A stretch of 41,399 nt of DNA from a virus (lineage: Duplodnaviria > Caudoviricetes). This document shows, in pieces, positions 1 to 41,399 of this stretch (the first letter of the stretch is position 1; each line of letters starts with the position of its first letter). The stretch spans positions 1-41,399 of the IMG/VR virus record IMGVR_UViG_3300034418_001895, one strand, 5' to 3'. A model generated the notes under the pieces. That model was not told where the DNA came from. It made no database searches and saw nothing but the letters and a program-made list of their open reading frames with translations. A program made the position numbers and the translations under genes.

Positions 1-2
1 TT

Positions 3-161
3 GGCGACAAGCCTTGGTGCGAAGAAAGGCAGTGGGTTCTGATTGGCCGTTATGCTGGCGCTAGATTTAGGCTTGAAGATGGCGGTGAAGTGCGAATTAT
101 TAACGATGACGAAGTCATTGGAACCATATTAGATCCCGACGATATAGTGAGCTTTTCATGA
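3..161 (+). CDS. groES: Co-chaperonin GroES (Cpn10), 5'-truncated by window edge
   Basis: Manual translation of frame 3: GDKPWCEERQWVLIGRYAGARFRLEDGGEVRIINDDEVIGTILDPDDIVSFS*. This matches the Cpn10 C-terminal pattern (V..G.YAG.......E..I..DDEVIG). Stop overlaps the next ATG (ATGA). Not in the ORF track. Confidence 0.88.
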   Translation, partial: GDKPWCEERQWVLIGRYAGARFRLEDGGEVRIINDDEVIGTILDPDDIVSFS

Positions 162-1111
162 TTGAGAATCAAAACGCAGAGCAGGTTGAAGAGGAACAAT
201 TTTCTATTCAGGTCACAGAAGACCCGGTAGAAGGATCTGGCGGTGAAGGCGACGAGCTTGAGAATTACACCAAGTCAGTTTCTAAACGGATTAACAAATT
301 AAACGCAAAGCACAGAGAGGTTGAGCACCGAGCACAGCAGCTTGAGCAGATTGCGATGCAAAAAGAGGCGGAGTTGCAGCAGTACCGTAAGTATACGGTT
401 CAGCAGTCAAACACCGTCCTTGCCAAAGAAGAAGAGGCTATAGCCTCTAAAGAAGCGCAGATCGATGACGTTTATCGCAAGGCGGTCGAGAGCGGTGACG
501 CCGACTTGATCACGAAAGCCTCAAAGCTTCAGAACGATATTGGGATTCAAAAAGAAAAGCTTCGGGTTGCCAAGTCTCGGCAAAGGGCCGCTCAGGAAGA
601 GTCTTATGTCAGTCAGGGCAATGAGCAGGTAGTTAATTATCAGGATCAGCAGCAGGTTCAACAAGAGGTTAAGCCTACTGAAGACGCCTTAGAGTGGCAC
701 GATAAAAACCCTTGGTACGCTAACCAAGATGACGAAGAGGATATGAAGGCAACCCAGTACGCCTACTATGTTCACTACAATTTAGCGAACGAAGGCTTCG
801 ACGTTGGTTCCGATGAGTATTACGAAGAATTGGACAGCAGGGTCGGTACGGTTTATCCTCACACTAAGTCTGCCAGTAATGGTGGATCTAAGACCGTTCA
901 AAGTGGAAGCAGACCCGCTGTGCAAAGAGTCGCTTCAGCTACCCAAGGTGGTGGTCGGTCAAAAACACAAGGCAAAAAGAATGGCGTGAGCTTTTCTAAG
1001 TCTGAGCTGGAGCGACTCAGGAGCCTCAAGCCGCATAATATGTCTGAAGAGGCATGGTTGCAGCGAGTGGCAAAAGAGAAGCAAAAAATTGCATCAAGAG
1101 AGGCAAGCTAA
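158..1111 (+). CDS. Probable capsid scaffolding protein
   Basis: Acidic N-terminus, long coiled coil (YTKSVSKRINKL...), W..KNPW motif, basic helical C-terminus; lies upstream of the capsid genes. Confidence 0.7.
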   Translation: MIENQNAEQVEEEQFSIQVTEDPVEGSGGEGDELENYTKSVSKRINKLNAKHREVEHRAQQLEQIAMQKEAELQQYRKYTVQQSNTVLAKEEEAIASKEAQIDDVYRKAVESGDADLITKASKLQNDIGIQKEKLRVAKSRQRAAQEESYVSQGNEQVVNYQDQQQVQQEVKPTEDALEWHDKNPWYANQDDEEDMKATQYAYYVHYNLANEGFDVGSDEYYEELDSRVGTVYPHTKSASNGGSKTVQSGSRPAVQRVASATQGGGRSKTQGKKNGVSFSKSELERLRSLKPHNMSEEAWLQRVAKEKQKIASREAS

Positions 1112-1112
1112 A

Positions 1113-1586
1113 ATGGCAGAAATAAAAGCAAACGCACGTTCATCCCGTGATTCGCAGTCACACGATAATCAGACTCGCAGGAAACCATGGCGACCAGTAC
1201 GGTCACTTGAAACTCCCCCTGCACCGGCAGGTTATACCTACAGGTGGATAAGGGAGTCCATGTTGGGACAAGAAGATCGAGCTAATGTCTCGCGTCGAAT
1301 CAGAGAGGGCTGGGAACTCGTAAGAGGAACCGAATTGCCGCCAGATTGGCGTTCTTTACCAACGATGGATAGTGGCCGACATGAAGGCGTGGTCTACAAC
1401 GAAGGGTTGCTATTAGCGAAGATCCCTAATGAAACGGTTGAAGAGCGCAGAACCTATTATCGGGCGAAGAGCAAACAAGCTACGGATGCATTGGACAACT
1501 CAATGTTCAACGAAACCCGTGGTGATAGCCGTTACGTTAAATATGATCCTCAGCGCGATAGCAACGTCACATTTGGACGTAAATAG
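1113..1586 (+). CDS. Conserved head-module protein
   Basis: RKPWRP..LETPPAPAGYTYRWIR...REGWELV motif is typical of the gene between scaffold and capsid in such phages. Start moved to ATG 1113, just after the upstream stop. Confidence 0.7.
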   Translation: MAEIKANARSSRDSQSHDNQTRRKPWRPVRSLETPPAPAGYTYRWIRESMLGQEDRANVSRRIREGWELVRGTELPPDWRSLPTMDSGRHEGVVYNEGLLLAKIPNETVEERRTYYRAKSKQATDALDNSMFNETRGDSRYVKYDPQRDSNVTFGRK

Positions 1587-1597
1587 AGGTATTCAAA

Positions 1598-2182
1598 ATG
1601 GCGAATAAAGACGCTGCATTTGGAATGAAGCCGGTCAGAATGATCGGTGGCGCACCTTACACTGGCGGTCAGAGTCGATATCGTATTGCTGCGAATTATG
1701 GAACTTCCATTTTTCAAGGCGATATGGTTGCTCAGGTCACTGGAGGTACGGTGGAAGTACACGCTGACGGAGGCACTGTGCCTGTAGTTGGTGTTTTTAA
1801 CGGTTGCCAGTACACAGACCCCACCAGTGGTGAGCAAGTTTACAGCAACTACTACCCTGCAAGCACTAACGCCGCAGACATCATCGCTTTTATCATTGAT
1901 GATCCCGACGTGGTTTACGAAGTGCAAGCTGATGACACGTTTCCAATTACCGACCTGTTTGGCAATTTTGATATCGTGTACACCACTGCGGGTAGCACTT
2001 TGACTGGTATTTCTGGCGCTGAGCTTGACGTAACCACTGGTGCTACCAACACGAACCTGCCGATCAAAGCGATCGACATTTCGGAAGATCCGAACAACTC
2101 GGACACGGGCGCTGCAAACACTAACGTGTTAGTAGTAATTCAAAACTCAATCTTCGGCGTTAAAGGCGCTGGCTTAGCATAA
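1598..2182 (+). CDS. Head structural/decoration protein
   Basis: MANKDAAFGMKPV start, beta-rich G/T/A composition, GAGG RBS, immediately before the major capsid gene. Confidence 0.65.
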   Translation: MANKDAAFGMKPVRMIGGAPYTGGQSRYRIAANYGTSIFQGDMVAQVTGGTVEVHADGGTVPVVGVFNGCQYTDPTSGEQVYSNYYPASTNAADIIAFIIDDPDVVYEVQADDTFPITDLFGNFDIVYTTAGSTLTGISGAELDVTTGATNTNLPIKAIDISEDPNNSDTGAANTNVLVVIQNSIFGVKGAGLA

Positions 2183-2193
2183 GGAGCTAAATA

Positions 2194-3111
2194 ATGGCTA
2201 TTTCAAGAGCACAGCTCGCTAAAGAACTGGAGCCGGGGTTAAACTCCTTATTCGGCATGAGCTACGACAGCTACGACCGCCAGTATGAAGAAATCTTTGC
2301 TATTGAAGACTCACAGCGAGCCTTCGAGGAAGAGGTTTTGATCACTGGTTTCGGCGGAGCGCCAACTAAAACCGAAGGTCAGGGCGTACAGTTTGACAAC
2401 GCTTCTGAGTCTTACACTGCTCGCTACACGCATGAGACCGTGGCTTTGGCATTTTCTTTGACCGATGAAGCAGTAGAAGATAATTTGTATGACTCGCTCG
2501 GCAAGCGATACGTGAAGGCTTTGGCCCGATCTATGGCTAACACCAAAGAAGTCAAAGGTGCAGATGTACTGAACAATGCGTTCGATACTAACTACACTGG
2601 CGGCGACGGTGTAACATTGATTAACACGGCACACCCTCTAGCGGGTGGCGGCACTGCTGCAAACCGTGCTACCTCAATGGCTGACTTGAACGAAACGTCT
2701 TTGGAAGATGCGTTGATTGATATCAGCACATTTACTGATGACAAGGGTCTTACGATCTCTGTTCAAGCATCAAAGCTTGTCGTACCACCTCAGTTGGTTT
2801 TTGTTGCTGACCGTATCCTGAACTCAACTTTGCGTTCTGGTACTGCCGACAATGACATCAACGCTGTACGCAACACGGGTGTATTGCCCGGTGGCTACAC
2901 GGTCAATCATTACCTGACTGACCCTGATGCCTTCTTCTTGCTGACTAGCGTCACCGACGCTGGCGAAGGCTTGAAGATGTTCCAACGTACTGCGATGGAA
3001 ACCACAATGGAGCCAGACTTCACGACTGGCAACATCCGGTATAAAGCGCGAGAGCGTTACTCTTACGGATGGAGTGATTGGCGTGGAATCTACGGCAGTC
3101 AAGGCGCTTAA
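2194..3111 (+). CDS. Major capsid protein (HK97 fold, Mu gpT-like family)
   Basis: MAISRAQLAKELEPGLNSLFG...KLVVPPQL...VNHYLTDPDAFF...YKARERYSYGWSDWRGIYGS; strong AAGGAG RBS; followed by a terminator. Confidence 0.9.
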   Translation: MAISRAQLAKELEPGLNSLFGMSYDSYDRQYEEIFAIEDSQRAFEEEVLITGFGGAPTKTEGQGVQFDNASESYTARYTHETVALAFSLTDEAVEDNLYDSLGKRYVKALARSMANTKEVKGADVLNNAFDTNYTGGDGVTLINTAHPLAGGGTAANRATSMADLNETSLEDALIDISTFTDDKGLTISVQASKLVVPPQLVFVADRILNSTLRSGTADNDINAVRNTGVLPGGYTVNHYLTDPDAFFLLTSVTDAGEGLKMFQRTAMETTMEPDFTTGNIRYKARERYSYGWSDWRGIYGSQGA

Positions 3112-3112
3112 T

Positions 3113-3128
3113 TGTTTCACATGAAACA
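3113..3128. promoter_or_regulatory. parS-like palindrome 1
   Basis: TGTTTCACATGAAACA is one mismatch from the bacterial parS consensus TGTTTCACGTGAAACA; intergenic, right after the capsid stop. Confidence 0.55.
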
Positions 3129-3133
3129 ATGAA

Positions 3134-3160
3134 AGAAGGGGGCATTAGCCCCCTTTTTTT
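3134..3160 (+). terminator. Rho-independent terminator, probably bidirectional
   Basis: AAGGGGGC-ATTA-GCCCCCTT followed by a T run, A-rich on the other side; sits between convergent genes. Confidence 0.85.
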
Positions 3161-3177
3161 ATGCCGCCTTTTTGTTA

Positions 3178-3411
3178 TTAAGGCGCGTATGAGACCTTCT
3201 GAACTGAGGCTCGGATGCCTTCCCAGCCTGTTTGCGCGATCCTCACCGCTGTTGCTGCTTGGGCGCGGGTAGCCTTTACACCCAACTCGTCAGCAGCAAA
3301 CTCTGCGGCTTCTTGAAAAGCTCGCTTCCAACAGCAACTGAACTCGTATGAAGTTAAAGCGGCTTCTGCCATTTGCTGAATTTCCCACTGCGATAGATAT
3401 TCTGTTTTCAT
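3178..3411 (-). CDS. Small early hypothetical protein (77 aa)
   Basis: ORF with GGGAG RBS, downstream of the stop-codon hairpin at 3426-3441. Confidence 0.7.
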   Translation of the reverse strand: MKTEYLSQWEIQQMAEAALTSYEFSCCWKRAFQEAAEFAADELGVKATRAQAATAVRIAQTGWEGIRASVQKVSYAP

Positions 3412-3425
3412 CTACTTCTCCCTTG

Positions 3426-3441
3426 GGCGGCTTATGCCGCC
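3426..3441 (-). repeat. Stop-codon hairpin repeat, copy 1
   Basis: GGCGGC-ATAA-GCCGCC on the minus strand; the TAA stop is in the loop. Confidence 0.75.
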
Positions 3442-3623
3442 TCGTTTTTTTTGAAATTGTCAGCTAAATCTTTGATCGCGTTGCTTCTTATTTGCTTGTA
3501 GTATTGCTTCAGTTCTTCGCATCGCATGATCATAGATTTCATTTGAAATGCTTGAACGCCTACTTCTTTTGCCATTCTATCGATCAAAGCGTTTTCAATT
3601 GTTTCTAAAATTTGCTGTTCCAT
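3432..3623 (-). CDS. Small early hypothetical protein (63 aa)
   Basis: MEQQILETIENALIDR...NEAA*; GGAG RBS before ATG 3623. The longer ORF-track start runs through the promoter. Confidence 0.7.
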   Translation of the reverse strand: MEQQILETIENALIDRMAKEVGVQAFQMKSMIMRCEELKQYYKQIRSNAIKDLADNFKKNEAA

Positions 3624-3656
3624 CTTAATGCTCCGTTTGCGTTGTTGATGTCCTTT

Positions 3657-3704
3657 ATTATACTGATCCCGTGTCGATGTGCAACAATGTATACACAAAT
3701 AAAT
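3657..3704 (-). promoter_or_regulatory. Early sigma70-type promoter P1 with GACACGGGAT spacer box
   Basis: Minus strand: ATTTATTT..TTGCAC-atcGACACGGGATcag-TATAAT (16-nt spacer). Confidence 0.75.
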
Positions 3705-3750
3705 CGAAATAAATGAACTTTTTTTTACTGCCCAGTTGTCATAGACTGTA

Positions 3751-3830
3751 GGTCTGAGATAAACCCAGCCCCAGCGACTGGCTCAGCAGACGTTTACGAA
3801 GACTCTGGGGCGAATCCTTTCGTAAAGAGG
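3751..3830 (+). ncRNA. Structured leader RNA, probably the Mu-gpT-DE motif
   Basis: Three interleaved helices: CTGAG 3754-3758/CTCAG 3782-3786, GCCCCAG 3768-3774/CTGGGGC 3805-3811, TTTACGAA 3793-3800/TTCGTAAA 3819-3826 abutting the GAGG RBS. Lies downstream of a Mu gpT-like capsid gene. Family name inferred from context, not from a covariance search. Confidence 0.6.
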
Positions 3831-3839
3831 TAATAACTA

Positions 3840-4349
3840 ATGTCACAAACAACATTCTCTGGCCCAGTACGCTCGCTTGGTGGCTTCATCACCGCAGGCG
3901 TAAACAGCAGCATCAGCTTATCAGCAGACACCACGCTTACCGTGGCGGCTCACGCTGGCAAGATTATTTTGCTCAACGACGCAGACGGTAAGTTCACCTT
4001 GCCATCTATCGACTCCAGCACTCCCGCTGACCCAACGTCTCCAAACCAAGGCAACAACATTGGCGCGTCTTTCTTTTTCTACATTGAAACCGCAGCCACT
4101 GACTTGGACATCCTTACCGATGGCACTGACAAGTTTAAAGGTGCAGCGATAGTTGCTGTCGATGACGGCGCGAAAAAAGCTTTCTTCCCTGCTGCCGCAA
4201 ATGACGTAATGACTTTCAACGGCTCAACCAAAGGCGGTTTGGTCGGCAGCGTCATTCAGGTAACAGCAATTGATACAGCCAGCTACCTTGTACATAACAC
4301 CTTGCTGCTTGGTTCAGGAACGATTGTTACGCCTTTCGCTGACGCTTAA
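3840..4349 (+). CDS. Virion structural protein (head fibre/decoration-like)
   Basis: MSQTTFSGPVRS N-terminus and ..TPFADA C-terminus typical of the gene after the capsid in these phages. Confidence 0.65.
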   Translation: MSQTTFSGPVRSLGGFITAGVNSSISLSADTTLTVAAHAGKIILLNDADGKFTLPSIDSSTPADPTSPNQGNNIGASFFFYIETAATDLDILTDGTDKFKGAAIVAVDDGAKKAFFPAAANDVMTFNGSTKGGLVGSVIQVTAIDTASYLVHNTLLLGSGTIVTPFADA

Positions 4350-4371
4350 TCCACAGAATAGGAGATAGGCA

Positions 4372-4776
4372 ATGGCAGATGCAGTAACTAGCCAAACCAT
4401 TCAGGATGGAGAGCGTAAGGCTGTCCTTAAATTCACTAACATTAGTGACGGAACCGGAGAGGCAAATGTAGTCAAGGTTGATGTTTCAGCCTTGACCACT
4501 AACTCTGCGGGTAAGGCTTGCACCAAAGTTACAGTTGCCAAGATATGGTGGCAGTGTGTTGGGATGGGGGTCGAGCTGTTGTGTGATGCAACGGCAAATA
4601 CCCTAATCATCGGCTTGTCACCAGATAGCAATGGCTTCCACGATTACTCTGACTTTACCGGCATTCCTAATAATGCTGGCAGTGGTGTGACTGGGGACAT
4701 TCTATTCACGACAATTGGCGCAAGCAGTGCAGATACTTATACTGTCATTTTAGAAGTCATAAAAGAGTATGCTTGA
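4372..4776 (+). CDS. Conserved virion-module protein
   Basis: MADAVTSQTIQDGERKAVLKFTNISDGTGE; GGAG RBS; beta-rich. Confidence 0.65.
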   Translation: MADAVTSQTIQDGERKAVLKFTNISDGTGEANVVKVDVSALTTNSAGKACTKVTVAKIWWQCVGMGVELLCDATANTLIIGLSPDSNGFHDYSDFTGIPNNAGSGVTGDILFTTIGASSADTYTVILEVIKEYA

Positions 4777-5069
4777 TGGCTACCACCTCTGACGTAGAAC
4801 GGTTAAAGAGCGGACGGCTGCGGTATCGCGGCCAGACGTTCCCCGGCTATAACAAGCAGGTTCGCACTTCTGGAGAGAGCAAAAAGTTCAAGGTTCTAGC
4901 CAAGAAGGGCGATCAGGTGAAGGTGGTTCGCTACGGCGACAGCAACATGGAAATCAAGCGAGATAACCCAGAGCGCCGACGCAATTTTCGGGCAAGACAC
5001 AATTGCGATGCGGTTCAAAAGAAAAAAGACGTTTTCACGGCTTCTTACTGGTCGTGTAAAAATTGGTGA
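4776..5069 (+). CDS. Small basic conserved viral protein
   Basis: VRYGD.NM.IK..NPERRRNFRARHNC...YWSCKNW motif; TGATG coupling with the upstream gene. Confidence 0.7.
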   Translation: MATTSDVERLKSGRLRYRGQTFPGYNKQVRTSGESKKFKVLAKKGDQVKVVRYGDSNMEIKRDNPERRRNFRARHNCDAVQKKKDVFTASYWSCKNW

Positions 5070-5075
5070 CCTAAT

Positions 5076-5999
5076 ATGAGCTTTGCAGCACCTATAGAGT
5101 TTTACGAGCGGCAGGAAAAAATAAAAGCCAGCCCCCTTTATCCGCAAATTCAGTACATGAATTTGCAACTAAACCAGATGCAAGAGGGCACCCCTCAGTA
5201 TGAGGCGCTCAAGGCAAAACTCTTTGCCATGCAAGATCAAGCGGCTGGTGGAATGGCTCCGCAGCAGCAAATGCCACAAATTCCCGGCAGGTCTGGCGGT
5301 ATTGAGGGTTTGGCAGAAATGCTGCAAAGGCTGCAAGGCGGACAAAGAAGCCCCGGGCAGTACCCAGATACTTACCCGGTGCCTAGCACGGACGACATGA
5401 TCATTGAATTCCCAGTGCCAGATAGCCGACCTTCGCCGCCTATTGGCTTTCCCGGATTTCCAGAGAAACTTCCAAAGAAAACCTTCCCTGACTACATAAA
5501 GACAGGACAGGGCAGAAGGTTGCCGCCAAGCCCTCCTATCTTAGATGATATTTTTGGCCCAGAGGGTCGAATACCTCCCCGCGATGATCGCATCCCAATG
5601 ATGCGAACCAACGACTTTCAAGACCGAAATAGAAACGGCGTTGACGATAGGGACGAAAGAGGTGGGCGAGGCAAATTCAGAAGGATTCCAAGCCGCAGGA
5701 TAAAAGATTCTTACCGACGAAGGGGCGGTTTAGCAGGTCGGATTGCAGAGCTTGCTGAGCAGATGCGAGGCCGAGAAGAGATGCCTAGACCCCGTGGAGG
5801 GATGTTTGGAGACCTCATGCGCCGAATACAGTCGGAACGAGATCAGCCGCGCATGGAGGCTCTCATGCAAAACATGCAAGCGCCGCCTCCTGAGCAATAC
5901 TTTGCGGAAAGAAATCGACGAATGAGACAAGCGCCTGACATGGAGCAAATCAGAAGGCAGTTAATTCAGAACATTAACTTTCGGGATCTTGGCATCTAA
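5076..5999 (+). CDS. Pro/Arg/Gln/Met-rich low-complexity protein, possible internal virion protein
   Basis: 307-aa ORF in the late operon, TAATG coupling to the next gene, contains DRNRNGVDDRDE. Confidence 0.65.
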   Translation: MSFAAPIEFYERQEKIKASPLYPQIQYMNLQLNQMQEGTPQYEALKAKLFAMQDQAAGGMAPQQQMPQIPGRSGGIEGLAEMLQRLQGGQRSPGQYPDTYPVPSTDDMIIEFPVPDSRPSPPIGFPGFPEKLPKKTFPDYIKTGQGRRLPPSPPILDDIFGPEGRIPPRDDRIPMMRTNDFQDRNRNGVDDRDERGGRGKFRRIPSRRIKDSYRRRGGLAGRIAELAEQMRGREEMPRPRGGMFGDLMRRIQSERDQPRMEALMQNMQAPPPEQYFAERNRRMRQAPDMEQIRRQLIQNINFRDLGI

Positions 6000-7612
6000 T
6001 GGCTATCTCTGACGATTTACAAGCAGCCCAAGACGAATACGGTAGCTCAGCATCCCCCTATGCAAGTCTGAGTGAGTATTTGATGCAGCGCCCTGCTTAC
6101 GACAGGGGCGCTAGGGCTGCGCCAGCGGCTCCGACGATGAGAACGCTTGACGCTATTACTCCTGACACTGACCAGTTGCTGGCTGAGCAGTATGAAAAGA
6201 TTATGGCTGAGCAGAGAGAGGCTCAAGAGGCATCTGCGGCGGCTCGTCAGACGGAAATTGACAGCCTAAGAGACCTGTTGAGAGAAGAGCTTGCCACGTC
6301 AGAGCAGGCGGCTCTGGGCGAGAGGTCTGAGCTTTCCAAGTCTCTTGAGGCGCAAATAGAAGATATGCGTCGTGGCGTTGACGCAGAAACCATGGATCTT
6401 CGCCAAGCTGGACTCGACGAGAGGGCTGCGCTTGCTCGTCAGATTGAAGAAGGCGACAAGTTGGTTAGAGAGGCGCAGGTTCAGGCCATTGGCGACTTGG
6501 AAGACCGGCAAGGTTCTTTGGTTGGCGATCTTAAAGAAAGAATAGGCTCTTTATCTTCTGATCTTTCTAGCATCAATAGCGTGATTGATCAGAATTATTC
6601 TGAATTGCTTAACATTCAAGAAACCTCGTCAGGTGCTACTCAAGAGCAAATATCCGGCATAAACCAAGAGCTGGAATCATTAAGCGGTACTCAGTCGGAA
6701 ATTGACACGCTAAACCAGCAGCTTGAAACCTTGTATGAAGATGTAGAAGCTGGAAATGTTGATCAATCTGAATTGTTGCGTGGAGAGGTTTCCGACCTAA
6801 TTGCTGGTTTAGAAGGCAAGATAAGCGGCATTCAAGACAACCTTGGTGCCCTGCCAATCGACCAGATTCAGGCAGAGCTTGCCACAGTCAACGATCAGAC
6901 TGCTGCTTTTCAACAAGCAATTGATATTGCTGGTACAGAAAGAACTGACCTCGCCGCAAGAATAGAGGCGTTGCAGGCCGCTGGATTGACCCAAGATGAC
7001 CTGTCTGGCTTGTCTGAGTCGATTGCAAGCCAAAGGCAGACGGACATCACTTCAGCTCTAGACCCTGTACAACAGCAGATTGAGGCGCTTCGCGGCCAGA
7101 TACCCGGAGAGGTTGACACCGAGGCATTACGCAAACAAATTACCGAAGACATCATGGCTCAAATGGCTAATCAAGCGCCTCCCGCTGGAGGGGGCACTGG
7201 CGACACCGACACAGATGTAGATGTTGGCGACGTTGTTGTTGAACCCAGCCCCGGGTTTAGCGGAACACCTTATGAAAACTTTATGGGCGGTTTCATTCCC
7301 GGCGCAGGGCAATCCTATGACGCAGGCGTAAACTACGGGCCGTCAGCGTCCGAAGCGGCTGGCTTTAACCCTGCCGGCGGAGGCTCAATGGGCAGAGGCA
7401 ATCAAAGCATTGTAGATAATTCTGGTTATCTTGACTTTTATAATCAACAAACTTTAAATCCAGTTTCGCCCGTAAAAACAGGCAACATGCCCGGCGGCGG
7501 AGTTGGTTCAGGGTATGTGAAGACTGGCGCTCCAATTGCCTACAATCAAGGGCCGTTTCAGGCTCAGAAATTTAACACCAACCTTTTTAATAAAGGAAGT
7601 TTTGGAATGTAA
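5999..7612 (+). CDS. Acidic coiled-coil protein, possible internal virion protein
   Basis: 537 aa, long heptad region then a Gly/Pro-rich tail. Confidence 0.7.
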   Translation: MAISDDLQAAQDEYGSSASPYASLSEYLMQRPAYDRGARAAPAAPTMRTLDAITPDTDQLLAEQYEKIMAEQREAQEASAAARQTEIDSLRDLLREELATSEQAALGERSELSKSLEAQIEDMRRGVDAETMDLRQAGLDERAALARQIEEGDKLVREAQVQAIGDLEDRQGSLVGDLKERIGSLSSDLSSINSVIDQNYSELLNIQETSSGATQEQISGINQELESLSGTQSEIDTLNQQLETLYEDVEAGNVDQSELLRGEVSDLIAGLEGKISGIQDNLGALPIDQIQAELATVNDQTAAFQQAIDIAGTERTDLAARIEALQAAGLTQDDLSGLSESIASQRQTDITSALDPVQQQIEALRGQIPGEVDTEALRKQITEDIMAQMANQAPPAGGGTGDTDTDVDVGDVVVEPSPGFSGTPYENFMGGFIPGAGQSYDAGVNYGPSASEAAGFNPAGGGSMGRGNQSIVDNSGYLDFYNQQTLNPVSPVKTGNMPGGGVGSGYVKTGAPIAYNQGPFQAQKFNTNLFNKGSFGM

Positions 7613-7614
7613 CT

Positions 7615-7977
7615 ATGGCTTCTTCTGCCCCTAAAAATGTAGCCAATCCTAGTCTTTACGCCAAAGCTAAGGCTAAGGCCAAGGCTAAGTTTGATGTTTA
7701 CCCGAGCGCATATGCAAACGGCTGGATGGTTCAGGAGTACAAGCGGATGGGTGGAAAATACAAAGGCGCTACTGGCGGCGACGTGAGCTTAGATCCGAAG
7801 AAAAGCGATCTTGATAATGACGGCAAGCTAAGCCGTTACGAGCGTAAGCGCGGCACCGCTATCGCCAAGAGTATGGCAAAGAAAATGAACATGGGCGGAA
7901 CGGTGATGGTTCAGGGTCGTGGCTGTGGCGCTATCATGCCAAAAAAGCAAAAGAAGACGCGAGTGCCCCGTGGCTAG
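7615..7977 (+). CDS. Small basic protein with an EF-hand-like loop
   Basis: YPSAYANGWMVQEYKRMGG, DLDNDGKLSRYE, RGCGA motifs. Confidence 0.7.
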   Translation: MASSAPKNVANPSLYAKAKAKAKAKFDVYPSAYANGWMVQEYKRMGGKYKGATGGDVSLDPKKSDLDNDGKLSRYERKRGTAIAKSMAKKMNMGGTVMVQGRGCGAIMPKKQKKTRVPRG

Positions 7978-8281
7978 AACTGGGCTAAAGAAATGGTTTA
8001 GCGAAGATTGGGTAGATATTGGCGCTCCAAAAAAAGACGGTAAATACCAACAATGTGGCCGAAAAAGCGCATCAAAAAAAAGTGGCAGGTCATACCCAAA
8101 GTGCGTTCCAGCGGCAAAAGCGGCAGGCATGACGGAAAGTCAGAAGAAAAGCGCAGTGGCGCGAAAAAGATCTAAGAGACAAGGTGTTGGCGGAAAGCCT
8201 ACAATGGTCAAAACATTTGCCGCTCGCGGCGGATCAATTAACAAGAAACCCGGTAATTCCGGTTTATTTGGGAGGCGATAA
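7970..8281 (+). CDS. Small basic conserved viral protein
   Basis: GLKKWFSEDWVDI...CGR...YPKCVP motif; GTG start at 7970 overlapping the upstream stop region. Confidence 0.7.
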   Translation: MARTGLKKWFSEDWVDIGAPKKDGKYQQCGRKSASKKSGRSYPKCVPAAKAAGMTESQKKSAVARKRSKRQGVGGKPTMVKTFAARGGSINKKPGNSGLFGRR

Positions 8282-8646
8282 TGAAGATGAAGGCAAAAGG
8301 GTACAGTCTTGGTGGTGCTCCGAAAACACGCGCACAGCGTCGATCTACGTTGAGCCGAGCGCAAAGAAATTTGCTCGACTCAGTGCAAGGCGCAGAGGGA
8401 ACCAAGCAACCTACTAGCGTTATTCAAGACCTGTCTGATCAGTACGGCTACAAGCCCGGAAAGAGAGCGGGTGCTAGAGGCCGAGGCCGGAATAAGGCAA
8501 CCCCTCCCGGGATGAATATGGGCGGAGCTGCAATGAAGACCAAGGGTTACGCTAAAGGCGGTGCCGCAATGAAGACCAAAGGCGCAGCGAAAGGTGGAAT
8601 CAAAAAACCATCTTCCAAAAAGACGGGATTATTTGGTCGTAGATAG
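8281..8646 (+). CDS. Lys/Arg/Gly-rich basic protein, possible DNA-condensing core protein
   Basis: Internal repeats MKTKG[YA]AKGG; TAATG coupling; GGAGG RBS. Confidence 0.7.
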   Translation: MKMKAKGYSLGGAPKTRAQRRSTLSRAQRNLLDSVQGAEGTKQPTSVIQDLSDQYGYKPGKRAGARGRGRNKATPPGMNMGGAAMKTKGYAKGGAAMKTKGAAKGGIKKPSSKKTGLFGRR

Positions 8647-9344
8647 TGGCCTACCTTCAGAGCAATATCCCTCACTTTAAGTGCTGGGTGCGGAAGGAGT
8701 ACACGCATAACCATGAGAAGTATCATGGTGAGTTCATCCACGCGATGGCGATTGCTGTAACGACCATGCCAACTCGATGCTTGTCGTTTCAGGTAATCTT
8801 TACAGGGGCCGAAACATACGACGATGACAGCGAGCAAAACGTACATGGAGGAGCAATGTGGGCGAGGATGCCGATCACGGCTTTGGTCGCTGACACGCCA
8901 CTTGACGATTGGCCTGAAGCAATGCCTGTCTGGGCTTGTCAACCTTGGGATTGCAGTTCTTATAATCACGCTACTTACGTGCTTGACCGCTGCACACCTT
9001 GCCCTTGGCTTGCTAAGATCGATGGCGAATTTTATCCAGCAAAGTATTATTTTACAGTGGATTATGCAGAAAATGAGATAGCGGATGATCCAGCTCAACA
9101 CAAGCAAAGCCATATTTTAGAGTTGCTTGATGCTGGTGAGTGGACGGGCAACATCGTTGCTTTACCCAATAACAGAGTACGGGTGACGCACCCTGCTTGG
9201 TTTGAGGCTGGGGATGGTGCCCCAGACTTTAAGCCTAGTCAGCATATCCACTACTCGAAAAGTGATTTAGACTATACTCTTGACGTAAATCAGGTTTTTA
9301 ACAACCTATACGCGGGTGACGAAGATGGCGGTAAGCGGAAGTAA
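8646..9344 (+). CDS. Conserved phage protein of unknown function (His/Cys/Trp-rich)
   Basis: 232-aa globular-looking ORF, GTG start overlapping the upstream TAG. Confidence 0.75.
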   Translation: MAYLQSNIPHFKCWVRKEYTHNHEKYHGEFIHAMAIAVTTMPTRCLSFQVIFTGAETYDDDSEQNVHGGAMWARMPITALVADTPLDDWPEAMPVWACQPWDCSSYNHATYVLDRCTPCPWLAKIDGEFYPAKYYFTVDYAENEIADDPAQHKQSHILELLDAGEWTGNIVALPNNRVRVTHPAWFEAGDGAPDFKPSQHIHYSKSDLDYTLDVNQVFNNLYAGDEDGGKRK

Positions 9345-10020
9345 AGATTTTGAATTAGACGTAGCAGACTATGTCGAAGAAGCGTTTGAGCGTTGTGGCT
9401 TGGAGCTTCGCACGGGCTATGATTTGAAAACCGCAAACAGGTCTTTGAACCTGATGCTTGCAGAGTGGGCCAACCGTGGCTTGAACCAGTGGACGATCAA
9501 TCAAAAAACTTTGGCCATGGTCAAAGACACCACCTCCTACACCATTGACGCAGTCACCCCAACCGCGACTATCGATGTCCTTGATGTCTTTATTCGGGAA
9601 ACGATCGGAGGCGTATCAACAGACGTGCCGATGACCCGCATGTCTCGGTCTGAATACGCCAATATGTCGGTCAAATCCAGCACGGGCAAGCCTAACCAGT
9701 ATTTTGTGGACAAGCAGATTAGCCCGACCATCACGGTTTGGCCTGCACCTGACCAGAACTCTAAGTACGACATTTACCTTAACGTCTTGAGCCGTATGGA
9801 TGATGCCGATGCTGGAGCGAATACACTGCAAATACCTTTTCGGTTTTATCCGTGCCTAGCCGCAGGTTTGGCTTACTACTTGGCCATGAAGCGAGCGCCT
9901 GACAAGGTACAGATGCTCAAAGCGTTGTACGAAGAAGAATTTCAGCGAGCACTGTCGCAAGACGAAGACAGAGCGTCATTTAGGGTAGCCCCTGATTTAC
10001 GTGGCTACACGATAGCATAA
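9325..10020 (+). CDS. Head-tail adaptor / tail tubular-type protein
   Basis: EEAFERCG...RSLNLMLAEWANRGLNQW...GKPNQYF...WPAPD...PFRFYPCLAAGLAYY pattern of podovirus neck proteins. Confidence 0.7.
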   Translation: MAVSGSKDFELDVADYVEEAFERCGLELRTGYDLKTANRSLNLMLAEWANRGLNQWTINQKTLAMVKDTTSYTIDAVTPTATIDVLDVFIRETIGGVSTDVPMTRMSRSEYANMSVKSSTGKPNQYFVDKQISPTITVWPAPDQNSKYDIYLNVLSRMDDADAGANTLQIPFRFYPCLAAGLAYYLAMKRAPDKVQMLKALYEEEFQRALSQDEDRASFRVAPDLRGYTIA

Positions 10021-10343
10021 TGGCTTATGCGTCGAACAAGAGGGCATACGGAATCTGTGACATATCAGGATTTCGTTATCGCCTAAAAGATATGAAGATG
10101 ACTTGGGATGGCCTTTTAGTTGGGCCAGACCAATGGTCACCAAAACACCCGCAGCTTATGCCCAAGCCTGCGCCCTTTGACCCGCAGGCATTGCAGATCA
10201 CAAGGCCAGACCAAGCTGCTGATGGGAACGATAACAATTTTTTCACCGTCTACACCAATGTGGGAGATGGAATTTTGGGCACAACTTTGCAAACTTTTGG
10301 AATAACCTGTAGTGTTGGTACTGTGGAGGTAACTACGTCATGA
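10020..10343 (+). CDS. Small neck-module protein
   Basis: AYGICDISGFRY...W.GLLV...W.PKHPQ motif; coupled to both neighbours. Confidence 0.65.
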   Translation: MAYASNKRAYGICDISGFRYRLKDMKMTWDGLLVGPDQWSPKHPQLMPKPAPFDPQALQITRPDQAADGNDNNFFTVYTNVGDGILGTTLQTFGITCSVGTVEVTTS

Positions 10344-10990
10344 GCTTCACTTTAGCAACGCTTAAATCGACCGTGCAGGATTACTTGCAGGTTAATGAAA
10401 CCACGTTCAACAACAACCTGAACACGTTTATTCAGGAGTCTGAAAGCCGAATCTTCAAGATGGTTCAGCTCCCAGAGCAAAGAAAAAACGTGCAGGGTAC
10501 GTTGACTGCGAGCAATCGGTTCTTGGCTACGCCGAGCGATTATTACGCACCGTTTTCGTTAGCGGTCATTGACGGCAATAACAAGTACCATTATCTGGAT
10601 TTCAAGCACCCATCATTCATCAAGGAATACAGCCCGATCACGACGACAACTGGTCGGCCAAAGTATTACTCTCTGTTTGATGAGGCAGCATTTGAGCTGT
10701 CGCCTGTGCCAGATTCTGGTTACACGGCAGAGCTGCACTACCTGTACAAACCAGCGTCTTTGACGGCTGGCAGTGATTCAGGTACGACACTTCTGTCTAC
10801 GGATCACCCTGATCCATTACTGTACGGCACCTTGGTTGAGGCTGCTGTGTTTCTCAAGGAAGCTCCTGACGTAATAGCCAACTTCGAGGCTCGTTTCAAG
10901 GAAGGCATATCTAGGATGAAGAATCTTAGCGAAGGCCGTGGAACCCGAGACGAGTACAGGTATGACTTATTACGAACAGGGGTGACCTAA
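10340..10990 (+). CDS. Tail tubular/adaptor protein (second paralog)
   Basis: GRPKYY...PVPDSGY..ELHY...LLYGTLVEA pattern, related to 9325-10020. Confidence 0.7.
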   Translation: MSFTLATLKSTVQDYLQVNETTFNNNLNTFIQESESRIFKMVQLPEQRKNVQGTLTASNRFLATPSDYYAPFSLAVIDGNNKYHYLDFKHPSFIKEYSPITTTTGRPKYYSLFDEAAFELSPVPDSGYTAELHYLYKPASLTAGSDSGTTLLSTDHPDPLLYGTLVEAAVFLKEAPDVIANFEARFKEGISRMKNLSEGRGTRDEYRYDLLRTGVT

Positions 10991-11713
10991 TTGGAACCAA
11001 TAAAAGAGTTAGAAGGTAAAAAGGTAGCGATTATAGGCTTGGGCGCAAGCCAGATCGATTACGTTATAGGAAAAGAAAACAGCGTCGAGTGGGACGAGGT
11101 CTGGGTCATTAACTCTGCCCTATCCGTCTTTGAGTGCGATAGGGTCTTTATGCTTGACCCGGCAAGCCGTTTTCTTGACACCGAAGATGCGGGAAACCAA
11201 ACGGAGGTTATGAGAAAACTACTGCCGAAGTTTGAAAAGCCGATTTATACGTGCGAGCTAGATGACCGAGTACCGGCGTTGGTTGAGTACCCTCTAGAAG
11301 AGGTCATCAAGGATCAGCGTTGCGCTTACATGAACACAACGGTTGCTTACTCGCTGGCTTTTGCGGCGTATAACAAGGTCGGTTCTGTTGACCTGTTTGG
11401 GATGGATTTTAGCTATAAGAATAACTTGCACTTTGCTGAAGCTGGCAGGGCATGTTTAGAGTTCTGGATATGCAAGATGATTGCCATTGGCATAAAGGTT
11501 GGGGTTAGCCCAAGGTCGTCGTTGCTAGACCAGAACGTGCCCCTTCAAGAGAGGCTTTATGGATACCACCGACTGGCTAATCCAAAGGTGGCAATGCCAA
11601 ACCCAGAGGGTGAGTGGGTTGTTTGTGATCGGTCTGAGTTGGCTCAGATGGTCAAGAAGCACAATCTAGAGACGGTGGAGTTGCCGTCATCACCAGAACC
11701 GTACAAGGGGTAG
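10991..11713 (+). CDS. Putative glycosyltransferase-like enzyme (sialyltransferase/DUF115-type fold)
   Basis: KVAIIGLGAS, VWVINSA, DRVFMLD, NTTVAYSL, VDLFGMDFSY motifs; TTG start. Confidence 0.5.
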   Translation: MEPIKELEGKKVAIIGLGASQIDYVIGKENSVEWDEVWVINSALSVFECDRVFMLDPASRFLDTEDAGNQTEVMRKLLPKFEKPIYTCELDDRVPALVEYPLEEVIKDQRCAYMNTTVAYSLAFAAYNKVGSVDLFGMDFSYKNNLHFAEAGRACLEFWICKMIAIGIKVGVSPRSSLLDQNVPLQERLYGYHRLANPKVAMPNPEGEWVVCDRSELAQMVKKHNLETVELPSSPEPYKG

Positions 11714-11717
11714 TCAT

Positions 11718-12002
11718 ATGTCGCAGGGAGATTTTCAGTTAGGACAGGTAATGGTTTCTACCACCGACAATCGCGGCCATGACGTGGATTTTTGGGCAAA
11801 AGAAACAACGAAAAAGATACTAGGTATTTCGGAAGAGGCAGCGCCTCACATTCGTTTGCAGGCGGAGGCTTTCCGAGATCAAGTTTATACCTTAATATGG
11901 ATGGGTATGAAAAACGCTGTAGCTTCTGACCGTGTAACAATTAGAGGCTTATTAGCATCTCAAGGGCATGAAGACATGGCAAAAATAATCAAGGAGCTTT
12001 GA
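11718..12002 (+). CDS. Conserved hypothetical protein
   Basis: 94-aa ORF packed between neighbours. Confidence 0.65.
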   Translation: MSQGDFQLGQVMVSTTDNRGHDVDFWAKETTKKILGISEEAAPHIRLQAEAFRDQVYTLIWMGMKNAVASDRVTIRGLLASQGHEDMAKIIKEL

Positions 12003-12003
12003 C

Positions 12004-12432
12004 ATGGCAATCACCAGTGCGATTCCTACCAGCTTTAAGCAAGAGTTGCTAGTAGGTACACATAACTTTACAGCCTCTACCGGAGACGCATTTAAGCTTG
12101 CGCTTTACACGTCTAGCGCGACTTTAGGCGCTGCGACTACGGCTTTTACCACAACCGGCCAAGCTAGTGGCACAAACTATACGTCGGGCGGTGGAACCAT
12201 AACATCGGTTACCCCAACCACTAGCGGGACGGTCGCCCTGTGTGATTTTGCCGACAAAACTTTTGGTACGGCAACAATCACGGCGAGGGGCTGTATGATC
12301 TACAATGACACCCAGTCGGACAAGGCTTGCGCGGTAATCGACTTCGGTGGCGACAAGACCAGCACTGCTGGCGACTTCACCATCGTCTTCCCTAGCCCAA
12401 CGGCTACCGGCGCGATCATACGGTTGGCGTAA
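12004..12432 (+). CDS. Tail structural protein
   Basis: MAITSAIPTSFKQELLVGTHNF...FKLALYTSSA...DFGGDKTSTAGDFTIVFP; AAGGAG RBS. Confidence 0.75.
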   Translation: MAITSAIPTSFKQELLVGTHNFTASTGDAFKLALYTSSATLGAATTAFTTTGQASGTNYTSGGGTITSVTPTTSGTVALCDFADKTFGTATITARGCMIYNDTQSDKACAVIDFGGDKTSTAGDFTIVFPSPTATGAIIRLA

Positions 12433-12438
12433 TGGCTC

Positions 12439-14337
12439 ATGCCGCTACAGACACTAGATTTTCAACCCGGCATCGACAAGGAAGGTACTGATTATTCAGC
12501 AAAAGGCGGCTGGGTAGATGGTAACCTCGTTCGGTTTAGAAAGGGCCGAGTCGAGAAGGTTGGTGGCTGGCTAAAGCTGGGCACCAACTATTACCTCGGC
12601 GTGGGTCGGGCGCTGCACTCTTGGATTAGTCTTGGGGGTGTGCGCTACCTCGGTGTTGGTTCTACGTGGAAGTATTATATCGAAGAAGGCAACAGCTACT
12701 ACGATATAACCCCTATCAGAGCGACAACATCTGCTGGCGATGTTACCTTTGCTGCAACCAACGGCTCATCCACAATCACGGTGACCGACACCGCTCACGG
12801 CGCGGTTAACAATGACTTTGTTACCTTTAGCGGCGCAGCATCTCTAGGCGGCAATGTTACTGCAACGGTTCTGAACCAAGAGTATCAGATATCTCTGGTT
12901 ACCAGCCCTAACACCTACGAGATCACTGCTAAGGATACCTCTGGCGCAACAGTTACCGCAAACGCATCCGATAGCGGCAACGGCGGCGCTAGCGTGGTTG
13001 GCGCTTATCAAATTAACGTAGGCCTAGATACTTTCGTAAAGTCGTCAGGCTGGGGCGTTGGTACTTGGGGCGCAGGCGGATTTGGCTCTGCGTCATCAAT
13101 CAGTTCAGTAAACCAGCTTAGGCTGTGGACGCACGACAATTACGGCGAGAACCTGATCATCAATCCTCGCGGCGCTGGGATCTACCGATGGGTTGAGAAC
13201 AGCGGAACCAGTATCAGGGCGCAAGAGCTTTCTCAGGTTAGCGGTGCCAACTTGGTGCCTACCGTCGCCTTGCAGGTAATTACCTCAGAAACCGACCGTC
13301 ATTTGGTGGTTCTGGGCGCAGACCCAATATCAGGTATCAGCAGGACTGGCGTGATTGATCCGATGTTGGTGGCATTTTCCGATCAAGAGAATGACTTGGA
13401 CTTTGAGCCAACAGCAACCAACACGGCAGGATCTCTACGATTATCCTCTGGCTCTTTCATCGTTGGCGGCATCAAGTCTCGCCAAGAGATCTTGATCTTT
13501 ACTGACACCAGCTTGTACAGCATGAATTTCATTGGGCCACCACTGACCTTTGCTATTAATTTAATTAATGAAGGTTCTGGCCTGCTCTCACCGAAGTCTG
13601 CCGTCAATGCGCCAAACGGCGTATTTTATGCCAGCAAGACGGGCTTTTACTTCTACAGCGGCTCAGTCAAGAGACTGCCATGCACCGTGCAAGAGTATGT
13701 CTTTGAGGATCTAGATCTAGACCAAGCGTTCAAGTGCCATATGGGTGTGAATACCGAGTTTAGCGAGGTCTGGTTCTTCTATCCAAGCCTACAGGACGGC
13801 ACTGGCGAGATTAGTCGTTACGTGATTTACAACTACGAGGAGAATCATTGGTCAATTGGTTCTCTGACCCGTTATGCATGGCTTGACGCAGGCATCGAGG
13901 ATTTGCCCTATGCCACGGCAACCAGCAGCTCTCAGCAGTGTGTCTTTGAGCATGAGACTGGCTTTGATGACAACCAAGACGCAATGACTGATGTCTACAT
14001 TGAGAGCGCGGACTTGGATATCTCTTCTGGCGATTCGTTTACCTTTGTCAAGAATATCATCCCAGATATGAAGTTTGTCACTCAGAGCGGCGTAAGCGTG
14101 AACCCTGCAATGAATATCGTGCTGAAGAGCCGAGACTATCCCGGGCAGAGCCTGACAACGGACTCAACCAGTCAGGTTACCCCGACAAGCACCTTCAGCA
14201 ATGTAAGAACCCGGGCGCGACAGGTAGCGTTTCGGTTTGAAAGTGATGATGATAATAATGCTGCCGACCAAAAAGGCTACAAATGGCGGCTTGGATCGAC
14301 AAGAATTGATATGCAACCGAGCGGCAGACGTGCATGA
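12439..14337 (+). CDS. Tail hub/nozzle (DNA stabilisation-type) protein
   Basis: 632 aa, beta-propeller-like repeats, FSDQEN, EVWFFYPS, YVIYNYEENHW motifs; inserted beta domain. Confidence 0.7.
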   Translation: MPLQTLDFQPGIDKEGTDYSAKGGWVDGNLVRFRKGRVEKVGGWLKLGTNYYLGVGRALHSWISLGGVRYLGVGSTWKYYIEEGNSYYDITPIRATTSAGDVTFAATNGSSTITVTDTAHGAVNNDFVTFSGAASLGGNVTATVLNQEYQISLVTSPNTYEITAKDTSGATVTANASDSGNGGASVVGAYQINVGLDTFVKSSGWGVGTWGAGGFGSASSISSVNQLRLWTHDNYGENLIINPRGAGIYRWVENSGTSIRAQELSQVSGANLVPTVALQVITSETDRHLVVLGADPISGISRTGVIDPMLVAFSDQENDLDFEPTATNTAGSLRLSSGSFIVGGIKSRQEILIFTDTSLYSMNFIGPPLTFAINLINEGSGLLSPKSAVNAPNGVFYASKTGFYFYSGSVKRLPCTVQEYVFEDLDLDQAFKCHMGVNTEFSEVWFFYPSLQDGTGEISRYVIYNYEENHWSIGSLTRYAWLDAGIEDLPYATATSSSQQCVFEHETGFDDNQDAMTDVYIESADLDISSGDSFTFVKNIIPDMKFVTQSGVSVNPAMNIVLKSRDYPGQSLTTDSTSQVTPTSTFSNVRTRARQVAFRFESDDDNNAADQKGYKWRLGSTRIDMQPSGRRA

Positions 14338-14645
14338 GCAGGCTGCTTGAGACAAGATTACCCTTCTCTTTGGGGGAATCTGTCAGCTCAGAAACTTTTA
14401 ATCGCTTGGTTCGCATTCTAGAATTGAACCTTGGGGCGGTGGATTTTACGATCTCGCCTCATTTTAACGCTGACGAGATTAGCGAGCTTCAATTTGCAAC
14501 GGGTAGTATAATCTTCAATACTACTAACCAAATACACCAAGCGTTTGACGGTAATAGTTTTAGAGACCTCTATAGCCATCAAACCTACCCTTCAGGCCAA
14601 GCGATTACGGCTTCAGTTGGGAATGTAACAGTGAGTACACCCTAA
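14334..14645 (+). CDS. Small tail-associated protein
   Basis: ATGA and TAATG coupling; GSIIFNTT motif; C-terminal ITASVGNVTV resembles the repeats of 40010-40726. Confidence 0.65.
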   Translation: MSRLLETRLPFSLGESVSSETFNRLVRILELNLGAVDFTISPHFNADEISELQFATGSIIFNTTNQIHQAFDGNSFRDLYSHQTYPSGQAITASVGNVTVSTP

Positions 14646-16768
14646 TGGATGAAATGCTACAAAACCGTATTAAAGGCCTTCTAGGCGGCGCGGACATGCC
14701 AAACTTGGTGACGACAGGCATGCCCTCTGATTCTGAGTTATCAGAGTATTCCTCGGTTTCGGTTCTGCCTGAGTCGCAAAGCGGAGATATGGTCGAGGGT
14801 AAGGATTACCTGAACATTGGCGGTCAGTTCTTTTGGCCTTGGGAGCTGGAAAGCGCCCTGCCAAACGGCTTTAGTGACACTAGGGCCATCTCAAGGTTTC
14901 TTGAGTCCCTGCCAGAAAAACCTGCCATCAAAGAATTGCAACGGCTGAAGGGTATCGTTGGGCAGGGCGACATGGTTTCTGATGATGAATATCGCAAGAA
15001 TAAATCAAAAAAGCTCCGCGATGCATTTAACAAAAAACAAATGCGTAGGACTGCTGATCTCGCCATGGGCGGCATGGGTAGAGGCGCAATCTCAGATGCC
15101 GATATGAAAGAGTTTCGCGGCATGGCTGAGGGCGGAGAAGTCGATCAAGGAGAAATGATGATGGAGTCATCACCAAACGCTGATCTAGAGCAGACAATAA
15201 TGATGCTCATGCAAGAGCAACAGATGACCGATGACCCAGACGAGCAAAAATCTTTGCAGGCTGCGGGTGAAAACTTACAAGCCGCAGCGCAAGCCCCAAT
15301 GGCAGAGCAGGCGGCAATGCTTGCAGCAGAAGGCCGTAACGGCGACACAAGGCTTGCCCACCTTCGGGTTGGCGAGGTGGTTCTACCCCCAGAAGCGTTC
15401 GAGGACGAGCAGTTCGAGAGCATGGTTGGTGCCAAGTTTAAAGAGCTAGACCTAGACCCAGAGCAGTACGTTGTAGGCGGCGGGATCGCAAGCTTAAACC
15501 CAATTACTGGCCTAGAAGAGTTCGGCTGGTTCAAGAAGACGTTTAAGAGTCTGAAGAAGGTTGTTAAGAAGGTTGCGCCAATTGCAATGTTTATCCCCGG
15601 AATCGGCACCGCGCTCGGCGCTGCACTCGGCGGTATCGGCGGCTTAGCTGGCGCAGGCATGGCTAAGATTGGATTGGGAGGCCTAGCAAGCACGATCGGT
15701 GGCGGTCTTAGCACCGCTTTAGGCGGACTCGGGTCTTTAGGAATACCGGGAATCTCTCCGATAGCTGGCGGCGCTGTTGCTGGCGGATCAGGGTCTGTAC
15801 TTTCCACAATCGGTGGCGCTCTAAGAAACCCGCTTGCTGGCGGAGTGTTTGGCGGAGCTGGTTCGACTTATGGTGGCCTTGATCCAAGCGTGGCGGGAAA
15901 CCAAGATTTCTTTAGAAGGACTTTGGATAAGTTCGTGAGTGCAGCGCCCAAAAACACTGCGGAATCCATTCAAAAAATGTTAGACGAGGGCGTGTCTCCA
16001 GAAGATATTGCAAAGCAGCTTGAAACCCAGCAGCCGGGGATTCTTCAGCAGTTTATGAGCGGCGTAGGCGGCATGCTAGGCATGGGCGCTGGCGGCGGCG
16101 GAATCGGAAGCCTGTTACCTCTACTCGCGGCGGGTGGCCTTGGCAAGCTGGCTTATGATGAAGCCAAAAACATGAGGGGCGTACCGTTAACCCCGCTTAC
16201 TCAGGAGGGTTCTACAGGTCGTTACAACATTGAAGCCGAGATTGCTCGGCGCTCAGGTCAACCTGCCCCTAACCCTGTCGAGTTTGGTTTACTCCCAGCA
16301 GGCACTTTACCCCCGCTTAGCGGCGGCAGGGCAACCCCTGAGACCGTTGCGGCAGATCCCGTAGGTGTTGCAGACCCTGCGATGGAAGAAGTTCCCGTCG
16401 CAGCCAGATACGGCGGCGCGATCATGTCAGCTAGAAATGGTGGGTACGTTATGCCCATGGCTTACAAGAAGGGCGGCAACGTGTCTACCGAAGACTTTGA
16501 GCGCATGAATGGCGGCATCAACGGCGAGGGCACAGAAACCAGCGATGATGTCCCAGCCATGCTGTCAGACGGCGAGTTTGTCATGACAGGCCAAGCGGTC
16601 AGGGGTGCTGGCGCTTTTGACTTAGCACAAGGGGATGGCGGGATCATTACGCTGACACCAAACGGCAGTGAAAGCCGTGACGGTGGCACAGCACTTATGT
16701 ACGAAATGATGGACTTGTTTGCCGAGTTTGCAGATAAGCCCAAGTCAAAGAGGGGGAAGGCAGCATGA
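14645..16768 (+). CDS. Internal virion / ejection protein
   Basis: GRNGDTRLAHL, NPITGLEEF, Gly-rich hydrophobic region, GTETSDDVPAMLSDGEFV motif. Confidence 0.7.
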   Translation: MDEMLQNRIKGLLGGADMPNLVTTGMPSDSELSEYSSVSVLPESQSGDMVEGKDYLNIGGQFFWPWELESALPNGFSDTRAISRFLESLPEKPAIKELQRLKGIVGQGDMVSDDEYRKNKSKKLRDAFNKKQMRRTADLAMGGMGRGAISDADMKEFRGMAEGGEVDQGEMMMESSPNADLEQTIMMLMQEQQMTDDPDEQKSLQAAGENLQAAAQAPMAEQAAMLAAEGRNGDTRLAHLRVGEVVLPPEAFEDEQFESMVGAKFKELDLDPEQYVVGGGIASLNPITGLEEFGWFKKTFKSLKKVVKKVAPIAMFIPGIGTALGAALGGIGGLAGAGMAKIGLGGLASTIGGGLSTALGGLGSLGIPGISPIAGGAVAGGSGSVLSTIGGALRNPLAGGVFGGAGSTYGGLDPSVAGNQDFFRRTLDKFVSAAPKNTAESIQKMLDEGVSPEDIAKQLETQQPGILQQFMSGVGGMLGMGAGGGGIGSLLPLLAAGGLGKLAYDEAKNMRGVPLTPLTQEGSTGRYNIEAEIARRSGQPAPNPVEFGLLPAGTLPPLSGGRATPETVAADPVGVADPAMEEVPVAARYGGAIMSARNGGYVMPMAYKKGGNVSTEDFERMNGGINGEGTETSDDVPAMLSDGEFVMTGQAVRGAGAFDLAQGDGGIITLTPNGSESRDGGTALMYEMMDLFAEFADKPKSKRGKAA

Positions 16769-18531
16769 GCATATTAACCCCAGCTCAGCTTGCTCGCGTT
16801 AGGCGGTTTGAAGAAGGCGGATCAACTGGCGATACAACGACGACCCAGCCTTACGTCTCTGGCGTAACCAAGACCGAGACCCGAATAGATCCGATAACCC
16901 AACAGCTATTGTTTGGCTTAGACGGTCAGGGCGGCTTTATCCCGGGAGCGTTCCGTGCGGCAGAGCGCACCTTCTTCGATGAAGAGGGGCGACCGATTGT
17001 CATACCGCAAGAGATTGCAGGCTTCAGCCCAGACCAGATCAGGGCTATGGAAATGGCCAGAGCCAATGTTGGCGTACAACAGCCATTCATCGACGAGGCG
17101 ATGCGGAGAGGCCAACAAGGTATCGGTTCTATTGAGCGAGGCTTGGCGGATCAAGCCGTAGCCTCTCAGCAGGCTCTACAGGCCCAGCAGGAAGGCGCTA
17201 GGTTCGCACTCGACCAAAGAGATCGAGGCTTGATGGAGTCTCTCAGAGGCACTCAGGAGGGCCGTGGACGGGCCATTGCCGCAGAAGAGCGTCTGCGTGG
17301 AGACATAAGCGACCTATCCCGCCGTGGTATAAGAGATACACAAAGATTTGGCATGGACTTGGCCAGTGCTCGACAGCAGGGCAGAAGGTCATATGACGAG
17401 TTCGGGCGCGATATCACGGATACTTTAGGCATGGGTATGTCAGAGGCCCAAAGGTATCGTAGCGGACTTGGTGAGTCTCAAGAGCTGCTTCGTGGCACTG
17501 CTGACAAAGAGTTTGACGTTGCATCAGCAACAGCCAAGTACCAAGACCCTTATGAGGATCAAGTCGTTCAGCAGATGATCGAAGATGCTAGAGAGGGCTT
17601 GGCCAAGCAGGATACGGCTCAGCTTGCTAGAGATATTCAAACCGGCGGACAGTCGGCCTTCGGCTCTAGGGCAAGGCTAACCGGCCAAGAGAGAGCCGAG
17701 GCAATGGGCAGGGGCTTGGGCAAGGCGATCGGTTCTTTGCGCTCACAAGGCTTTCAGCAGGCTCAGCAGACGGCAATCGGCGAGGACGAAAGGCAAAAGC
17801 AGGCAGCTAGAGCGGCTTCTTCTGGTCTTGCAAGCTTGCAGGGTCAATCTTATGGCGCAGGTAGAGACGTTACAGGCCAGATGGCTCAGGCGGCTGGGCA
17901 GAAGCTCAGCGCAGGCCAAGGCTATGGAAATCTACTCCAGCAAACCGCTCAGGCTCAGTTGGGCGCTCAGCAGCAACTAGGCGGTCAGTTAGGCCAGATG
18001 GCGCAGCAACGATACGCGGCTGGCACTGGCTTAGGTCAGACATTGTCTGGCTACGGTCAGCAGAGCGCGGCAGCAAGACAGGCGGCAGGGCAGACAGGAA
18101 TGAACGTAGCAGGCACTCTCGCTGGCCAGTACGGCCAAATCGGAGCGCAGCAAGCGGCTGGAGGTCAGGCACTTGGTCAGGCTCAGACGGGCTATGGCGG
18201 CTTCCTAAGTGGCCTTGGCAGTCAGGCTCAGCAGGCAGGCGCTCAGGATGTCGCTGCAATGCAGGGCATCGGAAGCATGGCCCAGCAGAACAGGCAGGCA
18301 CAGCTTGACGCGCAACGCGCTGGATTATTGCAAGCACAGCAGGCACCTCTGGCTCAGTACCAAGCCCTGATGCCATTTGTGAGCATGGCTCCATCAGGTC
18401 AGACGCAGTTTCAAACTAACTTTGGGCCTCCCCCGTCTGCTTTACAGGCAGGTGTTGGGACGGGGCTTGCAACGGTAGGTGCGCTAGGCAATTACTACAA
18501 CCCGTCTAGCCAGCTTTCTGGGAGTCGGTAA
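16765..18531 (+). CDS. Internal virion / DNA pilot-type protein
   Basis: Gln/Ala/Gly-rich helical repeats, YQDPYEDQVV and AFGSRA motifs, hydrophobic C-terminus. Confidence 0.7.
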   Translation: MSILTPAQLARVRRFEEGGSTGDTTTTQPYVSGVTKTETRIDPITQQLLFGLDGQGGFIPGAFRAAERTFFDEEGRPIVIPQEIAGFSPDQIRAMEMARANVGVQQPFIDEAMRRGQQGIGSIERGLADQAVASQQALQAQQEGARFALDQRDRGLMESLRGTQEGRGRAIAAEERLRGDISDLSRRGIRDTQRFGMDLASARQQGRRSYDEFGRDITDTLGMGMSEAQRYRSGLGESQELLRGTADKEFDVASATAKYQDPYEDQVVQQMIEDAREGLAKQDTAQLARDIQTGGQSAFGSRARLTGQERAEAMGRGLGKAIGSLRSQGFQQAQQTAIGEDERQKQAARAASSGLASLQGQSYGAGRDVTGQMAQAAGQKLSAGQGYGNLLQQTAQAQLGAQQQLGGQLGQMAQQRYAAGTGLGQTLSGYGQQSAAARQAAGQTGMNVAGTLAGQYGQIGAQQAAGGQALGQAQTGYGGFLSGLGSQAQQAGAQDVAAMQGIGSMAQQNRQAQLDAQRAGLLQAQQAPLAQYQALMPFVSMAPSGQTQFQTNFGPPPSALQAGVGTGLATVGALGNYYNPSSQLSGSR

Positions 18532-19923
18532 ATGGCCATATCAAGAGCGCAGTTAGAACAGCAGATCCAACGGCTTGCTGACGGCGGGACGGCTGATCCT
18601 TTGAAGACCCCCGAAGTGGTTTCAGAGACCGAAGTTTTGGAGGTTGAGCCAGAAGCTCCAGAAACAACCGTTGATCCGATGCAGGCGCAAATTAACGCTA
18701 TGCTGGCGGCTATGAGGCCAAAAACCCCGGAGCCTTTTGATTTTGACAAGAGTTACAAAAAGTACGCTGAGCGGTTGAAGCCGTATTTTTCTCAGTCAAC
18801 GCGCCCAACTTTTTATGACTTGGCCTCCGATATAGGCGCAGCAATGCTTTCTGCTGACCCAACGGCTGGCGCGTTCCGCAGTGCGGGAGTTGGCTTTTCT
18901 AACTTCAACGATCGGCTTCGGAAGTCTAAAGAAAGCAGGATCGCGCTTGATCGACAGGTCGGCTTGCAGGCAATGCAGATGGCTATGGCTGACGAGAAGT
19001 CTGCAAAAGATTATCTGAACAAGATCGAGCTTGAAAGAATAAAGCTTGCTAACAAACCGTATGATCCAATAATTTACGAAGTGCCTACAGAAGACGGCGG
19101 GGTAAAAACTGTAGAAGTGAACCCAAGTAATCAATTTGAAGTTGCAGCTATCAGGATGATCCCGGGCGCTAAGCAAATCAAGCTCCCGACGTCTACCGTT
19201 AGTGTTGATAGCAGGGTCATGCCTCCTTCGACTAGAGAGAAAAAAGCCGGAGAGGCTTTAATCGAGTTAGAAGAGACATGGATTAAAGATGCCTCGACTG
19301 CTGTTTCTCAGAACCAGTTAACGAATCAATTCATGTTGCAACTCGCTAGACTTGGCCCAGAAGGTTGGGGGCGGATAGCGACTGGCACCCTACCTGCTAG
19401 GCAGGTTTTGAGCGAGCTTGGTGTTAGGGCGGACGAAAATCTCGATGATCAACAGCTCGCGCTGACCTTGGGCACCAGAATAGCAATGGGATTAATTGGC
19501 GAAACCAAAGGCGCGATCACAGAAATGGAGATGAGACTGTTTCTTGCCGCGTCCCCAACGCTTTCTTCCACCTACAACGGCGCAATGAAGCAGGCGGCTT
19601 TTTTGCAAAGGATCGCCAATTTAAACATAAAGAAGGCTGAGGATTACAATAAGGCCGTTGCAGAAGGGCTTTTGAAGGATGCGGAAACTGATTCTGATAA
19701 ACTTCGGCTGGCCCAAGGGTGGGAGCTTTCTTGGCGGCAAAAGCCTGAGAACCAATTCTTAACGGCGGAAGAAAGGTCTGAATTGCAGGCTTTGGCATCA
19801 CAAGAGCCTGAAGCCGCGAAAGCCTTTAGGGAGAGTTTCTTTGCTGATATGAAAACTTCGCCCTCGGTAAATACTGACTTATCTAGTATTACTATTCAAA
19901 AAGTTCCGAAGTCGGGGGAATAA
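18532..19923 (+). CDS. Internal virion / ejection protein
   Basis: Helical 463-aa ORF with KGAITEMEMRLF motif; N-terminus MAISRAQL identical to the capsid protein. Confidence 0.7.
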   Translation: MAISRAQLEQQIQRLADGGTADPLKTPEVVSETEVLEVEPEAPETTVDPMQAQINAMLAAMRPKTPEPFDFDKSYKKYAERLKPYFSQSTRPTFYDLASDIGAAMLSADPTAGAFRSAGVGFSNFNDRLRKSKESRIALDRQVGLQAMQMAMADEKSAKDYLNKIELERIKLANKPYDPIIYEVPTEDGGVKTVEVNPSNQFEVAAIRMIPGAKQIKLPTSTVSVDSRVMPPSTREKKAGEALIELEETWIKDASTAVSQNQLTNQFMLQLARLGPEGWGRIATGTLPARQVLSELGVRADENLDDQQLALTLGTRIAMGLIGETKGAITEMEMRLFLAASPTLSSTYNGAMKQAAFLQRIANLNIKKAEDYNKAVAEGLLKDAETDSDKLRLAQGWELSWRQKPENQFLTAEERSELQALASQEPEAAKAFRESFFADMKTSPSVNTDLSSITIQKVPKSGE

Positions 19924-22524
19924 ATGCCTGTAAAGATTAATTACAACAATGACGGGATTTTTTACGAAGTTGAAGACGACGTTACGGAAGAGGATTTAGC
20001 AAACACCCCTGAATTTGTTGAGTTACACAGAAGCAACATGCTGGCTCAAACGTCTCAGCTCGTTGCACCTTCCCCTAGAGAGCAGGCTCTTTTAGAGCGA
20101 GAAAAAAACAAATCTGGTGTCGGGATGGCGTTGCTTCAGGGCATGTCAAACGATCAAGGTTACCAGACAGCTTGGCTTGCTCAGCAGCGATTCCCAGAGC
20201 TAGTTGAGAGGGGCATAGACCCAGTTGACTTTTACTTCTTAGATGAAGACGAAGATATTGCCTACATAGATCCATACACCAACAAGCCAGTAAAGGAATT
20301 TCGGGATAGCCTTCTGGTTGACTCAGCCAGATGGGCAGGGCCGACAGCACAATTTTTAGCTGAACTTGGTGGTGGTACGTTAGGTTTGGTTGGTGGCGCA
20401 TTTTTAGGTGCGGCGACAACTGGGAACCCTGTTGGCGCTGTCGCAGGCGCTATGGGAGGCGGAAGCTCGGGCACCGCAGCCGCTGGCGGCACGGCTTACG
20501 CAGGCAGGGCGGGGATATCTGCCATGTTTGACGGGCCTCCCTTGAAAGTCTCTCAGCTAAAAGATGACCTGATGGTAAGCGCGGCTTTTGGCGCGTTACC
20601 GTTCGGAACCAAGGCAGCTCAGCTTGCTGGTAATGCGTTTAGAACCACGTCAAAGAAGTTTCCCGGCGGGGATGGCCGTACTGCCTTGCAGACTATTTTG
20701 ACAGACGGTGGCAATACCGTTGATGAAAAGATTGCGTTTGCAAAAGAAAAGTTCAACGTAGACCTTACAAGAGCAGAGGCTCAAGGGATCATGTCAAATG
20801 CTGGGCAGATTCAGCGTTACCTACAGATGCAGCCCGGGTCACAAAAGCTTTGGGACTTTTACCACAACCGACAATTACAGGTTGAGGAGGCCGCTGATGT
20901 TTTCTTCGATGAGATACTTCGGGGTAAATACCTGCAAGAACTGAAACAAGCCCGGCTTTCGGGTAGGACGGCTTTAGACCCAGAGTCAGATCTAGCTAAG
21001 GCTGCTGACGAGGTGTTGAAGAAGCTTGCGGCTAAGCGTCAGGAAAGAGCAGGGGTGGTGTACAAGAACGCTTTTGATCTAGACATACCCATTGATGTTT
21101 CTGACATTGTGACAAAGCTTGAGGCTGAGTTGGGAGACGCAAATCTTCGGGGTGAGGCTCGGCGCGTTAAGCAGGCGATGGTTGATGCGCTTACCGACTT
21201 TACTGGCTTCTCCCCCAATCGAGTACCTATCAAGGGCGCTAATCGAGCCGAGATCGGGCTTAAAGATAACACTGAGATGCTACATAACGCCCTAACCAAC
21301 GATTTCAGGCCGCTCATCGAGGGTCTTACTAAAGATGGGCAGAAAGGATTAAAGCGAGAGGTTAGCCAGATCAGGGCGCAGGTTTCTGAGCGATTAAAGG
21401 TTGCTAACCCAGAATATGCCAGAGCTGCTGCAATCTACGACCCCTCAAAGGGTCACCTTCAGGCTTTAGAGCGTGGCGTTGTTAGGAGTTTTGCAGAGGC
21501 GGCTGAGTTAGGCGGAGAAGCTGCGGCAAGGATAACTAAGCGGTTGTTTAACGGTACGGCTAAGCCTAAAGATATTAGAGATCTTAGACGACTTATCCAG
21601 ACCCAAGACCCGCAGGTTTGGCAGAACATCAAGGGCACATGGCTACGCACACAGTTTGACGATGCAATTACATCGAGCATCAACCCTCTAGGTGTTCAGA
21701 ATAAATTTTTGTCTAGGCTCGGGATTCGTGGAAAGGTGATGATGGGTCGCGGTGGAGCTAAGGCCAGAGGCACAAAGGCAAAGGTCTTTGAGGCTATGAT
21801 GGAGCCGCAAGAGTTAGAGAATTTTGTTGATCTTGTCGAGATGATGCAGGCAACAAGTTACATTGCTACGCAGAGTGGATCTCCAACACAGCCGCTGTTG
21901 GCGCTCAGAAACTTCCTAGAGAAAGACGTTACTGGCGGTGGTCGAATTGCGGCCAATGCACTCAGGGCTGTCGTGGAGATTCCCCAGAGAATCGCAATCC
22001 GTGGCTTTGATGACACCATGGCAGCTACCCTTGGCTTTCAGAGAGAAGCTTATGAGGACAAGCTCATTGAGGCGCTAATAGATCCCAAGGTGGCTGGAGA
22101 GTTGGCGGCACAAATAGATGCGGTAAAGCCCGGCGTTTATTTCGTCACTCAGGCGGTTTCTCGCGGCGCTACAGATGTTTTTGATCAGCTAACAGATGAA
22201 AGCTTCAAGCCTGATAAGGTCAACCCAAGAACAGGTCAATTAGAGCGAGGCGTTCAAGGCGCAAGGATGATTGAGAGCGCCAAAGAAGTGACCAACCCAA
22301 AGGCTCCAGCAGATCCAAAGCCTTCCATCCTAGACAGCATGTATGTGCCAGATGTTGGAATGGATTCGCCTGCATTTGAACCGCTATCACAGAGGCCATC
22401 AACGGCTCCAGCAATGGGAAAGATAGATCCAGCGATGTCTCCTACTATTCTGCCCTCAGATAAGGACAGGGAGCTTGCTATGCGGCTCAGAGGGCCATTA
22501 GGCGGGATCGCTTCCCTCGCCTAG
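19924..22524 (+). CDS. Large internal virion / ejection protein
   Basis: 866 aa, Gly/Ala hydrophobic segment near the N-terminus, helical body, ends GGIASLA; last gene of the late operon. Confidence 0.7.
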   Translation: MPVKINYNNDGIFYEVEDDVTEEDLANTPEFVELHRSNMLAQTSQLVAPSPREQALLEREKNKSGVGMALLQGMSNDQGYQTAWLAQQRFPELVERGIDPVDFYFLDEDEDIAYIDPYTNKPVKEFRDSLLVDSARWAGPTAQFLAELGGGTLGLVGGAFLGAATTGNPVGAVAGAMGGGSSGTAAAGGTAYAGRAGISAMFDGPPLKVSQLKDDLMVSAAFGALPFGTKAAQLAGNAFRTTSKKFPGGDGRTALQTILTDGGNTVDEKIAFAKEKFNVDLTRAEAQGIMSNAGQIQRYLQMQPGSQKLWDFYHNRQLQVEEAADVFFDEILRGKYLQELKQARLSGRTALDPESDLAKAADEVLKKLAAKRQERAGVVYKNAFDLDIPIDVSDIVTKLEAELGDANLRGEARRVKQAMVDALTDFTGFSPNRVPIKGANRAEIGLKDNTEMLHNALTNDFRPLIEGLTKDGQKGLKREVSQIRAQVSERLKVANPEYARAAAIYDPSKGHLQALERGVVRSFAEAAELGGEAAARITKRLFNGTAKPKDIRDLRRLIQTQDPQVWQNIKGTWLRTQFDDAITSSINPLGVQNKFLSRLGIRGKVMMGRGGAKARGTKAKVFEAMMEPQELENFVDLVEMMQATSYIATQSGSPTQPLLALRNFLEKDVTGGGRIAANALRAVVEIPQRIAIRGFDDTMAATLGFQREAYEDKLIEALIDPKVAGELAAQIDAVKPGVYFVTQAVSRGATDVFDQLTDESFKPDKVNPRTGQLERGVQGARMIESAKEVTNPKAPADPKPSILDSMYVPDVGMDSPAFEPLSQRPSTAPAMGKIDPAMSPTILPSDKDRELAMRLRGPLGGIASLA

Positions 22525-22770
22525 CATTGGTAGGTCTGGCTCGGCTGGGGTGGCGATAATCATTGCGCCACTGACGTTCCAGTCGAAGTCATAGCCCATA
22601 TGATAGTCACCCTCAACGTCGATCATCAGGTTGCGACTACAGAGCCGTAGGAGCGCGGCTTGTTGGTGTAAGGTCATCCTACCAAACAGGTCGATAACTT
22701 CCTTAGACTCTGCCACAGGGCGGTAGGATTGAGGAATCTGGGTCGGCTTTCTCTTAAATAAATTTTTCAA
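22498..22770 (-). CDS. Hypothetical protein
   Basis: 90-aa ORF; TTG start overlaps the stop of the RHH gene (TTGA). Confidence 0.55.
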   Translation of the reverse strand: MKNLFKRKPTQIPQSYRPVAESKEVIDLFGRMTLHQQAALLRLCSRNLMIDVEGDYHMGYDFDWNVSGAMIIATPAEPDLPMLGEGSDPA

Positions 22771-22943
22771 TGATTATTCCTATCGAACAGGTCGTCGTGC
22801 TTCTGCTCAATCATGAGTTGCAACTGGCTGATTATTGTTCGTCGCTCTCGCGCACAGATGTCGCGTAGCCTCTCGTATGTTTCGAGGTCAATCGCCAGCG
22901 ACTTTCTTTTTCTGTCTAACGCTGCTTGGTCTTCGGTTTCCAT
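22767..22943 (-). CDS. Ribbon-helix-helix (Arc/CopG-like) DNA-binding protein
   Basis: Manual translation METEDQAALDRKRKSLAIDLETYERLRDICARERRTIISQLQLMIEQKHDDLFDRNNH* (58 aa, below the ORF-track cutoff); strand-helix-helix pattern. Confidence 0.7.
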   Translation of the reverse strand: METEDQAALDRKRKSLAIDLETYERLRDICARERRTIISQLQLMIEQKHDDLFDRNNH

Positions 22944-22962
22944 GACGGATCTCTAATTGATA

Positions 22963-22998
22963 TTGAGCAATTGTATAGGATTGTATATCATTGCACAA
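22963..22998. promoter_or_regulatory. Overlapping divergent sigma70-type promoters with ATTGTATA repeats
   Basis: Plus strand: TTGAGC-17-TATCAT (22963-22991). Minus strand: TTGTGC-17-TACAAT. ATTGTATA repeated at 10-bp spacing. Confidence 0.6.
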
Positions 22999-23712
22999 AT
23001 GTATGAAATGAAAAATTATATGTTGTCAATGCAGTCGCATTGGATGGTCAACCAGCCGCTCTACAAGGCGGTTCAGGCGACCGTTCCGATGATTGCTGAA
23101 TTCAGGGCAAGGGATGGCAGGGAGCGCCTACAGAAGACTCCTGTGTCTCGGCTATGCAAGAAGGTCTTTCCCGAGGTGTACAAGGTGCCGTTGTTCCGAA
23201 GGCAGTTCTGCAAGATGTTGGTCGAAGAAATCAAGCAAATGGAGCAGGAGATACCCTTTGAGCCAAATGAAGCTGAGGACGAGCTGAGGCAGATCCCTGA
23301 GATTGTGCTGCAAGAGCATGTGCCTGAGCTGTACCGCACGATGTGGTTTGTCGTGCAGAACGTGCTGAACCCGATTTTTAATACGCTGTACCACAGGGAT
23401 TGCCGAGACGTTTCTTCGATCCAGATTGCTAACTACAACCCCAAGGATAAGCAGAAAGGCGCGTGGCATCACGACGAGAGCGCCGACATCAGCGTGGTGG
23501 TTCCCCTCAACACCGATGAGTACAAGGGTGGTGGCACAGAGTTTCATCGCCACGGCATCCTGAATCCGCTGCCCAGTGGACACGCATTGATATTTCCTTC
23601 CTTCACCAACCTGCACCGTGGCCTAGCGGTAGAGAGCGGCGACCGATACTTATTGGTTTTCTGGCTGCACGATAAGAAGCGGCTTATCGAGAGATACAAC
23701 AGTTTGGAATGA
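22999..23712 (+). CDS. 2OG-Fe(II) dioxygenase (prolyl/lysyl hydroxylase-like)
   Basis: HHD (HxD) ... GGGTEF ... HRG ... RYLLVFW: facial triad plus 2OG-binding Arg. Start reassigned to ATG 22999. Confidence 0.85.
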   Translation: MYEMKNYMLSMQSHWMVNQPLYKAVQATVPMIAEFRARDGRERLQKTPVSRLCKKVFPEVYKVPLFRRQFCKMLVEEIKQMEQEIPFEPNEAEDELRQIPEIVLQEHVPELYRTMWFVVQNVLNPIFNTLYHRDCRDVSSIQIANYNPKDKQKGAWHHDESADISVVVPLNTDEYKGGGTEFHRHGILNPLPSGHALIFPSFTNLHRGLAVESGDRYLLVFWLHDKKRLIERYNSLE

Positions 23713-23727
23713 CCTGCAAATAGTTAC

Positions 23728-23775
23728 ATTTATTTGCATAAAAGTGTGTACAACGACACGGGATTGTGCGATTAT
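23728..23775 (+). promoter_or_regulatory. Early promoter P2 with GACACGGGAT box
   Basis: ATTTATTT..GTGTAC-aacGACACGGGATtg-TGcGATTAT; weak -35, extended -10-like. Confidence 0.6.
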
Positions 23776-23818
23776 TCCTTTTGTCGGGGGCGCTTGCCCC
23801 CATAACCAAAAGGAAAAC

Positions 23819-24340
23819 ATGATGGCAAGACACACACACAGAGGAACCTGCCAAGTATGCGGTTCAGTGCAGGCGGTTAACAACAAGACTGGCATGATTG
23901 CTAAGCACGGCTACACCGTCGATTGGGGGATGTTTCAGGGCGAGTGCCCGGGATCGAATGAGCTTCCGATTGAGAAGAGCCATAAGCTAACAACTCAAAT
24001 CATCAACTCCATTCAAGGCCAACTTGCTGGCATGAAGTTGCTCGACCTCAAACTCTTCCTCCTCAGCGACGAAGAGTTTCGAGCTGCTCGCAAAAACAAC
24101 CTCCAGTATCAAGCAATGACCGATCACGTTGCCTCTCTTCGCAAGTTGATAGAGAAGCGTCAAGGCCAAAATCTTTATCCCGCACCTAAAGAAGAAAAGG
24201 TTGAGCGAATCCACGAAAGATTCACGGACATTCGCAAGGCGTATGCTAGGGCCGAAGAACTCAAGGTTGATGGCTGGAAGCCACGGGTCTCAGGATGGCA
24301 CGGGGATGCAACATTAACAGCAACAAGGAAGGCGGCGTAA
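23819..24340 (+). CDS. Early protein with a putative zinc-binding N-terminus
   Basis: CQVC...KHGY...CPGS; AAGGA RBS before ATG 23819. Confidence 0.7.
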   Translation: MMARHTHRGTCQVCGSVQAVNNKTGMIAKHGYTVDWGMFQGECPGSNELPIEKSHKLTTQIINSIQGQLAGMKLLDLKLFLLSDEEFRAARKNNLQYQAMTDHVASLRKLIEKRQGQNLYPAPKEEKVERIHERFTDIRKAYARAEELKVDGWKPRVSGWHGDATLTATRKAA

Positions 24341-24346
24341 GCCGCC
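24331..24346 (+). repeat. Stop-codon hairpin repeat, copy 2
   Basis: GGCGGC-GTAA-GCCGCC followed by AAGGAG RBS. Confidence 0.8.
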
Positions 24347-24357
24347 GCAAGGAGAAG

Positions 24358-24765
24358 ATGATGGAACACCAAGAGCTTTTAGACATTGCAAACAAGATGA
24401 GCAATGACGATATCTGCGACCTGATCAACATGGTCGCGCCTCGGCTTGACGTTTATTTTGGGAGCCTGAACAGACACTGCCTTACTTCTGGCGTGACCTT
24501 TGCAGTAACGAACGGGACGGTCATTCAGGTCAACTGCGAGACGGCAGATCTCGAAGATCTTGCTGATTGTAAGTTTATCTCAAGCGCAATTAAGCCTTCG
24601 CATAAAGAATCTCGCAGGGCGCAGGTCTTGGCCGACTCAGCTCACCTACTGGCTGAGAAAATTAATAAAGCTAGGTTTGAGGGCAAGAATATCAGCGACA
24701 AGCAGACTGTAAAGCTTTGTGAAGTGCTGAGTGTTCTTACCGAATTGTTGGGAGAGGCGGCGTAA
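24358..24765 (+). CDS. Early hypothetical protein
   Basis: AAGGAG RBS then ATG 24358; ends GEAA*. Confidence 0.7.
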   Translation: MMEHQELLDIANKMSNDDICDLINMVAPRLDVYFGSLNRHCLTSGVTFAVTNGTVIQVNCETADLEDLADCKFISSAIKPSHKESRRAQVLADSAHLLAEKINKARFEGKNISDKQTVKLCEVLSVLTELLGEAA

Positions 24766-24771
24766 GCCGCC
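24756..24771 (+). repeat. Stop-codon hairpin repeat, copy 3
   Basis: GGCGGC-GTAA-GCCGCC, identical to copy 2, followed by GGAGGAG RBS. Confidence 0.8.
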
Positions 24772-24783
24772 GGGAGGAGAACA

Positions 24784-25164
24784 GTGACAGTAAGATCAGA
24801 CATAGATTACAGGGGTGGTTACATGTCTTCTGAGTTTGTTGAAGGCATGGCTCGCCGTTATTTCGGTGACGAAATTGTTGACGCTTTGCCGCGTTATGTT
24901 CGAGGCAAGCGCAAGGGTCATTTAAAAGGTCGTCTCGAATGGCAAAAGGTTCTAAAAGGGGGCTGGGTAAAGACTGGCCCTTACGACCACGACGGTATGC
25001 GAGCATCTGGTTACGTTGAGCGAAGGATTGGCAAGGTTATCAAGGTTGAGCTAAACCTTCCTGAGTGGGGCGCAGAGCCTACGCCAATCGCAATCTGGGA
25101 TTGGGAGCACGATGTAGAACGTGATTCAGTGAAGATTAAAACTTACGAAACAGAAGCGGCTTAG
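24784..25164 (+). CDS. Early hypothetical protein
   Basis: GTG start with GGAGGAG RBS; ends TEAA*. Confidence 0.7.
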   Translation: MTVRSDIDYRGGYMSSEFVEGMARRYFGDEIVDALPRYVRGKRKGHLKGRLEWQKVLKGGWVKTGPYDHDGMRASGYVERRIGKVIKVELNLPEWGAEPTPIAIWDWEHDVERDSVKIKTYETEAA

Positions 25165-25177
25165 GCCGCTTTTTTTT
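25154..25177 (+). terminator. Rho-independent terminator built from the stop-codon hairpin (copy 4)
   Basis: AAGCGGC-TTAG-GCCGCTT followed by a T run. Confidence 0.85.
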
Positions 25178-25204
25178 GTCTGCAATTTGACTTAGGATTA
25201 AGCT

Positions 25205-25381
25205 ATGCAAAGAGAATCAAACATACCAACCATCCGAGTCTTAGCGATGATCGATAAGATTGTTGGCGAGGAAGACGACGATGTAAGAGCCTATGAGCTG
25301 AGCCGAATCCACGACTACCTTGCGATGAAGTTCAACAGGGAAACTGGCAGACTGGCAAGTGAAGAACTAAACAGGCTTTGA
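25205..25381 (+). CDS. Small hypothetical protein (58 aa)
   Basis: Manual translation MQRESNIPTIRVLAMIDKIVGEEDDDVRAYELSRIHDYLAMKFNRETGRLASEELNRL*; fills the gap; TAGGAT 6 nt upstream of the ATG. Confidence 0.5.
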   Translation: MQRESNIPTIRVLAMIDKIVGEEDDDVRAYELSRIHDYLAMKFNRETGRLASEELNRL

Positions 25382-25594
25382 CTTTTTCTTTTCCTTTGCC
25401 TTTCTCTCAGCATACTCAATAAGATTCTCGCCAAACTTTTTCTCGAACCACTCAGACCAAGTCACTCGTCGGTGTGGCGGATTGTTCGGCGTGGCTTCGT
25501 GCCTTTTCTTCCAGACGCTCCGAGCGGCGTAGTATTTAATATCTTCCGCCCACTTCGCTTCCCGTTCCCGTTCCTCTTTAGTTAAGGTCAGCAA
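25367..25594 (-). CDS. Small hypothetical protein
   Basis: Likely TTG start at 25594 after AAGGAG; TWSEWFEKKFGE motif. Confidence 0.6.
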   Translation of the reverse strand: MLTLTKEEREREAKWAEDIKYYAARSVWKKRHEATPNNPPHRRVTWSEWFEKKFGENLIEYAERKAKEKKKSKPV

Positions 25595-26348
25595 GGCCAA
25601 ACTCCTTGATGCCTTCTTGGTTGTATGGCAGGTAGAGGTCTTGCTCCCTGCACTTGATGCCAATGGCCATGGCTTGCTCATTCTGAGCGTCAGCATAGGC
25701 TATGGCTTCGTCCGATAACGTGTACACGCAATAGGGATAGGGCGCTGCCTTTTCCTGAGCCAAGAAATAGAACTTCTCTGTCGGCAGGCCAACTGCCCGA
25801 CAACCAGCAAGATAGTACGCAGCCTGTTGGTGATATCGGAATGTGTTGATCGCACTCCTGAATCCACGGGGTGAAGCGTCCCGACAGGTCTTGAGATCCC
25901 ATATGTCTGTCCCAGTATGCCAGTCTAGCTTTCCCTTGCAGGGTTGGCCGTTCCACATCCAGCAGAGCGTTAGCTCGACCCGATGACTTGGCTCGGGTAT
26001 GAAGTCAGAGACAACCTCCCGCCGCTCCATGCAGATGTCGTACATATCCTGCTTGCAGGGTGTCTTGTCACCAAGATCTTCGAGCCACTCGGCGTACTCT
26101 TGCTTGCCTGCCTTTGTGCGTCTATCGACTAACGGCTCGATCGCAAACTCATCGAAGAACTTGTGATGCTCTAAGAACACGGTGTGTTGCACCCGACCCT
26201 CAAGCAATGCCAGAGAGTTGTTGAACGTCCGATTCTTCCAAGTGAACGGGCACTTAGCGATTGAGGTCAGGTCGTGAGATCTCCATGCAGGGATCGAGTC
26301 GTAGGTGGGGTAGTCGAGGTCTTCGTAGATACCTTCTTTGAATTCCAT
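25578..26348 (-). CDS. RecE/exonuclease VIII-like PD-(D/E)XK exonuclease
   Basis: G..QH..FLE, CKGKLDW, IWDLKT, YHQQAAYY, FYFLAQEK..PY motifs. Confidence 0.85.
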   Translation of the reverse strand: MEFKEGIYEDLDYPTYDSIPAWRSHDLTSIAKCPFTWKNRTFNNSLALLEGRVQHTVFLEHHKFFDEFAIEPLVDRRTKAGKQEYAEWLEDLGDKTPCKQDMYDICMERREVVSDFIPEPSHRVELTLCWMWNGQPCKGKLDWHTGTDIWDLKTCRDASPRGFRSAINTFRYHQQAAYYLAGCRAVGLPTEKFYFLAQEKAAPYPYCVYTLSDEAIAYADAQNEQAMAIGIKCREQDLYLPYNQEGIKEFGLADLN

Positions 26349-26363
26349 TGGGTTTCCTAATTA

Positions 26364-26420
26364 GTCCCGCCGAGGCGGCTCAGTGGACGGGAACACTGTT
26401 GGAGGGCCGTGATGGAACCC
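26364..26420 (-). promoter_or_regulatory. Putative pseudoknotted leader upstream of the exonuclease gene
   Basis: Minus strand: hairpin CAGTG-TTCCCGTC-CACTG whose loop can pair with downstream GGCGGGA. Confidence 0.4.
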
Positions 26421-26528
26421 TTAGCCTAAACCGAATCCTAAAATCAATCCGATACCGAATGCTACCATCACAGCATATGGGGTAAAGATTGGGTGCTTTG
26501 CGTCAGCAATGATCTGTCGAATCCTCAT
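26421..26528 (-). CDS. 35-aa single-pass membrane peptide
   Basis: Manual translation MRIRQIIADAKHPIFTPYAVMVAFGIGLILGFGLG*; ATGA overlap with the upstream stop, GGAG RBS. Confidence 0.55.
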   Translation of the reverse strand: MRIRQIIADAKHPIFTPYAVMVAFGIGLILGFGLG

Positions 26529-26932
26529 AACTGCTCCAGTCGCTTGATCTCAGCGTCGATGTAAAAACGAATCTTCTTAGCATCACGCAGTTCACTGCTA
26601 TGCGACGACTGACCGTATCGATAGGTTGCCCTAAAGATCTCACCGATCTGAGCGTTCATGTTCTTGTGTGAGATCAGGTCTTGCAGCTCTTTGGCTTTCT
26701 TTGGCAGCTCATAGTAGCTGGCGGTTGAGCCGTCAGAGACTGCGACAGACAGTGCCTTGGCAACTTTCTTCTGAGCCTCTCGCCATTCCTTCAGCTTGGC
26801 TGACGCAAGGCTCTTGCTTACGCCCAGCTCTTGCGCCAACACGTCTGGCTTAGTCTCTCCAAAATGACTCAGGTAGTCGATGACCAACTCGCTCTTGACC
26901 GATCTACGGCTTCGCTTAATCTTCTTCTTCAT
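26525..26932 (-). CDS. HTH domain fused to a DUF3310-like domain
   Basis: LAQELGVSKSLAS helix-turn-helix; DGSTASYY...GEIFRATYRYG...DAKKIRFYID resembles DUF3310. Confidence 0.6.
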   Translation of the reverse strand: MKKKIKRSRRSVKSELVIDYLSHFGETKPDVLAQELGVSKSLASAKLKEWREAQKKVAKALSVAVSDGSTASYYELPKKAKELQDLISHKNMNAQIGEIFRATYRYGQSSHSSELRDAKKIRFYIDAEIKRLEQL

Positions 26933-26942
26933 AGCAGTTTCC

Positions 26943-27656
26943 CTAAAACGGAATGTCGTCGTCGAAGTCGTCGTCCACTACCTGCTCTTCCTTCTCGGCT
27001 TTCTTCTTTGGAGCAGGCTCTGGAGCTGGGGCGGCTTCACCCTTTGCCATTGCGGCTCTTAGCTCGAAGCAAGGCTCTACCTTATCCTTTCCGGGTTCGT
27101 CGCACCCACCGATCTGCCACTGCATGAATCGTGGCAAGCCGTCGAACACGTCGCAAGCAATCTTACTGGCTTTGCCTGAGTTGCCGTTAAACTCATTGCA
27201 GTAATCCTCTAAGTCGAAGACAACCTGATCGTTTACCGTTGGCACTTTCTTTGCCCCACCATCGGCGCAGAAGACACCCTGAACCTTGGCGTTGCCGCCA
27301 CTGGTCAAACCGACATCAACCTTGCACGTTGTACCCAAGATCTTGGTCAGGTCAAACGACCCCAGTTCTTCTTCGGTAAAGGATTTGTTGCGCCATGCCT
27401 GTAAATGCTGCCGCAGTTTTGCGCGTTCATTCAAACTTAACGTATACTCGCAACTGATCGACATGGGGCGATCGTCTGCCATACGAAGCTCGGGTAACTC
27501 CCAAAAAATAAAGACGATGTGCTTCTTGCTGACCTCGCCTTGGTACTCTTTCATGTTGGTTCCAGCATCCACCAACTTGTAGCAGATTGCGTTGTGTGTG
27601 CCAGTCGGGACTTGCTCGAAGTCTGATCCGCCGCCACCAGTTGCTATGATTCCCAT
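26943..27656 (-). CDS. Single-stranded DNA-binding protein (phage type)
   Basis: Acidic C-terminal tip DDDFDDDIPF; OB-like N-terminus; start reassigned to ATG 27656 after AAGGA. Confidence 0.75.
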   Translation of the reverse strand: MGIIATGGGGSDFEQVPTGTHNAICYKLVDAGTNMKEYQGEVSKKHIVFIFWELPELRMADDRPMSISCEYTLSLNERAKLRQHLQAWRNKSFTEEELGSFDLTKILGTTCKVDVGLTSGGNAKVQGVFCADGGAKKVPTVNDQVVFDLEDYCNEFNGNSGKASKIACDVFDGLPRFMQWQIGGCDEPGKDKVEPCFELRAAMAKGEAAPAPEPAPKKKAEKEEQVVDDDFDDDIPF

Positions 27657-27731
27657 CGTTTTTCCTTGTGTGTTTGCAAAATGTTGTACTATTATGCACA
27701 TCTGGGAAAACGTGATCAAGGTGAATTTTAC

Positions 27732-29888
27732 ATGGGATTAAAAATAACTGACGGCAAAAGCAAAGACTTCAGCCGACCATTGAGTGGTGACCTGAGAGGT
27801 GAGTTCGAGTCTTTTCTTTTGTCGAATGGCATGACGGTAGAGTCAAAGAAGGGGTTAGTCATAGGCGGCGACATTGGTCGCGCTTATATGGACGTTGGTG
27901 GCAAGCAGAAGCTCGTCGGGTGGTATCAGGTGTGGCTGGATCAGGACGTACCCTTCGGTCGCTGTGGTGATCGCACGGTGAGCAACGATGAGCCGACCGC
28001 GACGTGGAAGCCTGACAACGCGGTGAACCACAAGATGACCGACGAGGAGCGCGAACAGATCAGGATGCTGTCCGAGCAGAAGGCCAAGGACTTAGAGGAA
28101 GATCAGAGGCAGGCCGCAAGGCTTGCCAAGGAGCGTTGGGACAGTTATCCCGAGGCGACAGAGGACAACCTATACCTTCAGCGCAAGGGCGTAGCGAACC
28201 ATGGTCTCAGGCAGCGGGGCAATCGTCTGGTTCTGCCTATGCTAGATAAGAAGCTTGAGATCGTTGGGTTGCAGTACATCGACGGCGATGGCCAGAAGCT
28301 TTTTATGAAGCATAGCAAGAAGGCTGGTTCATTCTTCGTCATCGACCCGCAGCAGATGCGGACGGCGCACACCATTAATTATGTCGAGGGATATGCCACG
28401 GGTGCGAGTTACTACGCAGACCTTGGTCAGCCCGTGGTTATCTGTTTCGACGCATACAACCTATCCAAGGTCGCAGAGACAATCAGCGGATGGTTTCCCG
28501 AGGCGAAGCATGTCTTCATTGCCGACTGTGATGACACCAAGACGGGCGAGGTTGAGGCAGTTAAAGCCGCGCAGGTAGTGCGTCGTATCGGCGCTCAGGC
28601 CGAGGTGTTGATACCGCAGAGCAAGGGTGACTACAACGACCACGCGCTGGAGGGTGAGCTACTGCCCGACTTGAACAAGGTTAACGTGCCGGTCGAGTAC
28701 CAGTGGAACACCAGCGAGAAGGGTCGGATGCTGAACACTAAGGACAATGTCCGAGGTGTGCTGACGGTCAATCAGATCAGCGTACATTACAACGTGATTA
28801 AGAAGGCCATGGAGATCAACATACCGCACAGCAACTTCATAGCCGATATGCGTGACGAGTCGAGCCTGATCGAGATCGAAGATCGCTGCATACAGATGGG
28901 TGTGCCGCACCAGAAGGTGAGGGATTACCTGAAGCTCTTGGCGAAGGAATACAACCCTGTTAAGGAATGGATCGAGAGTAGGCCATGGGACGGCACCAGC
29001 AGGATGCAGGAGTTCCTGAGCACGATCAAGAGCACCAACGAGCCGCTGAAAGAGATGCTCATGACCAAGTGGCTTATCGGTTGCGTGGCCGCAGCATTTG
29101 AACCAAACGGTGTATCCCTCGAAGGCATCTTGGTCTTCCAAGGCGCTCAGGGCTTAGGTAAGACCCTTTGGTTTAAGCGTTTGGCGGATTACGATAAGGG
29201 CTGGCTGCTAGAGGGTGCGACACTGAACCCAAACGACAAGGACAGTGTGAAGCAGGTTGTGAGCCATTGGATAGCAGAATTGGGAGAGCTGGGCAGCACG
29301 TTTAAGAGGGCGGATATCGACTCATTAAAGCAGTTCACGGGCAAGAAGGTGGACGAGCTGCGCCTACCCTATGACCGAGCCAGCACCACGTACCAGAGGC
29401 GTACCGCATTCTATGGCAGCGTCAACGAGCGCGAGTTTTTGATTGATACCACAGGTAACAGGCGGTTCTGGGTCGTCGCCGTGACCGATATCAATGCAAA
29501 CCATGGGATCGACATGCAGCAGTTGTGGGCAGAGATCAGGGAGACGTTGTACCAGAGGAAGAGCTGGTATCTCAACGCAGAGGAGCGAGAGTTGCTCCAG
29601 AGCAGCAACGAGACCTACCGCACCCAGAGCACCGTCGAAGATCTCATCCTCGAACACGTACACTTCCAGAGCCAGAACACCAAGCCAGTGCAGATGACAA
29701 AGCTGCTACGAGACCTCGGAATAGGTCAGCCAAGGATGCCGGATATCAAGGATGCGAGCAGGGTACTAGCGCAGTTTGGGCTTGAACCTCGCAAAAGTAA
29801 TGGCAAAAAAGTGTACGACTTGGACTACACAAAGGTGGAAATCGGTAGCGCGGATCGATTTAGTGATAGCTGGGGGAAGGATTTCTAA
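27732..29888 (+). CDS. Primase-helicase (Toprim domain plus VirE/VapE-type P-loop ATPase)
   Basis: YL..KG, EGYATG, ADCD, GDYND Toprim motifs; GAQGLGKT Walker A; RLPYDR, GSVN, TGNRRFW VirE motifs. Start reassigned to ATG 27732. Confidence 0.88.
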   Translation: MGLKITDGKSKDFSRPLSGDLRGEFESFLLSNGMTVESKKGLVIGGDIGRAYMDVGGKQKLVGWYQVWLDQDVPFGRCGDRTVSNDEPTATWKPDNAVNHKMTDEEREQIRMLSEQKAKDLEEDQRQAARLAKERWDSYPEATEDNLYLQRKGVANHGLRQRGNRLVLPMLDKKLEIVGLQYIDGDGQKLFMKHSKKAGSFFVIDPQQMRTAHTINYVEGYATGASYYADLGQPVVICFDAYNLSKVAETISGWFPEAKHVFIADCDDTKTGEVEAVKAAQVVRRIGAQAEVLIPQSKGDYNDHALEGELLPDLNKVNVPVEYQWNTSEKGRMLNTKDNVRGVLTVNQISVHYNVIKKAMEINIPHSNFIADMRDESSLIEIEDRCIQMGVPHQKVRDYLKLLAKEYNPVKEWIESRPWDGTSRMQEFLSTIKSTNEPLKEMLMTKWLIGCVAAAFEPNGVSLEGILVFQGAQGLGKTLWFKRLADYDKGWLLEGATLNPNDKDSVKQVVSHWIAELGELGSTFKRADIDSLKQFTGKKVDELRLPYDRASTTYQRRTAFYGSVNEREFLIDTTGNRRFWVVAVTDINANHGIDMQQLWAEIRETLYQRKSWYLNAEERELLQSSNETYRTQSTVEDLILEHVHFQSQNTKPVQMTKLLRDLGIGQPRMPDIKDASRVLAQFGLEPRKSNGKKVYDLDYTKVEIGSADRFSDSWGKDF

Positions 29889-30080
29889 GGGTATGTCAAT
29901 TGATACCCTATTTGAAAGTGTTATAAGTGCTTGATATGTTTAATGTTCTTAACAGGGTAGGGTAGGGTACCTTAAATAAAATATAAATATATATATACAG
30001 TAATGGGTATGGACAGTGGGAAGTGCTCATAGAGGTTTTAAAAAAGTTTTGATGCGCTGTACCCTGCCCCCTGTACCCTA
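29888..30080. other. Putative replication origin
   Basis: AGGGTA/TACCCT direct and inverted repeats around an AT-only tract, with an exact IHF consensus at 29924-29936; directly after the primase-helicase. Confidence 0.6.
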
Positions 30081-30096
30081 ATGAAGGAGAAGGCGG

Positions 30097-30303
30097 ATGG
30101 AAAGGTTCGTGTATGATCGGGAATCGGATGAGGAAAACAACTTCAGGCGATGGAGGTTGATGAACTCAGACGAGCGGGACAGCGTCAGGCAAGCGCCTCT
30201 TTCAGAGGAAGAGGCGCGGGTAGTGTTCAATGAATTAAGGAGCAGCGGATGGCTGACGACAAGCCCAGACGAGGAAGGCCAAGGAAAGAGCGCAAGCAGT
30301 TAG
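30097..30303 (+). CDS. Small hypothetical protein
   Basis: AAGGAG RBS; 68 aa; overlaps the terS start. Confidence 0.6.
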   Translation: MERFVYDRESDEENNFRRWRLMNSDERDSVRQAPLSEEEARVVFNELRSSGWLTTSPDEEGQGKSASS

Positions 30304-30776
30304 TCGAGACCCCCAAGACATTCTTGGCTGACGACGAGGCAGGGATCACTGACATGCAGACAGCGTTCGTCTGGCATTACACCGAGGGCGCGTGTGGGCA
30401 GACAGAAGCGGCGCGAAGGGCTGGGTTCTCATTCCCAGCAAGCGCCGCGACCAAGATGCTCAACGGCAAGGACTTCCCGAAGGTCACGCGAGCGGTTCGC
30501 ATCAAGCAGGATGAGTTGCGAGAGAAGTACGCGATCACACCGCAGAAGACGGGGGCGATGCTGTGGAACATTGCGGAGACGGCTTTCGAGACGGGAGCGT
30601 ACAACGCAGCGGTAAGCGCAGTGAAGGAGTTGAACCAGCTTGCAGGGCTGACGATCCACCGCAGCCAGAACCTAAACATCAACGCAGACTTGCAGAAGAT
30701 GAACAAGGAAGACATCAAGCAGCGGCTGAATGAACTGCTGGGTGTAGAGGCGGAGTTCAACGACAAAGACCATTAA
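30249..30776 (+). CDS. terS: Terminase small subunit
   Basis: ITDMQTAFVWHY...TEAARRAGFS HTH, AAVSAVKELNQLAGL oligomerisation helix; N-terminal AT-hook-like RRGRPRK. Confidence 0.8.
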   Translation: MADDKPRRGRPRKERKQLVETPKTFLADDEAGITDMQTAFVWHYTEGACGQTEAARRAGFSFPASAATKMLNGKDFPKVTRAVRIKQDELREKYAITPQKTGAMLWNIAETAFETGAYNAAVSAVKELNQLAGLTIHRSQNLNINADLQKMNKEDIKQRLNELLGVEAEFNDKDH

Positions 30777-31343
30777 CCTTGTCGGCTTCGCGCATTCCGA
30801 AAAAGAACCTCGTCTTGGCCCCGCCTCCCGCCCGACCCCTCAAAATTCTACAAAAATGCTGATTTTGCCCTTTTTTCGGGGAATTCCCTGCAAAAACAAT
30901 GACTTACGCAGGACGCAGAGGTTGTTCTGGTTGCGCCAAGACTGCGCGGCTCTGAGCAGGGGCGATACGGCCTGCGTCATGACCGCGTCCTGCATGGTTT
31001 ATGCGCCCTCAGAGCGCCCTCAGAGGCCTCTCAGGCGATCTCGGGCGCGAGCAAAGGAACCCTATGGGGTCGGAAAAAGGGGCCGAAATCGCGTTAGATT
31101 GCGACCCCTACACCCCCTTTTTGGCGGTCGCCTGTGGCGCGATGGCTTTAGCAAGGTTTTACTCACCCAGCCACCAAAATTCTGTAAGGGATATTGTTTG
31201 CTTAGAAAGGAACCCTGCCCTTCAGTTTTTTGCTAAGGGGAGCAAAAGCTGATGACGGCTGAGCAGGGTTTTTTCTTGGAAGGACGGTAAAGGTAACCCT
31301 TATAAAATTTTATTTCTATTTTTTTTTCGCATAAACTGTCCCG
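30777..31343. other. Non-coding region, candidate packaging site / genome end
   Basis: 567 bp without a convincing gene after terS; AAGG(T)AACCCT three times; IHF-like site 30894-30906; homopolymer runs. Confidence 0.45.
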
Positions 31344-31754
31344 ATGGCGGATTCAAGAAACAAGGGGGCATCATTCGAGCGCGATTGCGTAAAGCGCATC
31401 AATGCGTTTGCCGAAGAGCATGCCCTTGGCTTTACCTGCAAGCGTAATCTTGATCAATACCAAACCGCCGACCTGTGTGACATCCAGATCCCGGGCCACG
31501 CGCTTGAGTGTAAGGCTTACAAGTCTGGCTGGTGGTACGCAACCGCGTGGTGGGATCAGGTCTGCGCGGCCTGTGGTGATAATGTTCCGATTCTGATATA
31601 CAAGTTTAATAACAAGGCGATCAGGGTATGCCTGCCGCTGTATGCGATTAACGAAAATTTGCCGCGAGATAACTCTCGTACAGCGGTTATCACCCTCGAC
31701 GAGTGGTTCGTGCTGTTGAAAGAGTATTTTGATGCCCAGCAAGAGGCCGCGTAA
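31344..31754 (+). CDS. Holliday junction resolvase (Hjc-like PD-(D/E)XK nuclease)
   Basis: SRNKGASFER...D...ECK...WW.Q...P.LIYK motifs. Confidence 0.8.
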   Translation: MADSRNKGASFERDCVKRINAFAEEHALGFTCKRNLDQYQTADLCDIQIPGHALECKAYKSGWWYATAWWDQVCAACGDNVPILIYKFNNKAIRVCLPLYAINENLPRDNSRTAVITLDEWFVLLKEYFDAQQEAA

Positions 31755-34700
31755 TGCCGAGATTTGATGATATCGACATCTTTGGGTACAACTTGGGTGG
31801 CTCGGTCGGTCAGATGATGGGGAGAACCCCTGACCCTGAGCTGCCCGAGTTGACCAGTGCCCAGATGGCCAACATTGGGGCCGCATTTGCTGACCCCTTT
31901 GGCCTAATTGACATTACCGGCGAGATGCCTGAGTTCCCTGCGGGTAATGTTTCGATCTCTGGCATGGTCATGGAAGGCCCGAGGTCGCCTAGCCTTGTTG
32001 AAAATTTGCGCGAGGGTAACTACGGGTCAGCGGTTCTTCAGGGAATTGGCGTGGTGCCCGTTGTTGGTGGTGTTATGAGAGCTGCCCGTGGCTTGGGTAA
32101 GGCTGCTGATCGTCTTGAGAGAGCTAAGAAGGCTGGTTTCGACACCGATACGGTGTATTACCATGCCACGGATAAAGATTTTTTAGAATTTGAGCCATCA
32201 ACCAAAGGCAAGCTTGGGCCGGGAATCTATGCATCTCCAGACCCGCAATATGCTCAACGCTACATTCGCGCCAGTAATCGAGGCATTGAGCCGGGTACTG
32301 GAACCCCAGACTTTGTTCCAGACGCTAGGGTATTACCTATATTTATTAGGGGCAAGATTGGCGACATTAATGATTACGAAAAGGCCTCAGAGAAGGCAAA
32401 GAAGTCTTTAAGCAAGAAATTTCAAGAATTGGATGACTCTATTGACCCTGAAGGCTTAAAAGATCCTGATAGCAGAAGCAGGTTTAGGGATGTTTATCGA
32501 CAAAAGCTTTCGATGCAGAAACAAAAGGCCCAAGAGATATTGGCCAAGGACGGGTTCTCAGGCTTCAAGGTTGGTGATGAGCTTGTCGTCTTCAATCCAA
32601 AGGATGTTCGCTCTGTAAATGCCGTTTTTGAAGATCCAAAATCCGCCGAGCTGCTCAAAGCCAACGGCGGCGAGATACGCAAGTTTGCTGGCGGTGGCAT
32701 CATCAATCTGATCGCCAAGGGTGCATTTGATCCTCGGTTTGACCCACGGGTTAAGGAGCAGGATATGCTCCGCAACCTTGAGGCTGAGATTGTAGAGAGG
32801 GCTGACACTCAGCCCATGCCCGGCCTTTCGTTATCTGAGCTTGAGGGTGAAGATTTTGTCACCTCGATGACTGATAGAACCCGCGCTGGTGCTGACGTTA
32901 GGAGCATCAATAGAATTGAGTTGATTGACCCGATATATCTACCGGGCGGTCAGGGTTTTATGTTCAACAATCCCAGCGCGGTTTGGGCTTCTGCTGAGAT
33001 GCCATCGCGTCAGATCTTGGAGATGGCCAGAGACCTGAAGTCTAAGTCTGGAAAAGACCCCTTGTATATCCCATGGCGCATGGCACCTTCTGGTGGTGAT
33101 TTTGCCACCACCACGGGTGAGTTAATGCTTGGTTACGCCGCAGCCAATATGACCAAGGCCACCAAAAAGGCTTTGGATAAGGCGATCAGGGCGTATAGAA
33201 CCAAAGGCAGCATGGTTAAGGGTAAGCGCGTTGGCGCTGGCAGAAAGATTGAGGGCTGGAAGGGTATTGATGACCCCAGCGCCGTTCAGGCTTGGCGAAA
33301 CGCGCCAGACTCTGTGCGAAAAGAACTCATGAACATGATGGACGTAGAGTTCCGCAACAAAGGCGGTTTATCCATAGGCGCGGCACGTTTAATCAACGCT
33401 GATCCTACGCAGCTCGTTGGTCGTGATGCTGGCATTCAGAACGTGGGCCGTATTTTTGCTGATATCGACATATTTGAGTCCGATCACCCGTCTTATCCCT
33501 TTGCGGTGCCGGGAGCTGGCGTAGGTGTACTCAGGAAGGCTGATGAGGCAACGGTTTTCGACCTATTACCAGAGGCTAGATTCGGCGCGTCTCAGAAGAA
33601 AGTAAAAGATCCTGCGAACCCAACGGCCCAAGAAGTACGTGCGCTTCAGATGAAGCCTTATGGCGGCACAATTACTGAGAAAATACTTCGCCGCATGGAA
33701 GCTCGCGGTGTCGATATCAACTCTATCGCAGGGCTTTCTGGTGGTGCCCTGACTTTCACCCTTTTGTCGGCTGGCTTAGTGACTCCGCAGGAGGCTGAGG
33801 CTGGAGTGATCAAGGAATTTGCCGAGCGAATGATGAAAGCTGATCAGATGGGCCTTTCTACCGATCAGATCCTGTATCACGGCTCTACTTTTGATATCGA
33901 AAAGTTTGTGCCCAGCCCTAATACAGACAACGATTTTGGTCAAGGCACCTACTTGACCATTTCGCCTAGCGATGCTTCTAGAAACTACGCAGGCGAAGGG
34001 CCAGATCTAACCAATCGCATCAACCTGCTTTCTGAGCAAATACAAGACAGCTTGGAAAGTGGCTGGGATCTAAACCCAGAATTTTGGGGCAAGATAAACG
34101 ACCCAGAAGTGTTTGCCAAAGTTGAAAAGCTGGTTGATGAGTTTCAGGAAAATCGTGACAGCGCGGTGCTTGAAAAGGCCGCTAACCTCGCCGCCAAAAC
34201 CATTCTTAAAGGTGACAATGAAGGCGTGGTCTACCCTGTTTTTGTGAACAACAACGACTTTGCGGTCATCGGTGGTAAGAACAAGACGGTTATCGATATC
34301 GATCGGGAACAGTATTACGACTCGGCTAGAGAGGAATTAGACCGATCTGATTTTGATAGCGATGATGATTTTGAGGACGCTGTATTCCAATACGCTTATG
34401 AGCTTGAAAATAATGATTACGAAAGCCCGATTGCAAGTCTTGCAGATACGCTCAAGTATGCTGGCGCAAGCGATGAAGCGGTTGCCGAGGCAATAGGTTG
34501 GGTTTCGGACGCAGGCGAAATAGATTTAACTGAAATCAATGACATCATCCGCAGGTCTTACAGTGAAGATTTTGACACTGGCGAAATGCTTAACAACGGC
34601 CAGATCATGCAGAATGTTCTGACCGATCTTGGTTACAAGGGCGTTGTAGACAATACAACTGGCACTAAATTCGCCAACATGGGTTCAGGGGGCATGCACA

Positions 34701-36103
34701 CGATCGTGTTCCCGGGTAACGAGAACCTAATCCGCTCGATCAATGCTAAGTTCGATCCAGAAAACGCTGACTCACCGAACATACTGGCCAGTGCCCCGCC
34801 AATCTTGGCCCCCGTTGCTGGCGCTACTTTTTTGGCCACCGCATTGTCATCTCAAGAAGCCGAAGCTGGCGGGTTAGGTAGCCTGCATTCCTCGATGAAG
34901 AAGGCTAGGGCCGAAAGCGTCAAGCAAGCAAAAGAACAGGGTTATGATTTAGACAACGTCATGTACCACGCGAGCAAGCAAGATATCGATGAGTTTGTGC
35001 CGGGCTTCTCTGACGGGTTAGTTTTTTTGACTCCCGATAAGGAGTTTGCAAACAACTGGCTTGGCAAGGGCAAGTTCCAAGAAAGGCAGGGTGGAACGGG
35101 TGCCATTGAAGGTGTGAGGGCTGAGAAAAAACGCTTCATGGAAGAACAAAATGAAATAATGAAGTCGATGCCAGAAGACCAGCGGCAGAAATACTATGAA
35201 GAAGTGGTTTGGCCGCAAAGAAGCAGAATGATAACCGAAGAGCGAGAAGCTGATGCCGCCATCTACCCCGTAGTCACTAGGACTAAAAAGCCGTTTGTGC
35301 CAAGCAAGGATGTTGATGTCTTAGAGGATTTGTACGGTAAAGAGTACCTAGACGCACCATTCGGCAGCGGGTTTCCTACATACAGAGATGCCTTAAAAGA
35401 CGGCAATTACCTCCTGTATGAAAACAAACAGGTTGTGGATTTCCTGAAAAGCAAGGGTTACGACTCGATGTTTTTGAAAGAGAGCGCCGGTGAAAACAAG
35501 CCATTCACCACACTGGCCGTTTTCGAGCCGAATAACATAAGGTCAGTCAACGCAAAGTTTGATCCTAAGAAAAAAGATTCACCCCAGATATTGGCCAGTG
35601 CCCCTTTTGTTGGCGGCGCAGCCTTAGCCATGGGGTCTATGCAAGACGCTCGCGCAGCTCAGTTGGCTGCTGAAGCCGCTGGCGCTGAAGTCTTTATGGA
35701 CGCAGCGTCGGGAATAGTCAGCCCAATTGCTGGAGGTCTTGTTGGTCTTTTGGAGTATCTCAACCCCTATAGCGACAGAGAGGGTAAGGGCGAAAGGATC
35801 AAGCGATACAGGGAAGGCGTTGCTGAGGCGCTCAATTACGAGCCACGCAGCGAGTTAGCACAAGGAATGAGCCAAGAGGCGATGGAAGGTATTGCTGGCC
35901 TATTGCAACCAGCGGTTGAAGCAGCGGCCCCGACCGCTAGACGGTTTATTGATTACGCTACCGATCCAAGCAACGTGATGACCGAGGATTACCGTATCAA
36001 TATGATTCCTGCCCTGTATCAAGGTGGCAAGTACCTTTACGAAGACATTTTTGGAGAGCCAGAGCGTGAGGCCGTCAAGAGTGCTGTTGATGTCGTCCTT
36101 TAG
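31754..36103 (+). CDS. Large polyvalent protein with three ADP-ribosyltransferase-like (ART-PolyVal type) domains
   Basis: Three repeats of YH[AG][ST]..F..G.[YF].[ST]..A...[VI].P[IV]...G[FY]...VF.P..[IV]RS[VI]NA.F; TAATG coupling with the resolvase. Confidence 0.75.
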   Translation: MPRFDDIDIFGYNLGGSVGQMMGRTPDPELPELTSAQMANIGAAFADPFGLIDITGEMPEFPAGNVSISGMVMEGPRSPSLVENLREGNYGSAVLQGIGVVPVVGGVMRAARGLGKAADRLERAKKAGFDTDTVYYHATDKDFLEFEPSTKGKLGPGIYASPDPQYAQRYIRASNRGIEPGTGTPDFVPDARVLPIFIRGKIGDINDYEKASEKAKKSLSKKFQELDDSIDPEGLKDPDSRSRFRDVYRQKLSMQKQKAQEILAKDGFSGFKVGDELVVFNPKDVRSVNAVFEDPKSAELLKANGGEIRKFAGGGIINLIAKGAFDPRFDPRVKEQDMLRNLEAEIVERADTQPMPGLSLSELEGEDFVTSMTDRTRAGADVRSINRIELIDPIYLPGGQGFMFNNPSAVWASAEMPSRQILEMARDLKSKSGKDPLYIPWRMAPSGGDFATTTGELMLGYAAANMTKATKKALDKAIRAYRTKGSMVKGKRVGAGRKIEGWKGIDDPSAVQAWRNAPDSVRKELMNMMDVEFRNKGGLSIGAARLINADPTQLVGRDAGIQNVGRIFADIDIFESDHPSYPFAVPGAGVGVLRKADEATVFDLLPEARFGASQKKVKDPANPTAQEVRALQMKPYGGTITEKILRRMEARGVDINSIAGLSGGALTFTLLSAGLVTPQEAEAGVIKEFAERMMKADQMGLSTDQILYHGSTFDIEKFVPSPNTDNDFGQGTYLTISPSDASRNYAGEGPDLTNRINLLSEQIQDSLESGWDLNPEFWGKINDPEVFAKVEKLVDEFQENRDSAVLEKAANLAAKTILKGDNEGVVYPVFVNNNDFAVIGGKNKTVIDIDREQYYDSAREELDRSDFDSDDDFEDAVFQYAYELENNDYESPIASLADTLKYAGASDEAVAEAIGWVSDAGEIDLTEINDIIRRSYSEDFDTGEMLNNGQIMQNVLTDLGYKGVVDNTTGTKFANMGSGGMHTIVFPGNENLIRSINAKFDPENADSPNILASAPPILAPVAGATFLATALSSQEAEAGGLGSLHSSMKKARAESVKQAKEQGYDLDNVMYHASKQDIDEFVPGFSDGLVFLTPDKEFANNWLGKGKFQERQGGTGAIEGVRAEKKRFMEEQNEIMKSMPEDQRQKYYEEVVWPQRSRMITEEREADAAIYPVVTRTKKPFVPSKDVDVLEDLYGKEYLDAPFGSGFPTYRDALKDGNYLLYENKQVVDFLKSKGYDSMFLKESAGENKPFTTLAVFEPNNIRSVNAKFDPKKKDSPQILASAPFVGGAALAMGSMQDARAAQLAAEAAGAEVFMDAASGIVSPIAGGLVGLLEYLNPYSDREGKGERIKRYREGVAEALNYEPRSELAQGMSQEAMEGIAGLLQPAVEAAAPTARRFIDYATDPSNVMTEDYRINMIPALYQGGKYLYEDIFGEPEREAVKSAVDVVL

Positions 36104-36245
36104 CGAACTCAGCCGTAACCTTGATCGACACCTCTTCGTCCTGATCTAGAGCCTCAGCCAGAGCCTCTTCGATCATGTCCTGAAGCGCGTCGATATCGCT
36201 TAGCTTTTTTACGTCAAGCTCAATCAATACTGTAATCTTTTTCAT
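36075..36245 (-). CDS. Small hypothetical protein
   Basis: ATG 36245 after GGAG; acidic 56-aa product; convergent overlap with the large gene. Confidence 0.5.
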   Translation of the reverse strand: MKKITVLIELDVKKLSDIDALQDMIEEALAEALDQDEEVSIKVTAEFAKGRHQQHS

Positions 36246-36411
36246 CGATACCGCGCTCCTGCTTCCAAAGCCTAATGATGTAGCCAGCCTCTGGCCCAGC
36301 GTCATGCTCATTATGCAGGACATGGCGGTATAACTTCATGGCCTTTTTGCTATTGGCTGGTAGCTGCATCCTTAGCGCAGCCATATCGAGCGATGAGAAA
36401 TACTTATCCAT
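36220..36411 (-). CDS. Small hypothetical protein
   Basis: ATG directly follows the upstream TAG; GGAGG RBS. Confidence 0.6.
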   Translation of the reverse strand: MDKYFSSLDMAALRMQLPANSKKAMKLYRHVLHNEHDAGPEAGYIIRLWKQERGIDEKDYSID

Positions 36412-37485
36412 CTAGCCTCCTAAATATTCGTGCGAGTAAGAAAAAACTTTTCTTACGTCCCAATTTAAGTTTTTATTGCCTCCCGCATTACCACGAACTT
36501 TCATGTTTTTTGATGTTGCTCTCCATTTGTCAGACTTGTTGCGATAAGCGCCCATGCGAGGATGAGTTGTCTTGCTAAAGTATCTTTTGCCTTCGCTCAA
36601 GTGTATTTCTCCAACAGCATCACTAATCCTAACCCCCAGCCCCAACCCTTGATAGTCTGGCAAAACAACGGTTCTATGGCCCCTAAAAGCTTTTTTAAGC
36701 GTTCCGCTTGGCATACTTATGGCTGAGGCAAACCCAACAACATTTGATCCCCAGAGACAAATCCAGTGTCTTGCACTTTTATTGATGTTTTCTGAGAGAT
36801 AGTGATGGTGGCTGAAGGTTGTCCACGCCTCTGGCCCACAAGGTAGCAGCTCCAATTCAATTGTGGGTTGCCGAAGACTCCCCCTTGGGAGGTATTCACC
36901 CGTCAAGGTGTCAAAAACCCAGTCTGGCCTGAGCCAGTCAATTATGTCGTAGTGGCAAGACGCAAAGACAACGGACTTTAAGTTATGCTTTTTGATGTAG
37001 CGATGAATAGCAGAAGAGCAAGATTTAGCAACAGACCTATCGACCACGCTGGTAAACTCGTCTATCACCGCGCCATCACCCAAACTTCTGGCTAAATCTG
37101 CCCTGTATTTCTCTCCAGTGGACAATATTGCGTATGGCCTAAACCAAGCGGGAACACTGTTTAGCCCCACGGCTGAGAGTTTATTTTGCGCGTCTTCAGC
37201 ATTAAAAAAGTGAGAGACTATAGCCTTATCGTCCTCCCATTGGTGCTGTCTCTCACACCCATACTGCTTAAGCAAAGTTGACTTACCACTACCCGAAGGC
37301 CCGACAATTAACCCAATACCGAAGTCTTTAGTGTGCGGCGGCATAGATGGTATCTGACATTCAGAAACGCCGTTAAAGTCATAATCAAAATTTGACGATA
37401 CAGCTTCGGTTATTTCGTCTTGGCTTATGCCTTCACGCTTTAGTGTTTGTTTCATATAACCCCCAGATTGTTCCATGTAAAACAT
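36412..37485 (-). CDS. ABC-type ATPase fused to a GNAT (Mom-like) acetyltransferase
   Basis: Walker A GPSGSGKST, signature LSTGE, Walker B AVIDEF, H-loop SCH; then HHYL and acyl-CoA motif VLPDYQGLGLG. Start could be 37455. Confidence 0.8.
   Translation of the reverse strand: MFYMEQSGGYMKQTLKREGISQDEITEAVSSNFDYDFNGVSECQIPSMPPHTKDFGIGLIVGPSGSGKSTLLKQYGCERQHQWEDDKAIVSHFFNAEDAQNKLSAVGLNSVPAWFRPYAILSTGEKYRADLARSLGDGAVIDEFTSVVDRSVAKSCSSAIHRYIKKHNLKSVVFASCHYDIIDWLRPDWVFDTLTGEYLPRGSLRQPTIELELLPCGPEAWTTFSHHHYLSENINKSARHWICLWGSNVVGFASAISMPSGTLKKAFRGHRTVVLPDYQGLGLGVRISDAVGEIHLSEGKRYFSKTTHPRMGAYRNKSDKWRATSKNMKVRGNAGGNKNLNWDVRKVFSYSHEYLGG
37469..37484. promoter_or_regulatory. parS-like palindrome 2
   Basis: TGTTCCATGTAAAACA, two mismatches from TGTTCCACGTGAAACA; directly after a stop codon on the minus strand. 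Confidence 0.4.
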
Positions 37486-37733
37486 TATAGCGTTTTCAAA
37501 AAACTTTTAAGGTTGTTGTTTTTTACGGCGTCAAACGCCTCCTCAAACACTTCTTCCATACCAAGCTCTTTGGCTAGGGCTTTGATCGCCTTGCGCTCAT
37601 CCACCCCGCGCTGCCACACCCGATGGTCATCCGAGTAGTCGAAGTACCAGTCGTGAGTTGCAAGCATTCGCTTGAGCCGTGACAGGCCGTCAATCTTCTC
37701 GATCTTGTCGGCTTCTAATCTGTGATATCTCAT
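37485..37733 (-). CDS. Early hypothetical protein
   Basis: HDWYFDYSDDHRVWQRG motif; ATGA overlap start at 37733. Confidence 0.7.
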   Translation of the reverse strand: MRYHRLEADKIEKIDGLSRLKRMLATHDWYFDYSDDHRVWQRGVDERKAIKALAKELGMEEVFEEAFDAVKNNNLKSFLKTL

Positions 37734-37948
37734 TCTGCTCCCCTCCCAAGATCCCACTTCACGATTGACGTTTGGTGCTGCTCGCCTATCGCATTTCTGA
37801 TGCTTTCGTCAAGGCACATGACCCCGCCGGTCACAATGTAACGAACGACGAACTCTTTAATAGATTCTTGATCGCCCATGTCGTCGATATAGGTTTCGAT
37901 TATTTTCTTATCAATCTCTAAGGTACAGTTCACTTTAACTTTCATCAC
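37730..37948 (-). CDS. Early hypothetical protein
   Basis: AAGGAG RBS; GTG/ATG start. Confidence 0.65.
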   Translation of the reverse strand: MMKVKVNCTLEIDKKIIETYIDDMGDQESIKEFVVRYIVTGGVMCLDESIRNAIGEQHQTSIVKWDLGRGAE

Positions 37949-37957
37949 GTTCTCCTT

Positions 37958-37971
37958 GCCGCTTACGCGGC
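37958..37971 (-). repeat. Stop-codon hairpin repeat, copy 5
   Basis: GCCGC-GTAA-GCGGC on the minus strand, followed by AAGGAG RBS. Confidence 0.7.
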
Positions 37972-38466
37972 TTGTTTTATTGATTCGATTTGCGGGTTTA
38001 CCAAAGTGCGTCGAAGCTCTCGGTAAATAGACTTAAAGGCCTCTCCATGAGACTTGCTGTATGTTTTCTTGAGATAGCGAGTCCAAGGGCCATACAGCAT
38101 TTGCACATGATGCGAGATCTCATGAGCGACTACTGCAAACAGCACCAGTTCAGGATCATTGGTTTCAAATTCGCCAATGACTGGATCGGCAGCATAAGCC
38201 GAATACTCTGTCATCTTGTAAGACGGATTTCTAAGATATCGCATGTCGATGCTGATACGCTGAGGGCCACCGTAGCTTCTTTGCCCTTTGTGCTTGGTTT
38301 GCACCGACAGGCGTTTCAAGGCTTCAGCGTAGACAACAGGCTTGCCTGCATATTCAAGCTCATACTGCTTCTTGCAGATTTCCTTCAGGCACTGCTTGGC
38401 AAACTTGATCACCAGCTTGTGCTCTTCGGGAGTTACGTTTGAACCTCTTTTTGATTTGATAGTCAT
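37963..38466 (-). CDS. SprT-like zinc metalloprotease
   Basis: VVAHEISHH (HExxH) with downstream SHGEAF (HG..F). Confidence 0.7.
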   Translation of the reverse strand: MTIKSKRGSNVTPEEHKLVIKFAKQCLKEICKKQYELEYAGKPVVYAEALKRLSVQTKHKGQRSYGGPQRISIDMRYLRNPSYKMTEYSAYAADPVIGEFETNDPELVLFAVVAHEISHHVQMLYGPWTRYLKKTYSKSHGEAFKSIYRELRRTLVNPQIESIKQAA

Positions 38467-38666
38467 TACAGCTCCCTAACATAGCGCATATCAGCCTTGC
38501 TGATTCGCACATTGCCGAGGCTAGGAAACCTAGCGTGGTTCCACTTTGTGCCGACCTTGTAGATCCATCCGTTGTGGATGCCAGAATCGTGGTGGTAGCT
38601 AATAGGCCGAAAGCCTCGATTGCGTACCTTGCGAGTGGTTGGGTTTTTTATTTCGGATTTCATCAC
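38466..38666 (-). CDS. Small early hypothetical protein
   Basis: GGAG RBS, first gene after promoter P3, TAATG coupling. Confidence 0.65.
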   Translation of the reverse strand: MMKSEIKNPTTRKVRNRGFRPISYHHDSGIHNGWIYKVGTKWNHARFPSLGNVRISKADMRYVREL

Positions 38667-38689
38667 GTTCTCCGTTGTTGGTTTCCAAC

Positions 38690-38771
38690 AGTTTACCAGA
38701 TCCCGTGTCTATATGCAAACCCCTGTACACAGAAATAAATGTTTGCATATCGACACGCTATACCCTAGAAT
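38690..38771. promoter_or_regulatory. Divergent promoters P3/P4 forming a 17-bp inverted repeat
   Basis: Minus strand: TTGCAT-ataGACACGGGATctgg-TAAACT. Plus strand: TTGCAT-atcGACACGctataccc-TAGAAT. Both have 17-nt spacers; arms 38704-38720 and 38741-38757 match at 16 of 17. Confidence 0.8.
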
Positions 38772-38797
38772 GCAATTTTACTGACAGGAGAAACGCG

Positions 38798-39046
38798 ATG
38801 AGTGATCAAGGGGCAGGTGCCCAAGCGAAGAAAGTCTTTTACAACCGAGTGCGGCGCACTTGCCTGAAGCACGGCATCGACATCGTCTATGATGGGATGC
38901 CAAAGGCGGTCTACGGCATAGAGCTGGTTAAGGATGGTCAGGTAATGTTCGCTGACCGCAGCAACAACAGCATGCCTTTGGACATCAACTGGCAGCGGCT
39001 GCACGAAGAGATGTCCGAGTACGGATTCAAGGGAGGCGTGAAATGA
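38798..39046 (+). CDS. Small hypothetical protein
   Basis: AGGAG RBS before ATG 38798; ATGA overlap with the recombinase. Confidence 0.65.
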   Translation: MSDQGAGAQAKKVFYNRVRRTCLKHGIDIVYDGMPKAVYGIELVKDGQVMFADRSNNSMPLDINWQRLHEEMSEYGFKGGVK

Positions 39047-39834
39047 GCGGCAATCCATTAAAGCAGGTCAACAACATTTACGGATACGTGCGCGTGTCTA
39101 CTGACGAGCAGGTCAAGTCTGGTATCTCGCTTGAGACGCAGAAGCAACAGATCAGTGAGTTCGTGCGTGAAAAGTACAACCGTGATGTGACCGAGTTTTT
39201 TGCCGACGAGGGTATCTCTGGCACCCACGCTGTCCTCGACCGACCCGCAAGCCGCGAGATGACTGACGTGATCGACGAGCATGACGTTGTCGTCTGCACC
39301 CGCCTTGACCGACTCAGCCGATCAAGCTCTGACCTTCTTGGTATGATTCCCGTTTTGCAGGACATCGGCATCACCCTTTACTTCTGCGAGCAGTTTGGTG
39401 AAATGCCGATCGTTTATCCTGACGCAAGCAGGTCTAAGGGTCTCGATGCTAAATTTGACATGAACTCTATGGCAAATCAGATTATGCTAATGGTATTGTC
39501 GGCGGTTGCTGAGATCGAGCATGCGACAATCAAGGATCGATTTGCGGCGGGTAAGCTTGACTGGGCCTCACGCGGCTACGCGATTGGAGGATCTGCTCCT
39601 TATGGCTTTCGTCATGAAGAGGTCAAGACTGGCAGCAAGACTCGCAAGAAGCTTGTCGAGATCCCTGAAGAGCAGGCGGTGCTCAAGACGATCTACAGGC
39701 TCCACGGTCGAGGCCTTGGGCCGCGAAAGATCGCAAAGCAGGTCAATAGCTTACACAGCATTCCCCCGCTGACGCACTCGAAGGTGCAGCGCATACTCAA
39801 TCGGAAGTATCAGGGTATCCCTAGCGCCGCGTAA
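39043..39834 (+). CDS. Serine recombinase (resolvase/invertase family)
   Basis: YGYVRVSTDEQ (catalytic Ser), TRLDRLSRS, VAEIEH, GGSAPYGF and a short C-terminal helical domain. Confidence 0.9.
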   Translation: MSGNPLKQVNNIYGYVRVSTDEQVKSGISLETQKQQISEFVREKYNRDVTEFFADEGISGTHAVLDRPASREMTDVIDEHDVVVCTRLDRLSRSSSDLLGMIPVLQDIGITLYFCEQFGEMPIVYPDASRSKGLDAKFDMNSMANQIMLMVLSAVAEIEHATIKDRFAAGKLDWASRGYAIGGSAPYGFRHEEVKTGSKTRKKLVEIPEEQAVLKTIYRLHGRGLGPRKIAKQVNSLHSIPPLTHSKVQRILNRKYQGIPSAA

Positions 39835-39866
39835 GTTCTATGATAGTCGCTTGATTGGAGATCAAT

Positions 39867-40010
39867 ATGACGGCGTTAGAAGATATTCAGGAGGCCATCC
39901 AGACGATGGAGGCCTCTCTTGCGACAGACTTTATGACAGACGCTGTGCGCGACATCATGCACACTGCGGTGCAGCGTCTGAAAGATGCAAAAGACAAGCT
40001 GACTGACTGA
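39867..40010 (+). CDS. Small helical protein (47 aa)
   Basis: Manual translation MTALEDIQEAIQTMEASLATDFMTDAVRDIMHTAVQRLKDAKDKLTD*; GGAG RBS; TGATG coupling. Confidence 0.6.
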   Translation: MTALEDIQEAIQTMEASLATDFMTDAVRDIMHTAVQRLKDAKDKLTD

Positions 40011-40726
40011 TGTCTCAAGAAGGCTGGGGTCGCGGTACATGGGGGCTGGGTGCTTGGGGCACTCCGCTCTTTATTGATGTAACGCCTGATGGACAGCAGG
40101 CGACTGCTGCCGTGGGCACCGCTACCGTCGACGGTGAGGCAAATGTTCCGCTAACTGGCTTAGCCATCACATCGGGCGTTGGCGCGGTCACTACGGACGC
40201 TGAGGCCAACGTCACCCTGACAGGTCAGGCCATTACGTCCGCGCTAGGATCTCCATCGATTGACGCTGAGGCTAACGTCTCGGTATCTGGTCAGGCCATC
40301 ACATCGGGAATTGGCTCGATTCAAGTTGTCGCTCGGGCTATTGTAGAGCTGACAGGGCAAGCCATTACCACAGGCGTTGGTGCTCCCACCGTCACAGGTA
40401 AGGCAAACCTGACCCTCACGGGACAAGCGATCACCTCCGCGATTGGCACGGCTACCGTGCGAACGGTTAACTATGTTTATGTTGACGGACAACAGATAAA
40501 CTCCTCTGTTGGGGCCGTTACTACAGTCGCAGGCTCGGTTGTCGAGCTTGTTGGCGTTTCAATGGTTGCAAGTGTAGGGGATATTCTGGTATGGGGAGAG
40601 ATAGACACGAACCAAGACCCGAACTACAATTCAATTAATACAACACAATCGCCCGGCTACTCGACCATTGATACCAGCCAGTCAGCAGGGTATGAAGAGA
40701 TTAAAGCTGGGCGGGACGCTGCCTAA
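40010..40726 (+). CDS. Tail structural protein with beta repeats
   Basis: GWGRGTWG N-terminus; about seven 23-aa repeats [LV]TGQAITS.[VIL]G.......ANV. Confidence 0.75.
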   Translation: MSQEGWGRGTWGLGAWGTPLFIDVTPDGQQATAAVGTATVDGEANVPLTGLAITSGVGAVTTDAEANVTLTGQAITSALGSPSIDAEANVSVSGQAITSGIGSIQVVARAIVELTGQAITTGVGAPTVTGKANLTLTGQAITSAIGTATVRTVNYVYVDGQQINSSVGAVTTVAGSVVELVGVSMVASVGDILVWGEIDTNQDPNYNSINTTQSPGYSTIDTSQSAGYEEIKAGRDAA

Positions 40727-40744
40727 AAACTCGAGGAAAATCAA

Positions 40745-41399
40745 ATGGTTACCTACGTTAATGACCTCCGATTGTCGGAGTTGGCCACTGGAGAAGGAAG
40801 CGGCACTTGGGGAACAACCACAAATACTAACCTAGAATTAATCGGTGAGGCGCTAGGTTACGGTACTGAACAGTCTTTTAGCTCGGACGCTGACGCGACA
40901 ACCACGATTGGAGATGGTGTTTCTGATCCAGCTCGCGCAATGTATTTTAAGGTCACATCCGCAGGCAGTTTAACGGCAACTAGGACGCTGACCATCGCAC
41001 CTAATACTGTAAGCCGCGTGATGTTCATCGAGAACGCGACCACAGGTTCTCAGTCGATTGCGATCTCTCAAGGCTCTGGCGCAAATGTGACGATTGCGGC
41101 AGGCAAGACCGCCGTGGTTTATCTGGATGGCGCAGGCGCTACTGCTGCGGTAGTTGACGCGATGGCTGGGGTTGATCCCGGTGTGACTGATACGTTGGCT
41201 GAGGTGTTGGTTGCGGGGAATACCTCGGGCGGTACTGGCCTCACCATGTCTTCAGGCGATGACCTAACCCTGACCGGCGCAAGCTACAACGTAGTTTGGG
41301 ACTCTTCAGCCGACTCTTTGACTTTTGCCGACAACGCAAAAGCAGTCTTCGGTGCTGGAGATGACCTACAGATTTACCATGATGGTAGCCATAGTTACG
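40745..41399 (+). CDS. Tail fibre protein, 3'-truncated by window edge
   Basis: Manual translation MVTYVNDLRLSELATGEGSGTWGTTTNTNLELIGEALG...FADNAKAVFGAGDDLQIYHDGSHSY; open to the end; GAGG RBS. Confidence 0.8.
   Translation, partial: MVTYVNDLRLSELATGEGSGTWGTTTNTNLELIGEALGYGTEQSFSSDADATTTIGDGVSDPARAMYFKVTSAGSLTATRTLTIAPNTVSRVMFIENATTGSQSIAISQGSGANVTIAAGKTAVVYLDGAGATAAVVDAMAGVDPGVTDTLAEVLVAGNTSGGTGLTMSSGDDLTLTGASYNVVWDSSADSLTFADNAKAVFGAGDDLQIYHDGSHSY

Follow-up and report, generated by a model that had tools for sequence, protein, structure and literature searches.

A hydrophobic joint with an acidic A-x-A site recurs between predicted effector modules of phage polyvalent proteins and may be cut by host signal peptidase

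The window, that is, the whole stretch of viral DNA analysed here (41,399 nucleotides, IMG/VR record IMGVR_UViG_3300034418_001895), carries a gene for a polyvalent protein of 1449 amino acids. Terminase-small-subunit/RusA-like genes lie on one side of it and a serine recombinase gene on the other, and loci L001, L004, L009, L011 and L028 share this gene context. The protein contains three ART-PolyVal domains and one domain of no known family, arranged as follows.

31754..36103 (+), phage polyvalent protein, 1449 aa (ORF calls and Pfam/PHROG)
31754..32128 (+), N-terminal region, with Gly-Gly at aa 12-18 and, at aa 88-108, a hairpin-like Gly/Val stretch free of charged residues
32129..32653 (+), ART-PolyVal domain 1, predicted ADP-ribosyltransferase (Pfam PF18760, E 3.4e-18, aa 134-289)
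32660..32698 (+), tandem Gly-Gly joint (aa 303-315), a second joint type
32699..33715 (+), domain of no known family, module M8, confidently modelled and matched by other phage proteins
33716..33802 (+), joint 1, hydrophobic stretch and TPQEAEA (peptide aa 664-684, 33743-33805), predicted cut after Ala683 (base 33802)
33803..34771 (+), ART-PolyVal domain 2, module M9, with a large acidic insert (Pfam E 1.6e-5 when searched as a separate piece, below the curated cut-off)
34772..34867 (+), joint 2, hydrophobic stretch and SSQEAEA (peptide aa 1020-1039, 34811-34870), predicted cut after Ala1038
34868..35578 (+), ART-PolyVal domain 3, module M2 (Pfam E 6.6e-8 on a separate piece)
35579..35656 (+), joint 3, hydrophobic stretch and SMQDARA (peptide aa 1284-1303, 35603-35662), predicted cut after Ala1301
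35657..36103 (+), C-terminal domain (M1/M3, final in 103 of 103 pieces from close relatives)

The N-terminal stretch at aa 88-108 is followed by basic residues and lacks an acidic A-x-A site. Tandem GG motifs, reported by the first-pass annotation at the first boundary, are indeed there; in relatives a Gly-Gly joint replaces the hydrophobic A-x-A joint behind ART domains, and the GG motif also occurs in probable virion proteins. The fold of M8 resembles a protein labelled structural, while Foldseek against the PDB gave nothing at E ≤ 0.001 among solved structures and ESM Atlas gave no entry at or above 0.9. ART domain 3 is missing in many relatives, and one contig joins 34812 directly to 35617. 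Foldseek found no PDB match for this domain at E ≤ 0.001, the best being 6kyf (an anti-CRISPR protein, E 0.13) beside weak PARP matches, and a PDB sequence search was empty. The ends of carrier proteins are conserved. The C-terminal domain shows weak kinship to the final domain of the L051-L062 proteins, which belong to another capsid lineage (HMM E 7e-7 to 8e-4), and may be a packaging handle. Its pairwise likeness to the N-terminus of P0185 was not significant (E 0.06), and an HMM search gave no match between them.

The first-pass annotation had described Q-[ED]-A-x-A behind a hydrophobic stretch at three domain boundaries, and we found it at all three, behind the domain of no known family, ART domain 2 and ART domain 3. 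The motif occurs nowhere else in the protein, and the three sites are the top three of its 21 A-x-A sites by upstream hydrophobicity. The uncharged runs are 22-28 aa long with 11-residue Kyte-Doolittle values of 1.6-2.0; their 19-residue maxima (1.65, 1.66 and 1.26) are those of marginal membrane spans. AlphaFold modelled the adjoining domains confidently and the joints with low confidence. Among 20,000 shuffles, at least 12 uncharged residues followed by Q[ED]AxA, a pattern composed after the sequence had been seen, arose once in 38 and twice in none. Because the pattern is post hoc, the tests on homologs outweigh the shuffles. An ESM Atlas search with joint 2 gave no usable match.

A survey of homologs, as the annotation had recommended, recovered 373 copies of the joint in 185 proteins from three capsid lineages. 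Position -1 was Ala and position -3 a small residue in 371 of the 373, a count obtained with an HMM trained on such sites, from whose building 19 of 164 unique candidate joints were discarded as in-domain false positives. When 121 proteins were split at their joints, they yielded 41 module clusters, 46 architectures and 53 distinct joints (module pairs), so that the joint is kept at many unrelated domain boundaries. Joint windows, which make up 10.8% of residues, held 9,713 of 29,334 alignment ends (33%) in a comparison whose protein pairs are not independent. These data support the joint plus a domain as the unit of shuffling, in line with the annotation, which had proposed it as the unit of modular expansion. 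Modules in relatives include ART-PolyVal, PBECR5, LPD23 and DUF7178; M8 ends without a hydrophobic stretch in P0185. In six loci of another lineage (L054, L055, L058, L059, L061 and L062), the joint forms an N-terminal leader of ~30 aa. In the two other capsid lineages, carrier genes sit either in the terminase-portal interval or in the portal-scaffold interval, whereas in the window's lineage the gene adjoins neither portal nor capsid genes. No full-length homolog was found among 50,697 phage records (two partial matches), no relative in GTDB genome contigs, and no joint in the stretches covered of the cultured phages DSL-LC04, HTVC023P (beyond its first 11 kb) and CRP-901 (beyond its first 4 kb). 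The search with P0080 returned only loci already known, and no locus was found for P0227. Ten distant carriers looked up by cluster yielded no host names.

Swaps concentrate at the joints, and a resolvase gene lies at 39043-39834 of the window and within ~3 kb downstream in the related loci examined. Both would suit a motif that merely marks where the nearby serine recombinase crosses DNA over, as in a shufflon. However, third codon positions at Ala -1 are free among 35 DNA variants (GCT 17, GCA 7, GCC 6, GCG 5), with all four Ala codons used at -1 and -3. This explanation is largely refuted and retains almost no credibility, and codon usage indicates that the joint is a protein-level signal.

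The presence of the site depended on module position. A test anchored on the ART end and blind to the site, which used the best 150 of 5,745 profile matches, compared 43 internal, 16 intermediate and 31 terminal hydrophobic stretches among 132 distant representatives; a small-x-Ala site stood behind 37, 11 and 5 of them, respectively. Internal and terminal stretches were equally hydrophobic (1.76 vs 1.83), and the contrast stayed at 30 of 36 internal versus 3 of 20 terminal in a reduced set that omits 9 of 90 rows (one clade) and tails shorter than 7 aa. These counts support a tie between the site and the possession of a downstream module, as would be expected of a cut site. The contrast is clade-structured, with 7 label changes on a 65-tip tree against 21.6 after shuffling, or about seven independent switches; one of four sister contrasts fits and three show no difference. 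The site is missing from six of the 43 internal joints, and any hydrophobic stretch from 35 of 125 ART ends.

Final modules keep the stretch without the site, which suggests that the stretch has a role of its own. This persistence favours the main alternative, which we consider somewhat unlikely, namely that the joints are not cut: the Gly/Ala-rich stretch would be a membrane-entry or anchoring helix, [ST]-P-E-E-A-x-A-G a short capped spacer helix, and the likeness to signal peptides incidental. The acidic residues at P5 and P4 misfit signal peptides and suit an N-capping box, and [ST]-P-E-E-A is a common helix N-cap as well. GG joints occupy the equivalent position, and the stretch region of P0317 matches a glycine-zipper family, below the family cut-off. 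The N4 virion RNA polymerase, ArdC and TraC1 also travel unprocessed, according to the part of PMC5512222 available to us. On the other hand, a spacer set beside dozens of different neighbours has no clear need for the near-invariant Ala at -1 (106 of 107 sites, from an HMM trained on Ala) beside a -3 and a -2 that vary, and a leader of 30 aa ahead of a cargo domain would be a spacer with no upstream neighbour. Several membrane spans of the same sense would probably also place alternate domains on the wrong side.

We compared the joints with the substrates of type I signal peptidase, whose recognition pattern the annotation had seen in them. The likeness holds in part. In the sections consulted of a survey of Gram-negative substrates (Choo and Ranganathan 2008, PMC2638155), signal peptides share with the joint a hydrophobic stretch, Pro/Ser/Ala at P6, a small or aliphatic residue at P3 and Ala at P1; they differ from it in that the joint is internal and repeated, with acidic P5/P4/P2, Gly at P1', a weakly basic n-region and a Gly/Ala-rich core. 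Across the 107 sites, P3 was A84 V10 S6 T4 L3; the 53 distant sites had A/V/S/T/L at -3, a variable -2 and never Pro at +1. Asp or Glu occupied P4 in 94%, P5 in 49% and P2 in 39% of the 107 sites, compared with <1% each in Gram-negative signal peptides (0.7% at P4, n = 307), and Gly stood at +1 in 61 of 107 versus 6%. With P5/P4/P2 left out of the published Gram-negative matrix, the window sites ranked 1, 2 and 5 of 1,434 positions, whereas with all positions they scored -0.1, 4.2 and 5.3 bits against 12.8 expected of real signal peptides. A 19-residue hydropathy of at least 1.6 was reached in only 44 of 153 stretches. The ten residues before the stretch held a mean of 2.7 K/R and were net positive in 86 of 153, with a net charge of about +0.1 in the distant set. 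The acidic c-region and Gly at +1 imply that these are not ordinary signal peptides. Tat and lipoprotein signals were also rejected, with [ST]-R-R-x-[FL] in 0 of 153 joints and Cys at the site in 0 of 153.

Our best reading, held tentatively at a probability of roughly 0.4, is that, as the chain is injected, the host type I signal peptidase (LepB) cleaves it at every joint inserted in the membrane. The protein, a chain of swappable predicted effector modules of which three end in a hydrophobic stretch and an acidic small-x-Ala site, would be packed in the phage head like other polyvalent proteins. Indirect pointers to packaging are the head-cluster location of carrier genes in relatives, the GG motif in common with probable virion proteins, and the fold match of M8. 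On infection it would travel N-terminus first towards the cytoplasm, and each stretch would stall in the inner membrane in an N-in/C-out orientation with the acidic flank outside, where LepB would cleave behind Ala at the periplasmic face. The upstream enzyme would be left facing the cytoplasm on a short-tailed anchor, which is the shape of natural single-module relatives, and, more speculatively, an RseP-type protease might release it. The next module would then begin with a short amphipathic helix, like the N-terminus of free forms, and enter in turn.

Entry from outside is the only route we could see that would give the LepB-correct orientation at every joint. With export from the producing cell, only the first joint would be oriented correctly, and NAD-using domains would lie in the periplasm. 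An action in the producing cell, with the stretches as internal Sec signals or anchors and LepB freeing modules to the periplasm, for example for superinfection exclusion, is therefore improbable, although the N-terminal leader forms resemble ordinary signal peptides and the gene, whose product is only presumed to be packaged, lies apart from the window's main block of structural genes. Consecutive signals of the same type threaded from inside cannot all be cut, export signals do not have such an acidic c-region or so weak an n-region, relatives are located in head clusters, and ART domains require NAD.

Cleavage by LepB also has evidence against it. The acidic P4/P5/P2 and Gly +1 depart from signal peptides, hydropathy is marginal and the upstream positive charge weak. 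The positional contrast is clade-structured, with joints lacking the site among the internal ones; 50 of 72 free N-termini, taken as gene-call starts, do not map near +1, although the other 22, which count in favour of cutting, lie within 5 residues of it. The gene lies away from portal and capsid in the window's lineage, re-entry of a cut-off module has no explanation, and a signal-peptide-like N-terminal leader should mean export in the producing cell rather than packaging. E. coli LepB (76-324) and joint 2, modelled as a complex, scored 0.01, which is uninformative either way.

Another protease that reads [DE]-A-x-A, either an unrecognised phage head maturation protease or a different host enzyme, is an unlikely cutter. 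A dedicated protease could explain why the acid at P4 is almost as fixed as the Ala at P3, and an HExxH ORF lies at 37963-38466. A soluble enzyme, however, would leave the hydrophobic stretch unexplained, and a host enzyme accounts more simply for one site across three capsid lineages. The phage protease offered by the annotation as the alternative cutter is disfavoured: none of 14 scaffold, capsid, portal and ejection proteins had the site behind a hydrophobic run, the bare motif being at chance level, and no S78 match was found in five records. A 96%-complete relative holds only endolysin and tail-chaperone peptidases, and no head protease was recognised in it or in the window plus L034, where many ORFs are unannotated and the genomes incomplete. 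HExxH is absent from the 1449-aa protein and 120 close homologs, and the HExxH ORF was rejected as a dedicated cutter, being present in one of five carrier records (four of them incomplete). Prohead-protease motifs of T4 and SPN3US are Glu-specific, and these sites are not known to carry a hydrophobic stretch. A Glu-specific head protease was rejected here: 30 of 53 distant sites have Asp in place of Glu at P4, and the scaffolds lack the site. The T4/SPN3US cargo would resemble the joint protein in being packed in the head and cleaved at a short motif that recurs; in the descriptions consulted, it depends on a phage protease and on a motif also present in scaffold or capsid, neither of which was found in the joint phages. 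P1 DdrB is a known case of processing ahead of packaging, and processing has likewise been proposed for polyvalent proteins that bear MPTase or assemblin (PMC5512222, in part).

MARTX toxins are strings of swappable effectors freed by linker cuts after membrane passage, but they are bacterial toxins against eukaryotes and carry their own cysteine protease. Among the closest systems in kind are the ART-PolyVal/PBECR polyvalent proteins (Iyer et al. 2017, PMC5512222), which, in the portions available, are multidomain, mosaic, proposed head cargo and proposed to be split into single effectors. Their proposed cutter is an MPTase or assemblin in the chain; neither was found in the joint protein, and no peptidase Pfam was present in 30 of its homologs. 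The available main text mentions no signal peptide, transmembrane segment or linker. In the excerpt seen of PMC8002126, the pestivirus Erns-E1 borrows host signal peptidase, as the phage would, to split a chain at internal hydrophobic signals; that cutting occurs during synthesis in the ER and gives envelope proteins, whereas cutting at the joint would occur at entry and give cytoplasm-facing enzymes. Colicin D, as far as described in the sections consulted of PMC4026351, is an incoming protein that meets the inner-membrane proteases LepB and FtsH and has its enzyme domain released; unlike the phage protein, it has one toxin domain and no repeated joints. LepB is required there yet non-catalytic, which counts against its cutting the joints. 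An analogy with a Euglena polyprotein was rejected, since a thiol peptidase with no relation to signal peptidase supposedly cleaves its linker (PMC4938576, in part); the accessible part of bioRxiv 10.1101/573709 held nothing bearing on it.

With slightly more reserve, we propose that many aquatic podophages deliver their effectors joined in polyproteins, which signal peptidase, an enzyme essential to the host, dismantles at entry; each module would be a cassette that combines an entry helix with an enzyme, a membrane stop and a LepB site. If so, the host could not lose the processing enzyme, the phage could gain, lose or exchange effectors by way of the joint, and the system would be a phage counterpart of signalase-processed animal-virus polyproteins, running inward. 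The joint bears on how polyvalent proteins without a peptidase yield single effectors and on how head cargo crosses the inner membrane, and it gives residue-level predictions (cuts after Ala683, Ala1038 and Ala1301, and LepB dependence). It also divides dozens of unannotated phage proteins into modules, including one domain without a solved fold. Available virion proteomics literature on HTVC023P held nothing on the polyvalent protein, and no description of a membrane-active tail on phage ADP-ribosyltransferase modules was found in the literature searched; even uncut joints would represent such a tail. In one metatranscriptome, where coverage is not proof of expression, RNA contigs spanned most of the gene (27 of 30 bins).

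The carrier is a podovirus-like phage whose capsid protein in the window is closest, among the records compared, to those of DSL-LC04, HTVC023P and CRP-901/902 (57-64% identity). Its cargo gene lies 3' of the genes for the terminase small subunit and a RusA-like protein, a position kept in the related contigs examined, and encodes three ART-PolyVal domains (ART1-3), one 340-aa domain of unknown fold (M8) and one C-terminal domain.

31754-36103, + strand: cargo gene, 1449-aa ORF (ORF calling)
7615-8646, 14645-19923, 31787-31807 and 32660-32698: Gly-Gly motif sites, in probable virion proteins and the 1449-aa protein

Downstream of the cargo gene there is a conserved serine recombinase gene (39043-39834); three related phage loci (L052, L058, L059) have a distant one upstream of the terminase. 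A P-loop plus GNAT fusion gene (36412-37485, - strand) occurs in L001 and L007 and is not at that place in L004, L009 and L011. In some relatives, an additional short ORF directly precedes the cargo gene and begins with the same DDIDIF-type N-terminus (L006:1203-2171; L042:4267-4737). M8 (32699-33715) has a confident predicted fold (pLDDT 79) that matches 18 viral proteins in BFVD and none among solved structures; alone, it forms the C-terminal domain of L032:3635-5050. The C-terminal domain (35657-36103) ends in a hydrophobic helix conserved across carriers (...A-x-D-[VA]-[FAV]-L) and is a candidate portal- or scaffold-binding handle. The start of ART2 (33872-34303) matches genes annotated as NUDIX hydrolase in two large phages, which suggests ART-NUDIX fusions there.

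The first-pass annotation had placed a hydrophobic stretch followed by Q-[ED]-A-x-A at three domain boundaries and tandem Gly-Gly motifs at the first. The three peptides were found at those places and are the sole Q-[ED]-A-x-A sequences in the protein, and the Gly-Gly joint was likewise confirmed (32660-32698). Two such hydrophobic joints arose in 0 of 20,000 shuffles of the protein. After ART domains, the Gly-Gly joint takes the place of the hydrophobic one. Nine copies of its motif (aromatic/aliphatic-x-x-Gly-Gly-x-Val, a pattern chosen post hoc) were counted in 37 window proteins where 0.86 were expected; they lie in the capsid protein, two small structural-block proteins, two putative ejection proteins and the 1449-aa protein. 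The motif is also present in HTVC023P and DSL-LC04 proteins.

Homologs were analyzed as a set of 185 proteins (the best 120 of 241 near-length homologs, 64 shorter ones and the query). A joint HMM found 373 copies across the set, with 30 proteins lacking any. When 121 proteins were cut at their joints, the 441 resulting pieces fell into 41 clusters, and the proteins showed 46 architectures with 53 distinct pairs of modules. One third of alignment ends fell within joint windows, which cover 10.8% of residues, and they were most frequent 0-9 residues past the joint Ala. Population contigs broke off at 35609 in 4/4 runs and at 34898 in 3/4, and one contig linked 34812 to 35617, joining hydrophobic stretch to hydrophobic stretch with the loss of ART3. 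Shuffling thus works with a joint and its domain as one unit, as proposed earlier. All four Ala codons are in use at -1 and -3; therefore selection acts on the protein, and an origin of the motif as a recombinase (DNA crossover) site is rejected.

Searching 1.84 billion representatives with a profile yielded 5,745 matches; 132 of the best 150 were new and formed a distant set, anchored by the ART end alone with the site ignored. Of 125 ART ends, 90 were followed by a hydrophobic stretch, eight by a Gly-Gly joint, 26 by neither and one by the terminus. Hydrophobicity of the stretch was equal with or without anything downstream. The small-x-Ala site followed it in 37/43 internal, 11/16 intermediate and 5/31 terminal cases (strict Ala-x-Ala, 25/43 internal versus 2/31 terminal); with one 9-row clade and short tails removed, in 30/36 internal versus 3/20 terminal. 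Fisher values of 2e-9 and 7e-7 overstate this contrast between kinship-structured rows, because position switches just seven times on the tree and three of four sister contrasts show no difference. The simplest reading is a two-part joint, in which the tail belongs to the module and the site is retained wherever the tail has to be split from something. This natural control favours a processing site. The joints may instead stay uncut, as a membrane anchor plus capped helix, which we consider somewhat unlikely. Among modules found both free and internal, 22/72 free starts lie within five residues of the predicted +1 (ungapped extrapolation); the other 50 are not near it, many of them with additional modules at the N-terminus or questionable starts. 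Amphipathicity of the 11 residues past the site slightly exceeds the random level (1.10 versus 0.90, p 0.01; natural N-termini, 1.27).

Cutting by a protease other than the host signal peptidase appears improbable. For polyvalent proteins, self-processing by an MPTase or assemblin domain in the chain has been proposed by Iyer et al. 2017 (PMC5512222), whose main text does not contain the words 'signal peptide', 'transmembrane' or 'linker'. HExxH is absent from the 1449-aa chain, and no head protease was recognised in the window, in the region from terminase to portal of a close relative or in the 47 of 49 ORFs scanned of a 96%-complete relative. None of 14 head and ejection proteins has a small-x-Ala joint site after a hydrophobic run. 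A 167-aa ORF (37963-38466, - strand) has an HExxH motif without a Pfam match and occurs in some relatives only.

The first-pass annotation had recognised the signal peptidase I pattern in the joints, with host signal peptidase or a phage protease as the possible cutter. Scored against the published Gram-negative matrix (PMC2638155, supplement 2), P9-P6, P3 and P1 fit, and P5, P4, P2 and P1' do not, a clear departure from signal-peptide rules. Because of these misfits, the protein is not classed as signal-peptide-bearing, yet its joints may function like signal peptides. An acid occupies P4 in 94% of joint sites versus 0.7% in that matrix, a rarity that could stem from either the LepB (E. coli type I signal peptidase) pocket or Sec export needs, which the matrix cannot tell apart. 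If it reflects Sec export, the acidic flank could keep the cell that makes the protein from using the joints as export signals.

We give cleavage of the joints by host signal peptidase a probability of about 40%. LepB works on the outside of the inner membrane and cuts behind a span that is N-in/C-out. With export from the cytoplasm, a chain could present just its first joint in a cuttable orientation. Action of the protein in the producing cell seems very unlikely. Such ARTs are described as likely head-packaged (PMC9503650). If the chain were packaged in the virion and entered N-terminus first, every joint would be in the cuttable orientation, and LepB could act during entry. After each cut, an enzyme would remain facing the cytoplasm on a short-tailed anchor, resembling natural terminal forms, and the cut would bare the amphipathic start of the next module. 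A second, RseP-type cut freeing the anchored enzyme is possible, if speculative, since RseP is reported to cleave remnant signal peptides as well as N-in/C-out proteins with a single span (PMC10470546).

Polyproteins processed by host signalase are known from animal viruses; no phage case was found in the openly licensed literature. The joint is real, widespread and part of a known class of phage proteins, and is undescribed in the openly licensed literature searched. It also occurs in phages of two other capsid families (phrog_1328/SU10 and phrog_9953, versus phrog_371 here), whose carrier genes lie in the terminase-portal or the portal-scaffold interval. In six related loci (L054, L055, L058, L059, L061, L062), the joint forms the first 30 residues without a domain in front. 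Three such proteins are the best natural test substrates:

L058:2053-3708, L054:832-2490 and L061:704-2620: cargo genes in the terminase-portal interval, with the joint as N-terminal leader

Among other probable virion proteins, the putative ejection protein of 14645-16768 contains a long uncharged stretch rich in Gly, Ala and Leu (about aa 315-415), with a tape-measure-like motif at the C-terminus. The major capsid protein (2194-3111) and another putative ejection protein (18532-19923) have identical first eight residues, MAISRAQL, and the protein of 5999-7612 also starts MAIS; this common start is possibly an assembly or targeting signal.
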